Notes under the pieces: model-generated | Seen by the model: only the letters and a program-made list of their open reading frames with translations | Told to the model about the DNA's origin: nothing | Databases searched by the model: none | In this document: in pieces, positions 1 to 16,956 of the stretch | How positions within the stretch are numbered: the stretch's first letter is position 1 | Layout of the letters: every line of letters starts with the position of its first letter | Position numbers and translations under genes: made by a program | Virus record (IMG/VR): IMGVR_UViG_2740892218_000013 | Location: 1-16,956 of that record | Reading direction: 5' to 3' (one strand) | DNA: 16,956 nucleotides | From: a virus | Lineage: Duplodnaviria; Heunggongvirae; Uroviricota; Caudoviricetes

Positions 1-252
1 TTGTTGGGCTTGTTTAATCCAGTAACTGCGGGGCTTTAAGGCGAGTTTTCTAATCTTAAGTTTATCTTTCTGTTTCTGCTCCTCTCGTCGTCGTTTCTTC
101 TCTGCTGCTTTTTCCGCTTTTTTTCGCTGTTTACTTTGTAGTTCGAGTGCTAACTGAGTTCCGTGTTCCGGGCAGCACCACCACTGATTTGAGAATGCCG
201 GGTGAAACCATTCCTTGCATATTTTGCATTTCCTTCGCGCTGGTTTAGCCAT
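1..252 (-). CDS. ninG: NinG (Rap) recombination protein, N-terminal 84 codons; 3' end lies beyond the window
   Basis: Minus-strand frame from ATG at 250-252 reads [41 protein letters not shown]..., matching the lambda NinG N-terminus as I recall it; open to position 1. Confidence 0.8.
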
Positions 253-316
253 CGTCTTCTTCCTCGTACATTGAGCTATTCGGATCGCTCATCAGTTCTG
301 CGCAGTTATGGTCTGC
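245..316 (-). pseudogene. ninF: ninF 3' fragment (C-terminal ~20 codons), separated from its 5' part by the HNH gene
   Basis: Minus-strand frame ends ...[19 protein letters not shown] then TAA at 245-247, matching the recalled lambda NinF C-terminus. The frame stays open upstream to an ATG at 413-415 (57 codons) but that upstream part has no NinF similarity and overlaps the HNH ORF. Confidence 0.5.
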
Positions 317-812
317 CATGGTTTTCATGAAAACCCAGTTCTTTTTCTGCCCTCTTCCTTTCTGCAATAGCGTCAATGATGCTAGCAAATATTCCAAGAT
401 ATTTGGTGCGCCCATCTACGCATATATTCGCAATCCACTTACATCTCTCTTTATTGAAATATACTCCAGTCACTCCTGACGAATTGGTTATTTTTCTCTT
501 TTGGTTCTGTGCATTCTGTTGGTGTGTAACCAACCGAAGATTAGATAGCCTATTATCTGACCTTACTCCATTTATATGATCAATTTTATACCCTAATGGA
601 ATCTCACCATTATTTATCATCCATATAACGTGGTGAGCATAAGTAATTACACCATCGATAGTTAACATCCTATAACCATCACTCCTAATGTAACCAGCAA
701 CACTGCCAACCTTAACATTATTAGAAGGAGACACTTTCCATCTAAGTACACCTAAAACATCATCATATGATAATTTATTTCTTAATTCGTCTATGTTGCT
801 TATATTTCTCAT
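306..812 (-). CDS. HNH-family homing endonuclease with AP2-like DNA-binding domain (168 aa)
   Basis: ORF track protein contains DHINGVRSDNRLSNLRLVTHQQN (HNH motif) and GVTGVYFNKERCKWIANICVDGRTKYLGIF (AP2-like). The 5' half is markedly AT-rich compared with flanking nin genes. GGTGGAA precedes the ATG. Confidence 0.8.
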   Translation of the reverse strand: MRNISNIDELRNKLSYDDVLGVLRWKVSPSNNVKVGSVAGYIRSDGYRMLTIDGVITYAHHVIWMINNGEIPLGYKIDHINGVRSDNRLSNLRLVTHQQNAQNQKRKITNSSGVTGVYFNKERCKWIANICVDGRTKYLGIFASIIDAIAERKRAEKELGFHENHGRP

Positions 813-834
813 TATGTTCCACCATATTTAAGCA

Positions 835-954
835 TTCATATATACAACGCTCACACACGTGAACTTCCAGCACATGCAGCTTCTGACCGCAGTTAGCGCA
901 CGTTAAAGCTCGCTCGACACTTCCTTGTTCGTAACTTCGATTTTGGTCAATCAC
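835..954 (-). pseudogene. ninF: ninF 5' fragment (N-terminal zinc-finger part), terminated prematurely just before the HNH gene
   Basis: Minus-strand frame from GTG at 952-954 (overlapping the ninE stop) reads ...SYEQGSVERALTCANCGQKLHVLEVHVCERCII then TGA at 835-837, matching the recalled lambda NinF N-terminal half. Confidence 0.5.
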
Positions 955-1133
955 CTTGTTTTCCTCGCACGTTCTCTAAGCCACCGGATATCCCACAGGT
1001 GAGCCGTGTAGTTGAAGGTTTTTACGTCAGATTCTTTTGGGATTGGCTTGCGTTTATTTCTGGAGCGTTTCGTTGGAAGGTATTTGCAGTTTTCGCAGAT
1101 GATGTCGGTGATACTTCGTCGCTGTCGTCTCAT
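951..1133 (-). CDS. ninE: NinE (60 aa)
   Basis: [23 protein letters not shown]... matches lambda NinE as recalled; start overlaps the ninB stop. Confidence 0.8.
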
Positions 1134-1540
1134 TCGTACCTCCTGTCGGTAAATCTGACACCCTGACCAATAGCCCAGGCTGTTGTGTACTCGATCAGAC
1201 TTGCCATACGCTTCACGCTCATCTGCGCGCTGCTTTCGCGAATGTTGACGTATTCGCCTTCAAGGCCGGGCAAAACATCAGCTTCCTGCTTTGTTGCCAC
1301 TGCATGACCGCTGATCAACAAAACCTTCCATTGTTCTGGTTTTAACCATTTATCGCGCCACTGAACTTGCCTAGCGATATCTGCGACCATCGCGTGAAAT
1401 TTTGCGTTCTGGTCAAGGTTGCGCTTGTAGTCAGTAATGCGGATGGTGACTGGCTTGTCTTTATCGAGTGGTGTTGCGAGGATGGCATTTATTGCAGCTT
1501 GCTGTTGTTGCTTAGTTCGGAGGAAGATTGTTTGCTTCAT
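1130..1540 (-). CDS. ninB: NinB recombination protein
   Basis: NinB-like sequence (…[27 protein letters not shown]…). I place the start at ATG 1538-1540 (MKQTIFL, GAGGT 4 nt upstream) rather than the track's TTG at 1558. Confidence 0.8.
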
Positions 1541-1547
1541 TGTCACC

Positions 1548-1754
1548 TCAACTAACAAAACGCCACGCCATTTTTGCTACAGCAACAGGCGCAACACCGA
1601 TAATCACCCACAGGAGAATGCTACCGAAAAGCACACCCACCAGGTCTTTACCTTCGCCTACCAACCGGACAAAACTGCTGGCAACAACAATGAACGTCGC
1701 CACCATCCACATAGCACCGAGAATCCTCAATGCAGAGAAAATTAACTCAGCCAC
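1548..1754 (-). CDS. Small hydrophobic (two-TM) membrane protein, 68 aa, GTG start
   Basis: Strong SD GGGGGAGGG 5-6 nt upstream of GTG; highly hydrophobic translation; sits between a terminator and ninB. Function unknown. Confidence 0.45.
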   Translation of the reverse strand: MAELIFSALRILGAMWMVATFIVVASSFVRLVGEGKDLVGVLFGSILLWVIIGVAPVAVAKMAWRFVS

Positions 1755-1770
1755 GATTCACCCTCCCCCA

Positions 1771-1801
1771 AATAAAAAGGCCTGCGATTACCAGCAGGCC
1801 T
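1771..1801 (-). terminator. Rho-independent terminator (tR2-like) in the nin region
   Basis: Stem AGGCCTGC (1778-1785) / GCAGGCCT (1794-1801) with 8-nt loop; on the minus strand followed by TTTTATTT. Confidence 0.5.
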
Positions 1802-1826
1802 GTTATTAGCTCAGTGATGTAGATGG

Positions 1827-2096
1827 TCATTGCTTCATATCCCCTTCCATTTCATCAATGTCAACGTCATCAGGAAGATGGGAACAATACGCTGCTATAC
1901 CATGATGATTTATCTCATACCCTTTGAACGTTACCATCTGGCGCGTAATCTCAACTTCGTTCAGGAATCCGCCATCGCATAACTGCCTGGCTATTTTCGA
2001 TTTGGTCTGGATTATTGGTAGTGCCTGTTCTTTCAAAGCGTATGATATTTGTGCATCCCATGCCTTTTCGAGAATGGCTAATTGTTTTTTATTCAT
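1827..2096 (-). CDS. Hypothetical protein, 89 aa, translationally coupled to the helicase gene
   Basis: ORF start overlaps the helicase stop by 4 bp; ren/ninA-equivalent position; no motif recognised. Confidence 0.5.
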
Positions 2097-3469
2097 ACGT
2101 CAGCCCCTTGTGCATATCGTCTGCCACGCGCAGCAGGCGCATTTGATGCTGTGCAAATCTGTCTGGCTTCATCCTGGTCACATGCAACAAAGTGTCCGTT
2201 GCAGAACCGCTGGTAAACCGTACCAAGCGAGCCAAAACGGTTTTTCGTCACAATGATTTCAGCAAATGGTGCGGCGCTACTGTTCTCGTCATATACCGCT
2301 TCCCGATAGAGCATGATGATTGAGTCTGCGTCCTGTTCAATGCTTCCTGAATCACGCAAATCTGCGTTTGTCGGGCGTTTGTTTGGTCGCTTCTCAACAT
2401 CGCGCGAAAGCTGACTCAGGGAGATAACCGGTGTTTTCAGGTCTTTCGCCATCGCCTTCAGGCTTCCGGAGATGTGAGCAATTGCGAGGTCGTTGCGGTC
2501 TGCTTTCGGCTTCTCAATCAGGCCAAGATAATCCGCCATGATGAGTGACAGGTTTGGATTTTCCTGTTTGTGTCGTTCTGCGATTGAGCGTATTTCTTCG
2601 ACCGATAACCGCGAGGCATCGACTACCCACACATCCAAATCTGCAAGCTGACTCATGCCGTTAGCAACACGCGCCCAGCCTTCGTCATCCATCGATGCAG
2701 GATTTCGCAGTACGCTAACCGACATCCTCCCGGCGTTGGCAATGCTTCGCTCTGCAATCTGCAATGCGCTCATTTCCATTGAGAAAATCAATACCCCGCG
2801 CCGGACGTCAGAACCAGGAATAACGCGGCTTGCAACGCCTTCGGCAATCTTCAGCGCCAGTTCGGTTTTCCCCATACCAGGACGAGCAGCGATTATCACA
2901 AGGTCTTCTGCGTTCATCCCTCCGGTGATGGCATCAAGTTCTTCGATTCCGGTCTTCAGGGTATCTGACTCTTCTCCGTTCCTCAGACGCCTGTCAAGCG
3001 TGTCAGTGTAGTCAGTGATGATTTCCCCTAACCGTACAGGTTTAACCTCGTCACGGGGCTTTCTGATGGCTGAGAGACGTTTTACAAGTTCATCCATCGC
3101 CTGACTCGATGCGTCGATGGTTCCGCTCTGAATTGGTTCACGCATTTCATCCATGATTTCCAGCACCAGACGGCGGTGATAGTTATCCGCGACCATTCCG
3201 GCATATCCCTTCAGGTTTGCGGCACTCGGGCAGTTTTTGCTGGTCATCAGGATTGACGTGAAATGCTCCTCTCCGCACTCCTCGGCAACCATCAGCGCGT
3301 CGATTAGGTTTCTGTTTCGCGCCTGCTTGCGGATAACCTCGAAGGCCTTCCGGTAGAGCGGAATTGAAAACGCTTCCGGCTCCAGCGTTGCAAGAACGTC
3401 ACTGGCGGTTGGAGTTAATCCACCAATCAGCAGGCCGCCGATAACGCTCGCTTCGATATCCTGTCTCAT
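2093..3469 (-). CDS. Replicative DNA helicase, DnaB family (P22 gene 12 type), 458 aa
   Basis: Walker [13 protein letters not shown] and DnaB-like C-terminal domain; occupies the lambda P position, so replication uses its own helicase rather than a P-type loader. ATGA overlap with the O gene. Confidence 0.9.
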
Positions 3470-4296
3470 GCAATCCCCCTGTCTGCAAACTTCCCTTCCC
3501 GTACTCCCGTTAACGAATCTTCCCTCAGCAGGTAATCAAAATCTGCCGTCCAGCCCGTGTCGTTGTCTCCGAAGTAAAACGGCTTGGCCTGATGCACAAA
3601 CGCCCTGACATACGCTCTGAAACCGTCCACGTTTGGCGTTTTCAATTGCGGAATGATTTTCTTCAGGCGGCGTTTGCGTTTCTCGTTGACCGCAACAGCA
3701 TGTGGAAGTCTGTCACCGACTTCGGTGTTGTAGGCGTTCAGGAAGGATTCGTAGTCGATTCGTTCTGCCTTGCGACGTTCAGGTTTAACCTGCCCATCGC
3801 CGCCCCCATTAGGGGGTAAGGGGGTATTTGTATTTATTGTCTTTTGTATATTGTCTTTTGTGTTTGACTGATTCGGTAAATTGCTTTTTACCGATTTGGT
3901 GAAGGTTTGTTTTACCGAATTGGTAAATGTTTTACCGAATCCGTTAACTTTCGTTTTCCACTCGGAAATGTTTGTATTCATACCAACTTGACGCCCCACC
4001 TGAATGAGAACTCCCATTCTGATAAGCTCGTTTTTGGCGGTAGAGCATTTGGTTGGTGCCATGCCAGTGAGTTCAGCGAACTGTTCGTTTCCGATCCAAT
4101 CTATTTTTTTGTTGTAACCGTATGTCTTGCGCCACACAGCCATAACAATCAGTAACTGATGTAGAGTAAGCCCGGAAAGCATGGCGGCTTCTAACAGTGT
4201 GTTTGCAGTCCGAGTGTAGCCATCTTCGAGTTCTGCCACGCGATGCTCCACGACCTCCAGTTGAGGCCTGTAATCAGCTAACTTAACGACGCCCAT
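3466..4296 (-). CDS. Replication initiator, lambda O-like, 276 aa
   Basis: N-terminal region resembles lambda O (DDGY.R....LLEA...; WRKTYGYNK); the gene contains the ori iteron array. Confidence 0.85.
3830..3950. repeat. Replication origin inside the O gene: about four ~20-bp iterons plus adjacent AT-rich tract
   Basis: Repeats ACCGATTTGGTGAA / ACCGAATTGGTAAA / ACCGAATCCGTTAA plus inverted copy ATTCGGTAAATTG at 3871-3950; ATTGTCTTTTGT occurs twice in the AT-rich tract 3830-3866. Order matches lambda ori relative to O transcription. Confidence 0.6.
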
Positions 4297-4444
4297 GTTT
4301 CACTCCTGCTTTGGCTAGTCTGTAAACACCAACAAGGCGCTCTGCGAACGCCCTGTTATTTGCTGCGGCTACCACTAATCCCTCAGGTGAATCAGGGTGT
4401 CGAATCTCTTCTTTTTCCTGGTATTTCTTACGACGTTTTGTCAT
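4283..4444 (-). CDS. Small basic protein, 53 aa, between cII and O
   Basis: Not in the ORF track (under 60 aa). ATG at 4442-4444 with AGGAG 5 nt upstream; translation [53 protein letters not shown]; 3' end overlaps the O start by 14 bp. Confidence 0.4.
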   Translation of the reverse strand: MTKRRKKYQEKEEIRHPDSPEGLVVAAANNRAFAERLVGVYRLAKAGVKHGRR

Positions 4445-4476
4445 AATTACTCCTGTGGATTGATCCAGTAATTACC

Positions 4477-4773
4477 TCAGAACTCCATCTGGATTTGTTC
4501 AGAACGCTCGGTTGCCGCCGGGCGTTTTTTATTGGTTAGTCCATCAAGCGCATACTTAAAAGCCCTGCTAATCGGACTGATGTCTGATGCCATTCCAAAA
4601 GCACACAGAACCGAAGCAATAAATCTCCAGTCCGTTCTGCTTATCTTCGATTCATGACAGCCAATCATCTTTGCCAGACCGCGCTGGGTAAGCGTTGACA
4701 GATTGATGAGTAAATCTGTTTCTGCGCGATCAACGTCGCGCTGTGATAGTTTGCTGTAACTTGTTTGTTCCAT
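4477..4773 (-). CDS. cII: Transcriptional activator CII
   Basis: C-terminus ...LTNKKRPAATERSEQIQMEF matches lambda CII; position between cro and O. Confidence 0.9.
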   Translation of the reverse strand: MEQTSYSKLSQRDVDRAETDLLINLSTLTQRGLAKMIGCHESKISRTDWRFIASVLCAFGMASDISPISRAFKYALDGLTNKKRPAATERSEQIQMEF

Positions 4774-4838
4774 TTCTTACTATTTCCATAGGTAAATAAT
4801 CACTAATACCCATCTTTCGATGAGTGCTTAATTAGTTA

Positions 4839-4873
4839 CCGCGTTGTCGGCGGTGCAGATTGATAAAGAGCGG
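4839..4873 (-). promoter_or_regulatory. nutR: boxA plus P22-type boxB hairpin
   Basis: Minus strand reads CGCTCTTTAT (boxA) then ACCGCCGACAACGCGGT (5-bp stem, GACAA-type loop), just downstream of cro. Confidence 0.6.
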
Positions 4874-4882
4874 ATCCGCTTA

Positions 4883-5098
4883 TTAAGCGGCTTTGTGTTC
4901 CGGCGGGAACACGTCATCAAGACTGACTTTTGCGCCTAACTTGTTTAGGCACGCAACAAGAGCACGGCATGTTTTAAGGTCTGGGAAGCGACGACCAGAT
5001 TCCCAATGTCCGATAGCTCCCTGTGTGCATCCAACTGCCTTAGCAAGTGTTGTTTGAGAGATATTCAGTGACTCTCGATATTTTCGTAGGTTGCTCAT
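4883..5098 (-). CDS. cro: Cro-type repressor, 71 aa (HTH)
   Basis: HTH ISQTTLAKAVGCTQGAIGHWESG; ATG at 5096-5098 preceded by GGAGGG. The track's TTG at 5125 lies inside the pR -10 hexamer and is rejected. Confidence 0.8.
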   Translation of the reverse strand: MSNLRKYRESLNISQTTLAKAVGCTQGAIGHWESGRRFPDLKTCRALVACLNKLGAKVSLDDVFPPEHKAA

Positions 5099-5208
5099 AT
5101 GCCCTCCATAGTAACCATGAAGCAATAATACGATATGTACTTTTGAAATGCAAATAAAAATACATCTTGTGCATGGATGGTTTTAGTACAGAGCGTAATA
5201 ATAAGGAT
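5099..5208. promoter_or_regulatory. oR region with divergent pR and pRM
   Basis: pR on the minus strand: -35 TTGCAT (5148-5153), 17-bp spacer, -10 TATTAT (5125-5130). Inverted-repeat operator candidates ATGTACTTT / AAAATACAT also occur in the oL region. Confidence 0.7.
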
Positions 5209-5868
5209 ATGAAAATGAAATGGTATGAACTGGCTAGATCCAGAATGAAAGAGCTCGGCATAACTCAAGAGAAGTTAGCTGAAGAGCTTGGTATGACGCA
5301 GGGTGGAATTGGTCACTGGTTGCGCGGATCTCGTCATCCATCTCTTGACGAGATTGGTGTGGTGTTTAAATACCTTGGTATTGATAACGTCTCATTCAAC
5401 CACGACGGTACATTTTCACCTGTTGGCGAATACTCATCTGCCCCCGTTAAAAAACAATATGAGTACCCTGTTTTTTCTCATGTTCAGGCCGGGATGTTCT
5501 CGCCTGAGCTTAGAACCTTTACCAAAGGTGATGCGGAGAGATGGGTAAGCACAACCAAAAAAGCCAGTGATTGTGCATTCTGGCTTGAAGTTGAAGGTAA
5601 TTCCATGACCGCACCAACAGGCTACAAGCCAAGCTTTCCTGACGGGATGTTAATTCTGGTTGACCCTGAGCAGGCTGTCGAGCCAGGTGATTTCTGCATA
5701 GCCAGACTTGGGGGTGATGAGTTTACCTTCAAGAAACTGATCAGGGATAGCGGTCAGGTGTTCCTACAACCACTAAACCCGCAATATCCAATGATCCCAT
5801 GCAATGATAGCTGTTCCGTAGTAGGGAAAGTTATCGCCAGCCAGTGGCCTGAAGAGACATTTAGTTAA
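5209..5868 (+). CDS. cI: CI repressor: heterologous N-terminal HTH domain fused to a lambda-type C-terminal autocleavage domain
   Basis: C-terminal ~130 aa nearly identical to lambda CI as recalled (VQAGMF cleavage site, GNSM serine, FKKL lysine); N-terminal domain differs. Start could be ATG 5209 or 5215 (AAGGA upstream). Confidence 0.9.
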
Positions 5869-5899
5869 CAGCCTCACCACTCTAAAACACACAACAATA

Positions 5900-5929
5900 A
5901 CCCGACCTTAGCGTCGGGTTTTCTTTTTC
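5900..5929 (+). terminator. Rho-independent terminator downstream of cI
   Basis: Stem CCCGAC (5901-5906) / GTCGGG (5913-5918) followed by TTTTCTTTTT. Confidence 0.6.
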
Positions 5930-5993
5930 CAAAATATAAATCAATAAAATACAAAGTGTTATAAAAAACTAACCGCATTTAGAACATTTTGTA

Positions 5994-6022
5994 TTGACTC
6001 AATAAAGTACACATCGTACTAT
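5994..6022 (+). promoter_or_regulatory. pL promoter with overlapping oL operators
   Basis: -35 TTGACT (5994-5999), exact 17-bp spacer, -10 TACTAT (6017-6022); flanked by TACAAAGTGTT / AACATTTTGTA inverted repeats. Confidence 0.65.
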
Positions 6023-6067
6023 TTAGCCATCAGCAGGAAGCTGGAAGCCAAACGGAACAGATTGGCA

Positions 6068-6102
6068 GGCTCTTTAACTTCGATGGGGCGCTGACAAAGC
6101 GC
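6068..6102 (+). promoter_or_regulatory. nutL: boxA-like plus P22-type boxB hairpin
   Basis: GGCTCTTTAA (6068-6077) then GCGCTGACAAAGCGC (6088-6102), the P22 boxB-left sequence as I recall it, upstream of N. Confidence 0.7.
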
Positions 6103-6221
6103 AAATAGATACCAAACGAGATGGGTTTGGCGGTGATGTGAATTGCAGCTGCAACGACAGCAACCAGAAGATCAGCACCTGGCGCATCACCACCAAAGCC
6201 ATTTCACATGAGGAAAACATC

Positions 6222-6530
6222 ATGACGGTAATCGTGTACGGAAAATCAACATTTGCAGGAAATGCCAAAACTCGCCGTCATGAGCGGCGCAGAAAGCTGG
6301 CTATCGAGCGTGATTCCATCTGCAACATCATCGATTCGATCTTCGGCATAGACAGTGAGGAAGCTGTTCAGGAAGAACCGAGAAAGCGTTTAAGTCTTTC
6401 TGAAAAAGCAGCATCACTCGGCAATATTCGTAACCAAAATACCGACGAATGCAGTGGAAGTATTTGCCTGCCAAACGTAGCCATTTACGCGGCAGGCTAC
6501 CGGAAATCAAAACAACTGACAGCGAGGTAA
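6222..6530 (+). CDS. N: Antitermination protein N, P22 gene 24 type, ~102 aa
   Basis: Arginine-rich motif GNAKTRRHERRRKLAIERD near the N-terminus (the P22 N boxB-binding peptide as recalled). ATG at 6222 with GAGGA upstream, chosen over the track's start at 6138. Confidence 0.85.
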   Translation: MTVIVYGKSTFAGNAKTRRHERRRKLAIERDSICNIIDSIFGIDSEEAVQEEPRKRLSLSEKAASLGNIRNQNTDECSGSICLPNVAIYAAGYRKSKQLTAR

Positions 6531-6532
6531 TT

Positions 6533-6985
6533 ATGGATTTAAGTAAATTAGAAAGCTCTTTAGAAGCATCAGTAAAAAATTTTATATCAGTAATTGATGA
6601 AAAAACTGAAGATATTAAGAAAGCAAATATTGTCGAACTTGTAAAAACAAGAGCCAGTACATTTGATCATCTTCCTGATGATGTCCGGTCAGCGGCAATT
6701 CACGTATATGTAACGGCACTAAGCAATATTGAACCCCCAATTGATGAAGAATCAAGAGATATTCAGAAAAAACGGTTCGAGATGTTAGCCAGCAACATTA
6801 TCGCTGGTTTCACACGGCTCTTAACAAAAAAGCCTGCCAGTGAGGCTGTTCGCCAGCAGGCTCAGGTAATGATTAATCAGGCAGAAACTATTTCACGTGA
6901 GCGAAAAGCATTTGATAAATCGGTTTCTGAACTTCCAACACCTCAACCGCAGCCGCTGAACCTTCCTTCTCAACAAACTGAATAA
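6533..6985 (+). CDS. Hypothetical protein, 150 aa, AT-rich, translationally coupled to N
   Basis: ATG at 6533 three nt after the N stop, with GAGGT SD; first ~200 bp strongly AT-rich; no motif recognised; 3' end overlaps a convergent ORF. Confidence 0.5.
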   Translation: MDLSKLESSLEASVKNFISVIDEKTEDIKKANIVELVKTRASTFDHLPDDVRSAAIHVYVTALSNIEPPIDEESRDIQKKRFEMLASNIIAGFTRLLTKKPASEAVRQQAQVMINQAETISRERKAFDKSVSELPTPQPQPLNLPSQQTE

Positions 6986-7142
6986 CTTCATCAAGATTCT
7001 TTTTTGCATGTGATGATTGCTCAGGTGGCATAGCAGAAACAATCGAAATGATTGCTTGCTGGAGCGCGAGGTTTTCAGTGCTCAGTTTTGAAACTCTGTT
7101 GTTTAAATCCTCAATGATTTTAACAAGAGATACATCTGACAT
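6888..7142 (-). CDS. Hypothetical protein, 84 aa, antisense to the pL operon
   Basis: ATG at 7140-7142 with AAGGAG 5 nt upstream; predicted helical (LNNRVSKLSTENLALQQAI); overlaps the 3' end of the 6533-6985 ORF by 98 bp. Confidence 0.4.
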   Translation of the reverse strand: MSDVSLVKIIEDLNNRVSKLSTENLALQQAIISIVSAMPPEQSSHAKKNLDEVIQFVEKEGSAAAVEVLEVQKPIYQMLFAHVK

Positions 7143-7153
7143 GTGAACTCCTT

Positions 7154-7203
7154 CTTTTGACTGTGGAAACAACAGTCTACCCATTTCCTTTGACTGTGGA
7201 AAG
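7154..7203. repeat. Two direct copies of a 16-bp motif, 34 bp apart, in the intergenic region
   Basis: CTTTTGACTGTGGAAA at 7154-7169 and CCTTTGACTGTGGAAA at 7188-7203 (15 of 16 identical), between the minus-strand ORF start and the 7282 gene. Confidence 0.6.
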
Positions 7204-7281
7204 TGAAGGAACCACCGAGCCTGATGTGGTTAAAAGACAGGCACAATCTTTACAGCCGCAATCCACTATTTAAGGTGATAT

Positions 7282-7731
7282 ATGGAAGAACAAGCAAACA
7301 AGATTCTCGTAGAACTACTGCAAAAAGCCAGTAATGGAATAGACGCGGCTGTTTCATTTAGCCAGGCACAGATTCCTGATGTTGTTCATCAGTTGCTGCT
7401 ATGGAATATGGTTGACAGTCTGATTAAAACATTAATAGCCATTCTAACAATCCCACTGGTTTTCTGGTTTATGAAGAAGCAGTGCCAAAGAGTTGAGATA
7501 GGTAAAATCGGTAATGAAGGATATTCATGGGAGAAGGGAAATCCCAAATACAGGCCGACAATGGTTTGGGATAGCAAAGGTGATATTAATCTTCTTATCA
7601 TGCCATTGGTTGGAGTTTTGACTCTGTGGGGGATTTTTATTATTGGTGCAGTAACCAATATGACTTGGTTAAAAATTTGGCTGGCTCCAAAGCTTTACCT
7701 TATCGAATATGCAGCATCATTGGTTAAGTAA
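7282..7731 (+). CDS. Multi-pass inner-membrane protein, 149 aa; candidate superinfection-exclusion protein
   Basis: AAGGTGA SD; two or three hydrophobic helices; followed by a terminator; lies where lambda has sieB. No sequence identity recognised. Confidence 0.55.
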   Translation: MEEQANKILVELLQKASNGIDAAVSFSQAQIPDVVHQLLLWNMVDSLIKTLIAILTIPLVFWFMKKQCQRVEIGKIGNEGYSWEKGNPKYRPTMVWDSKGDINLLIMPLVGVLTLWGIFIIGAVTNMTWLKIWLAPKLYLIEYAASLVK

Positions 7732-7736
7732 TTTCA

Positions 7737-7764
7737 GGCCGCATAGTCGGCCTTTATTTTTGGC
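7737..7764 (+). terminator. Rho-independent terminator
   Basis: Stem AGGCCG (7737-7742) / CGGCCT (7749-7754), loop CATAGT, then TTATTTTTGG. Confidence 0.55.
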
Positions 7765-7880
7765 ATAAACAACAGAATAAATACTGCACTGTGTATTCAT
7801 TCCGACGAGTGAATACACGGAGCAATGTCGCTCGTAACTAAACAGGAGCCGACTTGTTCTGATTATTGGAAATCTTCTTT

Positions 7881-7907
7881 GCCCTCCAGTGTGAGGGCGA
7901 TTTTTTT
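7881..7907 (+). terminator. Rho-independent terminator immediately upstream of the 7920 gene's SD
   Basis: Stem GCCCTC (7881-7886) / GAGGGC (7893-7898), loop CAGTGT, then GATTTTTTT; GGAGGA SD follows directly. Confidence 0.55.
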
Positions 7908-7919
7908 GATGGAGGATAT

Positions 7920-8888
7920 ATGAGTGAAGTAACAGACTTAGTTGTTATTGAAAAAGCAAATGCAATGACTGTATTTCAGTCTGCAGACCAGATTGAAGAA
8001 ATCCTTCAAAAGGTTGAACGTGAAGTTATGTCCTTTGTGCCTGATATCACAACGGCAAAGGGCAGAAAGGAGATCGCTTCTCTGGCGTATAAAGTTGCGC
8101 AGACGAAAACATATCTCGATGGTCTTGGCAAAGACCTTGTTGCTGAACTGAAGGAAATTCCAAAGCTAATTGATGCCAACCGCAAGACAGTGCGCGATCG
8201 CCTTGATGAACTGAAAGCCAAGGCGCGCCAGCCTCTTACTGATTATGAGGAAGAACAGGCGCGGATTAAAGCCGAAGAAGAAGCTAAGGCAGCAGCTGAA
8301 GCTCTCGCAAAGCAAATTGAGTCTGACCATGAAATAGCTATTTTGATGGATCGCGAATTTGACCGCCAAAGAGAAGAGGCAAGACTCAAAGCGGAGCAGG
8401 AAAAGCGAGAGCATGAAGAACGATTAAAAAGAGAAGCTGAAGAGAAAGCCAGAGCAGAAGCCGAAGCAAAGGCAAAAGCCGAAATTGAAGCAGCAGCAAG
8501 GCGAGAAGCAGAAGCTAAGGCCGCAGCGGAACGTGCAGAGCGTGAACGCATTGAAGCCGAGCAACGAGCACAGCGCGAAGCAAAAGAGGCAGCAGAACGA
8601 GCTGAAAGAGAAAAGCAGGCAGCAATTGAAGCAGAACGCAGAAAAGCACAGGAGGAGGCTGAACGAATCCGTCGCGAGGCTGAAGCAAAAGAGCAAGCCA
8701 GAATAGCAGAAGAAAAAAGAATCAAGGACGAAGAAGATCGTAGAGCAAAGGATAAAGCTCACCGGAAAGAAGTAAATAACAAAATACTTGCTGACCTTAT
8801 CAAGGTTGGCGCATCAGAAGATGTTGCTAAAAATATCATAACAGCCATCGTAAAAGGCGAAGTATTCGCAACAAAAATAACCTACTAA
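7920..8888 (+). CDS. Coiled-coil protein, 322 aa, with long E/A/K/R-rich central repeat region
   Basis: ATG at 7920 after GGAGGA. Globular N-terminal ~110 aa, ~170 aa of EAKA/REAE-type repeats, short conserved C-terminal tail. Function unknown; sits just upstream of cIII. Confidence 0.65.
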   Translation: MSEVTDLVVIEKANAMTVFQSADQIEEILQKVEREVMSFVPDITTAKGRKEIASLAYKVAQTKTYLDGLGKDLVAELKEIPKLIDANRKTVRDRLDELKAKARQPLTDYEEEQARIKAEEEAKAAAEALAKQIESDHEIAILMDREFDRQREEARLKAEQEKREHEERLKREAEEKARAEAEAKAKAEIEAAARREAEAKAAAERAERERIEAEQRAQREAKEAAERAEREKQAAIEAERRKAQEEAERIRREAEAKEQARIAEEKRIKDEEDRRAKDKAHRKEVNNKILADLIKVGASEDVAKNIITAIVKGEVFATKITY

Positions 8889-8912
8889 TAAAACCAACAT
8901 AAGGAACCACCC

Positions 8913-9059
8913 ATGATTTACGCAATCGCGGGAGGCGCTCGCATGGGTGCCTTCCAATTAAATGAATCTTTACTTGAACGAATCACCCGTAAATTACGTG
9001 ACGGATGGAAACGACTCATCGACGTACTTAATCAGCCAGGATTTCCAAAAAATGGATAA
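8913..9059 (+). CDS. cIII: CIII (protects CII from FtsH), 48 aa
   Basis: Not in the ORF track. AAGGAA SD 6 nt upstream; translation MIYAIAGGARMGAFQLNESLLERITRKLRDGWKRLIDVLNQPGFPKNG matches the lambda CIII core (ESLLERITRKLRDGWKRLIDILNQPG) as recalled. Confidence 0.85.
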   Translation: MIYAIAGGARMGAFQLNESLLERITRKLRDGWKRLIDVLNQPGFPKNG

Positions 9060-9165
9060 AACACTTATGGCTATCCAGACTAAATTCACTATCGCCACTT
9101 TTATTGGCGATGAAAAGATGTTTCGTGAGGCCGTCGAGGCCTACAGGAAATGGAGGTCAAAATGA
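9052..9165 (+). CDS. kil: Kil-like host-killing protein, 37 aa
   Basis: Internal Met of the track ORF 8962-9165; MDKTLMAIQTKFTIATFIGDEKMFREAVEAYRKWRSK resembles the lambda Kil N-terminus as recalled; start overlaps the cIII stop. Confidence 0.6.
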   Translation: MDKTLMAIQTKFTIATFIGDEKMFREAVEAYRKWRSK

Positions 9166-9350
9166 TTCCGGTAGAACTGGCGAAAACTCCAGAGTTAAGT
9201 CGATTAAAAAGAGAATATCACATTGCTGAGGCTCGTTACTGGCGTAAAGCGGGAGATAAATCAAAGAAACAACTTTGTTTATGGCAGGCACAAAGAGAGC
9301 GCATGAATGAGCGAGAGTTTCTTTCCTCCCCATCCGAATTACCATTCTGA
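9162..9350 (+). CDS. Hypothetical protein, 62 aa
   Basis: ATG at 9162 with GGAGG 5 nt upstream; start overlaps the kil stop; in the lambda gam position but not Gam-like. Confidence 0.45.
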   Translation: MIPVELAKTPELSRLKREYHIAEARYWRKAGDKSKKQLCLWQAQRERMNEREFLSSPSELPF

Positions 9351-9358
9351 GGCAAATT

Positions 9359-10039
9359 ATGGGAACTGCAACATTAATACTCGGTGAGTCTGGCACCGGA
9401 AAATCAACCAGCATGAGAAATATCAATCCAGAGGAAGCAATACTTATAAAACCAATAGGCAAGCCGCTACCATTTAAATCAAAAGACTGGCTGGCATGGG
9501 ATGCCAGAGCAAAAAAAGGAACCGTAGTTACCACTGACAAATGGGATGTAATAGTTGCCGTAATTAAGCGTGCTCACGAATACGGGAAAAGAATCGTTAT
9601 TGTTGATGACTTCCAGTATGTGATGAGCAATGAGTTTATGCGCCGCTCAGAAGAAAAATCGTTTGATAAATTCACTGAGATAGGCCGTCACGCATGGGAG
9701 GTCATTAAGGCTGCACAAGATGCACCTGATGACCTGAGAGTCTATTTTCTTGCGCACACCGAAGAAACCCCTATGGGGCGCGTGAAAATGAAAACTATCG
9801 GCAAAATGCTGGACGAGAAGATCACTGTTGAAGGCATGTTTACTATAGTTCTTCGCACCCTTACCCGTGATGACCAGTTCTTTTTCACCACGAAAAACAA
9901 CGGTGCAGACACTGTTAAATCCCCAATGGGAATGTTTGATTCCAATGAGATTGATAACGATCTCTCTTTCGTCGATGCCACTGTTTGTGATTACTACGGC
10001 ATCAATAATGTTCATCAAATTAAGGAAAACGCCGCATGA
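9359..10039 (+). CDS. Sak4-type RecA-like ATPase (phage single-strand annealing recombinase family), 226 aa
   Basis: Walker A GESGTGKST near the N-terminus, Walker B IVIVDD, ~225 aa core-only size; lies where lambda has bet/exo. Confidence 0.7.
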   Translation: MGTATLILGESGTGKSTSMRNINPEEAILIKPIGKPLPFKSKDWLAWDARAKKGTVVTTDKWDVIVAVIKRAHEYGKRIVIVDDFQYVMSNEFMRRSEEKSFDKFTEIGRHAWEVIKAAQDAPDDLRVYFLAHTEETPMGRVKMKTIGKMLDEKITVEGMFTIVLRTLTRDDQFFFTTKNNGADTVKSPMGMFDSNEIDNDLSFVDATVCDYYGINNVHQIKENAA

Positions 10040-10623
10040 GCAACGTAATTTTTACTTATAACGAAGAAGCAGCACTGACCGCAGGGCAAGGTGGTTTTAT
10101 TAACGAAACTGGCGCTCATATCATTACCATTACTGAAGCAGAACTAAAGCAATCAGAAAAAGGCGCAAAATTTATTGAGTTTTCTGGCGAATCCGACGAC
10201 GGACGTAAAATACAATATCTTAGCGTTTGTGTTCAGAAAAATGACGGAACGGAAAACAAATTTGGCGCAAATGTCGTTCACGCCATGATGGGGTGTGCCG
10301 GTATTGGACAATTAACGCAACATATGGTTTCCGCCAGTAAATTTGTTGCACCTGAATTTCATGGAAAGAAAATCGGGTTAGTGCTCCAGAAAGTATTAAC
10401 CACAAACAAAAAGACTGGCGCAGACAGCTACCAGATGGAAATACGCATCCCGTTTATTGCACAAACAGGTCAAACCCTTAAAGAAAAGGCGGAAGGCAAG
10501 CAACCAGAAACTATCGCCAACATGGTTGCCAGCCTCAAAGATAAAGACAATCGCTCTAAAAACGTAAGCCAGAATCATGCAGATGATTATGGTTACAGCC
10601 AGAACGATTACCCTCCTTTCTGA
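10036..10623 (+). CDS. Putative ssDNA-binding protein partner of Sak4, 195 aa, with SSB-like acidic tail ending in Phe
   Basis: Translationally coupled to the Sak4-like gene (ATGA overlap). C-terminus ...HADDYGYSQNDYPPF resembles the SSB and T7 gp2.5 acidic tail with terminal aromatic residue. OB fold not verifiable by eye. Confidence 0.4.
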   Translation: MSNVIFTYNEEAALTAGQGGFINETGAHIITITEAELKQSEKGAKFIEFSGESDDGRKIQYLSVCVQKNDGTENKFGANVVHAMMGCAGIGQLTQHMVSASKFVAPEFHGKKIGLVLQKVLTTNKKTGADSYQMEIRIPFIAQTGQTLKEKAEGKQPETIANMVASLKDKDNRSKNVSQNHADDYGYSQNDYPPF

Positions 10624-10646
10624 TTACTGAAAATAAGGCTCCCATT

Positions 10647-10943
10647 ATGCCAGCGCCTCTGTATGGTGCGGATGACCCGCGCAACTGCTCCGGTAGCTCC
10701 AAGGCGGAGGTGCTGGAAAATATCAAAAACAATTTCGACGCGTTTCTTGCTCTGACGCCAGAAACAAAAGCAGAACGGATGTACCGACGCGATATACAAC
10801 TCGCGCTAAAACAGGAGAAGGACCGAACAAACGAAACAGCAATGAGACCGTTGCGAAAAGCGACAATAGACAAATTCCCTGAATATATCGACCCGCGCCT
10901 GCGTAATTACCGCTCACGCTATGGCGCTATCAGTAATGACTGA
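10647..10943 (+). CDS. Hypothetical protein, 98 aa
   Basis: ORF in operon orientation with an upstream purine-rich tract; no motif recognised. Confidence 0.45.
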
Positions 10944-10953
10944 GGAATTTACC

Positions 10954-11118
10954 ATGAGAGGACTTGCATACAATCCCGGCATTCTTCCGGCAGAAATGAT
11001 TATTCGCCAACGCGTAAAGCCAATGCCATCGAGAGAGGAATTGCTTAAGAGAAATTCTTTTCCATCAGTGAATCAAAACAAATATCTGAATGCGATGTGG
11101 CGGAGTGGGAAGAAATGA
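10954..11118 (+). CDS. Hypothetical small protein, 54 aa
   Basis: Internal ATG of track ORF 10921-11118, preceded by GAGGAA at 6-nt spacing. Confidence 0.3.
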
Positions 11119-11786
11119 AACAAATGTCACTAATTGAGATGGATGGTTTTCTGAAAGGTAAATGCATCCCAAGTGATTTAAAGGTTAACGAAACAAACGC
11201 TGAATATCTTGTCCGTAAGTTCGGTGAACTTGAATCAAAACTAGAAACGGCGTTGCGGGAGTGTCGTTCTGCTGGAATCACGATTGATAACCTTGAGGCC
11301 AAGTGCGCGGCGCTGGCAGCGGAGAATGCAAGACTGAAGGCCGGGGCTATGTATTTCTCATATGGCTCTGAATTTAGTTTCGAGTGTCACAAAACTGCTG
11401 AGGAGGCTATCGCTGCTGCTGAGGCTGCAATTGACGACTATAGAGGCGATGCTTGCGATGGATGGAGCGAAGAGGTCGAAAGCATTTGCTGGGGGGTAAT
11501 TATTCAGCAGGCAACCAAGGTCGGTGAACGCAAGAAGAGGAAATGCGACAGAGTATCACCATGGATTGAAAGAGTTTGTGATTATGAGCTTCGACCTAAT
11601 GTCGAAACCCCAGCCACCGATGCTTTCCTGGCTGAAGTACGAGCGCAGGGCGTGGAGATGTTTGCACAGAAATGTAACTCAAAATCCGAACAGTCATTTG
11701 CATCTGATATACGCGATAACTGGAAACTACTCGGTGAACATGCCACTGACTTTGCCGCAGAGCTTCGCAAAGGAGGCAACCAGTGA
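11097..11786 (+). CDS. Coiled-coil protein, possibly Ead/Ea22-like; start uncertain (11097 or 11115)
   Basis: Central coiled-coil ([39 protein letters not shown]); position between the recombination module and xis. Confidence 0.5.
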
Positions 11787-12052
11787 GTGAGTCAAAATGC
11801 CAAATTAATGGCAACAAGATAGAACCGTGCGCGGCTTTGGCAAAATCTCTCGAATATGGAAATCCAACATTCAAGAGTAAAGGCATATTTATCCCGGAAC
11901 GTGTGAACATAAACACCGGCGAGTCAGGCATAGATATTGCTCAAATTCACTCTGGGCAATATATCGGTCGTGGTGTTGCAATGTGTTTTTGCCCGTTCTG
12001 TGGTGAAAGTCTGAAAACGTGGGAAGCGGAGGCAACCAGTGAGCGAGATTGA
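11783..12052 (+). CDS. Hypothetical protein, 89 aa, GTG start
   Basis: Starts with GGAGGCAACCA-GTG-AGT-GAG overlapping the upstream stop; contains a CxxC pair (CPFCGE). Confidence 0.45.
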   Translation: MSESKCQINGNKIEPCAALAKSLEYGNPTFKSKGIFIPERVNINTGESGIDIAQIHSGQYIGRGVAMCFCPFCGESLKTWEAEATSERD

Positions 12053-12620
12053 CTATCAGGCACTGCGTGCTAAGGCAGAAAAAGCAACGTGTGGTGTGTG
12101 GTCGCTCGAATATGGAGAGGAGAGATTTGATGCTGGTGATGCGCTAATTCATCGTGAAGTTGTTGGATATCTTCCCATTTGCAGAATTGAAGGAGCGCAT
12201 CCTGAAAGCGGTTTCGATGAAGATTTCCAAATGGAACAGCAGGCCAATGCTGAATTCATCGCCGCAGCCAATCCCGCTACCGTCTTGGCGCTGCTGGATG
12301 AACGGGAAAGAAACCAGCAATACATAAAACGCCGTGACCAGGAGAACGAGGATATTGCGCTAACGGTAGGGAAGCTGCGCGTTGAGCTTGAAGCAGCAAA
12401 ATCAAAACTCAACGAGCAGCGTGAATATTACGAGGGAGTAATCGCGGATGGAAGTAAGCGCATAGCAGAACTGGAGGAGCGGGAAATACTGCTCCCGGAA
12501 CGTAGCAGTATGCTTCATCGAACAGATTTTCACGAGGATTACCAAACGGTAATGGCATACAAAGTTTCTGAGGTCATCGCTGCAATCCGCGCCGCTGGCA
12601 TTCGCATCAAAGGAGAGTGA
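12039..12620 (+). CDS. Ead/Ea22-like family protein, 193 aa, GTG start
   Basis: Motif EFIAAANPATVLALLDE followed by coiled-coil, typical of Ea22-like prophage proteins as recalled; same SD-GTG-MSE start cassette as the previous gene. Confidence 0.55.
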   Translation: MSEIDYQALRAKAEKATCGVWSLEYGEERFDAGDALIHREVVGYLPICRIEGAHPESGFDEDFQMEQQANAEFIAAANPATVLALLDERERNQQYIKRRDQENEDIALTVGKLRVELEAAKSKLNEQREYYEGVIADGSKRIAELEEREILLPERSSMLHRTDFHEDYQTVMAYKVSEVIAAIRAAGIRIKGE

Positions 12621-12621
12621 G

Positions 12622-12819
12622 ATGGACAAAAACACACCTGCTTACTGGAGTCTGTCACTTGATACCGAATGTCCAAAATGTGGTCACAATTTCGATCTGC
12701 TTTGTGATCCAGATTTCTGGGAGTTTTCTGGAGCTAAACAGGCATGTGAAGAAATAAAAGGTTACGAAACATGCTGTCCAGAATGTAACCATGAATTTAA
12801 AACAGATTTCGTGTATTGA
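12622..12819 (+). CDS. Small zinc-ribbon protein, 65 aa
   Basis: Two Cys pairs (CPKCGH ... CCPECNH); tightly packed after the upstream gene. Confidence 0.5.
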   Translation: MDKNTPAYWSLSLDTECPKCGHNFDLLCDPDFWEFSGAKQACEEIKGYETCCPECNHEFKTDFVY

Positions 12820-12829
12820 GGCATAACAA

Positions 12830-13282
12830 ATGACCACTATTACCAGAGAACAAGCTCTGAAAATTATTGAGGCAGCCGATGAGGTTATTAGTGCGCTGGC
12901 CGGAACTAATGAGGATGTTCACCCTGGTAGCGATAACATGCTACGCCTGTGGGATGACCTGAATGACCGTTACGCGCCGCCGGAAGTTGTGCGTGAGCTG
13001 GCACGGATTGCACTGGCATCACTGGAAGCAAAACCAATAGGTGCTTTCCACATTGCAGAACAGCAGGTCGATGGCACAAGTGACTACATCAAGGATGGGG
13101 AGTGGCCTATTGATAATGGGACAATTGAAGTATACGCCGCCCCTCCAGCGCCAGTAGTACCGGAAGAAAAACCAATGCCTAACCCTCTTAGCATGTACAC
13201 AGTTGATGCTGTTGCAGCTATTGCAGAGGTGAGAGGCTGGAACGCCTGCCGTGCAGCCATGCTTAAGGGAGATAAATCATGA
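12830..13282 (+). CDS. Hypothetical protein, 150 aa
   Basis: ORF in operon orientation; stop overlaps the next start (ATGA). Confidence 0.5.
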   Translation: MTTITREQALKIIEAADEVISALAGTNEDVHPGSDNMLRLWDDLNDRYAPPEVVRELARIALASLEAKPIGAFHIAEQQVDGTSDYIKDGEWPIDNGTIEVYAAPPAPVVPEEKPMPNPLSMYTVDAVAAIAEVRGWNACRAAMLKGDKS

Positions 13283-13629
13283 TTAATCGAACCAAACTGG
13301 AGCACATCCTCGAGTATGCCAGGCAGCAGAGGCGCTTTGGCCAGCTTTGTAAAATTCTGCCAGGAGATATGGTTGAAATCGTGGAGATTGCCATGCGTAA
13401 GACTGGCAACTCTCCGGTAAGTCCGGGTGGTTGGATAAGCTGTAGTGAGCGAATGCCCGCTCAAGATGATTGGATTTTAATTTATTCAAAGCACGGTGAG
13501 TATATGGCAGGACAGGTACAAGAGGAATACGTGGAGTTGAGCGACGGCACTTTATCGTGGTTAGGGAACGCCTTGTACTGGATGCTGCTACCAGAACCGC
13601 CGCAGGGAGTGAATGATGAATTGGCCTGA
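13279..13629 (+). CDS. DUF551-like prophage protein, 116 aa
   Basis: Motif WISCSERMP...DDWILIY resembles the DUF551 signature (W.S..ERLP) as recalled. Confidence 0.5.
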   Translation: MINRTKLEHILEYARQQRRFGQLCKILPGDMVEIVEIAMRKTGNSPVSPGGWISCSERMPAQDDWILIYSKHGEYMAGQVQEEYVELSDGTLSWLGNALYWMLLPEPPQGVNDELA

Positions 13630-13699
13630 AGCATTCACCGCTGTAGGAGTTGCAATCGCGGTGGCATTTATTCTGTATTCGCTTTTCCGCTGGGGATAA
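13616..13699 (+). CDS. Possible small single-TM peptide, 27 aa
   Basis: Not in the ORF track. ATG 13616 (alternative 13613) after GGGAG; translation MNWPEAFTAVGVAIAVAFILYSLFRWG; overlaps the upstream gene's end and stops 4 nt before the next start. Confidence 0.3.
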   Translation: MNWPEAFTAVGVAIAVAFILYSLFRWG

Positions 13700-13703
13700 A
13701 GGA

Positions 13704-13946
13704 ATGTTCGCTCTGATTCAACGTGGTCAGATATACACCGATAGCGCCGGCTACCCGATAAAAATTCTTCGCTGCATAAACAACACTGTGTTGTACAGAA
13801 GAATGGATGGGCGAACACAGTCGGTAAAAATAAACGATTTTAATGAACTGTTTGAACGGATCGATCACCAGGAATACCGACAAATTCTGGCTGAAACAGA
13901 GCAGGAGAACCATCTGAAAAAATTACGCGCCATGCAAAGGAGATAA
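13704..13946 (+). CDS. Hypothetical protein, 80 aa
   Basis: Internal ATG of track ORF 13650-13946 (MFALIQRGQIY...), placed directly after the small peptide stop. Confidence 0.45.
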   Translation: MFALIQRGQIYTDSAGYPIKILRCINNTVLYRRMDGRTQSVKINDFNELFERIDHQEYRQILAETEQENHLKKLRAMQRR

Positions 13947-14007
13947 ACCGGTAAAGGTGTTCGCGATAAAGGTGAATATCGGCAATGAATAACAATCCTC
14001 GCACTCG

Positions 14008-14032
14008 CGGGGATTTATTTTATCTGAACTCG
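14008..14032 (+). terminator. Possible Rho-independent terminator
   Basis: Stem ACTCGC (14008-14013) / GCGAGT (14018-14023), loop TACG, then TTTGTTTTAT. Confidence 0.4.
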
Positions 14033-14064
14033 CTACGGCGAGTTTTGTTTTATGGAGATGATAA

Positions 14065-14232
14065 ATGCACTTCCGAGTCACAGGTGAATGGAATGGAGAA
14101 CCATTCAACAGAGTTATCGAAGCGGAGAACATCAACGACTGCTACGACCACTGGATGATATGGGCACAGATAGCACATGCAGACGTAACCAATATTCGAA
14201 TTGAAGAACTGAAAGAACACCAAGCCGCCTGA
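14065..14232 (+). CDS. Hypothetical small protein, 55 aa
   Basis: Not in the ORF track. ATG at 14065 with GGAGATGA upstream; translation MHFRVTGEWNGEPFNRVIEAENINDCYDHWMIWAQIAHADVTNIRIEELKEHQAA; stop lies in the loop of a terminator hairpin. Confidence 0.45.
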   Translation: MHFRVTGEWNGEPFNRVIEAENINDCYDHWMIWAQIAHADVTNIRIEELKEHQAA

Positions 14233-14247
14233 TGGCGGTTTTTTCTT
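14223..14247 (+). terminator. Rho-independent terminator upstream of xis
   Basis: Stem CCGCC (14225-14229) / GGCGG (14234-14238), loop TGAT, then TTTTTTCTT. Confidence 0.55.
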
Positions 14248-14271
14248 GCGTGTAATTGCGGAGACTTTGCG

Positions 14272-14490
14272 ATGTACTTGACACTTCAGGAGTGGAACGC
14301 ACGCCAGCGACGCCCAAGAAGCCTTGAAACAGTTCGTCGATGGGTTCGCGAATGCAGGATATTCCCACCTCCGGTTAAGGATGGAAGAGAGTATCTGTTC
14401 CACGAATCAGCGGTAAAGGTTGACTTAAATCGACCAGTAACAGGTAGCCTTTTGAAGAGGATCAGAAATGGGAAGAAGGCGAAGTCATGA
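14272..14490 (+). CDS. xis: Excisionase Xis, lambda type, 72 aa
   Basis: MYLTLQEWNARQRRPRSLETVRRWVRECRIFPPPVKDGREYLFHESAVKVDLNRPVTG.LLKRIRNGKKAKS is essentially lambda Xis as recalled; overlaps the int start by 23 bp as in lambda. Confidence 0.9.
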   Translation: MYLTLQEWNARQRRPRSLETVRRWVRECRIFPPPVKDGREYLFHESAVKVDLNRPVTGSLLKRIRNGKKAKS

Positions 14491-15538
14491 GCGCCGGGAT
14501 TTACCCCCTAACCTTTATATAAGAAACAATGGATATTACTGCTACAGGGACCCAAGGACGGGTAAAGAGTTTGGATTAGGCCGAGACAGGCGAATCGCAA
14601 TCACTGAAGCTATACAGGCCAACATTGAGTTATTTTCAGGACACAAACACAAGCCTCTGACAGCGAGAATCAACAGTGATAATTCTGTTACGTTACATTC
14701 ATGGCTTGATCGCTACGAAAAAATCCTCTCCAGCAGAGGGATCAAGCAGAAGACATTAATAAATTACATGAGCAAAATTAAAGCAATAAGGAAGGAGTTA
14801 CCTGATGTTCCACTTGAAGACATCACCACAAAAGAAATTGCGACAATGCTCAATGGATACATAGACGAGGGTAAGGCGGCATCAGCCAAGTTAATCAGAT
14901 CGACACTGAGCGATGCATTCCGAGAGGCTATAGCTGAAGGCCATATAACGACAAACCCGGTCACCGCCACTCGCGCAGCAAAATCAGAGGTAAGGAGATC
15001 AAGACTTACGGCTGACGAATACCTGAAAATTTATCAAGCAGCAGAATCATCACCATGTTGGCTCAGACTTGCAATGGAACTGGCTGTTGTTACCGGGCAG
15101 CGAGTTGGTGATTTATGCGAAATGAAGTGGTCTGATATCGTAGATGGCTATCTTTATGTCGAGCAAAGCAAAACAGGCGTAAAAATTGCCATTCCTACAA
15201 CATTGCATGTTGATGCTCTCGGGATATCAATGAAAGAAACACTTGATAAATGCAAAGAGATTCTTGGCGGAGAAACCATAATTGCATCTACTCGTCGTGA
15301 ACCGCTTTCATCCGGCACAGTATCAAGGTATTTTATGCGCGCACGAAAAGCATCAGGTCTTTCCTTCGAAGGGACTCCGCCTACCTTTCACGAGTTGCGC
15401 AGTTTGTCTGCAAGACTCTATGAGAAGCAGATAAGCGATAAGTTTGCTCAACATCTTCTCGGGCATAAGTCGGACACCATGGCATCACAGTATCGTGATG
15501 ACAGAGGCAGGGAGTGGGACAAAATTGAAATCAAATAA
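14468..15538 (+). CDS. int: Tyrosine integrase Int, lambda type, 356 aa
   Basis: MGRRRSHERRDLPPNLYIRNNGYYCYRDPRTGKEFGLGRDRRIAITEAIQANIELF... matches lambda Int as recalled; C-terminal catalytic motifs (HELRSL, LLGH, Y in SQYRD) present. Confidence 0.95.
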   Translation: MGRRRSHERRDLPPNLYIRNNGYYCYRDPRTGKEFGLGRDRRIAITEAIQANIELFSGHKHKPLTARINSDNSVTLHSWLDRYEKILSSRGIKQKTLINYMSKIKAIRKELPDVPLEDITTKEIATMLNGYIDEGKAASAKLIRSTLSDAFREAIAEGHITTNPVTATRAAKSEVRRSRLTADEYLKIYQAAESSPCWLRLAMELAVVTGQRVGDLCEMKWSDIVDGYLYVEQSKTGVKIAIPTTLHVDALGISMKETLDKCKEILGGETIIASTRREPLSSGTVSRYFMRARKASGLSFEGTPPTFHELRSLSARLYEKQISDKFAQHLLGHKSDTMASQYRDDRGREWDKIEIK

Positions 15539-15626
15539 TGATTTTATTTTGACTGATAGTGACCTGTTCGTTGCAACAAATTGATAAGTAATGCTTTTTT
15601 ATAAGGCCAACTTAGTATAAAAAAGC
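15539..15626. other. attL junction: P' arm with arm-type Int sites plus 15-bp core
   Basis: Core TTAGTATAAAAAAGC at 15612-15626 is the reverse complement of the lambda core GCTTTTTTATACTAA; arm-type site ATAGTGACCT at 15556-15565; flanking GCAGGCTTCA matches the bacterial attB arm. Confidence 0.85.
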
Positions 15627-15672
15627 AGGCTTCAACGGATTCATTTTTCCATTTCATAGCCCGGAGCAACCT

Positions 15673-16956
15673 GTGAACACATTTTCAGTTTCCCGTCTGG
15701 CGCTGGCACTGGCTTTTGGCGTGACGCTGACCGCCTGTAGCTCAACACCGCCCGATCAACGTCCTTCTGATCAAACCGCGCCTGGTACTTCTTCTCGCCC
15801 GATTCTGTCGGCAAAAGAAGCGCAGAATTTCGATGCTCAACACTATTTTTCATCCCTGACGCCTGGTGCTGCGGCGTGGAATCCTTCGCCGATTACCCTG
15901 CCTGCACAACCTGACTTTGTTGTCGGCCCGGCGGGTACTCCAGGTGTAACGCATACCACGATTCAGGCGGCGGTAGATGCGGCAATTATCAAGCGTACCA
16001 ATAAGCGCCAGTATATTGCCGTGATGCCTGGTGAGTATCAGGGAACGGTGTATGTCCCTGCCGCTCCGGGTGGAATCACCGTCTATGGTACAGGCGAAAA
16101 ACCGATTGATGTGAAGATTGGACTCTCCCTTGATGGCGGCATGAGCCCTGCCGACTGGCGTCATGACGTCAACCCGCGCGGCAAATATATGCCAGGTAAA
16201 CCAGCGTGGTATATGTACGATAGCTGCCAGAGCAAACGCAGCAACAGTATCGGCGTTCTGTGTTCTGCGGTCTTCTGGTCGCAAAACAATGGCCTGCAAC
16301 TGCAAAATCTGACCATCGAAAACACGCTGGGCGATAGCGTAGATGCAGGCAACCATCCGGCGGTAGCTCTGCGTACTGATGGCGATAAAGTACAGATCAA
16401 TAACGTCAATATTCTGGGTCGTCAGAATACTTTCTTTGTGACTAACAGTGGCGTGCAAAACCGTCTGGAAACCAACCGCCAGCCGCGTACGCTGGTGACT
16501 AACAGCTACATCGAAGGGGATGTGGATATCGTTTCTGGTCGCGGCGCAGTGGTGTTCGATAATACTGAATTCCGCGTGGTGAACTCCCGTACCCAGCAGG
16601 AAGCGTATGTGTTTGCACCAGCTACGCTGTCTAATATCTATTACGGTTTCCTGGCAGTAAATAGCCGATTTAATGCTTCTGGTGATGGCGTCGCGCAGTT
16701 GGGTCGCTCGCTGGATGTTGATGCCAATACCAACGGCCAGGTGGTGATTCGTGATAGCGCCATTAACGAAGGCTTTAACACAGCTAAACCGTGGGCTGAC
16801 GCGGTGATCTCTAATCGTCCGTTCGCGGGTAATACCGGAAACGCTGATGATAGCGACGATGTACAGCGCAATCTGAATGACACTAACTACAACCGCATGT
16901 GGGAGTACAACAACCGCGGCGTGGGTAGCAAAGTGGTTGCAGAGGCGAAGAAGTAA
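15673..16956 (+). CDS. ybhC: Host outer-membrane lipoprotein YbhC (pectinesterase-family), 427 aa
   Basis: GTG start; lipobox LTAC in signal peptide; sequence matches E. coli YbhC as recalled; known to flank attB-lambda on the gal side. Confidence 0.9.
   Translation: MNTFSVSRLALALAFGVTLTACSSTPPDQRPSDQTAPGTSSRPILSAKEAQNFDAQHYFSSLTPGAAAWNPSPITLPAQPDFVVGPAGTPGVTHTTIQAAVDAAIIKRTNKRQYIAVMPGEYQGTVYVPAAPGGITVYGTGEKPIDVKIGLSLDGGMSPADWRHDVNPRGKYMPGKPAWYMYDSCQSKRSNSIGVLCSAVFWSQNNGLQLQNLTIENTLGDSVDAGNHPAVALRTDGDKVQINNVNILGRQNTFFVTNSGVQNRLETNRQPRTLVTNSYIEGDVDIVSGRGAVVFDNTEFRVVNSRTQQEAYVFAPATLSNIYYGFLAVNSRFNASGDGVAQLGRSLDVDANTNGQVVIRDSAINEGFNTAKPWADAVISNRPFAGNTGNADDSDDVQRNLNDTNYNRMWEYNNRGVGSKVVAEAKK

Follow-up and report, generated by a model that had tools for sequence, protein, structure and literature searches.

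A free-standing HNH homing endonuclease gene inserted precisely within ninF of an Escherichia coli lambdoid prophage

Organization of the interrupted ninF locus

The analysed window, a stretch of 16,956 nt, begins within the lambda-type nin region of an E. coli prophage, in which all the genes lie on the minus strand. Reading down from position 1558, the gene order is ninB, ninE, ninF and the start of ninG. Pfam searches and inspection of the ORFs placed ninB at 1558..1130, and ninE, the upstream neighbour of ninF, at 951..1133 (Pfam NinE, E 3e-43), with its stop codon overlapping the ninF start. On the other side, the 5' part of ninG (rap), recognized from the sequence and from the NinG annotation of matching records, occupies positions 1..251 and is cut by the window edge. 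The ninG start codon (ATG, 251..249) overlaps the end of the ninF 3' remnant.

The ninF gene as a whole spans 954..245 on the minus strand and is interrupted. Its 5' part (845..954) runs from a GTG start codon (954..952) through codon 36 to the second base of codon 37, and was identified by the ORF at 775..954, a match to Pfam NinF (E 6e-12), PHROG 672 and alignment to lambda ninF. The 3' remnant (245..305; sequence, ORFs and alignment) starts with base 305, which completes codon 37, and continues with codons 38-56 and the stop codon (304..245, with TAA at 247..245). Between the two parts lies a cassette of 539 bp (306..844, minus strand), and the insertion point falls between the second and the third base of codon 37. 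The GC content also sets the cassette apart, as it is 35.1% in the insert versus 49.7% in the ninF parts, 47% in ninE and 48% in ninB.

The boundaries of the insert were set by alignment with lambda, E2348/69 and SW07096. The junctions are unambiguous, i.e. ..GAG CGT TG|TATATATG....GACCATAA|C TGC GCA.., and the alignment to uninterrupted ninF revealed neither a target-site duplication nor a deletion at either of them. When positions 954..845 are joined to 305..245, the healed ninF is a 171-nt ORF encoding a NinF of 56 aa, the same length as that of lambda, from which it differs by three substitutions (E11G, H36R and H49Y). In the interrupted gene, the frame of the ninF 5' part stays open for 22 codons of the insert (...VCERC-IYECLNMVEHNEKYKQHRRIKK) and ends at a TAA stop codon at 777..775. 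The resulting 59-aa product contains 37 NinF residues and 22 insert-encoded residues, and its ORF overlaps the start of the endonuclease ORF described below by 36 nt.

A preliminary description of this DNA had proposed that ninF is split by a free-standing HNH endonuclease gene of 168 aa, which lies in a different frame, has its own start and stop and separates residues that are adjacent in NinF. The exact junctions, the alignment to lambda ninF and the healed 56-aa ORF confirm this layout, and the insert is, as was also proposed, more AT-rich than the flanking nin genes. Several of the measures given then need correction. The insert, estimated at ~525 bp, has 539 bp, and the stop codon of the N-terminal part, placed at 835-837, is in fact the one at 777..775, the codon at the former position being GAA. 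The C-terminal tail was rightly recognized, but its extent (245-316) included 11 nt of the insert, as the sequence CAELM...DDG starts at 304.

Features of the inserted gene

The cassette consists of a 32-nt leader (813..844, minus strand, read from the sequence) and an ORF of 168 codons (306..812, minus strand). The leader carries a Shine-Dalgarno sequence, GGTGGA, at 823..818, 5 nt before the endonuclease ATG, and at the same time codes for the first residues of the new C-terminal extension of NinF. The ORF has its own ATG in a frame that differs from that of ninF, and its TAA stop codon (308..306) forms the last three nucleotides of the insert. Scans for a promoter and a terminator of its own within the cassette gave no more than would be expected by chance.

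The 168-aa protein matches the Pfam family HNH_3 (E 1.2e-19, residues 58-102) and PHROG 99, annotated as 'HNH endonuclease' (E 3e-70). Among the HNH columns of an alignment of 59 homologues, D78, N91 and N103 are invariant and H79 and N100 nearly invariant, and the window protein has all the predicted catalytic residues (D78-H79, N91 and N100/N103). An AlphaFold model built on the homologue alignment reached a pLDDT of 90.9, and its best fold match in the PDB is I-HmuI (1u3e; Foldseek probability 1.0, E 1e-3), with a phmmer sequence match to the same entry covering the HNH motif. Residues ~112-160 fold in the model as three strands and a helix, which match plant and apicomplexan AP2 structures (7et4, 1gcc and 7wq5; probability 0.99-1.0). 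The Pfam AP2 profile stays below its threshold (E 0.024, 15.4 bits versus a cut-off of 33.3); the label 'HNH/AP2' given in the preliminary description therefore holds by virtue of the fold evidence, its HNH half being secured by both the profile and the fold match. Taken together, these data support the prediction that the protein is an I-HmuI-like HNH enzyme with an AP2-like DNA-binding domain. In a search with models of defence systems, generic 'homing endonuclease' models were the sole matches to the cassette region.

The resemblance to I-HmuI of the Bacillus phage SPO1 (PDB 1U3E) extends over the full length of the fold and, at the sequence level, over the HNH motif. Both enzymes are of similar size (174 aa in I-HmuI, 168 aa here) and share a modular arrangement, in which the nuclease domain is followed by a DNA-binding domain. 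However, the sequence identity is only 22%, the C-terminal module of the cassette enzyme is AP2-like, and its nicking activity is putative. Moreover, the gene of I-HmuI resides in a group I intron, while the gene described here is free-standing.

The closest annotated relatives were found among Klebsiella Webervirus and related virulent phages, whose HNH_3/AP2 proteins (PHROG 99) have the same domains and show ~50% identity over 97% of the length. In these unrelated virulent phages, however, the genes are free-standing and intergenic, e.g. located between a helicase gene and another gene.

Nature of the insert

One explanation that had to be considered is a self-splicing element, i.e. a group I intron with an HNH ORF or an intein, from which ninF would be expressed intact. 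The exactness of the insertion, the removal of which restores the reading frame, would suit such an element, and so would the fact that the best structural match, I-HmuI, is intron-encoded. Nevertheless, no Rfam family was detected on the insert (cmscan of positions 1..1800, both strands, E up to 10, permissive filters), which speaks against a group I intron or another RNA element, and only 32 of the 539 nt lie outside the ORF. In group I introns, the exon in front of the 5' splice site ends with U and the intron itself ends with G. Here, the 5' flank (...CGTTG) ends with G and the insert (...CCATAA) ends with A. An intein is excluded by the arrangement of the locus into three ORFs in three different frames, with stop codons between them. 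We therefore consider a self-splicing element extremely improbable, in line with the original view that the insert is not a group I intron.

An insertion sequence or a transposon was rejected as well. The insert shows no target duplication, no terminal repeats and no transposase, the HNH nuclease being its only ORF, and its ends (TATATATGAATG... and ...GGCAGACCATAA) do not match as inverted repeats. The evidence supports the conclusion that the insert is a free-standing HNH homing endonuclease gene, placed precisely between adjacent NinF residues.

Distribution of the cassette

The cassette was found in 45 of the 5,426 complete E. coli genomes, with 98-99.8% identity and always in ninF (features annotated as NinF). 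Its carriers include EPEC E2348/69 and ETEC B7A. It is also present in 28 IMG/VR contigs (at least 98% identical) and in a few contigs of JGI metagenomes, and the protein cluster of the endonuclease at 90% identity has 369 member sequences. In contrast to the prophages, the 50,697 deposited phage genomes contain neither the cassette nor a relative of more than 60% identity, although this nin region is present in 418 of the records. Presence in ~1% of E. coli genomes and in none of these 418 records is a frequency unlike that of a strong gene drive.

The junctions are identical in every interrupted locus that was read (31 in one set and 32 in another), and at least 120 uninterrupted ninF alleles are present in IMG/VR. 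The locus is thus polymorphic for the presence or absence of the cassette at one precise site. Upstream of the interrupted loci at least 15 gene contexts were distinguished, and downstream of them at least 7. The loci cover both lambda-type and P22-type ninF 5' ends; the same endonuclease gene recurs at the same ninF site across many prophage backgrounds. A search for an otherwise near-identical prophage without the insert was negative; over its full length, the healed sequence reached at most 96.8% identity to a match. A literature search yielded no paper linking ninF with an HNH or homing endonuclease.

Diversity, selection and age

Among 28 copies of the cassette we distinguished 16 haplotypes. 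The nucleotide diversity of the cassette is 0.52%. In the same loci, the ninF sequence next to it is more diverse, with 2.9% over the 80-nt segment on one side and 1.6% over the 56-nt segment on the other. This low diversity relative to the flanks points to one origin followed by spread over older backgrounds, with a single origin for each lineage (see below). The six common ninF SNPs define at least 8 haplotypes that carry the cassette, and interrupted and uninterrupted alleles have six complete 138-nt flank haplotypes in common.

Within the main lineage (lineage 1), the ORF contains 12 synonymous and 8 nonsynonymous SNPs, all of the common ones being synonymous, and the leader contains none in 27 full copies. 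The ORF is intact in 26 of the 27 full copies. Decaying copies do occur, with a frameshift in locus L023, an IS1 element in L178 and an IS3 element in strain Eco_70239.

A second lineage (protein P0002, locus L151), represented by a single 909-nt Logan contig, shares 85% protein and 81% DNA identity with lineage 1. It is inserted at the same TG|TATATATG point, in a diverged ninF (pattern ...IHVCE?C...DPNGQMLEKDDG) located upstream of ybcO. Further members of this lineage were searched for in IMG/VR, which yielded none, in GTDB species genomes, which yielded only distant relatives, and in JGI metagenomes, where all the copies belong to lineage 1. The dN/dS ratio between the two lineages is 0.07, which indicates purifying selection on the endonuclease ORF. 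This value, together with the occurrence of a diverged lineage at the same site, suggests that the endonuclease has been kept functional for a long time and that its association with the site is old. The insertion had been called recent-looking, and the clean junctions agree with that impression. Recency itself is made doubtful by the 16 haplotypes in 28 copies and by the second lineage, only 81% identical, at the same site.

These data have to be weighed against another history, in which a single old insertion is not, or never was, actively homing. The cassette would then have been passively inherited and moved by ordinary homologous recombination of the mosaic nin regions, with the endonuclease kept for some benefit to the phage or the host, or not yet decayed. 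The extremely mosaic flanks fit this explanation, as do the low frequency of the cassette, its absence from all deposited phage genomes and the copies disrupted by a frameshift or an IS insertion. The uninterrupted alleles, too, have recombined between nearby ninF SNPs, as all four combinations of neighbouring-SNP alleles are present among them. As recombination has left the same traces in both kinds of alleles, homing and ordinary recombination cannot be told apart from the population data, and on the same grounds we rejected haplotype sharing as proof of homing. On the other hand, the strong purifying selection (dN/dS of 0.07, common SNPs synonymous) is hard to explain without activity of the enzyme. 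Passive inheritance is also at odds with the presence of two diverged lineages at the identical site of diverged ninF genes, and with an insert that is less diverse than its immediate flanks. Altogether, we regard it as distinctly unlikely.

Codon 36 of ninF

The only fixed difference between the flanks of interrupted and uninterrupted ninF is codon 36, located 2-4 nt upstream of the insertion point (847..849, minus strand, in the window). It is CGT (Arg) in all the interrupted loci that were read, in both sets (31 and 32 loci), while among 121 uninterrupted loci it is CAC in 115 and TAC in 6. A search of IMG/VR with a 30-mer found no uninterrupted ninF with CGT, a 17-mer gave 9 matches, all to unrelated sequences, and no such allele was found in the 5,426 complete E. 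coli genomes either; it would have represented a trace of cassette loss or the ancestral target.

The same holds at the protein level. In the NinF clusters of a collection of 5.8 billion proteins, residue 36 is H, D, Y, A, V or C, and Arg36 occurs only together with the insert-encoded tail. In lineage 2, codon 36 is AAA (Lys), and neither Arg nor Lys is ever found in this position in any uninterrupted NinF cluster. It should be added that the pattern used to collect the uninterrupted set fixes 18 nt before and 11 nt after codon 36, so that within these stretches the conservation of the presumed target results in part from the way the set was assembled.

The association of codon 36 with the cassette could be due to nothing more than tight linkage. 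The change may, however, also make the carrier allele resistant to the enzyme that it encodes.

Fate of the ninF product

According to the preliminary description, the insertion inactivates ninF. This is not established, as the 59-aa N-terminal product retains C19, C22, C34 and C37, i.e. the C-x2-C...C-x2-C set, and scores 45.7 bits on Pfam NinF, versus a cut-off of 27.5. The acidic tail of 19 residues is severed from it. In-frame ATG codons precede the tail inside the HNH gene (ORF 245..415), and no convincing ribosome-binding site for them could be read from the sequence.

It is conceivable, then, that ninF is a functional 'gene in pieces', in which the 59-aa product does the work of NinF, either by itself or with the help of a C-terminal peptide translated separately, so that the insertion is neutral or creates a new NinF variant. 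The four retained cysteines, the Pfam score and the in-frame ATGs are in keeping with this, and the 5' fragment has its native start, while the leader that encodes the beginning of the new tail shows no SNPs in 27 copies. Natural NinF variants argue in the opposite direction. Some of them read C-x-x-S-C, i.e. residue 37 can be Ser, while Cys38 is present in all full-length variants, which suggests that Cys38, now cut off from the rest of NinF, may be a real conserved ligand. Besides the poor prospects for translation of the tail, lineage 2 carries a 27-nt deletion which removed the endonuclease stop codon along with the first 8 tail codons, as would be expected for a dead remnant. For these reasons, a ninF working in pieces seems unlikely to us, though somewhat less so than passive inheritance of the cassette.

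Proposed mechanism

Based on our observations, we suggest that the region is a minimal cassette of a free-standing homing endonuclease gene (HEG), consisting of a leader and an HNH/AP2 ORF inside codon 37 of ninF, and we consider it likely that this cassette homes by the mechanism outlined below. The insertion is precise, the polymorphism is confined to one site, the nuclease motif is intact and the ORF is under purifying selection; the steps of the mechanism are what we infer beyond this.

In lambda, the nin genes are transcribed from pR with N antitermination, at the time when the phage replication and recombination functions are made. The cassette is oriented in the same way as the nin operon and would be transcribed with it, on the delayed-early rightward transcript that also yields the products of ninB (orf) and ninG (rap), the recombination genes in its neighbourhood.

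HNH enzymes of the I-HmuI type nick DNA. By analogy with them, the cassette enzyme might nick or cut the uninterrupted ninF of a co-resident lambdoid phage or prophage, probably at or near ...GAG CAC TG^C TGC GCA...; around this presumed target, lambda ninF reads ...GTGTGTGAGCACTGCTGCGCAGAACTG.... Recombinational repair from the HEG-bearing copy would then move the cassette, with the linked codon 36 (CAC to CGT), into the cut allele, and the changed codon may shield the carrier from cutting.

The price of this process would be paid by NinF, which ends after residue 37, gains a foreign tail of 22 residues and loses its own acidic tail of 19 residues. As ninF belongs to the nin region, which is dispensable in lambda (nin5 deletion), such a truncation would be tolerated.

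A bolder version of the homing scenario can also be put forward. An active endonuclease, directed against the conserved codons of the ninF Cys motif in lambda, P22-like and Stx phages, would be a natural gene drive or a weapon in the competition between phages, with codon 36 as the determinant of self-immunity. We offer this as a tentative idea, possible though on balance doubtful.

Comparison with other free-standing homing endonuclease genes

The cassette can be viewed as one more case of a known class, namely that of free-standing homing endonuclease genes that lie within another gene, such as mobE in nrdA. In the Aeromonas phage Aeh1, mobE interrupts nrdA, and in T4, mobA lies between genes 39 and 60; both are examples of 'genes in pieces' (reviewed in PMC2988022), in which both parts of the split gene are translated and their products combine to form an essential enzyme. 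The ninF cassette resembles them in being an HNH gene with its own start and stop that divides a coding sequence into two ORFs. The interrupted gene is nonetheless of a different kind, as ninF encodes a dispensable 56-aa protein, and its tail has no evident translation signal and is partly deleted in lineage 2.

Free-standing homing endonuclease genes have been well studied in virulent T4-like phages and much less in temperate lambdoid phages, whose DNA exchange takes place mainly during co-residence in one cell. The free-standing Seg and Mob endonucleases of T4-type phages spread by intronless homing, in the course of which flanking markers are co-converted (PMC2988022, PMC2790892). The ninF cassette shares with them the presence/absence polymorphism between related phages, a linked flanking substitution (here codon 36) and the variety of backgrounds. 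On the other hand, seg and mob genes usually lie between genes, and their products cut a nearby gene, while the cassette resides inside its presumed target, in temperate lambdoid prophages.

The locus described here might constitute a tractable case for such studies, as the endonuclease gene lies inside a conserved gene, a candidate immunity change is linked to it and the presumed target is found in laboratory lambda. Because of the latter, cleavage, co-conversion and cost could be measured by standard lambda genetics. If active homing proved to be true, the cassette would provide a simple lambda system for the spread of homing endonucleases and for target immunity in temperate phages. We see the main value of this work in such a readily testable lambda system and in the correction of database annotation.

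In the genomes of reference strains such as E2348/69 and B7A, the RefSeq pipeline calls the intact endonuclease gene a pseudogene and assigns the name 'NinF' to two ORFs.

Annotation and variants of the ninF-borne endonuclease gene

In the RefSeq PGAP annotation, the endonuclease gene is recorded as an incomplete pseudogene ('missing C-terminus') in both E. coli E2348/69 (locus L001, 3466-3892, corresponding to NC_011601.1 735973-736399) and strain SW07096 (locus L002, 2529-2904), and the label 'protein NinF' is given there to two separate ORFs. Our alignment revealed that the 168-aa endonuclease ORF is intact in both genomes. The pseudogene call looks like an annotation artefact, apparently arising from the overlapping NinF calls.

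A second lineage of the endonuclease was found in a single copy (L151 1-909, Logan SRR25288770), whose protein shares 85% identity with that of the first lineage. In this contig, ninF codon 36 encodes Lys instead of Arg, and the gene following the ninF remnant is ybcO, not ninG. A 27-nt deletion joins the endonuclease frame to the ninF remnant, and the predicted product is 176 aa long.

Some copies of the cassette are themselves disrupted by insertion sequences, i.e. those in an IMG/VR record (L178) and in strain Eco_70239 (L200 1263-2491). The former carries an element recognised as IS1 by its end sequence, while the latter is broken by an element annotated as a member of the IS3 family.

Several natural NinF variants (clusters P0105, P0123, P0124, P0127, P0146 and P0159) have Ser at residue 37 and keep Cys38 (motif C-x-x-S-C). 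Retention of Cys38 in these sequences suggests that the conserved metal ligand of the usual NinF C-E-H-C-C motif may be the fifth cysteine.

Further HNH/AP2-type endonuclease genes were observed at other places in lambdoid nin regions. Strain SW07096 bears one (175 aa, L002 965-1492) between ninB and dam, the product of which shows 33% identity to the ninF-borne endonuclease, and another nin-region locus (L024) has one immediately downstream of ninF. It seems that the nin region is a frequent landing place for genes of this type.

Prophage context

A P22-type Abc2 anti-RecBCD gene (10647-10943, plus strand; Pfam E-value 1.5e-35) adjoins genes for an AAA_24 ATPase and an SSB-like protein in the window, and the recombination module of this prophage is therefore P22-like, rather than lambda Red-type. 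Three plus-strand ORFs of 178 aa (6449-6985), 149 aa (7282-7731) and 340 aa (7866-8888) are located downstream of the N gene, where lambdoid phages often have exclusion or defence genes. They gave no Pfam or PADLOC match, and the only PHROG families that they matched have no assigned function.

Further along the plus strand, an integrase gene of the lambda type, whose product includes an arm-binding domain (14468-15538), precedes a pectinesterase-family gene truncated by the window edge (15673-16956, plus strand). The latter resembles E. coli ybhC, a neighbour of the lambda attachment site. If so, the window would represent a lambdoid prophage's left half, residing at or near attB-lambda.

Follow-up and report, generated by a model that had tools for sequence, protein, structure and literature searches.

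The stretch of viral DNA analyzed here (16,956 nt, called the window below) belongs to a lambda-like prophage, and the segment from position 4839 to 6530 holds, in this order, nutR, cro, the oR/pR operator-promoter region, cI, a terminator, oL/pL, nutL and N, with cII lying on the other side of nutR. The elements claimed for this segment in an earlier note made from the nucleotide sequence were all found, with coordinates agreeing within one base, and its reading of the immunity region as a mosaic is supported at the level of sequence.

The cI gene (5209–5868, + strand) encodes a chimeric repressor, in which a non-lambda N-terminal domain of the HTH_3 type is followed by a lambda-type S24 C-terminal domain (Pfam HTH_3, E 8e-11, residues 11–58; Peptidase_S24, E 9e-29). 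The start of the gene is ambiguous and may be the ATG at 5173, which is the choice of PGAP in the relatives, or those at 5209 or 5215. Residues 85–218 are 97.8% identical to lambda CI in tblastn, whereas residues 1–84 gave only a 29-residue match to lambda with 41% identity, and this bears out the proposed fusion of the lambda C-terminal domain to a different DNA-binding domain. The N-terminal domain of HK97 CI gave the same weak match. At the nucleotide level, positions 5458–5862 are 95% identical to lambda cI, and in the PDB the protein matched the lambda repressor (3bdn, E 1e-95). The residues needed for cleavage and catalysis are kept: Ala94-Gly95, Ser132 and Lys175 (numbered from the ATG at 5209) align with A111-G112, S149 and K192 of lambda CI. 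All this supports the view that CI would be an autocleaving, RecA-inducible repressor of the LexA/lambda type with a specificity other than that of lambda.

The N-terminal domain of CI is identical (100%) to that of phi458 and of the VR50 prophage, and about 96–97% identical (95.6–97.8%) to those of the other members of the same group, namely VT2-Sakai, Stx2 phage II, 1717, 2851, Nil2 and the Stx1 phage AP005153. When species representatives were scanned with CI, the top locus was on a contig labelled as E. coli, with 100% identity in CI and 97.3% identity at the nucleotide level.

The neighbouring cro gene (4883–5098, − strand) encodes a protein of 71 amino acids with the HTH_3 fold (Pfam HTH_3, E 4e-12). 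Cro is 100% identical to its counterparts in phi458, PhiR57_1, AP005153 and the VR50 prophage, and 35% identical to the N-terminal domain of CI of the same phage. No meaningful similarity to lambda Cro was found in the comparison of the two proteins, in keeping with the earlier claim that Cro is non-lambda. Neither CI nor Cro gave a tblastn match to the HK022 region, and at E ≤1e-3 nothing in the P22 immC region matched Cro or the N-terminal domain of CI. The 434 and P22 immunity types were also considered as candidates; the 434 repressor and P22 c2 matched the CI N-terminal domain or Cro weakly in the PDB search (E 0.009–0.35), which argues against them.

Six operators of 17 bp, three in oR and three in oL, could be delineated with the consensus nARTAC-N5-GTAYTn, and each of the six 17-mers annotated in AP005153 has a syntenic counterpart here with one or two mismatches. 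In oR these are oR1 (TAATACGATATGTACTT, 5126–5142), which lies within a block conserved in an alignment of five phages, has two mismatches to the syntenic "putative operator" of AP005153 and none to ARTAC-N5-GTAYT; oR2 (AAATACATCTTGTGCAT, 5158–5174), found by synteny with AP005153, conservation among several phages and a match to the consensus; and oR3 (TAGTACAGAGCGTAATA, 5184–5200), syntenic with AP005153, in a conserved block and with one mismatch to the consensus. In oL, both oL3 (AAATACAAAGTGTTATA, 5947–5963) and oL2 (TAGAACATTTTGTATTG, 5980–5996) were recognized by synteny with AP005153, multi-phage conservation and the consensus scan, and oL1 (AAGTACACATCGTACTA, 6005–6021) by synteny with AP005153, a conserved block and the absence of mismatches to the consensus. 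At no more than one mismatch the consensus occurs four times in the whole window against 0.96 expected, and all four matches (4/4) are inside oR or oL. At two mismatches 21 matches were found and 16 expected, which is no window-wide enrichment, and the outer, weaker operators therefore rest on synteny and conservation.

The promoter pR (5125–5154, − strand; TTTGCA-18-TATTAT) was found by a consensus scan and is overlapped by oR1, and pL (5994–6022, + strand; TTGACT-17-TACTAT) is overlapped by oL1 and oL2. The pRM promoter gave no match in the promoter scan and was placed by analogy only. The centre of oR2 is 43 bp upstream of the ATG at 5209, a position presumably like that of lambda OR2 relative to pRM. 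The oR operators are spaced by 32 and 26 bp from centre to centre, which differs from the spacing in lambda, so that a lambda-style cooperativity cannot be assumed.

A lambda-type autocleaving domain on a non-lambda DNA-binding domain, together with a non-lambda Cro, suggests that the immunity is other than that of lambda and that the repressor is RecA-inducible. The likeness of CI to lambda CI could in principle extend to the operator specificity and so confer lambda immunity on the lysogen. This reading may lean on the C-terminal domain, which is 98% identical to that of lambda, and on a published report that lambda CI binds the VT2-Sakai operators in vitro, albeit only at 4–6 μM as compared to 0.2–3 μM for its own sites (PMC10742460). 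It is set against the short match of the CI N-terminal domain, a Cro unrelated to lambda Cro and the operators themselves, since a search of the whole window for the lambda 17-bp operator consensus (TATCACCGC..GTGATA) at up to three mismatches returned zero matches. Operator half-sites matching those of lambda had been named beforehand as the finding that would speak against a distinct immunity. We regard lambda immunity as extremely improbable. The specificity of the region under study is predicted to be distinct from those of lambda, P22, HK022 and HK97, and 434 is excluded only indirectly, by the structure search. The claim of a distinct immunity thus holds with respect to these phages, but the type is not new, as the CI N-terminal domain, Cro and the operators are those of the VT2-Sakai/phi458 group.

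The interval from the cI stop codon (5868) to pL measures 126 bp and contains one terminator; rexAB cannot fit into it and is absent, in agreement with the earlier note. The terminator (5899–5930, + strand), detected by a terminator scan, consists of a hairpin at 5899–5920 followed by a T-run, with a fold of −12.4 kcal/mol (z −4.6), and is homologous to lambda tImm. Indeed, positions 5891–5926 are 89% identical to lambda DNA where rexB ends, and the homology to lambda skips from the 3′ end of cI to the final nucleotides of rexB and to tImm. A single compensatory change, from G-C to A-T, is seen in the hairpin, which lambda, phi458 and PhiR57_1 all keep.

The N gene (6222–6530, + strand; Pfam N_peptide, E 6e-39) encodes an antiterminator whose arginine-rich motif is of the P22 type. 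Aligned with P22 gp24, the protein is identical at 69 of 100 residues; residues 1–42 are almost identical and the motif itself (GNAKTRRHERRRKLAIER) is identical, as the earlier note had suggested from the P22-like appearance of the motif. The similarity to lambda N is limited to an R-rich patch of 10 residues, and the last 22 amino acids are 91% identical to HK97 N. The PDB sequence search gave no match for N; the chain of the P22 N peptide may be under the 20-residue limit of that search, and membership in the P22 type was therefore tested against the P22 genome.

Both boxB sites proposed to be P22-type are letter-for-letter identical to those of P22, the references being the boxB sequences within the annotated nutL and nutR of NC_002371. 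The nutL boxB (GCGCTGACAAAGCGC, 6088–6102, + strand) has a 5-bp stem and a GACAA loop, and the nutR boxB (ACCGCCGACAACGCGGT, 4838–4854, − strand) also folds as a hairpin. A boxA precedes both boxB sites by 9–10 nt (6 nt at nutR). The nutR boxA (CGCTCTTTATCA, 4861–4872, − strand) has CGCTCTTTACCA as its P22 counterpart at the same position. The nutL boxA (GCTCTTTAAC, 6069–6078, + strand) is a mosaic junction, with DNA resembling that of the Stx-phage group upstream and of P22 downstream; the homology to AP005153 and PhiR57_1 stops just past GGCTCTTTAA. An Rfam scan of the whole window reported no family at the gathering score, and no match over the nut sites or the oop region. Exact identities of 15 and 17 nt to P22 and the 95% nucleotide identity to lambda mean that these resemblances are not due to chance, and N together with its nut sites is supported as a P22-type antitermination system, as far as homology can tell.

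The cII gene (4477–4773, − strand; Pfam Phage_CII, E 8e-35) had been taken for lambda-type, and this assignment has to be revised. CII is 85.7% identical to that of HK022 and 84.7% to that of HK97, as opposed to 44–48% to lambda CII, and is thus of the HK022/HK97 type. The 3′ end of cII together with the oop region (4437–4539) is 95% identical to lambda at the nucleotide level. A putative pRE-like CII site, TTGC-N6-TTGT (4751–4764, + strand), was recognized from a pattern match and its position at nucleotides 10–23 of cII, which presumably corresponds to the place of the TTGC-N6-TTGC repeat in lambda.

The lambda-type nature of the integration genes was confirmed. The xis (14272–14490) and int (14468–15538) genes, both on the + strand, encode proteins identical to those of lambda at 71 of 72 and 346 of 356 residues, respectively, and positions 13989–15626 are 97.4% identical to lambda DNA up to the att core. 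The prophage ends at approximately 15626 and adjoins ybhC (15673 onward); this homology places it at the lambda attachment site beside ybhC. The replication proteins match those of P22 (206/259 for gp18 and 415/458 for gp12).

None of the deposited phage genomes (50,697, megablast) covers at least 80% of the block from cII to N in one contiguous place, which might suggest that the chimeric CI and the P22-type N form a new recombinant unique to this genome, with a combination of immunity and antitermination not seen before. In E. coli genomes, however, the combination is present. Of 5,426 complete E. coli genomes, 48 carry the contiguous junction from cI through the terminator, oL/pL and the P22-type nutL to N, with up to 99.3% identity, and in VR50 the whole block (cII, nutR, cro, oR, cI, terminator, oL/pL, nutL, N) is collinear and 97.9% identical over 2,097 nt. 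In E. coli strain W the megablast match covers positions 4435–6423 of the window, from cII to about two thirds of N, at 97.6%. Furthermore, an N and a nutL of the P22 type are frequent among E. coli and Stx phages (93–96% identity), and the CI chimera, which over 60 phage records contain, was published in 2012 as the variant "cI2c" with the lambda C-terminus (Smith et al., 2012; PMC3430580). A recombinant unique to this genome is therefore very improbable. The resident prophages of these E. coli genomes differ from the present one in the genes downstream of N and in the replication module, and the two ORFs that follow N are common only to strain PEC41 among those genomes.

The closest named relatives of the switch are the phages of the cI2c group, comprising VT2-Sakai, Stx2-converting phage II, 1717, 2851, Nil2 and AP005153 as well as the non-Stx phages phi458, ev017 and PhiR57_1. 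They share with the present prophage the N-terminal domain of CI (96–100%), Cro (100%), the lambda-type C-terminal domain of CI, the six 17-bp operators at the same positions with one or two substitutions each, and the oL/pL DNA up to the nutL boxA. Past boxA, the boxB and N of AP005153 and PhiR57_1 are HK97-type, whereas here they are P22-type. In addition, cI2c phages carry cargo between cI and the terminator/oL (one ORF in phi458, two in PhiR57_1 and about 1.5 kb in AP005153), whereas the slot is empty here, and their replication genes are of the lambda O/P type or other, unlike the P22 18/12-type genes found here.

With lambda (NC_001416) the prophage shares the C-terminal domain of CI (98% at the amino acid and 95% at the nucleotide level), the tImm-like terminator, the oop region, cIII, kil, int, xis and attP (97% at the nucleotide level), and the insertion beside ybhC. 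It differs from lambda in the N-terminal domain of CI, the fold of Cro, the operators, N, both nut boxB sites and CII (44%); moreover, O/P is replaced by P22-type 18/12, Red by a Sak4-like gene, an SSB-like gene and abc2, and rexAB and sieB are absent. The resemblance to P22 (NC_002371) extends to both boxB sites, which are identical, to boxA, which is nearly so, to residues 1–42 of N, gp18, gp12 and an abc2 homolog, but over its whole length N is only 69% identical, the attachment site and int/xis are those of the lambda type and no immI (mnt/arc/ant) is visible in the window. The repressor of the O104:H4 Stx2 phage BAA2326 is about 61% identical to lambda CI overall, its three OR sites have been mapped experimentally and a restriction-modification system, instead of rex, occupies the slot downstream of its cI (Chakraborty et al., 2018; PMC5977221). 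The published OR1–OR3 of BAA2326 (ATAACTGTGCGTAATG and two others) differ from the operators described here, the comparison covering the OR sequences and the published description.

Altogether, the region is very probably the intact lysis/lysogeny control region, equivalent to immC, of a lambda-like prophage and a mosaic of known modules. It could also be the decayed remnant of a cryptic prophage that no longer controls a viable phage. Only its left arm lies within the window, so that the prophage as a whole could be defective, and cI of VT2-Sakai is reported to have a truncating SNP that creates a premature stop (Smith et al., 2012; PMC3430580). Here, cII, cro, cI, N, cIII, kil, xis, int and the replication genes are full-length open reading frames with intact motifs, and none of the promoters, operators, nut sites and terminators is missing, which makes decay quite unlikely.

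An intact switch would work as follows; its elements, homologies and layout are established, and binding, cooperativity, inducibility and antitermination are taken over by homology. In the lysogen, CI dimers would occupy the pseudo-palindromes oR1/oR2 and oL1/oL2 and keep pR and pL off. CI at oR2, next to the weak −35 element of pRM, probably activates cI transcription, and negative autoregulation is possible, as oR3 overlaps pRM. The cI transcript would end at the tImm-like terminator, 31 nt past the stop codon, where the slot that carries rexAB in lambda is empty. Upon DNA damage, RecA* is expected to stimulate CI to cleave itself at Ala94-Gly95, with Ser132/Lys175 as the catalytic dyad, after which pL and pR would fire. 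By its arginine-rich motif of the P22 type, N would then attach to the hairpins with GACAA loops that boxB forms in nutL and nutR and, together with boxA and Nus factors, render RNA polymerase resistant to terminators. Cro, a probable paralog of the CI N-terminal domain, may bind the same operators, and CII could act at TTGC-N6-TTGT within the 5′ end of its own gene to establish the repressor.

The modules are drawn from lambda, P22, HK022/HK97 and Shiga-toxin phages, and their assembly is real but ordinary. The repressor, Cro and operators are those of the VT2-Sakai/Stx2-II/phi458 immunity group; the C-terminal domain of CI, the cI-operon terminator, oop, cIII/kil and int/xis are lambda-like, the arginine-rich motif of N and both boxB sites P22-type, CII HK022/HK97-type and the replication genes P22 gene 18/12-type. 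By its sequence the immunity type is not new, CI, Cro and the operators having already been published as those of the VT2-Sakai/Stx2-II/1717/phi458 group. With the type now fixed, the prophage should be homoimmune with phages of the VT2-Sakai/Stx2-II/phi458 type and heteroimmune with lambda, P22 and HK022. Labels in the style of PGAP ("LexA family protein", "hypothetical protein") conceal a fully interpretable switch. The region is a further clean case in which lambdoid modules have been exchanged at short stretches of conserved sequence, with junctions at boxA, the CI hinge and the tImm terminator, and the interval from cI to tImm is a slot for cargo that need not be occupied. Beyond annotation its importance is small.

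Of the two classical exclusion slots, the one for rex contains nothing between cI and the terminator, and the sieB slot directly 3′ of N holds a convergent pair of uncharacterized ORFs (6533–6985, + strand, and 6888–7142, − strand). The pair gave no match in Pfam, PHROG or PADLOC, nor among the 50,697 phage genomes. It could conceivably be a new prophage exclusion or defence cassette replacing SieB, although we consider this unlikely. Its only relatives, which occur in Escherichia, Shigella and Salmonella, make up a small family.

The window covers a lambdoid prophage's left arm, running from the replication genes to the attachment site. Gene order was taken from the ORF list and domain scans. 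On the minus strand lie a DnaB-type helicase gene (2093-3469, product 415/458 identical to P22 gp12), an O-like initiator gene (3466-4296, 206/259 identical to P22 gp18), cII (4477-4773) and cro (4883-5098), and on the plus strand cI (5209-5868) and N (6222-6530). After several small ORFs follow cIII and kil (about 8913-9165), xis and int (14272-15538, plus strand) and ybhC (15673 onward). The region 13989-15626 has 97.4% nucleotide identity with lambda, and since this identity stops at the att core, the prophage is placed at the lambda attachment site.

The repressor is a chimera, as the earlier note had proposed, with a lambda-type C-terminal domain joined to another HTH domain. Its Pfam domains are HTH_3 (residues 11-58) and Peptidase_S24 (residues 87-209). 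From residue 85 to 218 it shares 97.8% identity with lambda CI, and the cleavage site and catalytic residues of lambda are kept (Ala94-Gly95, Ser132, Lys175), while the match of the N-terminal domain to lambda is limited to 29 residues at 41%. At the nucleotide level 5458-5862 is 95% identical to lambda cI, and no lambda similarity was found in cI 5' of 5458. The start codon is ambiguous among 5173, 5209 and 5215. In a search of solved structures lambda repressor entries were the best matches of CI, with 434 repressor and P22 c2 reaching only E 0.27-0.44 against the N-terminal domain. Cro, also claimed to be non-lambda, is indeed a 71-aa HTH_3 protein not significantly similar to the Cro of lambda, and is 35% identical to the N-terminal domain of the same phage's CI. 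Its best solved-structure match is 28tn chain A ("lambda repressor-like protein", 82 aa, E 4.5e-17), far better than the 434 or P22 proteins. A cI that matches the query at 70% identity over residues 12-218, exactly as lambda cI does, also occurs in species-representative assemblies of unrelated taxa, including Shewanella, Kitasatospora, Capnocytophaga, Paenibacillus and Bradyrhizobium (loci L016-L031). Several of these loci are on contigs of about 48.4 kb at roughly 1x coverage, and the genes look like contaminating lambda DNA in public assemblies.

The record of the Stx1-converting phage AP005153 annotates putative 17-bp operators, three in oR and three in oL. For all six the window contains a syntenic site that differs by 1-2 substitutions: oR1 (5126-5142), oR2 (5158-5174), oR3 (5184-5200), oL3 (5947-5963), oL2 (5980-5996) and oL1 (6005-6021). 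Four sites in the window fit their consensus, nARTAC-N5-GTAYTn, with at most one mismatch (0.96 expected), each of them in oR or oL. Because the pattern at two mismatches is not enriched over the window, the weaker operators rest on synteny and on conservation in the five-phage alignment. The putative oR1 overlaps the pR -10 hexamer and spacer, and oL1 and oL2 overlap pL. Half-sites matching lambda oR/oL, which would have spoken against a distinct immunity specificity, are absent, since no lambda-type operator was found in the window with up to three mismatches allowed.

The antitermination system is P22-type, again in agreement with the earlier note. Comparison of the window with the annotated nut sites of P22 (NC_002371) gave identical boxB sequences for both nutL (GCGCTGACAAAGCGC, 6088-6102, plus strand) and nutR (ACCGCCGACAACGCGGT, 4838-4854, minus strand). 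Each is preceded by a boxA at most one base off that of P22 (GCTCTTTAAC, 6069-6078, plus strand, and CGCTCTTTATCA, 4861-4872, minus strand). The nutL boxB folds into a 5-bp stem with the loop GACAA. N aligns with P22 gp24 over the full length (69/100 identical); residues 1-42, which include the arginine-rich motif GNAKTRRHERRRKLAIER, are near-identical, whereas only a 10-residue R-rich patch is common to lambda N. The protein is itself mosaic: its middle part, after residue 42, is divergent, and its C-terminal 22 residues share 91% identity with HK97 N. Among E. coli phages, N and nutL of the P22 type are common, and in Lambda_2E9-like phages and several Stx phages they reach 93-96% nucleotide identity.

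Mosaic junctions can be delineated. The lambda-like portion of cI starts at the hinge, nt 5458, and homology to the Stx-phage group covers oL and pL and ends just past boxA (GGCTCTTTAA), where the P22-type boxB and N start. The assignment of CII as lambda-type has to be corrected at the type level, because the protein is 85.7% identical to HK022 CII and 84.7% to HK97 CII but only 44% to lambda CII.

The cI gene is followed by a terminator and pL without rexAB, as described earlier: the stop codon of cI is at 5868, and beyond it lie a hairpin with a T-run (5899-5920, -12.4 kcal/mol, z -4.6) and pL (5994-6022, TTGACT-17-TACTAT). The hairpin is homologous to lambda DNA over and just past the last rexB nucleotides, i.e., to tImm, and is also found 3' of cargo genes in phi458 and PhiR57_1. 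In the window and in E. coli VR50 its stem has a compensatory G-C to A-T change. The interval between cI and this terminator is occupied by rexAB in lambda, by a single 348-aa ORF in phi458 and by a pair of ORFs in PhiR57_1; about 1.5 kb of additional DNA is present in this region of AP005153, whereas in the window and VR50 the interval is empty. Since the hairpin ends different cargo genes in lambda, phi458 and PhiR57_1, the interval is a cargo slot. The hairpin regions compared were window 5869-5930, 8800-8835 in L002, 5242-5285 in L003 and about 6810-6870 in L007.

The immunity type is already known. In tblastn against 50,697 phage records, the 90 N-terminal residues of CI were 100% identical to phi458 and 95.6-97.8% to VT2-Sakai, Stx2 phage II, AP005153, 2851, PA-series Stx phages, ev017/ev207 and PhiR63_2, followed by Salmonella phages at 56%. 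Cro is 100% identical in phi458, PhiR57_1, AP005153 and VR50. A repressor chimera of this kind, with the C-terminus of lambda, has been described as variant "cI2c" (Smith et al., 2012, PMC3430580). Lambda CI has been placed in Clade I with Stx-phage CIs 61% identical to it (Fagerlund et al., 2022, PMC8951638), and the six VT2-Sakai operators have been used in another study (Sedhom and Solomon, 2023, PMC10742460). The particular combination of modules has precedents too. In VR50 the whole cII-to-N block (4435-6530) is collinear, with 97.9% identity, and a 701-nt probe spanning the 3' end of cI, the terminator, oL/pL, nutL and the 5' end of N matches contiguously in 48 of 5,426 complete E. coli genomes (best identity 99.3%); the contiguous block is absent from deposited phage genomes. 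The earlier observation is confirmed and its interpretation supported, with CII corrected, and the region is an ordinary representative of a known kind.

The mechanism can be inferred from homology. CI would repress pR and pL at oR1/oR2 and oL1/oL2. The centre of oR2 is 43 bp upstream of the ATG at 5209, beside a poor -35, which matches the position of lambda OR2 relative to pRM; by analogy with this layout, CI at oR2 may activate its own synthesis, and oR3 would provide negative autoregulation. RecA* is expected to promote cleavage at Ala94-Gly95, after which N would modify RNA polymerase at nutL and nutR. CII probably acts at a predicted site, TTGC-N6-TTGT (4751-4764, plus strand), which spans nt 10-23 of cII, presumably the position of the lambda repeat. 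CII may in turn be modulated by CIII and by oop (4437-4539, 95% identical to lambda).

Elsewhere in the window, three genes take the place of lambda Red; they encode a Sak4-like ATPase (9359-10039), a protein resembling SSB (10036-10623) and a homologue of the anti-RecBCD protein Abc2 (10647-10943). The pL operon also contains two functionally unassigned ORFs, 7282-7731 (149 aa, phrog_3054) and 7866-8888 (340 aa in the ORF list, or 322 aa if begun at the internal ATG 7920; phrog_1376/21365), the latter with an E/A/K-rich central region; neither had a match in PADLOC. The label "cell envelope biogenesis protein TolA" under matches in some E. coli genomes is possibly linked to the second ORF.

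A convergent, overlapping ORF pair lies directly 3' of N (6533-7200), in the sieB slot of lambda and P22. ORF 6533-6985 (plus strand, 150 aa) has a GAGG Shine-Dalgarno right behind the N stop, and ORF 6888-7142 (minus strand, 84 aa) has AAGGAG, with two TCCACAGTCAAA direct repeats upstream. No match to the pair was found in Pfam, PHROG or PADLOC, nor by tblastn in 50,697 phage genomes; of the E. coli genomes listed, PEC41 alone continues across it. Homologues of the 150-aa protein form 16 clusters, every one labelled "hypothetical", and come from E. coli, E. albertii, Shigella and Salmonella. On the far side of the pair, 7209-7293 matches the DNA just upstream of sieB in lambda (96%) and P22 (92%).

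Within 15640-16956, the flanking ybhC is at most 94.2% identical to any ybhC in 5,417 complete E. coli genomes, the best matches all being within the 90-95% band, and the host is probably from a lineage of Escherichia that is not E. coli sensu stricto.

Follow-up and report, generated by a model that had tools for sequence, protein, structure and literature searches.

A small antisense gene with a convergent overlapping partner frame in the sieB slot of a lambdoid prophage

Few known exclusion loci are older than the sieB slot of lambda and P22, and to our knowledge the mode of action of SieB has still not been established. The gene is antisense to the early-left (pL) operon: lambda sieB (34482..35036, + strand) has N and ral opposite to it, on the complement strand, P22 sieB (29758..30336, + strand) comes with an annotated promoter and RNA start, and Rac sieB lies against kilR and ydaF. 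SieB halts macromolecular synthesis midway in the lytic cycle of superinfecting P22-like phages while sparing P22 (PMC10461980), which escapes its own exclusion through Esc and sas (PMC12197685, PMC7067206). Prophage-encoded abortive infection with cognate self-immunity has also been described for BstA/aba and HepS (10.1101/2020.07.13.199331, PMC13043305). The latter two resemble the locus analyzed here in concept, a prophage defence that spares its own phage by means of an escape determinant tied to the locus or the phage, and show no homology to ORF2 or its partner (see below). In the BstA case the escape determinant, aba, is a DNA element and not a small protein. Lambdoid "morons", reportedly described in 2000 by Juhala, Hendrix and colleagues in HK97 and HK022, are autonomous promoter-gene-terminator units in phage operons.

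The window (the whole stretch of viral DNA analyzed, 16,956 nucleotides) carries an N antiterminator gene (6222..6530, + strand; Pfam N_peptide, 6.4e-39; phrog_271, 1e-40) ending with a TAA codon at 6528-6530. Downstream of it lie ORF1 (6533-6985, +), ORF2 (6888-7142, -) and ORF3 (7282-7731, +), and further on kil-like and cIII-like genes (the latter at 8913/8943-9059). The first-pass annotation had delimited the three ORFs and placed them, correctly, between N and cIII; it read them as a single AT-rich cassette and candidate exclusion or defence system, coupled translationally to N and closed by a terminator. Coupling of ORF1 to N is plausible, the ORF1 ATG at 6533 being preceded 5 nt upstream by a GAGG motif and lying next to the N stop codon. 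The AT-richness is real yet local: the ORF1 core (see below) has 35.4% GC as against 46.0% for the window, and values in the rest of the block are 44% (ORF1 tail), 40% (ORF2) and 39% (ORF3). Closing signals are present too, in the form of a hairpin with T-run directly 3' of ORF3 (7736..7761, +), conserved in Sf6 and HF4s, and of a second terminator at 7879-7907. A check of related prophages confirmed that the content of this position varies greatly; it is an accessory region of lambdoid early-left operons.

The proposal that the three ORFs form one unit was not borne out, as ORF3 assorts independently of ORF1/ORF2. Among 5,426 complete E. coli genomes, about 6 have the ORF1+ORF2 DNA (5 complete copies, partial in two more) and about 130 a complete ORF3; ORF3 is some 20 times the commoner and usually occurs without ORF1/ORF2, and each was found in the absence of the other. 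Among 15 loci in which ORF1 has the fused form (see below), only 5 have ORF3 beside ORF2, the remaining 10 having ORF1/ORF2 without it. ORF1/ORF2 without an adjacent ORF3 were seen in PEC41, F5505-C1, L019, L038 and L042, cIII following directly in PEC41, L038 and L042; ORF3 directly follows N in HF4s, and a gene of the ORF3 family follows ral in Sf6. Conserved mosaic junctions that the window shares with lambda and Sf6 separate the modules, and the ORF3 family extends to virulent phages. The genome distribution of the modules thus largely refutes the reading of the three ORFs as one recently acquired defence or exclusion cassette working as a unit. We regard that reading as highly improbable, even though the window shares the adjacency and order of the three ORFs with E. 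coli 09-00049 (L001), L020, L040 and L041, the region is an accessory slot of lambdoid phages, and no function is known for any of the three proteins. The best explanation as a whole, which we consider probable, is a mosaic block: three modules, exchanged independently of one another, have come together in the accessory region that a lambdoid prophage carries between N and cIII; the mechanism proposed below is judged separately.

ORF3 encodes a 149-aa protein for which several membrane passes had been claimed. It is indeed a membrane protein, with two passes only (approximately residues 42-65 and 100-128 by Kyte-Doolittle analysis). The protein is a full-length member of phrog_3054, the Sf6 gp34 family (E 9.1e-64; residues 1-149 against profile positions 1-137 of 137). 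This family was found in 181 phage records, virulent phi92-like, rV5-like and Vibrio phages among them, and because it occurs in virulent phages ORF3 is unlikely to be a lysogen-specific defence gene. ORF3 was also considered as a SieB-like protein and rejected, as it gave no match to Pfam SieB. It shares with Sf6 gp34 50% identity and a location downstream of a ral-type junction and upstream of the bsq4/tL2A boundary, and differs from it in belonging to the subtype of HF4s and Stx2 phages (96% identity). ORF3 is, in sum, a widespread phage two-TM protein expressed from pL and unrelated to the other two modules. The mosaic junction on its left (7209..7281) is 97% identical to lambda 34358-34430 and holds a hairpin (7219-7242) together with the Shine-Dalgarno (SD) sequence and start codon common to ORF3 and lambda orf28. 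In 5 sequences, pairing in this hairpin amounts to 90.5% and one pair covaries, from U-A to G-C. On the right, a tL2A-like terminator (7879..7907, +) lies in a conserved boundary sequence just upstream of a gene for a 322-aa coiled-coil protein. The region is about 96% identical to the intergenic region between genes 34 and 33 of Sf6, which carries the annotations "bsq4 boundary sequence" and "terminator, homology to lambda tL2A".

ORF2 (6888..7142, -) specifies an 84-aa soluble, acidic, helical protein without a TM segment. Its own translation signals are as initially described: an AAGGAG SD sequence (7153-7148) precedes the ATG by 5 nt, the gene runs from 7142 to 6888, and 98 bp (6888-6985) overlap ORF1. 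ORF2 is clearly a genuine protein-coding gene, far beyond a chance ORF, because its dN/dS lies between 0.05 and 0.25 and its homologues are uniformly 79-87 aa long. All 21 distinct family members examined are intact, and the length is kept in homologues down to about 30% identity; synonymous sites are near saturation (pS 0.6-0.9, pN 0.1-0.2). The homologues are always antisense to the early-left operon and close to the repressor gene or N. In locus L008, an IS3-family element at the ORF2 5' end has removed the first 9 codons and the native leader; the strain is viable.

In keeping with the first-pass annotation, which recognised none of the three proteins, no ORF matched a characterised family in Pfam, PHROGs, NCBIfam, PADLOC or PDB profile searches, and ORF2, the partner and the ORF1 core gave nothing significant in any of these. 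ORF2 had no Pfam match at E<=1. In PADLOC-DB v2 the best scores were E 0.019 for ORF2 and E 0.029 for the 322-aa neighbour, ORF1 and ORF3 giving no match at all, and no membership of known anti-phage defence systems was found. Searches by tblastn returned no match to ORF2 in 72,556 plasmids and none to ORF1 and ORF2 in 50,697 phage records. AlphaFold2 models of ORF2 (pLDDT 64.7) and ORF1 (62.3) were low-confidence helical bundles, for which Foldseek found no match with E<=0.001 in BFVD. No Rfam family was detected in the window at the gathering threshold, nor at E<=1 in the interval 6400-8000, and no literature was found on six RefSeq accessions.

An antisense gene inside the pL operon had been considered unusual. 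It is not, given the sieB genes found antisense at the same place in lambda, P22 and Rac (see above). ORF2 lies in the sieB slot, between N/24 and ral, in the same antisense orientation to pL, and is preceded by a leader (7143..7208, -) with a candidate promoter, the SD sequence and two direct repeats, TTTCCACAGTCAAA, at 7202-7189 and 7169-7156. This leader and the P22 sieB promoter annotated in NC_002371 (29690-29720, RNA start at 29727) line up column for column, as do the lambda and Rac sieB leaders. The candidate promoter consists of a -35 element TTTCCA (7202-7197), a 17 nt spacer and a -10 element TAGACT (7179-7174), with a predicted transcript start around 7167 (-); it agrees with the consensus at 8 of 12 positions, was absent from the promoter-scan output and was assigned by homology, its -10 aligning with the P22 promoter feature, which ends at 29720. 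The -10 form TAnnnT is kept in all lineages. ORF2 and sieB leaders thus share an upstream hairpin, direct repeats at -35 and +1 and the TAnnnT box; the repeat motif differs, being CCCCTACAG in sieB leaders and TTCCACAGTCAA in that of ORF2. Two further small antisense genes, unrelated and encoding proteins of 60 and 54 aa, follow the same leader, which was found in 12 of the 5,426 E. coli genomes as against about 6 for ORF2. Homology between the 60-aa and 54-aa proteins is unsupported, BLASTP giving no alignment between them. These data suggest that the sieB slot is a conserved expression cassette (leader, promoter, terminator) able to carry at least four unrelated cargo genes.

At its other end, ORF2 has an intrinsic terminator (6824..6863, -) made up of a 34-nt hairpin (6863-6830; RNAfold, -19.0 kcal/mol) directly followed by the T-run TTTTTTG. 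Equivalent hairpins with T-runs are found in L019, L021, L024, L027 and L029. A consensus scan picked up the inner part of the structure; a small hairpin at 6847-6831, considered as the entire terminator, was rejected in favor of the full one. With its promoter-like leader, SD sequence, single 84-codon gene and strong terminator, ORF2 would represent a self-contained, textbook moron. It also resembles lambdoid morons in its presence or absence among similar prophages, its antisense orientation to lytic genes and its GC content below the window average, and departs from them in being coupled to a convergent, overlapping gene of the host operon. Since the leader has the layout of the mapped P22 sieB promoter, transcription of ORF2 from the repressed prophage is expected.

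The new element at this locus, here referred to as the partner, is a small pL-directed ORF that reaches into the 3' end of ORF2 in every one of the 21 distinct ORF2 lineages examined. Outside the window it is found as a free-standing gene of about 55 codons (range ~53-68 aa) that overlaps the last ~30 codons of ORF2 and contains the ORF2 terminator within its coding sequence. The partner frame is open in 21/21 distinct lineages and is preceded by its own GAGG or GGAG SD sequence and ATG in 10 unfused ones. Nei-Gojobori (NG86) ratios, calculated for the tail of ORF1 in close relatives, failed to distinguish the partner frame from control frames, and coding tests were made instead on divergent lineages, using frame-specific BLOSUM scores, stop codons and codon positions. 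In these the partner frame scored 37.7, compared with 1.7-19.9 in five control frames, contained 0 stop codons versus 8-28 in other frames, and had its least conserved position at the third codon base; in addition, pS in ORF2 was lower in the partner overlap than elsewhere (0.41 vs 0.60). The two invariant partner residues, P6 (in a K-P dipeptide) and A15 (in Q-A), have their codons in the outer stem of the ORF2 terminator (AGCCTG/CAGGCT), and because they fall on this stem, conservation of the partner could partly reflect constraints from RNA structure or ORF2 coding. Frame and expression signals are plain to see, and from them we infer translation of the partner. Comparison with Rac YdaF and with a YdaG-like small protein revealed no similarity to it.

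In the window, the partner domain corresponds to residues 97-150 of ORF1 (6821..6985, +). Judged by its sequence, ORF1 is a chimera, since the partner, free-standing elsewhere, is here fused in frame behind an unrelated 96-aa core (6533..6820, +). GC content jumps from 35% to 44% at the junction. Partner fusions arose in frame twice independently, to the ORF1 core and to the N-domain of P0016, and in five fused lineages the tail is truncated at residue 138. The core, an acidic, helical early-left protein, directly follows the N stop codon in all variants (at least nine) and occurs with three different neighbours; in L007 and L017 it is a free 99-aa protein beside a different antisense gene, such variants ending at about residues 93-99. 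Its dN/dS is ~0.3-0.5, compared with 0.6-1.0 in control frames. Searches for family, PDB or fold matches to the core were negative, and a resemblance to a 97-aa protein in L035 (29% identity, E 1e-4 only) is tentative.

The arrangement invites comparison with SieB. ORF2 shares with sieB the slot, the orientation, the leader, an expected expression in the prophage with antisense RNA from pL, as for sas, and the tie to a second product, as for Esc. ORF2 differs in size and topology, annotated SieB coding sequences specifying 162-192 aa, and the families appear unrelated: in an hhalign comparison with SieB of lambda, P22 and Rac the ORF2 family reached a probability of 0.3%, and neither ORF2 nor the partner nor the ORF1 core showed profile similarity to SieB. 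Furthermore, Esc is an internal translation product of sieB, from the same strand, whereas the partner has a gene of its own, which lies on the other strand, extends across the 3' end of ORF2 and includes the ORF2 terminator. A role in defence or exclusion, suggested in the first pass for the whole block, seems plausible for ORF2 and the partner alone, from position and by analogy, the profile searches (Pfam, PHROGs, NCBIfam, PADLOC, PDB) lending it no support from homology.

It seems conceivable that ORF2, made in the lysogen, would cause superinfection exclusion or abortive infection. Upon induction, or infection by a phage with the same module, N-antiterminated pL transcription would run antisense through ORF2 and shut it off, as sas RNA does with sieB; the same transcription would produce the partner (here the ORF1 tail), which might neutralise pre-existing ORF2 in the way Esc acts on SieB, so that the carrier phage would escape its own exclusion. 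In the window the partner has lost its own start and lies behind the unrelated early protein. Taken jointly, a lysogen-expressed exclusion or abortive-infection factor, its antisense shut-off from pL and its antidote are a serious possibility, one that stays short of an even chance; against it speak the small size and solubility of ORF2, which set it apart from most known exclusion proteins, the assignment of its promoter by homology and the truncation of the tail in five fused lineages. We would go further only tentatively, and propose as doubtful though possible that the sieB expression cassette here houses ORF2 and its convergent partner as a two-protein system of exclusion and immunity not described before. 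ORF2 would then be an effector silenced by pL antisense RNA and neutralised by a partner encoded across the ORF2 terminator, the partner might be supplied on its own or as a fusion with different early proteins, and the leader would mark interchangeable antisense cargo (the 84-aa, 60-aa and 54-aa types and sieB).

The same architecture could serve purposes other than excluding phages. ORF2 and the partner might be a toxin-antitoxin (TA)-like pair or a lysis-lysogeny switch, one product being harmful or regulatory and the other counteracting it, with convergent transcription making their expression mutually exclusive. Tightly linked, overlapping small genes under reciprocal control (prophage promoter versus pL) would fit this, and other TA-like pairs, such as YdaS/YdaT and RalR, occur in Rac-type contexts. 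However, there is no similarity to any TA family in Pfam, NCBIfam or PADLOC, and the genes overlap at their 3' ends, a convergent orientation atypical of type II TA systems, instead of forming a co-directional bicistronic operon; besides, ORF2 has the slot and the leader of an exclusion gene. The viability of the L008 strain despite the disruption of ORF2 also speaks, weakly since pL is repressed, against an essential antitoxin. We hold a TA or switch function unlikely. No more convincing, in our judgment, is the notion that ORF2 serves host-directed lysogenic conversion, that the partner frame is a by-product of terminator and ORF2 coding, and that the ORF1 tail is accidental read-through. 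Morons often carry host-directed functions, and the notion can draw on the coincidence of the invariant partner residues with the terminator stems, on the failure of NG86 to set the frame apart among close relatives and on the variable end of the ORF1 tail (138 to 150 aa). It does not readily account for an SD sequence and ATG conserved at a fixed distance in the 10 unfused lineages, with upstream flanks that are in other respects unrelated, nor for the stop-free frame, the pattern of codon positions and the reduced pS of ORF2 in the overlap (see above).

Alternatively, the key gene might be the ORF1 core, as an early anti-defence or host-takeover function comparable to Ral, Gam or Ocr, ORF2 being a mere neighbouring moron. 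The core comes first after N, is SD-coupled and has an acidic, helical product; in relatives, the genes next to it in pL are ral, gam and anti-RecBCD genes; and the core is found with three different neighbours. On the other hand, it has no homology to any anti-defence family and is under only moderate purifying selection, and we consider this alternative quite improbable. It would in any case be compatible with the mosaic explanation rather than exclusive of it.

Under the exclusion reading, ORF2 and the partner would form a compact candidate effector-antidote pair of very small proteins. One cargo of the sieB slot, ORF2, is always accompanied by an unannotated overlapping gene on the opposite strand, and should its function turn out not to be exclusion, the locus would still illustrate dual-strand coding in a useful way, a terminator lying inside an opposite-strand gene. 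It is also a clear case of annotation missing or mis-modelling genes: in 09-00049 and F5505-C1, PGAP leaves ORF2 unannotated and includes the partner solely as the chimera's tail, and in other assemblies the partner is called by gene callers (P0041-P0055).

The block between N and cIII lies within the early-left (pL) operon, which the order and strands of a cro-like gene (4883-5125, -), a cI-like repressor gene (5167-5868, +) and N (6222-6530, +; Pfam N_peptide, 6e-39) assign to the + strand. ORF1 (6533-6985, +; 150 aa) starts 2 nt past the N stop codon, with GAGG 5 nt upstream. ORF2 (6888-7142, -; 84 aa), preceded by the Shine-Dalgarno (SD) sequence AAGGAG, overlaps it by 98 bp, and ORF3 (7282-7731, +; 149 aa) is followed by a hairpin and T-run at 7736-7753. 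All these elements match the first-pass annotation, as does the placement of the block, with N upstream and cIII-like and kil-like genes downstream. The AT-rich start that it described is present (35% GC versus 46% for the window) but takes in the first ~290 bp of the block, not ~200, and is limited to them; the supposed multi-pass membrane protein, ORF3, does have hydrophobic segments, two in number.

A gene antisense to the pL operon had been considered unusual. It is, however, the canonical arrangement at this position: ORF2 occupies the same slot, in the same orientation, as sieB of lambda, P22 and Rac. In the lambda RefSeq, sieB (34482..35036, +) abuts N and faces ral, two neighbours encoded on the complement strand; the curated P22 record places sieB/esc (29758..30336, +) between two complement-strand genes, ral and 24, and annotates a promoter at 29690..29720 and the RNA start at 29727; Rac sieB faces kilR and ydaF. 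The region upstream of ORF2 aligns with the sieB leaders and has four elements in common with them: a conserved junction, a hairpin (window 7219-7242), a direct repeat found at about -35 and again at about +1, and a -10 of the form TAnnnT. The window's -10, TAGACT (7179-7174), lines up with TAAACT, the last six bases of the P22 promoter feature. Since the candidate ORF2 promoter (TTTCCA, 7202-7197; 17-nt spacer; TAGACT) scores 8/12 matches, under the scan threshold, its assignment rests on homology. The repeat motif is TTCCACAGTCAA in ORF2-type leaders versus CCCCTACAG in sieB leaders; the window copies, TTTCCACAGTCAAA, lie at 7202-7189 and 7169-7156 (-) and recur in the related loci L009, L012, L021 and L024, whereas lambda, P22 and Rac carry their different repeat at the same two places. 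Such a change of sequence with positions kept suggests a candidate binding site for a regulator, possibly serving autoregulation. The hairpin, located before the ORF2/sieB promoter, reads GCCTG..CAGGC or, in other lineages, GCCGGG..CCCGGC; it is common to lambda, P22 and Rac and is 90.5% paired, with one covarying pair (U-A to G-C). It overlaps a second, mutually exclusive stem (AACCAC/GTGGTT), variants of which (CCACG/CGTGG, CCCTC/GAGGG) were identified by eye. The ORF2-type leader, present in just 12 of 5,426 E. coli genomes, also stands in front of two other, unrelated antisense genes, one of 60 aa (loci L007, L017) and one of 54 aa (L035-L037). That several unrelated cargo genes share a single leader type is newly recognised.

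ORF2 ends 25 nt before a terminator (34-nt hairpin at 6863-6830, -19 kcal/mol, then TTTTTTG), with equivalents in five other lineages (L019, L021, L024, L027, L029). With a putative promoter, a gene and a terminator, ORF2 can therefore be classed as a moron; it fits the definition on its terminator and its presence/absence polymorphism, and on its promoter by homology only. Word-indexed and exhaustive HMM searches returned as homologues only small proteins (79-87 aa, down to ~30% identity), with pairwise dN/dS of 0.05-0.25 and synonymous sites near saturation. All family members with readable context, in lambda-like, P22-like and Rac-like prophages, are antisense to the early-left operon, near the repressor or N. 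Searches of Pfam, PHROGs, NCBIfam, PADLOC and PDB gave no significant match, and AlphaFold models four helices with low confidence. ORF2 encodes a genuine protein, conserved but uncharacterised, and its family is itself new. In E. coli Z1323CEC0019 (L008; locus 2086-3354), an IS3-family element (IS1203-like) at the ORF2 5' end has removed the first 9 codons and cut the gene off from its leader; this lysogen therefore does not need ORF2.

The three genes had been taken for a single cassette, but they assort apart. Among 5,426 complete E. coli genomes, five have the full ORF1+ORF2 DNA and two more have part of it, versus 130 with complete ORF3; the 50,697 phage records give no match to ORF1+ORF2. 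All three genes occur together in one complete genome only, 09-00049. As had been supposed, the position is variable among related prophages. The order N-ORF1/ORF2-cIII is seen in PEC41, L038 and L042; ORF2 is followed by a different, 156-aa gene in F5505-C1 and 203740 and by an Nmad5-domain gene in L019; ORF3 comes directly after N in HF4s, and its homologue gp34 after ral in Sf6. Sequences common to other lambdoid phages separate the modules: window 7209-7281 matches lambda 34358-34430 at 97% identity, including the orf28 SD and start codon, which ORF3 shares, and 7725-7925 matches the spacer between Sf6 genes 34 and 33 at ~96% identity, a spacer labelled 'boundary sequence' and tL2A-like terminator in the Sf6 record. 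The Nmad5-domain (Pfam) protein (~207-244 aa) is a further recurrent occupant of the variable region, encoded in the pL direction, with the ORF2 leader directly upstream, in several unrelated prophages (L012/L013, 3023-3691; L019, 2235-2858; L032, 34-768). ORF3 itself matches phrog_3054 over its full length (9e-64), the promoter scan found no promoter-like site of its own, and homologues occur in 181 phage records, including virulent phi92-like and rV5-like phages and many Vibrio phages. It is a pL-expressed phage membrane protein; nothing supports a role for it as a lysogen defence gene, homologues being present also in virulent phages.

ORF1 homologues have residues 1-96 in common (the core, 6533-6820) and differ at their C-termini, for totals of 99, 138 or 150 aa. 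The tail (residues 97-150, 6821-6985) is found wherever ORF2 occurs, even without the core. This pL-direction frame, the partner, runs without a stop over the 3' end of ORF2 in 21 of 21 distinct ORF2 lineages. Ten of them have it joined to the ORF1 core, the arrangement in the window, and one has it joined to a different N-domain (protein P0016). In the other ten it is free-standing (53-68 aa), with its own SD (GAGG or GGAG) and, 5-9 nt further on, an ATG whose spacing from the ORF2 stop is constant; in one of these, L021, SD and ATG are internal to a longer open frame. Over 22 codons clear of the ORF2 overlap in ten divergent lineages, the partner frame has a mean BLOSUM62 score of 37.7 and no stops, versus 1.7-19.9 and 8-28 stops in five control frames. 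Its third codon positions are the least conserved (0.45 versus 0.55 and 0.60), and the ORF2 synonymous rate is lower inside the overlap (0.41 versus 0.60). Part of the partner's motif conservation is confounded by RNA structure, because the codons for its invariant P6 and A15, in K-P and Q-A dipeptides, fall in the outer stem (AGCCTG/CAGGCT) of the ORF2 terminator; NG86 on this frame is uninformative among close relatives. We consider it quite probable that the partner is translated in the unfused lineages. A convergent overlapping partner with an embedded terminator is new.

Purifying selection on the ORF1 core is moderate (dN/dS ~0.3-0.5). The core is also found by itself, as a 99-aa protein next to the 60-aa antisense gene, and a 97-aa protein next to the 54-aa gene is weakly similar to it (29% identity, E 1e-4). 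In this second convergent-pair type, with the same leader (L007, 1434-1971; L017, 3001-3469; L035-L037, 950-1492), a 97-99-aa pL-direction protein, ORF1 core or weak relative, stands opposite an antisense gene of 54 or 60 aa, the overlap being 0-14 nt; comparison of the 54- and 60-aa proteins with each other and with ORF2 reveals no similarity. From the shared core, varied C-termini, recurrent tail and a GC jump at the core-tail junction (35% to 44%), the window's ORF1 is best read as a recombinant, with the pL-direction gene of one pair type joined to the partner of another. Small overlapping genes are systematically under-called here: the free-standing partner is absent from the gene calls in L012, L018, L024, L025, L027, L029 and L031, and PGAP, which annotated ORF2 in PEC41 (WP_096952992.1), missed it in 09-00049, F5505-C1 and 203740 (L001, 3965-4262; L005/L006, 1955-2313).

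This anatomy predicts reciprocal expression of ORF2 and partner. In a lysogen, ORF2 would be transcribed from its own promoter to its own terminator, with pL and partner silent; upon induction or infection, N-modified pL transcription would make ORF1, including the partner domain, and would continue, in antisense, across ORF2 together with its promoter and leader. The same expression logic operates in P22, where SieB aborts P22-like superinfectors and leaves P22 itself unaffected (PMC10461980), the escape being due to Esc and the sas antisense RNA (PMC12197685, PMC7067206). By this analogy we favour, tentatively, ORF2 as an exclusion factor and the partner as its cognate antidote, a pair whose tight physical overlap would guarantee joint inheritance. 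An exclusion or defence role had already been proposed for the block; for ORF2 it gains likeness to the sieB locus in position, orientation and leader architecture, but no SieB or PADLOC match. ORF2 differs from SieB in sequence and is not a member of that family; the role itself would stand by analogy.

A toxin-antitoxin-like (TA-like) or lysis-lysogeny switch seems unlikely. It is likewise improbable that ORF2 is a host-directed conversion gene and the partner frame non-functional; the stop-free, conserved partner frame speaks against this reading. The ORF1 core could alternatively act primarily as an early anti-defence protein, a role compatible with exclusion factor and antidote. The proposed pairing of ORF2 with its partner as factor and antidote is directly testable.

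Between ORF3 and cIII, window 7920-8888 (alternative start 7866) encodes a highly charged 322-aa coiled-coil protein (phrog_1376, an Sf6 gp33 homologue), whose coding region is very A-rich on the + strand and whose annotation differs: 'antitoxin / phi80 Agt-like' in HF4s versus 'TolA' by PGAP. Further along the pL operon, 9359-10623 encodes a 226-aa P-loop protein (GESGTGKST motif) and a 195-aa protein. Counterparts of the former in L020 and L031 give weak AAA_22/AAA_24 matches, and in L020 an Anti-RecBCD_p2 gene comes after the pair; the region looks like a recombination or anti-nuclease module.

Follow-up and report, generated by a model that had tools for sequence, protein, structure and literature searches.

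In lambdoid prophages, exclusion genes such as sieB are known to reside in the interval from N to the recombination genes, and few of the occupants of this interval are understood. The superinfection-exclusion locus sieB/esc/sas, which belongs to lambda and P22, is said to have been described by Ranade and Poteete in 1993. In P22, an antisense RNA, sas, switches translation from SieB to Esc, as outlined in reviews (PMC7067206; PMC12197685). The sieB gene of lambda is convergent with N and abuts it. In the Rac prophage of Escherichia coli K-12 (locus L035), a small ORF in the PL direction, ydaF (51 aa; 3157–3312), is convergent with sieB (2672–3160), followed by ydaG, with the sRNA KilS annotated nearby.

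Convergent genes that overlap at their 3′ ends are also known from type I toxin-antitoxin loci, such as par/fst of pAD1 and txpA/RatA and bsrG/SR4 of B. subtilis prophages. In these loci the overlap gives antisense control; small hydrophobic membrane peptides serve as toxins and non-coding RNAs as antitoxins. A further prophage system, BstA/aba, is a defence gene with cognate self-immunity, in which aba is a DNA element. In lambda itself, the OOP transcript is convergent with cII, overlaps its 3′ end and down-regulates it via an RNA duplex and RNase III (PMC7067206).

The locus described here comprises two convergent ORFs in the early region of a lambdoid prophage (Table 1). Like sieB, the minus-strand gene, which encodes 84 aa, lies shortly after N, converges on it and runs antisense to the PL operon; it is presumably expressed from the prophage, and in both cases the early leftward transcript runs antisense to the gene in this slot. 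Unlike SieB, the 84-aa protein is predicted to be soluble, shows no sequence or fold similarity to SieB and carries no SieB-family annotation; unlike Esc, which is an in-frame internal product, the putative counter-factor has an ORF of its own on the opposite strand, which overlaps the 3′ end of the gene. A preliminary description of this DNA had compared the overlap to exclusion loci, a likeness that holds in position, namely the sieB slot, but not in homology. The Rac arrangement is similar in that a small PL-direction ORF converges on the slot gene and overlaps its 3′ end; the overlap there is, however, only 4 nt, and YdaF is a DUF1391 protein (E = 1.9e-28 against Pfam PF07151), whereas the five small stand-alone ORFs of the present family that were compared with PF07151 gave no match at E ≤ 1. 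A small PL-direction ORF abutting the slot gene seems to be a recurring theme.

As in the type I loci, the convergent units lie on a prophage and share a 3′ overlap of about 100 nt (98 nt here) that includes the terminator region, the transcription units being predicted. The type I likeness raised in the preliminary description nevertheless fails at the level of the products: both proteins lack a membrane segment, and the antisense partner is not a non-coding RNA but a conserved ORF, equipped with a Shine-Dalgarno (SD) sequence and an ATG in nine deep lineages and presumably translated. A promoter scan found no separate promoter for an antisense sRNA, and the antisense ORF sits on the PL operon mRNA. 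The same property separates the locus from OOP/cII, which it resembles in that a convergent transcript of a lambdoid phage overlaps a protein gene at the 3′ end. OOP, 77 nt long and transcribed from its own promoter, is non-coding, whereas the antisense transcript here is the coding mRNA of the PL operon. The resemblance to BstA/aba would be one of concept, in that a lysogen-expressed gene near the immunity region might be paired with an element sparing the phage's own lytic growth; there is no homology, and aba, unlike the partner here, is a DNA element.

Position of the locus and geometry of the overlap

The window, that is, the whole stretch of 16,956 nucleotides analysed (IMG/VR record IMGVR_UViG_2740892218_000013), is the immunity/PL region of a lambdoid prophage. 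Because N is located on the plus strand, directly 5′ of the plus ORF, the plus strand is the PL direction. In addition to the genes listed in Table 1, an anti-RecBCD gene was identified, as well as a cro-like gene, cII, a replication O gene and a DnaB-type helicase gene on the minus strand; a search with Rfam found no RNA families in the window. The next gene of the PL operon (7282–7731) encodes a membrane protein (phrog_3054), and a further PL gene (7866–8888) encodes a 340-aa protein with a long E/K/A/R-rich repeat region (phrog_1376).

Table 1. Features of the window that are discussed in the text.
Feature	Position	Strand	Remarks
S24/HTH repressor	5167–5868	+	
N (antitermination protein)	6222–6530	+	Pfam N_peptide, E = 6e-39; directly upstream of the plus ORF
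N-terminal ~97–99 codons of the plus ORF	6533–6829	+	separate PL-operon gene
Tail of the plus ORF (residues ~98/100–150)	6830–6985	+	homologous to a stand-alone small ORF, fused in frame
Intrinsic terminator of the minus gene (predicted)	6822–6863	−	hairpin 6863–6830, T run 6829–6822
Dual-coding convergent overlap	6888–6985	both	98 bp
84-aa gene	6888–7142	−	predicted soluble three-helix protein; sieB position, antisense to the PL operon
Shine-Dalgarno sequence AAGGAG	7148–7153	−	read from the sequence
Predicted promoter cassette	7156–7202	−	TTTCCA (7202–7197), 17-nt spacer, TAGACT (7179–7174)
Block shared with lambda	7209–7281		matches lambda 34358–34430; contains hairpin AACCAC-N10-GTGGTT
int	14468–15538		

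The block shared with lambda is 97% identical to DNA that lies 52–124 nt upstream of the lambda sieB start. Since the DNA adjoining the 84-aa gene thereby matches the upstream region of a gene that is itself convergent with N, the 84-aa gene can be placed in the sieB slot. In both phages, moreover, two direct repeats flank a −10-like element. The hairpin within the shared block (7210–7231) is located upstream of the predicted promoter of the minus gene; a hairpin of different sequence (CCACGC...GCGTGG) occurs there in two related loci (L036/L038).

The plus ORF extends from an ATG at 6533, preceded 6 nt upstream by GAGG, to a TAA at 6983–6985 (150 aa), and the minus ORF from an ATG at 7142, with AAGGAG 5 nt before it, to a TAG at 6890–6888 (84 aa). 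The positions of both ORFs and their 98-bp overlap, as reported in the preliminary description, were confirmed. Longer starts given in the list of ORFs (178 aa from 6449; 98 aa from 7184) were rejected, as relatives do not conserve them; in L009 the ATG that matches 7184 meets an immediate stop (ATG CCG TAG), and in the window the 7184 ATG is the product of a tandem duplication of a repeat, the SD and the ATG. Within the overlap, positions 1, 2 and 3 of the plus codons face positions 1, 3 and 2 of the minus codons, respectively.

When the synonymous codons of the minus protein were resampled in the window alone, the plus frame remained open for at least 98 nt in 20–43% of trials; with openness at this chance level, it takes a comparison with relatives to make the overlap significant. 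The overlap measures 86–98 nt in eight of nine deep lineages and 134 nt in L038, as well as 62 nt in truncated alleles (62, 86, 89, 95, 98 or 134 nt in all, as the end point of the plus ORF varies), always in the same phase, and it is kept in lineages in which the 84-aa protein is down to 29% identity. These comparisons strongly indicate that the overlap is real and that neither ORF is spurious. The earlier suggestion that one of the two might be so is rejected, given the strong coding signature and deep family of the minus ORF on the one hand, and the conserved N-terminal gene of the plus ORF, with its tail matching a conserved small ORF, on the other. The alternative put forward at the same time, a built-in antisense arrangement, holds at the level of architecture: the minus gene is embedded in antisense orientation in the PL operon, and the overlap arrangement forces an antisense relationship between the PL transcript and the 84-aa gene.

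The minus-strand gene and its expression signals

All 13 close protein clusters (70–100% identity) are exactly 84 aa in length, and a profile search of 1.8 billion representatives yielded distant homologues of 79–87 aa with 29–54% identity. Outside the overlap, diversity at the three codon positions of the minus frame is 0.129, 0.047 and 0.344; pN/pS is 0.18 for codons 1–52 and 0.33 for codons 53–84. In every locus examined, the homologues are antisense to early-left genes near the repressor of lambdoid or Rac-like prophages, and some relatives carry the 84-aa gene without the 150-aa gene. PGAP calls the 84-aa gene in strain PEC41. The module is mosaic and rare, being present in 6 of 5,426 complete E. 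coli genomes (at least 80% coverage). No match to the 84-aa protein was found by tblastn in 50,697 phage genomes, and a scan of GTDB species representatives gave one weak partial match in an alphaproteobacterial MAG (45% over residues 45–79, E = 2e-6).

A first AF2 run with a shallow alignment was poor (pLDDT 65); with a deeper alignment, a three-helix model with a pLDDT of 89.7 was obtained. Using this confident model, Foldseek searches of the PDB and BFVD, together with a sequence search of the PDB, found nothing significant. Likewise, neither protein has a significant match in Pfam, PHROG, PADLOC or NCBIfam, where only sub-threshold coiled-coil noise appeared. By the 19-residue Kyte-Doolittle maximum, neither protein contains a membrane segment (1.02 for the 84-aa protein, 0.58 for the 150-aa protein and at most 0 for the small ORFs, compared with 2.41 for the product of 7282–7731 as a control). 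Because no significant database match is available for either protein, roles in exclusion and self-immunity are derived from position alone, and to regard the 84-aa protein as an accessory or exclusion factor is a guess from position. Met38 of this protein (7029–7031) is near-invariant across the family; no SD-like sequence is found upstream of its codon, and therefore an internal, Esc-like start at this residue seems unlikely.

The minus ORF has every appearance of a genuine autonomous gene, with its own predicted promoter, SD and terminator. These signals flank an ORF inserted between conserved phage genes, which is a feature of the autonomous units of lambdoid phages known as morons. The SD reads AAGGA(G/A) in all lineages, and the promoter cassette, whose elements are bracketed by two direct repeats of TTCCACAGTCAAA (7189–7201 and 7156–7168), is likewise conserved in all of them. 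We infer the promoter from the sequence; it is weak by consensus and was not reported by a consensus promoter scan. Sharing the core TTCCACAG, the repeats are spaced 33 nt apart on either side of the −10-like element, and they are the most conserved DNA of the module, down to 29% protein identity; they were found upstream of the 84-aa gene in L008, L009, L010, L013, L025, L029, L031, L033, L036 and L038. An identical T-to-A change is present in both repeat copies of L008/L025, and at the corresponding positions lambda sieB carries two copies of another repeat (ACCCCTACAG). It is possible that the repeats are operators of some regulator. The TTCCACAG core presumably fits a relaxed DnaA-box consensus, and just upstream of the repeats is an 8/9 DnaA box (TTAACCACA, the reverse complement of 7225–7233).

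The intrinsic terminator is located within the coding sequence of the plus ORF (codons for K-PAS...RQQA). The minus-strand RNA is predicted to fold into a stem of 11+2 bp followed by UUUUUUG, 26 nt past the stop codon, and a terminator scan agrees with this assignment. The hairpin is kept in 12 sequences, with G-U pairs that are possible on the minus-strand RNA only, being A-C mismatches on the opposite strand, and with one compensatory pair. In L033, L036 and L038, a hairpin of different sequence occupies the same terminator position.

In E. coli MS 21-1 (L007, 1789–1971), the same promoter/repeat/SD cassette precedes an unrelated 60-aa ORF (WP_000097749.1), and the upstream plus gene is a 99-aa form (...AGFAKLTCC) that overlaps the 60-aa gene by only 14 nt. 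On this comparison, the slot would work as a swappable expression platform.

The plus ORF and its stand-alone relatives

The 150-aa plus ORF is best described, from comparison with its relatives, as a fusion, in which a small member of the PL strand was joined to the upstream gene and lost its own start. The N-terminal part begins in the context GAGG-N6-ATG, 2 nt after the stop codon of N (6528–6530), and the gene appears to be translationally coupled to N. Its pN/pS is 0.35, and its third codon positions are about twice as variable as the first and second. It is found joined to three different C-termini, giving proteins of 99, 138 and 150 aa, of which the 99-aa form adjoins the alternative 60-aa minus gene. 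PGAP annotates this N-terminal gene, and in most genomes the plus ORF alone is annotated. The mosaic junction is located at about 6812–6832.

By contrast with this N-terminal part, the last ~50 residues travel with the 84-aa gene. In P0029 an unrelated N-terminus carries the same tail and adjoins a homologue of the 84-aa gene, and P0044 is a free-standing form of the P0029 tail. The conserved core of the tail ends at about 6949, at ...SEL.A.Q, which corresponds to an overlap of 62 nt. Beyond it are the last 12 codons (6950–6985), which encode the low-complexity end ...PQPQPLNLPSQQTE. In the most populous clusters, a CCG-to-TAG change (a premature TAG after ...PQ) cuts off these 12 codons and causes a V-to-I replacement in the minus protein. 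The low-complexity nature of the tail had been correctly flagged, and since the truncated alleles fill the most populous clusters, this end is dispensable. From pN/pS and codon-position counts, the tail had been considered a by-product of mosaic recombination, an idea that was dropped once distant homologues showed the small ORF standing alone.

In seven of nine deep lineages the small ORF stands alone (L008/L025, L009/L024, L029/L030, L031/L032, L033, L036 and L038), while in the other two its frame is fused to an upstream ORF. The stand-alone lineages cover 74% down to 29% identity of the 84-aa protein and lack the N-terminal gene. The ORF is 53–58 aa in length (68 aa in L038), and its ATG, which follows AGAGAGGT, GAGGG or CAGGAG, keeps a fixed register to the hairpin behind it, such that the Pro codon of the first hairpin arm is residue 7 or 8 in all stand-alone forms. 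It crosses the terminator hairpin of the minus gene and continues for 86–98 nt (134 nt in L038) into the 84-aa gene. The motif KKP[AT]xE.I[RQ].QA includes unpaired loop positions, and the loop codons undergo conservative replacements (E, then I/V/L). Gene callers rarely report the ORF: only 12 such proteins, of 39–85 aa, were found, the longest of them called from upstream starts. It is also present in lineages in which no N is called between the repressor and the module, and in these the small ORF may therefore be the first ORF of the PL transcript. Taken across the lineages, these features argue firmly that the small plus ORF is real. Just upstream of its start, a boundary sequence, CAGCAGCTCTTTGCGAGGGGCTGACGGTAAACAAACAGAGAGGT, is shared by L009, L024 and L033, whose 84-aa proteins are only ~36% identical. 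It resembles either a junction of recombination that has been conserved or the end of an adjacent gene.

Constraint in the overlap and a proposed role for the module

Within the overlap, differences in five pairs amount to 12 in the class +1/−1, 28 in +2/−3 and 6 in +3/−2, and the minus frame has a pN/pS of 0.33, the plus frame one of ~1.0. These values indicate that the minus frame carries most of the constraint. Since changes are mainly of the class plus position 2/minus position 3 and the plus-frame pN/pS is ~1.0, the sequence of the small protein is at best weakly constrained in the overlap; this pN/pS is, however, a weak test, because synonymous sites of the plus frame coincide with second positions of the minus frame. 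Upon resampling, the plus frame was open to its observed stop in seven of seven lineages, the per-lineage probabilities being 0.05–0.67 and their product 9e-4 to 1.6e-5. At conserved amino acids of the minus protein, the codon is identical in 58% of cases in the overlap versus 41% outside it (Fisher p = 0.015, 0.15 and 0.15 in three sets of independent pairs), and at minus third positions the modal count averages 4.9/7 versus 3.9/7. Synonymous change in the minus gene thus appears to be reduced in the overlap, modestly in statistical terms and on a small number of independent lineages. In several deep pairs the identity of the plus peptide also exceeds the null expectation from synonymous resampling. 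In the non-overlapping part, the plus-frame pN/pS is 0.28 for the hairpin codons (controls 0.62 and 2.05), while the spacer, at 0.94, shows no such constraint. Much of the conservation of the hairpin codons could be explained by the hairpin itself, and much of what seems conserved in the small protein falls on the hairpin arms and on the conserved C-terminal end of the 84-aa protein. The preliminary description had named variation across prophages consistent with selection on only one frame as a reason to doubt a dual-coding locus; the minus frame does dominate the substitutions, but the plus frame is open beyond the resampling expectation and synonymous change in the minus gene is reduced.

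We consider it reasonably probable that the locus is a two-gene convergent module in the sieB slot, consisting of a lysogen-expressed 84-aa gene, its antisense shut-off and a small early-lytic protein. The module would lie between N and the remainder of the PL operon. The 84-aa gene, as an autonomous unit pointing against PL, could be expressed in the lysogen while the repressor holds PL off, as is sieB. The second gene, of ~55 aa when it stands alone, would start ~21 nt before the terminator hairpin of the first and end ~60–100 nt inside it; in the window it would have no start of its own and be joined in frame to the ~97-aa gene located after N in the PL operon. When PL fires, upon induction or infection, transcription and translation would proceed antisense across the 3′ end and terminator of the 84-aa gene, which might then be shut down by transcriptional interference and RNA duplex formation, so that expression of the two would be mutually exclusive, on the model of sas/sieB and OOP/cII. 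A more speculative possibility is that the small early protein also acts against the 84-aa protein and so confers self-immunity, as Esc and sas do for SieB. It is tempting, on a rather slim chance, to go further and regard the locus as a new defence or accessory cassette with built-in self-immunity, in which a single transcription from PL silences the 84-aa mRNA and makes a ~55-aa antidote; if so, it would be a protein-coding counterpart of both type I toxin-antitoxin logic and SieB/Esc/sas.

Of the other explanations, the notion that the real gene is the plus ORF, the 84-aa ORF having arisen by chance in antisense, would fit the annotation of the plus ORF alone in most genomes, but it is refuted by the comparative data: the low pN/pS of the minus frame with its highly variable third positions, the uniform length of the 84-aa family and its homologues to 29% identity, the SD, conserved promoter cassette and terminator of its own, and its occurrence without the 150-aa gene. 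It is also unlikely that the 84-aa gene alone is functional in the overlap and that the plus tail is passive read-through into a recombined module until a chance stop. Such read-through would account for a plus-frame pN/pS of about 1 with changes concentrated at plus position 2/minus position 3, for the popularity of a TAG that removes 12 codons at the cost of a conservative V-to-I replacement in the minus frame, for a tail length that follows the downstream module (99, 138 or 150 aa) and for the chance-level openness of the frame in the window alone. It leaves unexplained, however, why a stand-alone small ORF with a strong SD and ATG occurs at a fixed register in seven deep lineages, why the frame is jointly so improbably open, why synonymous change is reduced in the overlap and why two independent fusions preserved the frame.

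A strong rival, to which we assign a low probability all the same, is that the act of translating the small ORF matters rather than the peptide. Ribosomes that start just before the hairpin would unfold the complement of the terminator and, on the PL transcript, occupy the 3′ part of the antisense region, thereby blocking Rho-dependent polarity or premature pairing and RNase III cleavage with the minus mRNA, or tuning that pairing. The start fixed relative to the hairpin (Pro codon at residue 7–8) would be expected on this account, as would a peptide that is poorly conserved outside the hairpin and the overlap and variable at its C-terminal end, and it is in keeping with a small ORF that may be the first on the PL transcript where no N is called. 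On the other hand, the small ORF covers just ~170 of ~450 antisense nucleotides, and the reduced synonymous change in the minus gene, the plus-peptide identity above the null and the conservative replacements at unpaired loop codons suggest some selection on the sequence itself. The two-gene module with antisense shut-off is retained here as the preferred reading.

The comparison defines two uncharacterised families that travel together, the 84-aa three-helix protein and its ~55-aa partner; gene callers consistently overlook the latter, and what is taken for a "150-aa hypothetical protein" is a fusion that contains it. The geometry of their overlap is conserved, with the terminator hairpin of one gene placed within the coding sequence of the other. 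If a switch between lysogenic and lytic expression, or a pair of defence and self-immunity functions, proves to be correct, the module would represent a new mechanism in prophage-encoded defence and also a clean natural case of a dual-coding convergent overlap maintained over the long term.

Three natural lesions affect the minus gene while the plus ORF is intact. In L026 (~1140–1180), a deletion equivalent to positions ~6968–7183 of the window has removed codons 1–58, the SD and the −10 element; in L006 (2086–2141), IS1203 is inserted at the 5′ end of the minus gene; and in L005 (strain 203740), a 33-nt deletion has removed one repeat copy. As L026 and L006 have lost the 84-aa gene yet keep the plus ORF, the pairing of the two genes is not obligatory.

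Follow-up and report, generated by a model that had tools for sequence, protein, structure and literature searches.

What is the role of two near-identical copies of a short sequence in the intergenic region of a prophage, immediately in front of a small gene that is read against the surrounding operon? The window analyzed here (16,956 nucleotides, positions 1 to 16,956 of IMG/VR record IMGVR_UViG_2740892218_000013) is a lambdoid prophage, and its + strand corresponds to the leftward (pL) operon. Along this strand the order is cI, pL, boxB, N, an ORF of 150 aa, the intergenic region with the repeats and a membrane protein gene. The features that define this setting, together with the small antisense gene (referred to here as the cargo gene), are as follows.

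5167-5868: cI, CI-type repressor gene
5994-6022, + strand: pL, a strong promoter (TTGACT-17-TACTAT), overlapped by the palindromic operator AGTACACATCGTACT
6006-6020: CI operator AGTACACATCGTACT
6088-6102: nutL boxB, GCGCTGACAAAGCGC, identical to the P22-type boxB
6222-6530, + strand: N peptide gene (PF25694)
6533-6985, + strand: ORF of 150 aa, function not assigned, annotated in strain 09-00049
6821-6847, minus strand: terminator-like hairpin with T-run, downstream of the cargo gene
6888-7142, minus strand: cargo gene of 84 aa, with a Shine-Dalgarno (SD) sequence GGAG at 7151-7148
7282-7731, + strand: widespread membrane protein gene (phrog_3054)

Because the boxB is identical to that of the P22 type, the N protein probably shares the specificity of P22 gene 24. 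The position of the repeats, after N and before the ral-type block and antisense to pL, is that of sieB in P22 and lambda. Furthermore, window positions 7209-7285 are 97% identical to lambda 34354-34430, a segment just upstream of the pL-opposed sieB gene, so the antisense ORF occupies the sieB position. It overlaps the 150-aa ORF by 98 nt (6888-6985), and the minus-strand terminator-like hairpin (6847-6831) falls within that ORF; the RefSeq annotation of both genes differs from strain to strain.

The cargo gene is annotated by RefSeq as WP_096952992.1 (strain PEC41). Its homologues form 13 clusters, all of 84 aa, with 70-100% identity and conservative substitutions, and on these comparative grounds it is a real, conserved gene. 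Searches of Pfam, PHROGs, NCBIfam, PADLOC, PDB sequences and phage tblastn gave no match to its product. SieB/Esc exclusion was considered as its function and rejected, as the product is 84 aa in length, matches no family and is not a SieB membrane protein. Given a cargo other than SieB, in which no Esc-like internal start was identified, the translational-switch logic of P22 is not simply transferable to the window.

The repeats consist of an exact 14-mer, TTTGACTGTGGAAA, found on the + strand at 7156-7169 and again at 7189-7202, with a gap of 19 bp. Ungapped similarity extends to 18 nt, with 17 of the 18 positions identical (7152-7169 against 7185-7202). An earlier sequence-only reading had described paired 16-mers with 15 of 16 matches, which we confirm (7154-7169 against 7187-7202); the start-to-start distance, given there as 34 bp, is 33 bp. 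As that reading also stated, the repeats are directly upstream of the SD of the antisense ORF (GGAG at 7151-7148 and ATG at 7142-7140, minus strand), and the membrane protein gene starts 80 bp downstream of them, at 7282. The pair is far beyond chance: a 14-nt exact direct repeat within 14-60 bp exceeded the best repeat in 30 of 30 mononucleotide shuffles (shuffle maximum 8-12 nt). No third copy was found in a motif search of the whole window allowing up to 2 mismatches. The possibility raised earlier that the repeats are a duplicated coding remnant does not appear to hold, given that they lie upstream of the conserved 84-aa frame and that the same module precedes different cargo genes. Judged by its conservation, the pair is real and functional in its context, and the region from 7140 to 7245 (~105 bp) is probably a compact two-way control module of the sieB kind.

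The arrangement of the repeats with respect to a predicted promoter for the cargo gene is as follows.

7197-7202, minus strand: -35-like hexamer TTTCCA (over 33 modules, T in 33, W, Y, C in 33, C in 33, M)
7185-7202, + strand: distal copy, TTCCTTTGACTGTGGAAA, exact core 7189-7202
7174-7179, minus strand: -10 hexamer TAGACT, 17 nt downstream of the -35
7152-7169, + strand: proximal copy, TTCTTTTGACTGTGGAAA, exact core 7156-7169

Thus the minus strand reads TTTCCA (7202-7197), a 17-nt spacer, TAGACT (7179-7174), the proximal copy, the SD and the ATG. On this strand the -35 hexamer and the adjoining 8 nt of the spacer fall within the distal copy, and the proximal copy extends over the predicted transcription start and ~10-14 nt at the 5' end of the cargo mRNA. 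The start is predicted, by analogy with P22 alone, at approximately 7164-7168 on the minus strand. In 33 diverse aligned modules, T at -12 and A at -11 are present in 33 of 33 and T at -7 in 32 of 33, and the -10 hexamers include TATAAT, GATAAT, GTTAAT, TAAAAT, GATAAA and TATATT as well as TAGACT. It is mainly because of this conserved TAnnnT pattern that the promoter is assigned to the minus strand. A consensus promoter scan of 6800-7500 at a threshold of 9/12 returned no site on either strand; TTTCCA-17-TAGACT was missed because only 8 of 12 consensus positions match, and the promoter is recognized by homology and conservation only. By homology, we infer that TTTCCA-17-TAGACT is the sigma-70 promoter of the cargo gene. 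The earlier expectation of a regulatory element for the antisense ORF is borne out, but the strand and mechanism suggested with it are not supported; the conserved -10 of this predicted promoter lies between the two copies.

The promoter elements might instead lie on the other strand. Each copy contains TTGACT, which matches TTGACA at five of six positions and had been put forward as a possible -35 element, in which case each copy would serve as a + strand -35 for the membrane protein gene or for an antisense RNA promoter. This is highly improbable. The segments located 16-18 bp downstream of the two copies are CCCATT and CACCGA, neither of which is an acceptable -10; the scan of 6800-7500 found no + strand promoter; TTGAC is missing from the same positions in types A, C, D and E of the repeat types described below; and the conserved TAnnnT pattern reads on the opposite, minus strand.

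To place the module in a wider context, 129 loci were gathered from IMG/VR and annotated records, anchored on the conserved block that follows the repeats. Approximately 40 distinct modules contain a direct repeat with a period of 32-35 bp, mostly 33-34 bp, at a fixed distance from the block and with the -10 in a constant place, so that the spacing is conserved across these modules. Their cores fall into at least five types, three main and two rarer.

Type A: CTGTAGGGGT (lambda, P22)
Type B: TTGACTGTGGAA (window)
Type C: GTTGTTGGGGA
Type D: GCATTGGGG
Type E: TTGTGGGGG

The copies were compared by their longest exact shared word, since in types A and C the register is shifted by one base. This word averages 8.4-12.9 nt for the two copies of a module, as opposed to ~5 nt for orthologous copies of different types. 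The two copies therefore evolve in concert across repeat types. The types must have arisen after the duplication, since the intervening sequence is homologous across them; as the paralogous copies are nevertheless still alike, their identity must have been maintained. There are exceptions, however, and one module is an E/A hybrid. In one E. albertii locus (L368, 1440-1500) the cores have diverged (TTTCCACGGTTAAA against CCTCCACAGTCAAC, 9 of 14 identical), while TAGACT and the cargo gene are intact; either this is a decaying prophage or the identity of the copies is dispensable.

The 12-nt type B core occurs in both copies in 25 species of ~16 Enterobacterales genera, including Proteus, Providencia, Yersinia, Photorhabdus, Xenorhabdus, Serratia, Pantoea, Erwinia, Rahnella, Klebsiella and Enterobacter; because the search demanded exact cores, this survey shows breadth and not degree of conservation. 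In the same exact-core search, both cores are kept across distant genera while flanks and spacer diverge. The type B module is rare in E. coli (12 of 5,426 complete genomes) and is found in 1 of 50,697 phage records. The conserved block downstream of the repeats was found in at least 1,011 of the 5,426 E. coli genomes. A separate class of loci (58 of the 126 classified, for example L012, L020 and L054) has a single copy and no direct repeat. In this class, a hairpin next to the conserved block pairs the SD of the cargo gene with an upstream anti-SD (for example, ATCCTTAAAA...TTTTAAGGAT), and the loop of this hairpin is sometimes type B-like (ACTGTGGTGA). The single-copy class could be either the ancestral state or a deletion derivative.

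While the module recurs, the genes behind it differ. From position 7150 rightwards, the window sequence is nearly identical in other E. coli prophages, where it precedes minus-strand genes of 54 aa and 60 aa; the identical module thus precedes three different cargo genes, beside different neighbours. Across repeat types, the cargos comprise P22-type and lambda-type SieB, coiled-coil proteins of 136-200 aa and small proteins of 52-97 aa. Because the same module stands before unrelated cargos, it can be regarded as an exchangeable expression platform. Among the anchored loci, SieB-type cargos are found only with type A modules. The cargos of the sieB slot include three families of SieB-like membrane proteins and several coiled-coil proteins. 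At three loci with diverged copies of the 84-aa gene (L366-L368, 523-1358), the far-side neighbour in the pL operon is an Nmad5-domain protein (PF18757) that replaces the membrane protein.

The closest known relatives of the module are those of P22 and lambda, which carry a repeat of their own, ACCCCTACAG when read in the direction of sieB; its two copies are spaced 34 bp apart on the stretch from the conserved block to the sieB start codon. The P22 annotation (NC_002371) places the sieB promoter at 29690-29720 and the start of the sieB RNA at 29727. In position, the -35-like hexamer of the window matches the 5' end of this annotated promoter. The P22 distal copy overlaps the -35 of this promoter (TGTACC|CCTACAG, where TGTACC is our own reading of the annotated promoter), the -10 is GATAAA, and the proximal copy starts exactly at the annotated +1. 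Reportedly, the P22 (and lambda) sieB promoter with its sas antisense RNA was described by Ranade and Poteete in 1993. The window shares with the P22 and lambda sieB module its map position, a repeat pair spaced 33-34 bp apart, an aligned -10 and the 3' block; over 7206-7250 it is identical to P22 and lambda at ~43 of 45 positions, whereas the 5' half is alike in layout only. The modules differ in the repeat core (TTGACTGTGGAA in the window, CTGTAGGGGT in P22 and lambda) and in the cargo, which is an unrelated 84-aa soluble protein in the window and the SieB membrane protein in P22 and lambda. The sas antisense RNA of P22 is 127 nt in length and of pL sense, as defined by RNA-seq in a 2026 study (PMC13397905, Table 2). 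From the complement of the sieB AUG it runs through both copies, present as CUGUAGGGGU, to an end within the conserved block (PMC13397905). By position, and by sequence over its 3' ~45 nt, sas (105-127 nt) has its counterpart in the window as follows.

7140-7245, + strand: sas-homologous region

The mRNA start (from the annotation) and the discrete antisense RNA (from RNA-seq) are those of P22; by comparison with it, the window's promoter is predicted to be active and its antisense RNA to be made. A sieB-type promoter with a sas-type antisense RNA is already known, and what is new here is the repeat sequence type and the cargo of the window. On comparative evidence the control region is ordinary in kind, with a predicted promoter on one strand and a putative folded antisense RNA on the other.

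The predicted structure of the pL-sense RNA of this region has two parts, a hairpin (HP2) and an H-type pseudoknot.

7185-7211, + strand: HP2 hairpin, UUCCUUU.G.ACU [GUGGAA] AGU GAAGGAA, -8.2 kcal/mol
7210-7242, + strand: H-type pseudoknot, in the block conserved in lambda, P22 and the window
7210-7215/7226-7231, + strand: pseudoknot stem S1
7216-7218, + strand: pseudoknot loop L1
7219-7223/7238-7242, + strand: pseudoknot stem S2
7224-7225, + strand: pseudoknot loop L2
7232-7237, + strand: pseudoknot loop L3, A-rich

The 5' arm and loop of HP2 come from the distal copy, read on the + strand. The stem changes in a compensatory manner between types (apical pairs UGUA/UACA in A, ACU/AGU in B and GUUGUU/AAUAAC in C) and closes a loop of GGGG or GUGGAA. 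Over 33 aligned sequences taken regardless of kinship, 90% of cells are paired at HP2, compared with 70% in shuffles and 35-47% when the arms are slid; five of the eight pairs vary on both sides, and there are 37 G.U against 11 A.C combinations (again counted regardless of kinship). Because of this excess of G.U over A.C, HP2 is assigned to the + strand RNA. Single-sequence fold z-scores are modest (-1.7).

In the pseudoknot, S2 is replaced in other genera from GCCTG/CAGGC to GCTGGG/CCCAGC, GCCGGG/CCCGGC or GCCTT/AAGGC, with 92.6% of cells paired compared with 22-45% when slid, and four of six pairs vary on both sides (regardless of kinship). At least six compensatory variants of the S1 stem AACCAC/GTGGTT were found: CCATGC/GCATGG, AACCTCA/TGAGGTT, CGGGA/TCCCG, CGCGC/GCGCG, ACCCGC/GCGGGT and TCACG/CGTGA. 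The loops range from 0 to 3 nt, from 0 to 2 nt and, for the A-rich third loop, from 6 to 11 nt, a geometry that is standard for the H type. As modelled, the block probably folds as an H-type pseudoknot, two mutually exclusive hairpins being the alternative. Rfam searches of 5800-8200 gave matches at chance level only (E-value of 1.7 or above, all below gathering scores). A further hairpin can form around the proximal copy in the window subtype (GACTGT/ACAGTC, 7161-7176, + strand, z of approximately -3.6), and its 3' arm overlaps the complement of the -10 (AGTCTA). It was considered as a conserved element and set aside, being found in the window subtype and not kept across types.

Based on these features, the following mechanism can be proposed. 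In the lysogen, where pL is repressed, the minus-strand promoter would express the cargo gene against the direction of pL. When pL becomes active, upon induction or in a superinfecting relative, N-antiterminated read-through would be antisense to the cargo 5' UTR and start codon. By analogy with P22 sas, read-through may leave a stable fragment of ~105-127 nt, consisting of a 5' seed (the anti-SD and the proximal copy), HP2 and the 3' pseudoknot, the last of which is a plausible protective 3' end. The fragment would pair with the cargo 5' UTR and start codon, and translation would be blocked. Processing of the antisense RNA from the pL transcript is suggested because no + strand promoter was found; moreover, an antisense promoter of its own is not expected because the variable upstream cargo sequence could not carry a conserved one.

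The match between the two copies calls for a further explanation. One possible reason, which we offer tentatively and by analogy, is that the distal core displayed by HP2 acts as a fast-pairing toehold for the 5' end of the cargo mRNA. In the distal copy, the part that matches the proximal copy is the one found in the apical half of HP2. With a predicted start inside the sequence complementary to the proximal copy, the cargo mRNA would have a free 5' end that is complementary to the loop and upper stem of HP2 as well. A comparable arrangement is found in IS10, where the loop of RNA-OUT pairs with the 5' end of the RNA-IN mRNA and the promoter regions of opposite strands overlap. In both cases, an antisense RNA has a stem-loop whose loop and 5' side are complementary to an mRNA 5' end. 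The differences are that the IS10 loop lies directly opposite the mRNA 5' end, whereas the copy displayed by the loop in the window is a second, upstream duplicate, and that RNA-OUT has its own promoter, whereas the antisense RNA of the window apparently arises from operon read-through. The comparison is therefore an analogy of mechanism and does not imply homology. Two points weigh against a toehold: the proximal copy, encoded in cis, already pairs perfectly with the mRNA, and the E. albertii relative tolerates cores that are only 9/14 identical.

The alternatives to an RNA-based role place the function of the copies in the DNA or deny them one. As originally proposed, the repeats would be a pair of operators for a dimeric or tetrameric regulator, bound on one face of the helix approximately three turns apart and covering the -35 and +1, by which the antisense promoter would be repressed or activated. 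Several observations are in keeping with this: the 33-34 bp spacing is conserved and in phase, the copies lie over the -35 and +1 as is typical of repressor sites, they change in concert between types, and in ~16 genera both copies retain the exact 12-nt core although the spacer has drifted. A regulator that co-varies with the repeat type might then be expected nearby, but no protein cluster within 7 kb on either side co-varies with type B (the best is present at 6 of 15 loci), and an analysis of protein association with repeat type at 126 loci, 7 kb on each side, detected linkage effects with type A only. In addition, the same module precedes different cargos and is flanked by different neighbours on both sides, the window contains no other occurrence of the motif, and the partner arm of HP2 covaries with the distal copy, which is not predicted for a DNA site. 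We therefore disfavour a role in regulator binding and regard an operator pair as rather unlikely. Binding by known regulators was also considered. CI and Cro were rejected because AGTACACATCGTACT is unrelated to the repeats and no segment of the oL and oR regions comes closer to the repeat than 4-5 mismatches. A LexA box was rejected as well; the candidate at 7161-7176, CTGT-N7-ACAG, has a spacer one base shorter than that of CTGT-N8-ACAG and is lacking in relatives. The reverse complements of the copies, GTTTCCACA and CTTTCCACA, each match the DnaA box TTWTNCACA by inspection at eight of nine positions, but the equivalent copies in lambda, P22 and types C-E (ACCCCTACAG, TCCCCAACAAC) occupy the same positions and are not box-like, so that host DnaA boxes are barely credible. 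The 'boundary sequence' bsq4 of Sf6 was excluded because it lies downstream of the membrane protein gene and not at the repeats.

It is also conceivable that the pair has no function and is the relic of an old event in which the 5' UTR and start region of the cargo gene were duplicated in tandem, creating the promoter. Consistent with such an origin, the similarity between the copies runs into an SD-like segment and ATG (in the window, TTTCCACAGTCAAA plus GGAAATGG against the same plus AGAAGGAG), the -10 region of P22 (GAGAAATCGGATAAAC) resembles its start region (GAGAATCGCCGATGAAC), and there is a single-copy class in which one hairpin sequesters the SD. Against this, the duplication predates the repeat types, yet paralogous copies are far more alike than orthologous ones, and both cores are exactly conserved in distant genera in which the flanks have diverged. 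A functionless relic is thus improbable, and we favour, weakly, a role of the matching copies in the antisense RNA with the distal core as a candidate toehold.

The unit resembles prophage morons in that it has its own promoter, a small gene and a terminator-like hairpin and is oriented against the surrounding operon. Unlike morons, its platform is conserved and exchangeable, contains a putative built-in antisense RNA and is reused for many unrelated cargos. An anonymous intergenic repeat thereby becomes the landmark of a prophage-expressed gene slot, the sieB position, which is equipped with a predicted promoter and a putative antisense off-switch and which serves as a reusable platform for many unrelated cargos across the Enterobacterales. 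The cargos found there are good candidates for genes of exclusion or defence. P22 sas seems to be one member of an RNA family whose common structure, a hairpin and an H-type pseudoknot, has no Rfam match; these two structures, together with the core types that evolve in concert and the exchangeable cargo, may be of more interest than the repeat itself. A more speculative idea, which we consider unlikely but worth stating, is that the cores determine the specificity of structured antisense RNAs (seed, hairpin and 3' pseudoknot) that form a widespread family within an exchangeable promoter module. If this were true, types A-E would act like incompatibility groups in an RNA-based, type-specific form of anti-exclusion, and an induced or superinfecting phage would silence the exclusion or moron gene of a resident prophage only if both carried the same core type.

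What the first reader, a model, noticed from the sequence alone, without database searches (positions are those of the whole stretch)
7920..8888. 322-aa protein with ~170-residue E/A/K/R-rich coiled-coil repeat between conserved end domains
The central region is built from imperfect EAKA/REAE-type repeats reminiscent of TolA domain II. The repetitive DNA produces artefactual opposite-strand ORFs. The gene sits between two terminators directly upstream of cIII, where lambda has the small ea10 gene. I do not recognise it.
Basis: partly seen in the sequence, partly recalled or inferred. Interest (0 to 1): 0.45.

Follow-up and report, generated by a model that had tools for sequence, protein, structure and literature searches.

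The report
Known phage rod protein, mislabelled TolA
This is a real but already catalogued early gene of lambda-like phages (Sf6 gene 33, phi80 agt) that makes a long helical rod protein, is wrongly named TolA in databases, and usually sits beside phage DNA-recombination genes, but its function has never been properly tested.

Summary
The ORF is real: 7920-8888 (+), 322 aa, GGAGGA ribosome-binding site, 78% E/A/R/K over residues 111-290. It is not new. It is about 98% identical to Shigella phage Sf6 gene 33. It occurs in about 10% of complete E. coli genomes. It is a full-length homologue (51% identity, both 322 aa) of phi80 agt, annotated "anti-toxin for Gam / Mog". The database name "TolA" is a composition artefact: 9.4 bits against a 59.45-bit cutoff, and no membrane anchor. 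The family is very large, at least 4,910 clusters at 50% identity, with no Pfam model and no structural match. Architecture: a conserved basic helical N-domain, a variable-length helical spacer built from degenerate 11-residue repeats (not heptads), and a small conserved C-domain. Across Proteobacteria the gene lies beside recombination modules of every annealing-protein type (Erf, RecT/Bet, Sak4), sometimes directly upstream of Gam. My best reading is an accessory rod-shaped adaptor of the phage recombination and DNA-end module. The mechanism is inferred, not shown. This window has Abc2 but no Gam. HK620 has the same Sak4 module without this gene. Both terminators lie upstream of the gene, not on either side. 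Interest is low to moderate.

The parts
7736..7753 (+). Terminator-like hairpin followed by a T-run, after the upstream 149-aa membrane-protein gene
   Evidence: mEp234 has an annotated rho-independent terminator at the equivalent place.
7879..7900 (+). Terminator-like hairpin followed by a T-run, immediately upstream of the gene; equivalent to tL2A of Sf6 and HK620
   Evidence: Sf6 annotates 'tL2A' just before gene 33. HK620 has tL2A and tL2B directly before cIII with no gene between them.
7911..7916 (+). Shine-Dalgarno sequence GGAGGA, 3 nt before the ATG
   Evidence: Read from the sequence.
7920..7922 (+). ATG start codon; homologues begin with the same MSEVTDL
7920..8888 (+). Coding sequence, 322 aa: homologue of Sf6 gene 33, phi80 Agt (Mog) and D3 Orf53; PHROG 1376
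7920..8264 (+). Conserved N-terminal domain (aa 1-115): two short helices (12-20, 22-37) packed on the start of a very long helix that begins at residue 46. Motif PD.sT.KGR..iAS.A.KVa.sKT.lD..GK....K...K.ID..R...R..LD.L....R.PLT.wE.
   Evidence: Alignments. This domain alone finds 4,910 cluster representatives at E<=1e-3. AF2 pLDDT 92.5.
8250..8789 (+). Central E/A/R/K-rich helical spacer (aa 111-290); holds all in-frame length polymorphism
8499..8729 (+). Core of about 7 degenerate 11-residue (33-nt) repeats, aa 194-270 (RREAEAKAAAE / RAERERIEAEQ / RAQREAKEAAE / RAEREKQAAIE ...)
   Evidence: lag 11, 22 and 33 autocorrelation; DNA identity 0.46-0.48 at lags 33, 66 and 99. (3.67-residue periodicity). 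One homologue differs by exactly one 11-aa unit and another by 22 aa.
8754..8885 (+). Small conserved C-terminal domain (aa 279-322): HRk.vN....a.L...G.....AK..i.AI..G.i....I.Y
   Evidence: AF2 predicts helix 300-311 followed by an extended C-terminus.
8913..9059 (+). cIII, the downstream neighbour in every near-identical copy examined
   Evidence: Pfam Lambda_CIII E 1.6e-23. cIII follows the gene in 70 of 70 IMG/VR copies with enough downstream DNA.
8243..8762 (-). Artefactual low-complexity ORFs on the opposite strand (8243-8725, 160 aa; 8424-8762, 112 aa), produced by the GAA/GCA-rich repeat DNA
   Evidence: their translations are S/A/C/F/L-rich low complexity. Conservation across taxa follows the + strand frame.

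Best explanation
The ORF is a genuine delayed-early gene of the pL operon of a lambdoid (P22/Sf6-like) prophage. It encodes a soluble, cytoplasmic, almost entirely alpha-helical rod-like protein of the Sf6 gp33 / phi80 Agt (Mog) / D3 Orf53 family. It is not TolA.

Shown here: three parts. (1) A strongly conserved N-terminal helical domain; 8 of its 26 most conserved positions are Lys or Arg. (2) A spacer of degenerate 11-residue Ala/Glu/Arg/Lys repeats whose length varies in frame between alleles. (3) A roughly 40-residue conserved C-terminal domain.

Inferred: it acts as an accessory adaptor of the phage recombination and DNA-end-handling module. The N-domain would bind a very widely conserved target, either DNA itself or a universal host DNA-metabolism factor. 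The C-domain would bind or oligomerise with a second partner. The repeat helix would set the distance between them. Its net effect would be to protect or organise phage DNA ends and recombination intermediates, or to temper the host-toxic RecBCD modulators encoded alongside it (GamL in phi80, Abc2 here). It is dispensable for core recombinase function.
For: Identity and reality. The DNA is about 98% identical to Sf6 gene 33, and the N-terminal domain is 100% identical. It matches PHROG 1376 at E 2e-110. It is 51% identical over the full length to phi80 PHI80_40 (E 2e-64). That record annotates the gene as 'agt, anti-toxin for Gam; Mog (modifier of Gam)' and the next gene as 'gamL, toxic without Mog'. 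The N- and C-domains are conserved down to about 30-40% identity in Pseudomonas, Vibrio, Methylococcaceae and alpha- and delta-proteobacterial prophages.

Synteny. The gene lies next to Erf plus exonuclease in D3, after recombinase plus SSB in a Vibrio phage, and before GamL-Bet/RecT-Exo in phi80 and a Klebsiella phage. It lies directly before GamL in locus L095 and before a lambda-type Gam in L099. In 29 diverse genome loci with downstream DNA, the next 4 ORFs are dominated by Erf, RecT/Bet, Sak4, SSB and RecE/Cas4/YqaJ-type exonucleases. At least 18 loci are identified by phmmer alone, and more by PHROGs.

Positional parallel. In Firmicutes phages the equivalent slot next to erf, sak4 and recT is filled by Mu-Gam-like, DUF1351, DUF2483 or Gp157 genes, which the authors consider analogous in function (PMC8093625).

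Architecture. AF2 predicts an all-helical protein (pLDDT 84.9 for the whole protein, 92.5 for the N-domain). The spacer shows hendecad periodicity and twice the expected number of i/i+4 salt bridges. All indels fall in the spacer. There is no membrane segment.
Against: No biochemical or genetic data for this family could be read here. The phi80 claim rests on a GenBank annotation, and the source paper (Rotman et al. 2012, PMC3510586) is not held.

This window has no Gam. HK620 carries the same cIII-kil-hkaM-Sak4-SSB-abc2 module without this gene, so the gene is not required by that module.

Near-identical copies sit in front of at least four different recombination modules and are always tied to cIII rather than to a particular recombinase. 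In lambdoid phages, adjacency could therefore reflect shared operon position rather than shared function. No control for the background rate of recombination genes near other early genes was run.

No fold or profile match supports DNA binding or any other activity. The global shape (hairpin or extended rod) is unresolved: pTM is 0.35, and homologue models superpose at 80-100 A rmsd.
Confidence: 0.45

Rival explanations
1. It is a dedicated antidote to a RecBCD inhibitor, as annotated for phi80. It binds and tempers Gam (here it would have to be Abc2), so the phage can express the inhibitor without killing the host too early.
For: The phi80 record calls it 'anti-toxin for Gam / Mog' and calls gamL 'toxic without Mog'. 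Homologues sit 2-8 bp upstream of two unrelated Gam families, GamL and lambda Gam. Abc2 lies downstream in 65 of 70 near-identical copies and in this window.
Against: There is no Gam in this window and Gam in only 1 of 70 close copies. In D3, Vibrio and most distant loci BLAST found neither Gam nor Abc2. The N-domain is far more conserved across phyla than a partner of fast-evolving small phage inhibitors would be expected to be. HK620 carries Abc2 without this gene.
Confidence: 0.15
2. It is a moron-type accessory gene unrelated to recombination, for example a superinfection-exclusion, anti-defence or host-takeover factor. It simply rides in the variable N-to-cIII segment of the pL operon.
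For: The N-cIII interval is a mosaic hot spot holding ral, sieB, ea10 and membrane proteins. The gene is present or absent among otherwise similar phages. It is preceded by terminators and by the 'boundary sequence' bsq4 annotated in Sf6.
Against: There is no PADLOC hit. Outside lambdoid phages, where there is no N-cIII slot, it still abuts SSAP, SSB or exonuclease genes, often with overlapping or nearly abutting ORFs.
Confidence: 0.2
3. It is a TolA-like cell-envelope protein, as NCBI names it. It would span or act in the envelope, perhaps mimicking TolA domain II.
For: PGAP and UniRef name it 'cell envelope biogenesis protein TolA'. Its composition resembles TolA domain II.
Against: TIGR02794 tolA_full scores 9.4 bits against a cutoff of 59.45. 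No segment is hydrophobic enough for a membrane anchor or signal peptide (max KD19 1.03). There is no TolA C-terminal domain or any Pfam hit. The gene sits in a prophage early operon, not in tol-pal.
Confidence: 0.02
4. It is not a real gene: a long ORF created by chance in low-complexity repeat DNA.
For: Repeat DNA does create several spurious ORFs here in other frames.
Against: It has a strong RBS. The non-repetitive N- and C-domains are conserved in thousands of clusters across phyla, always in this frame and orientation. All indels are in frame.
Confidence: 0.01

Closest known systems
phi80 (Lula) Agt / Mog, PHI80_40 (AFV29176), annotated 'anti-toxin for Gam'
   Same: Both are 322 aa. They are 51% identical end to end (E 2e-64), with the same N-domain, repeat spacer and C-terminal ...I.Y domain. 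Both lie in the pL operon upstream of the recombination genes.
   Different: In phi80 the gene directly precedes gamL-recT-exo. Here it precedes cIII-kil-hkaM-Sak4-SSB-Abc2, and there is no Gam. The experimental basis of the phi80 annotation could not be read.
Shigella phage Sf6 gene 33 protein (AAQ12223), also CUS-3, HK633, mEp213/234/043, IME10 'Orf53' and Pseudomonas D3 Orf53; PHROG 1376
   Same: This is essentially the same gene. The DNA is about 98% identical. It holds the same position after tL2A and before cIII.
   Different: Only the downstream recombination module differs: Erf-SSB in Sf6 and Sak4-SSB here. No function is assigned in any of these records.
TolA domain II (E. coli cell-envelope protein)
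   Same: An Ala/Glu/Lys-rich, long helical, repetitive segment.
   Different: No homology (9.4 bits against a cutoff of 59.45). No membrane anchor. No domain III. Cytoplasmic phage context.
The accessory slot of SSAP modules in Firmicutes phages: DUF1351 (PF07083), Gp157, DUF2483 and Mu-Gam-like genes (Steczkiewicz et al. 2021, PMC8093625)
   Same: The gene lies next to erf, sak4 or recT whichever annealing-protein family is present. This is the behaviour seen for the present family in Proteobacteria.
   Different: No detectable sequence relationship. PF07083 is not hit even at E<=10 for the N-domain or E<=1 for 26 diverse members. Function is unknown for DUF1351 too, so the analogy is positional only.
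Lambda Ea10
   Same: Occupies the slot immediately upstream of cIII in the pL operon.
   Different: It is an unrelated 122-aa protein. Some phages carry both ea10 and this gene, so the two are not simple alternatives.

Membership tests
TolA (TIGR02794 tolA_full) | Score above the curated cutoff of the family HMM | tested here: not met
   9.4 bits, E 0.54, against a cutoff of 59.45 bits. The match covers only the low-complexity region 89-245.
TolA (TIGR02794 tolA_full) | N-terminal transmembrane anchor (domain I) | tested here: not met
   The highest Kyte-Doolittle 19-residue mean is 1.03, at residue 293. The N-terminus scores 0.8. The neighbouring true membrane protein scores 2.4.
TolA (TIGR02794 tolA_full) | C-terminal globular domain III and the tol-pal operon context | tested here: not met
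   No Pfam family hits the C-terminal 52 aa or the whole protein. The neighbours are N, cIII, kil, Sak4 and SSB of a prophage.
Sf6 gp33 / phi80 Agt (Mog) / D3 Orf53 family (PHROG 1376) | Full-length sequence similarity to named members | tested here: met
   PHROG 1376 E 2e-110 over residues 1-322. About 98% DNA identity to Sf6 gene 33. 51% identity and E 2e-64 to phi80 Agt.
Sf6 gp33 / phi80 Agt (Mog) / D3 Orf53 family (PHROG 1376) | Conserved N-domain motif (R49, G70, K78, D85, R88, E110 and others) and the C-terminal HR..N...AK..I.AI..G.I....I.Y motif | tested here: met
   Invariant and near-invariant columns in alignments of 26-68 diverse members.
Sf6 gp33 / phi80 Agt (Mog) / D3 Orf53 family (PHROG 1376) | Location in the phage early operon beside recombination genes | tested here: met
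   In the window, Sak4, SSB and Abc2 start 470 bp downstream. The same holds in other members.
Sf6 gp33 / phi80 Agt (Mog) / D3 Orf53 family (PHROG 1376) | Neutralises the toxicity of the adjacent Gam (the only function claimed for any member) | not testable with these tools
   This is an annotation only, and the paper is not held. No Gam is encoded in the window.
DUF1351 (Pfam PF07083) | Match to the Pfam HMM | tested here: not met
   No hit at E<=10 for the N-domain or the whole protein. No hit at E<=1 for 26 diverse members or at E<=0.01 for 34 others. Profile-profile comparison against a DUF1351 alignment was not done, because no DUF1351 sequences could be obtained.
Canonical left-handed (heptad) coiled coil | 3.5-residue periodicity of hydrophobic core positions | tested here: not met
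   For residues 111-290, power at 3.5 has z = -0.2 to -0.9, while 3.67 (11/3) has z = 5.6-6.1. Only 8% of residues 165-290 are large hydrophobics. The N-domain helix 46-157 does show 3.5-3.6 periodicity (z about 5).
ER/K single alpha-helix (SAH) spacer | Excess of i to i+4 oppositely charged pairs and lack of a hydrophobic seam | tested here: inconclusive
   E/D to K/R pairs at i+4 number 28 against 14.2 +/- 2.7 expected. K/R to E/D pairs number 33 against 14.1 +/- 2.8. However, an Ala stripe with 11/3 periodicity is present and could mediate helix-helix packing.

The most novel reading that the evidence does not exclude
The family would be a universal accessory component of phage single-strand-annealing recombination modules in Gram-negative hosts, independent of recombinase type. 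It would be the counterpart of the DUF1351, Gp157 and Mu-Gam slot in Firmicutes phages. A rod-shaped protein would use a conserved basic N-domain to hold DNA ends or recombination intermediates, or a universal host DNA-metabolism factor. A repeat helix of tunable length would position a partner bound at the C-domain. This would define a new functional class, with no Pfam model, found in thousands of prophages.
Probability: 0.25. Interest if true: 0.55.

Novelty: already known. Interest (0 to 1): 0.28.

Why it matters
As a finding in this window it is ordinary. The same gene is in Sf6, CUS-3, the mEp and HK phages, and about one in ten complete E. coli genomes.

Two practical points follow. First, the widespread automatic name "cell envelope biogenesis protein TolA" is wrong and should not be propagated. 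The same applies to "tail fiber", "fibrinogen binding protein" and "ribosome recycling factor", which appear on homologues.

Second, this is a very large family, at least 4,910 clusters at 50% identity, with no Pfam model, no structural relative and a single untested functional label. It is persistently linked to phage recombination genes of every type. A simple genetic study in Sf6 or phi80 could assign a function to thousands of prophage genes. It might also explain how phages manage the toxicity or efficiency of their recombination and anti-RecBCD functions.

Tried and rejected
- Pfam on the whole protein, on the N- and C-domains separately, and on 34 plus 26 diverse homologues gave no family, including DUF1351 and TolA domains.
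- NCBIfam gave only sub-threshold low-complexity matches.
- PADLOC gave nothing.
- A PDB sequence search gave only coiled-coil noise, E>=0.028.
- Foldseek of the full AF2 model against PDB gave nothing at E<=0.001. Against BFVD it found only its own family.
- The afdb50 library was unavailable.
- The Rotman et al. 2012 phi80 genome paper, which is the source of agt/Mog, is not held under its DOI or its PMC id.
- Searches for 'modifier of Gam', 'gamL', 'phi80 agt' and 'Sf6 gp33' found nothing relevant.
- I looked for a Gram-positive DUF1351 example to run a profile-profile test. Staphylococcal phages 80alpha and phi12 have none annotated.
- Lactococcus r1t ORF9 lies upstream of RecT and has a similar length and a charged helical middle. 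It has no Pfam hit. It aligns to the family profile at only 14% hhalign probability. Its homologues are all at least 86% identical, so no better profile could be built. This was a dead end.
- Tandem Repeats Finder did not detect the 33-nt period. The repeat is visible only at the protein and autocorrelation level.
- The IMG/VR scan returned only near-identical copies. These were useful for mosaic context but not for diversity.

Full report
**What is there.** The window carries an ATG-initiated ORF at 7920-8888 on the + strand. It encodes 322 aa and is preceded by GGAGGA at 7911-7916. Residues 111-290 are 27% Glu, 24% Ala, 16% Arg and 11% Lys. The two ends have ordinary composition. Several other ORFs overlap the repeat DNA on the opposite strand and in other frames. 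Their translations are low-complexity Ser/Ala/Cys/Phe strings, and conservation in relatives follows only the + frame. The gene is followed 24 bases later by cIII (Pfam Lambda_CIII, E 1.6e-23). After cIII come kil, a 66-aa hkaM-like ORF, a Sak4-type annealing ATPase, an SSB and Abc2. An N-like antiterminator gene, a 150-aa ORF, a 98-aa ORF on the opposite strand and a 149-aa membrane protein lie upstream. This is the leftward early (pL) operon of a lambdoid, P22/Sf6-like prophage. Lambda has ea10 in the slot before cIII.

**Corrections to the observation.** The two terminator-like hairpins (7736-7753 and 7879-7900) are both upstream of the gene. Nothing terminator-like lies between its stop codon and cIII. 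Phage mEp234 is annotated the same way. In Sf6 the proximal hairpin is called tL2A. The repeats are degenerate. Tandem Repeats Finder sees only weak 6- and 15-nt arrays. At the protein level the period is 11 residues, with about seven units such as RAERERIEAEQ, RAQREAKEAAE and RAEREKQAAIE between residues 194 and 270. Identity autocorrelation gives z = 4.0-4.4 at lag 22 and z = 2.7 at lag 11. DNA identity rises to 0.46-0.48 at lags 33, 66 and 99. Ala and hydrophobic residues recur every 3.67 residues (z about 6) and not every 3.5 (z below 0). Opposite charges at i/i+4 are twice as frequent as expected. Only 8% of residues 165-290 are large hydrophobics. The middle is therefore a charged helix with an alanine stripe of hendecad periodicity, not a classical heptad coiled coil.

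**It is a known gene.** Megablast finds the region in 329 phage records. In Shigella phage Sf6 it is "gene 33 protein, similar to phage D3 Orf53". It is in 530 of 5,426 complete E. coli genomes. It belongs to PHROG 1376, function unknown. NCBI names it "cell envelope biogenesis protein TolA". That name does not hold up:
- The TolA model scores 9.4 bits against a 59.45-bit cutoff, and only over the low-complexity region.
- There is no hydrophobic anchor.
- There is no TolA C-domain.

Homologues elsewhere are labelled "tail fiber", "fibrinogen binding protein" or "ribosome recycling factor". These are equally spurious.

**The one functional label.** tblastn with the N-domain also hits phi80 gene agt (PHI80_40). 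It sits directly upstream of gamL, noted as "toxic without Mog", followed by recT and exo. The window protein and Agt are both 322 aa and are 51% identical end to end (E 2e-64). I could not read the source paper, so the strength of that claim is unknown.

**Family and architecture.** The N-terminal 115 residues alone retrieve 4,910 cluster representatives at E<=1e-3 from 1.84 billion, and 3,367 at E<=1e-10. The domain is always at the N-terminus of proteins mostly 250-430 aa long. Alignments of diverse members show three features:
- An N-domain with invariant or near-invariant T45, G48, R49, S54, K63, T64, D67, G70, K71, K78, K82, D85, R88, R92, D96, R103, P105, L106 and E110. Eight of the 26 most conserved positions are Lys or Arg.
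- A middle of variable length and content.
- A roughly 40-residue C-terminal motif, HR..vN....L...G.....AK..I.AI..G.I....I.Y.

**Context across relatives.** Outside the lambdoid N-cIII setting the gene still sits against recombination genes:
- In Pseudomonas D3 it overlaps an Erf gene that is followed by an exonuclease.
- In a Vibrio podophage it follows a recombinase and an SSB.
- In a Klebsiella phage it precedes GamL-Bet-Exo.
- In a Pseudescherichia prophage it lies 8 bp upstream of GamL.
- In a Raoultella prophage it lies 2 bp upstream of a lambda-type Gam.

In 29 diverse genome loci with downstream sequence, the four following ORFs are dominated by Erf, RecT/Bet, Sak4, SSB and RecE/Cas4/YqaJ-type exonucleases. 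Upstream genes are mostly repressors and regulators, with recombination genes in a few loci. A published survey of Firmicutes phages describes the same behaviour for DUF1351, Gp157, DUF2483 and Mu-Gam-like genes beside erf, sak4 and recT, and suggests these have analogous functions (PMC8093625). The present family shows no detectable sequence relation to DUF1351.

**Limits on the recombination link.** Seventy near-identical copies in IMG/VR are always followed by cIII. They then run into at least four different recombination modules: Erf+SSB in 28, Sak4+SSB in 6, RecT in 5, and an unidentified module in 31. Abc2 is present in 65 and Gam in only 1. HK620 has the same cIII-kil-hkaM-Sak4-SSB-abc2 block as this window, but its tL2A and tL2B terminators abut cIII with no gene 33. 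The gene is therefore a dispensable, mosaic accessory. It is not a fixed partner of Sak4, and here it cannot be a Gam antidote in the literal sense. I ran no matched control for how often any early gene lies near recombination genes.

**Most likely mechanism.** I commit to the following.
- Shown: it is a cytoplasmic helical protein with two conserved end domains and a repeat spacer of variable length.
- Inferred: transcription is from pL past N-antiterminated terminators.
- Inferred: it serves as an accessory adaptor in the phage recombination and DNA-end module. The unusually conserved, basic N-domain would bind DNA or a universal host DNA-metabolism factor. The C-domain would bind a second partner or mediate oligomerisation. 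The spacer would set their separation. The outcome would be protection or organisation of DNA ends, or moderation of host-toxic RecBCD modulators.

Confidence is about 0.45 for the general role and much lower for any specific step. The rivals are a dedicated Gam/Abc2 antidote (0.15), an unrelated moron such as an exclusion or anti-defence factor (0.2), a TolA-like envelope protein (0.02) and a non-gene (0.01).

**Verdict.** The residual interest is that a very large family linked to recombination genes has no Pfam model, no fold relative and essentially no experimental characterisation, and that its standard database name is wrong. Interest is 0.28.

Noticed in passing
window 9359-10943: The Sak4-like ATPase (9359-10039), SSB (10036-10623) and Abc2 (10647-10943) have the same sizes and order as HK620 hkaL, hkaK and hkaJ. 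The HK620 block also includes cIII, kil and the 66-aa hkaM-like ORF. HK620 lacks the 322-aa gene.
   Followed up: partly
window 7282-7731: A 149-aa predicted membrane protein (PHROG 3054, unknown function; KD19 maximum 2.4) ends at its own terminator-like hairpin (7736-7753). It looks like a self-contained moron, possibly a superinfection-exclusion candidate.
   Followed up: no
window 6533-7184: A 150-aa + strand ORF with no family hit (6533-6985) overlaps a 98-aa - strand ORF (6888-7184) by about 100 bp, tail to tail. The - strand ORF has a weak PADLOC 'control protein' hit (E 0.0024). The 150-aa ORF is unexplained.
   Followed up: no
L087 (JAFADF010000066.1, 3,856-bp contig): A contig binned as an 'Actinomycetes bacterium' MAG carries a 100% identical copy of this E. 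coli phage gene, followed by Erf and SSB. It is almost certainly a mis-binned or contaminant enterobacterial phage contig.
   Followed up: no
Phage records hit: Homologues of the N-domain are annotated as 'putative tail-fiber protein' (Iodobacter PhiPLPE gp77), 'fibrinogen binding protein' (Vibrio phage Seahorse), 'ribosome recycling factor' (Plectonema phage) and 'TolA'. These are a set of composition-driven misannotations.
   Followed up: partly
L123 4910-5743 (Lactococcus phage r1t ORF9): A 277-aa protein overlaps the start of RecT. It has a similar layout: a structured N-terminal part, a charged Q/E/K/R helical middle and a short C-terminal part. It has no Pfam hit. hhalign to the family profile gives only 14% probability, but 44% identity over 48 columns of the conserved N-domain motif. 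It may be a remote Gram-positive counterpart.
   Followed up: partly
A5 alignment columns about 230-300 (for example D3 L004:3489-4550 and L100, L113, L115): Many non-enterobacterial family members carry an extra helical insert of about 60-70 residues (consensus ...L.s.el...I..v..v.i.e.WeEf..eA...K..al..l...l) between the N-domain and the charged repeats. In enterobacterial members this is replaced by a short IESDHE.AlLMN..FDR segment.
   Followed up: no
window 7760-7860: The intergenic stretch between the two upstream terminators corresponds to the 'bsq4 boundary sequence' annotated in Sf6. This is a proposed mosaic recombination joint, which fits the gene plus cIII moving as a cassette.
   Followed up: no

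Follow-up and report, generated by a model that had tools for sequence, protein, structure and literature searches.

Evidence for an HK620-type Sak4-SSB-Abc2 recombination module in a lambdoid prophage

The DNA analysed here (the window; 16,956 nucleotides in all) comprises the left arm, immunity and replication regions of a lambdoid prophage, and the genes that follow cIII and kil in it are almost certainly a homologous-recombination ('Rec') module of the type found in HK620. Gene structure, near-identity to the HK620 proteins, modelled folds and a conserved pairing of genes were all observed directly for this DNA. The full Rec unit is hkaM-sak4-ssb-abc2 (9162-10943). An earlier note, made from the sequence alone, had proposed that a Sak4-type ATPase and an SSB-like partner replace the lambda Red genes at this locus; by position this is correct, but the replacement is the whole four-gene unit, including an adjacent Abc2 that the note had missed. 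The note was also right that lambda Red itself is missing, as a comparison of 28 ORFs of the window with PHROGs, and of 10 of them also with Pfam, returned no match to the exo, bet or gam families.

Gene layout and match to HK620

Both cIII and kil, which the earlier note had called lambda-like and which match the corresponding lambda families of Pfam, are immediately upstream of the Rec module, and the neighbouring cIII is a marker of pL operon context. The features of this part of the window are the following.

8913-9059, plus strand: cIII (Pfam Lambda_CIII, 1.6e-23; PHROG 550; same place in HK620 and APC_JM3.2)
9052-9165, plus strand: kil, in the 37-aa form annotated in HK620 and APC_JM3.2 (Pfam Lambda_Kil, 4e-21; coordinates taken over from the APC_JM3.2 annotation)
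9162-9350, plus strand: hkaM, 62-aa orphan, first gene of the Rec module (61/62 identical to HK620 HkaM; PHROG 1723)
9359-10039, plus strand: sak4 (hkaL), 226 aa, ATG start, predicted core-only RecA/Rad51-like ATPase
9383-9409, plus strand: Walker A motif GESGTGKST, sak4 residues 9-17, read from the sequence
9593-9610, plus strand: Walker B motif IVIVDD, sak4 residues 79-84, read from the sequence
10036-10039, plus strand: ATGA stop/start overlap of sak4 and ssb, read from the sequence (HK620, at 5065-5068, and APC_JM3.2 are annotated with an identical overlap of 4 nt)
10036-10623, plus strand: ssb (hkaK; 'SSB-HK620', 'SSB-2' or DUF669), 195 aa, ATG start, non-canonical SSB
10603-10620, plus strand: C-terminal NDYPPF hexapeptide of SSB, putative Sak4-recruiting tail (identical to the HK620 tail)
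10647-10943, plus strand: abc2, anti-RecBCD gene, 98 aa, diverged allele, last in the module (Pfam PF11043; PHROG 656)

The junction of sak4 and ssb reads gccgcATGAgc, with the ssb ATG at 10036-10038 and the sak4 TGA at 10037-10039, which fits the translational coupling that the earlier note had proposed for the 195-aa protein. An AAGGA Shine-Dalgarno-like element is present 9 nt upstream of the ssb ATG, and translation of the two genes is probably coupled. The last gene, abc2, starts 24 nt 3' of ssb. Antisense ORFs within the interval (for example 9647-10018 on the minus strand, 123 aa) were discarded as spurious; annotated relatives all carry just two plus-strand genes here.

Positions 8964-11327 of the window are colinear with positions 6140-3777 of HK620 (NC_002730), forming a nucleotide block of 2.36 kb, and the gene order cIII-kil-hkaM-sak4-ssb-abc2 is equal to that of the HK620 annotation. 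Nucleotide identity to HK620 is 97.9% in sak4, 98.5% in ssb, 100% in the intergenic spacer and 98.8% in the next gene (DUF2737), but only 72.4% in abc2. In a BLASTP comparison, Sak4 was identical to its HK620 counterpart HkaL (NP_112045) at 225 of 226 residues, with D43 here and E in HK620; similarly, SSB was identical to HkaK (NP_112044) at 194 of 195 residues, with E153 here and V in HK620. Thus, with near-identical proteins in a colinear block and a diverged abc2, the locus is the recombination module of HK620 in which abc2 has been exchanged for another allele. The HK620 module, hkaM-hkaL(sak4)-hkaK(ssb)-hkaJ(abc2), shares with it the order of genes, the ATGA overlap, the NDYPPF tail and a place after cIII and kil in the pL operon, and differs in abc2 and in the two single substitutions. 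The elements that carry the two modules are also different, as the window belongs to a prophage with a lambda-type integrase and att-lambda beside ybhC; HK620, a P22-like podovirus, has an integrase of another kind. The HK620 Rec module has been catalogued as a reference type among lambdoid Rec modules (PMC12315714).

Abc2 of the window matches Pfam PF11043 (Anti-RecBCD_p2) over profile positions 1-97 of 97 (121.7 bits, 1.5e-35) and PHROG 656 (5e-45), and is identical to HkaJ of HK620 at 60 of 98 residues (61%). With flanks that are 98-100% identical in nucleotide sequence, abc2 is a clean, gene-sized cassette swap within an otherwise HK620-type Rec module. Its product is probably the functional counterpart of Gam in this prophage and, by hijacking RecBCD, would cover the functions of both Gam and Exo. 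At the other end of the module, HkaM is labelled 'recombinase' by PHROG 1723 and by the RefSeq record of HK620; the HK620 study called it an orphan and found it dispensable for recombineering with sak4 and ssb (PMC5928155). The label looks like a positional annotation only. It is conceivable, if a long shot, that the swapped abc2 and/or the always-adjacent HkaM could adapt the module to particular variants of host RecBCD or to defences by which the host senses phage recombinases. There is a precedent in staphylococci, in which the SaPI2 protein Stl2 has Sak4 as its target. HkaM would in that case be a third functional component that had gone unrecognised.

The module can also be compared with two better known systems. 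Lambda Red (gam-bet-exo) likewise follows kil in the pL operon and has the same overall task, which is to make and anneal ssDNA and to neutralise RecBCD. However, there is no kinship between the two in sequence or fold: the annealase Beta is Rad52-like and works independently of ATP, whereas Sak4 would be an ATP-dependent protein with a RecA core. Furthermore, no exonuclease is encoded in the module, and RecBCD would be modified by Abc2 here but is blocked by Gam in lambda. In oligonucleotide recombineering, Sak4 and its SSB have been found comparable to Red-beta at some loci (PMC5928155). The Rec module of P22 (arf-erf-abc1-abc2) has the same four-gene layout with an abc2 homologue in last place, but has Erf, a Rad52-like protein, in place of Sak4 and Abc1 in place of SSB; HkaM is not homologous to Arf.

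Family and predicted fold of Sak4 and SSB

The ATPase had been described in the earlier note as a core-only, RecA-like protein of about 225 aa. The ORF encodes 226 aa, both of the named Walker motifs are present, and the Walker residues G9, S11, G12, G14, K15, D83 and D84 are invariant in an alignment of 40 homologues. In profile searches, Sak4 matches PHROG 2872, 'Sak4-like ssDNA annealing protein', over residues 1-220 (3.9e-108), and it exceeds the gathering cutoff of Pfam AAA_24 (30.2 bits against 27); weak side-matches in Pfam are to AAA_22, ABC_tran and Zot. NCBIfam gave no useful match for any of the four module proteins. As sequence searches of the PDB returned no significant match for either Sak4 or SSB, the question of fold was taken to structure prediction for both.

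The predicted structure of Sak4 has a mean pLDDT of 88 and a pTM of 0.88. Its best structural match is the solved Sak4 of staphylococcal phage 52A (PDB 8rc5), the target of the SaPI2 repressor Stl2 (PMC11846896); the E. coli protein is not known to be such a target, and the two sequences are only 13% identical when aligned by structure. The next matches are RAD51D (13.5), RecA (13.3), RAD51C (12.9), KaiC (12.1), XRCC3 (12.1) and RadB (11.3). These matches indicate that Sak4 is a RecA/Rad51-paralog-like, core-only protein, with no extra N- or C-terminal DNA-binding domains in the model, and they leave no room for an unrelated P-loop family, an outcome that the earlier note had considered. Sak4 of HK620 has been shown to bind and anneal ssDNA in an ATP-dependent manner in vitro (PMC5928155), and we can say with high confidence that Sak4 of the window should likewise be an ATP-dependent ssDNA annealase, as this is carried over from a protein that differs by one residue. 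A part for the ATPase or its neighbours in a defence system was considered and rejected; the only PADLOC match that reached 1e-4 was to mad8 (2.3e-5) and was restricted to the P-loop.

The partner protein matches PHROG 743, 'single strand DNA binding protein', in a profile search (1.8e-66). Its predicted structure (mean pLDDT 80, pTM 0.75) is beta-rich with one long helix and, in structure comparison, matches OB-fold structures and has an OB-type beta-barrel core, which is what the earlier note had expected for 10036-10623. There was no sequence match to canonical bacterial SSB, either in the Pfam SSB profile or among solved SSB chains, and hmmscan against Pfam-A found no family at E <= 0.1. 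The DUF669 label, a name given to the SSB cluster by NCBI/UniRef, was therefore not reproduced in this search, and the precomputed Pfam field is empty in all 120 listed homologues. The model thus points to an OB fold that is only remotely related to that of canonical SSB. This accords with a split in the literature, in which the SSB of HK620 has been called a distant SSB homologue (PMC5928155) and HK620-type SSB has been said not to be homologous to bacterial SSB (PMC12315714); binding to ssDNA is reported in both studies.

The SSB sequence ends ...DDYGYSQNDYPPF, and its last 19 residues include three acidic, four aromatic and no basic residues. Residues 177-195 have a pLDDT below 50 in the model and are predicted to be disordered. 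Although this tail is variable, the terminal Phe is retained in nearly all of the 35 homologues aligned, mostly as PF. Similarly, bacterial SSB, T7 gp2.5 and T4 gp32 have a disordered, acidic C-terminus with an aromatic or Pro-Phe end that recruits partners, and the NDYPPF tail of the HK620-type SSB has been compared with the DDDIPF tail of E. coli SSB (PMC5928155).

The pairing of the two genes is conserved well beyond HK620. Directly 3' of the sak4 homologue, both Pseudomonas phage phiPSA1 and Aeromonas phage 4_D05 encode a PHROG 743 protein, while in Roseburia phage Jekyll the gene after sak4 is annotated as SSB but falls in the uncharacterised PHROG 18107. The partner proteins of these three phages all have acidic tails, ending ...IPFD, ...LPF or ...LPFN. 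A cognate ssb has been reported to adjoin approximately 80% of sak4 genes (PMC5928155). DNA of sak4-ssb was found in 195 of 5426 complete E. coli genomes, and the 2.1 kb at 8900-11000 matches 346 phage records (64 of them with at least 80% coverage), which include JEP4, APC_JM3.2, TL-2011a and many Stx1a- and Stx2a-converting phages. The protein clusters have 1036 member sequences for Sak4 and 1407 for SSB, and there are at least 7981 Sak4 homologues with E <= 0.001 among the 8000 candidates scored. The Sak4-SSB pair is an already known system and the published model for core-only RecA annealases; it is already in use as a recombineering tool, and the locus adds nothing new to biology. Annotation, by comparison, is behind the literature: RefSeq still names Sak4 an 'ATP-binding protein' and SSB a 'hypothetical protein' or DUF669 in Stx-converting phages and E. 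coli prophages alike, hundreds in all.

Proposed mechanism and its alternatives

If the HK620 mechanism applies, transcription from pL would reach the Rec module once it had passed cIII and kil, in the place that gam-bet-exo have in lambda. Abc2 would bind host RecBCD and change it from a destructive nuclease to a resection activity that yields ssDNA; a dedicated exonuclease would be unnecessary because the Abc2-modified RecBCD would itself generate the ssDNA. The 195-aa SSB, with its non-canonical OB fold, would coat phage ssDNA, and its disordered NDYPPF tail would recruit Sak4 (226 aa, RecA/Rad51 core only) onto the SSB-ssDNA complex. Sak4 would then anneal complementary strands in an ATP-dependent reaction. 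Since Sak4 and SSB each have a single substitution relative to the HK620 proteins, and SSB has an unchanged tail, this mechanism can be transferred with high confidence. The prophage itself is presumed to be functional.

The recombineering and tail-removal experiments that the earlier note had proposed are already published for the HK620 pair (Hutinet et al. 2018, PMC5928155). Sak4 of HK620 is weak when alone, and co-expression of SSB restores the recombineering of the whole four-gene module. Deletion of NDYPPF caused a 10-fold decrease in recombineering and abolished the binding of Sak4 to SSB-coated ssDNA; the recruiting tail with a terminal Phe, which the earlier note had recognised by its likeness to SSB tails, is thus identical to one that is required in HK620. 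Stimulation of Sak4 annealing by its cognate SSB, as the note had mentioned, is also part of that work, in which Abc2 is taken to convert RecBCD into a 5'-3' resection activity (PMC5928155).

Scans for regulatory signals agree with transcription from pL. Between 8700 and 11300, neither strand has a sigma-70 promoter-like site, whereas 5.0 +/- 2.2 would be expected from shuffles; this is consistent with one long operon that is driven by pL without interruption, and it suggests that promoters inside the operon have been selected against. Terminator-like matches in the same interval were dismissed as noise, being mostly antisense and within genes, and exceeding what shuffles would give by only about 2 sd. 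A search of the whole window against Rfam gave no RNA family at threshold.

Among the alternatives, the one that survives best is that the main role of the module is in replication (in the switch from theta to rolling-circle replication, or in fork restart during lytic growth) and not in recombination as such. Lambdoid Rec modules have been linked to the theta-to-sigma switch and to growth that depends on recombination (PMC12315714), and the module is in the early left operon, co-expressed with replication functions. We regard this as possible but on balance doubtful; moreover, it concerns biological role and not molecular mechanism, and is compatible with an HK620-type annealing module.

It is a good deal less probable that Sak4 acts mainly as a filament-forming strand-exchange recombinase, in effect a minimal RecA/Rad51, with SSB as a second DNA-binding site. 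The predicted RecA/Rad51-paralog fold would suit such an activity, filaments of phage 52A Sak4 are seen by cryo-EM in its complex with Stl2 (PMC11846896), and sak4 and ssb of HK620 raise post-conjugational recombination 20-fold over the spontaneous level (PMC5928155). However, that in vivo recombination is 500-fold below that of RecA, and HK620 Sak4, with or without SSB, neither catalysed strand exchange in vitro nor stimulated RecA (PMC5928155); Sak4 also has no counterpart of the C-terminal DNA-binding domain of RecA. Finally, a generic P-loop NTPase (a helicase loader, a Zot-like protein or a defence ATPase) next to an unrelated DUF protein with an SSB-like tail by chance, as might be read from the weak Pfam side-matches and the P-loop-only mad8 match, has next to no probability and is already refuted by the 99.6% and 99.5% identity to assayed HK620 proteins and by a solved Sak4 as best structural match of the ATPase, to which the OB-fold matches of the partner and the conservation of the gene pairing across phyla can be added.

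Prophage context

The HK620-type Rec module belongs to a plus-strand series of genes which, after N, runs through accessory genes, cIII, kil, the Rec module and ead/Ea22-type genes to xis and integrase. Outside the Rec module, the main features of the window are as follows.

306-812, minus strand: HNH endonuclease (PHROG 99, 8e-70)
1130-1558, minus strand: NinB/Orf mediator (PHROG 72, 7.6e-53)
2093-3469, minus strand: DnaB-like P
3466-4296, minus strand: O
4477-4773, minus strand: cII
4883-5125, minus strand: cro-like HTH protein
5167-5868, plus strand: cI
6222-6530, plus strand: N
14272-14490, plus strand: xis
14468-15538, plus strand: lambda-type integrase, with Arm-DNA-bind and Phage_integrase domains
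15612-15626: lambda att core, 15 bp, exact (GCTTTTTTATACTAA)
15673-16956: host gene ybhC, downstream of the att core

The att core between integrase and ybhC is the end of the prophage at the classical att-lambda site, and the window therefore spans the junction of prophage and chromosome. Coverage of the 16.9-kb window is below 80% in every complete E. coli genome and phage record searched, and the prophage is a mosaic. Its nin region holds the HNH endonuclease and a second recombination function, Orf, so that the prophage carries both Sak4-SSB-Abc2 and Orf.

Two of the genes between N and cIII deserve mention. Directly after N is a gene of 150 aa (6533-6985, within the ORF 6449-6985), for which there was no match in PHROG, Pfam or PADLOC. 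Of 5426 complete E. coli genomes, just 2 cover at least 80% of the 1.2 kb around it, and in these the gene is annotated as 'hypothetical protein'. The gene is accessory and rare, and its position is typical of a moron. Further downstream, 7920-8888 (ORF 7866-8888) has a strong AT skew (0.41), shares only approximately 130 nt with HK620 and encodes a highly charged coiled-coil protein of about 322 aa that is rich in Ala, Glu, Lys and Arg. This protein belongs to PHROG 1376 (unknown function) and is annotated elsewhere as a 'TolA-like cell envelope biogenesis protein'.

Follow-up and report, generated by a model that had tools for sequence, protein, structure and literature searches.

The stretch of DNA analyzed here (the window; 16,956 nucleotides of IMG/VR record IMGVR_UViG_2740892218_000013) corresponds to the early-left (ea/exo-xis) operon of an HK620/P22-like (Lederbergvirus-type) prophage. 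The phage encodes a recombination module of its own (9359..10623, + strand), made up of a Sak4 single-strand annealing protein (from 9359), which is 99% identical to the Sak4 of HK620, and an SSB-like partner (from 10036); it is followed by Abc2 (from 10647) and a DUF2737 gene (to 11118). The latter adjoins, through an ATGA overlap, a gene for a 223-aa protein (11115..11786, + strand; phrog_614, no Pfam match), and ATGA overlaps are also used by neighboring genes of the operon. Next come a four-Cys, zinc-ribbon-like gene of 89 aa (11783..12052, + strand; phrog_4030, no Pfam match) and a 193-aa Ead/Ea22-family gene (12039..12620, + strand; PF13935 (Ead_Ea22), E 1.1e-37), downstream of which lie more small genes and then xis and int. 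The same ORFs, including the 223-aa gene, were present in an independent gene call on contig BBVI01000025.1, and homologues that carry ATG at this position confirmed the start of the 89-aa gene.

Comparison of the two boundaries around the 89-aa gene revealed an exact 16-mer, GGAGGCAACCAGTGAG (hereafter junction J), that occurs twice on the + strand, at 11772-11787 (copy 1) and 12028-12043 (copy 2); beyond the 16-mer, the match extends to 19 of 20 bases (11772-11791 versus 12028-12047). The window contained no further copy when up to three mismatches were allowed, and none of 200 dinucleotide-preserving shuffles (0/200) yielded a J match. In both copies a Shine-Dalgarno (SD) sequence GGAGG (11772-76 in copy 1) is separated by the 6-nt spacer CAACCA from a GTG start codon, located at 11783 and 12039, respectively, which is followed by Ser-Glu; thus each copy provides the SD, the start and the first codons of the next gene, as the preliminary description had proposed. 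The identical cassette that it reported at two consecutive boundaries was recovered as the exact 16-mer within 19 matching bases of 20, except for the leading A of its 21-mer, which belongs to copy 1 only (AGGAGG, from 11771) and is replaced in copy 2 (CGGAGG, from 12027). It had also placed both copies over the upstream stop, and this is true of copy 1 alone. There the last five codons of the 223-aa gene (protein end ..LRKGGNQ) lie within J, and GTG overlaps the upstream TGA (11784-11786) by 4 nt as GTGA. At copy 2 the upstream 89-aa ORF passes through J in the +1 frame (..WEAEATSERD) and stops only at 12050-12052, 3 nt beyond the motif, so that it overlaps the next gene by 14 nt, out of frame.

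Both copies span a stop/start junction, as do the at least 133 occurrences listed in our searches, and both have the layout of a coupled junction, in which the SD precedes, by 5-9 nt, a start codon abutting or overlapping the stop of the upstream gene. The annotated starts in JEP4, HK620 and E. coli 98219 are the same GTG, and ATG variants of the start codon were found at the identical position in homologues. Glu, the third codon, belongs to each gene family in its own right and lies outside the shared unit; 89-aa homologues with unrelated leaders still begin (A/G)TGAGTGA(A/G). Longer conserved islands adjoin the two copies on opposite sides. A C-terminal tail island (..FAAELRK; 11747..11771, + strand), common to otherwise unrelated upstream genes, runs straight into copy 1, and an Ead N-terminal island (MSEIDYQALR; to about 12069, + strand) adjoins copy 2. 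The layout in the window is therefore [tail]-J-[cargo]-J-[Ead], with a cargo core of 233 bp (11792..12024, + strand) exactly between the two J 20-mers.

No inverted repeat involving J was found in the window, consensus scans detected no promoter-like or terminator-like site at either copy, and a scan of the whole window with Rfam covariance models at gathering thresholds gave 0 matches. RNA folding of the two copies gave z = -2.2 for copy 1 and z = +0.7 for copy 2, with different structures; only copy 1 was modestly more stable than shuffles, and no fold or hairpin was common to both. With the Rfam scan, the consensus scans and the folding all negative, a structured RNA, a promoter or a terminator was rejected as the identity of J. 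An att- or attC-like site for site-specific recombination was likewise rejected: there was no inverted repeat and no shared fold, and the integrase gene lies 2.4 kb away and is unrelated to the distribution of J. By eye, the Chi-like hotspot GCTGGTGG is absent from both strands of J.

The window also contains repeats of other kinds. Four direct repeats of roughly 20 bp (TGTTTTACCGAATTGGTAAA-like, with a spacing of 20-24 bp) at 3861-3947 lie inside a minus-strand ORF (3466..4296) and look like origin iterons within a replication-initiator gene. Degenerate GAAGCAGAAGC(T/A)AAGGC.. repeats at 8274-8718 encode a repetitive, E/A/K-rich and probably coiled-coil segment of a 340-aa ORF (7866..8888).

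Searches beyond the window revealed wide reuse of J with different flanks. The exact 16-mer was found in at least 120 IMG/VR contigs, with at least 133 copies including those of the window and of JEP4, nearly all of them in the same operon context. A 62-nt island comprising tail, J and Ead start was found in 361 GenBank phage records, which included lambdoid siphoviruses, Stx phages, P22-like Salmonella phages and P1-like phages (for example HK544, the mEp phages and the P1-like RCS47). The preliminary description would have been contradicted by absence of the motif from related phages; its presence in these contigs and records, and as a one-mismatch copy in HK620, shows the opposite. Among the IMG/VR matches listed, the proteins flanking exact J fell into at least 17 clusters upstream and at least 16 downstream, paired in at least 35 combinations, which answers in the affirmative the earlier question of whether different cargo genes follow the junction. 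Ead was the downstream gene of 107 of the 133 exact copies listed, and at least 15 non-Ead clusters were also led by J, among them genes for proteins of 89, 74, 84 and 214 aa, a 164-aa protein beginning MTGHAAILDMCCG, a 335-aa protein beginning MSIVQRCRAESTF, and others. Some junctions (for example 89aa-J-MSGKRMTNREL and 89aa-J'-MNNRFYMM) had neither Ead nor a KGGNQ-tailed gene on either side. Contigs carried up to four near-J copies, and J-to-J intervals of 241, 253/256, 361 and 445-761 bp held one gene, others a few. J is accordingly a short conserved sequence with differing flanks, positioned at a gene boundary in several lambdoid lineages, as is required of a lambdoid boundary or linker sequence. 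In a search for the 16-mer in genome contigs (596 Gb), where roughly 280 matches are expected by chance, the matches listed look like chance occurrences in unrelated bacteria, plus a recurring Paraburkholderia match, and define no taxonomic range for J.

Analysis of the upstream genes revealed that J is read in more than one frame. The ending encoded through J was ..KGGNQ for at least 65 genes with an unambiguous frame and ..EATSE.. for at least 24, both frames being included in the counts since one upstream family (U3) has two open frames and a T-run. In one locus (L100), the frame was switched by a 1-nt indel with no other change, and variants of J were mostly nonsynonymous in the KGGNQ frame. 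Since J is read in two frames by the upstream genes, what is conserved is the DNA and not the peptide. For annotation, this means that the GTG starts and the short shared tails (..KGGNQ, ..EATSE..) of many ea "hypothetical proteins" would be by-products of the junction, not functional motifs. In family U3 itself (L016, L031, L046 and others), 7-9 consecutive T stand just before the tail, about 30 nt upstream of J, and two long frames, one of about 80 aa and an overlapping one of about 150 aa, stay open up to J; this arrangement could mark a frameshift-prone or slippery site, or reflect pseudogenisation.

The relationship of J to Ead genes was analyzed in loci picked by Ead protein similarity, independently of the J motif. 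In this sample, the exact 16-mer was present at 33 of 76 Ead starts, and J-like leaders (up to three mismatches) were present in 39 of 46 unique genuine Ead contexts; one such variant, GGAGGCAGCCAGTGAG, is a one-mismatch copy that is also the leader of HK620 hkaG. These frequencies show J to be the ordinary Ead/Ea22 leader, of which copy 2 in the window is an ordinary case, and judged from these contexts J is natively, first of all, the leader of Ead/Ea22-family genes. Conservation spans about -15 through the N-terminal codons of Ead and extends more weakly upstream as a ..(F/I)A(A/E)(Q/E)(L/I)RK tail of many otherwise unrelated genes. In copy 1 the tail is present and a non-Ead gene follows; in copy 2 the tail is missing and the Ead N-terminus is present; the part common to both is 20 bases. 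Ead genes are often arranged in tandem, and 2-4 copies of J per phage are common. Identity of the spacer across Ead contexts was 0.79-0.95, no better than at nearby synonymous sites, so that shared descent alone can explain it. In E. coli LF82 (locus L403, NC_011993.1, 1638-2201), RefSeq calls the J-led Ead gene a pseudogene "missing N-terminus"; J and a GTG start with MSKINYQALR are intact there, and the call is probably an artefact of annotating a gene with a GTG start.

Alignment endpoints were concentrated at the edges of J. In blastn comparison with the motif-selected loci, 88 HSPs started exactly at 12028 and 58 ended exactly at 11787, breakpoints that are partly forced in a sample chosen for the exact 16-mer; HSP starts also clustered at 11747-11766, in the tail island. 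In the Ead-selected sample, most alignments of relatives of this Ead allele also began at 12028. Pairwise comparison of contigs revealed 18 matches in which a J-bounded gene was present in one contig and absent from the other, with a single J at the empty site; both flanks were at least 93% identical over 150 nt, and identity was 90-100% per 50-nt block in the six pairs inspected. Examples are L357/L030, L035/L072, L259/L318, L285/L287, L251/L296 and L404/L005, and among the cargoes present or absent were a complete Ead gene, a gene of 481 bp, the 84-aa gene and the 89-aa gene in both of its alleles. The pattern is consistent with that expected from recombination between direct repeats. In L285/L287, the J of the empty site is a chimera with one J1-specific and one J2-specific base, which as a possible trace of recombination is only suggestive, because the same variant is also common on its own. 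The earlier suggestion that the junction could mediate modular exchange of the small ea genes thus gains comparative support from the reuse of J with different flanks and from the J-bounded filled/empty pairs.

The module combination of the window itself is rare. None of 5,426 complete E. coli genomes had a place covering at least 80% of window positions 11500-12300, and neither this exact arrangement nor an empty site with both of its flanks occurred among the sampled contigs or these genomes. One contig (L025) had the upstream gene end and J as in the window but another Ead subtype, and in LF82 a single J precedes the same Ead subtype, but the upstream gene differs. A second boundary island lies at the other end of the Ead gene (12588-12625), where the C-terminus ..AAIRAAGIRIKGE and stop codon (TGA, 12618-20), an SD (AAGGAGA) and the next ATG (12622) are packed together. 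In blastn against related loci, 53 HSPs started at 12585-12597 and 56 ended at 12620-12625, and with HSP ends piled up in this way the junction looks reused as J is.

The 89-aa cargo gene was joined through J or near-J to at least six different genes upstream, and was followed by J-Ead, J'-MNNRFYMM, J-MSGKRMTNREL or non-J junctions. The exact protein was present on two contigs only in a large collection, one of which (GCA_001514645.1, BBVI01000025.1) has the same gene order. The closest relatives of the gene (98-99% identity; L339, L340, L342 and L351) matched only 11792-12024 and had non-J flanks on both sides, which indicates at least one illegitimate or microhomology-mediated (non-J) joining in the history of the cargo. 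The family (window 11783-12052 and loci L323-L402) has a conserved N-terminal end and a conserved ..FCPFCGESLKTWE end, between which are two very different central alleles (about 55% overall identity), so that the 270-bp gene is itself mosaic. An identical 12-mer, CTCGAATATGGA (SLEYG), is located at 11848-11859 in the 89-aa gene and at 12104-12115 in the Ead gene, in both cases at +65 from GTG, and a hybrid gene in L069 changes partner directly after SLE; the SLEYG region may be an intragenic recombination patch, a small mosaic patch separate from J.

On balance, we favor the reading that J is probably both a translational-coupling junction and a short-homology boundary sequence for the gain, loss and exchange of single ea-region genes. 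J brings together the last codons and the stop of the upstream gene, a strong SD, the 6-nt spacer and the GTG of the next gene, so that the downstream gene would be translated by coupling to the upstream one. Since J is shared by many lambdoid phages with different DNA on either side, J and its islands (about 25 nt of tail and about 30 nt of Ead N-terminus) may act as a patch of short homology, at which recombination would insert, delete or swap whole genes, each recombinant retaining a working ribosome-binding site and start. We infer both parts, the coupling and the homologous or short-homology recombination at J as the source of the variants, from comparative sequence evidence. Candidate enzymes would be host RecA or phage annealases, for instance the Sak4/SSB pair, whose genes lie about 2 kb upstream. 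Against this reading, the exact shared core is only 16-20 bp, and with the longer islands on opposite sides at the two window copies, homology between copy 1 and copy 2 amounts to 20 bp only, whereas about 30 bp is quoted as the least homology that RecA and Red use efficiently (PMC2327257). RecET-type enzymes are reported to join homologies of 5-13 bp at low frequency (PMC2327257), and the Sak4 of HK620 is a characterised annealase (PMC5928155). Given the Sak4/SSB pair in the phage and the RecET precedent, the enzymology of exchange at J would be plausible.

Another account, possible though rather unlikely in our judgment, takes J simply as the native 5' leader of Ead/Ea22 genes, inherited with the gene, which would have acquired new neighbors by random illegitimate recombination and selection, the process by which Hendrix and colleagues reportedly explain lambdoid joints. 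The homology at J would then have no causal role, and the copy before the 89-aa gene would be a one-off fusion. This account agrees with the predominance of J before Ead (107 of the 133 exact copies listed and 39 of 46 unbiased Ead contexts) and with a core shorter than the roughly 30 bp usually needed (PMC2327257), and the unrelated flanks of the cargo's closest relatives indicate that non-homologous joining did occur. However, the same J leads at least 15 non-Ead clusters, follows at least 17 upstream clusters and is also found between two non-Ead genes, and repeated, precise J-bounded variants with a single J at the empty site are unlikely to arise from independent random joints.

We consider improbable a stronger version of exchange at J, in which J-bounded genes would behave as genuine cassettes: two J copies would recombine to release a circle or segment of J plus cargo, able to re-enter any J in a co-resident lambdoid prophage. 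If it were so, every cassette insertion would be expressed automatically, since J carries an SD, a start and a stop usable in two frames, and the system would be an analogue of the T4 PeSL mini-circles or of integron cassettes, built on a translational junction, phage annealases and 16-20 bp of homology. Very unlikely is the view that J acts in cis as a translational operator, bound by a small RNA or by a protein of phage or host origin that would co-regulate the J-led genes. The non-SD spacer CAACCA and its flanking bases are identical in many contexts and all J-led genes lie in one early operon, as an operator would have it, but the spacer varies about as much as the neighboring synonymous sites (0.79-0.95 identity), Rfam gave no match and the two window copies lack a shared or unusually stable fold (z = -2.2 and +0.7); we know of no regulator acting on J. 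The idea that the copies are leftovers of a tandem duplication, with the downstream genes as diverged paralogues, which had been named as a finding that would undermine the preliminary description, can largely be dismissed: the first 41 residues of the two proteins do align in register by BLASTP (14/41 identical, E 0.008; residues 4-41, 11/38 identical, a value reached in 2 of 200,000 shuffles) and the genes share CTCGAATATGGA at the same offset, but this weak match is countered by profile-profile comparison of the families (hhalign probability 0.4%), by their assignment to different PHROG and Pfam families (phrog_4030 without Pfam versus Ead_Ea22), by the occurrence of the 89-aa family with completely different leaders and trailers, and by the limitation of the SLEYG patch to one Ead subtype, which makes it look like a local recombination patch.

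As a probable coupling junction and boundary sequence, J is a well-documented example of a kind of element that has already been proposed, and the idea itself is not new. Combining an exact 16-mer with dozens of different flank pairings, naturally filled and empty sites and an adjacent characterised annealase, it offers a compact, abundant and easily assayed test case for the debate between linkers and illegitimate recombination as the origin of lambdoid mosaicism. Short conserved "boundary sequences", seven of them published for HK620, were proposed as foci of recombination with the HK620 genome (Clark et al. 2001, J Mol Biol 311:657), and the idea goes back to the "linker" of modular theory (Susskind and Botstein 1978), both as cited in PMC3029335 and PMC2327257. 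As portrayed in those citing papers, lambdoid boundary or linker sequences resemble J in being short, conserved, located at a gene or module boundary amid unrelated DNA, and proposed as recombination foci; moreover, the early-left operon in the window resembles that of HK620, a phage whose hkaG start carries J with one mismatch. Unlike them, again as so portrayed, J bounds single small genes within one module and not functional modules, and doubles as SD, start and stop, read in two frames. Among the papers covered by a full-text search, the 16-mer or its 12-15-mers turned up in irrelevant ones only, and the junction is not discussed in the ea22 literature (PMC7093339).

Three other systems share features with J. 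The ATGA/GTGA coupled junctions of phage and bacterial operons likewise place the SD inside the end of the upstream gene, with a 4-nt start/stop overlap as at copy 1; ordinary junctions of this type are specific to a gene pair, whereas the 16 bases of J recur unchanged at dozens of unrelated gene pairs. The PeSL (promoter-early stem-loop) cassettes of T4-type phages are mobile regulatory units whose mini-circles were shown physically (Arbiol et al. 2010, PMC2839356). In that system, repeated expression signals surround small non-essential ORFs in a hyperplastic region, and recombination between the repeats explains insertion, deletion and replacement (PMC2839356); as with J, the small accessory ORFs between the repeats are present in some close relatives and absent from others, and the filled/empty pattern of J is analogous. 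PeSL is transcriptional, with a sigma-70 promoter and a terminator hairpin, whereas J is translational and has no promoter, terminator or hairpin. Finally, relaxed (homeologous) recombination by phage annealases has been described as a source of lambdoid mosaicism (Martinsohn et al. 2008, PMC2327257; De Paepe et al. 2014, PMC3945230). As in the case of J, short stretches of elevated identity ("HR traces") border the mosaic segments, and an annealase is among the phage's own gene products (PMC2327257, PMC3945230, PMC5928155); the homologies in those studies are longer and partly diverged, whereas J is very short but exact.
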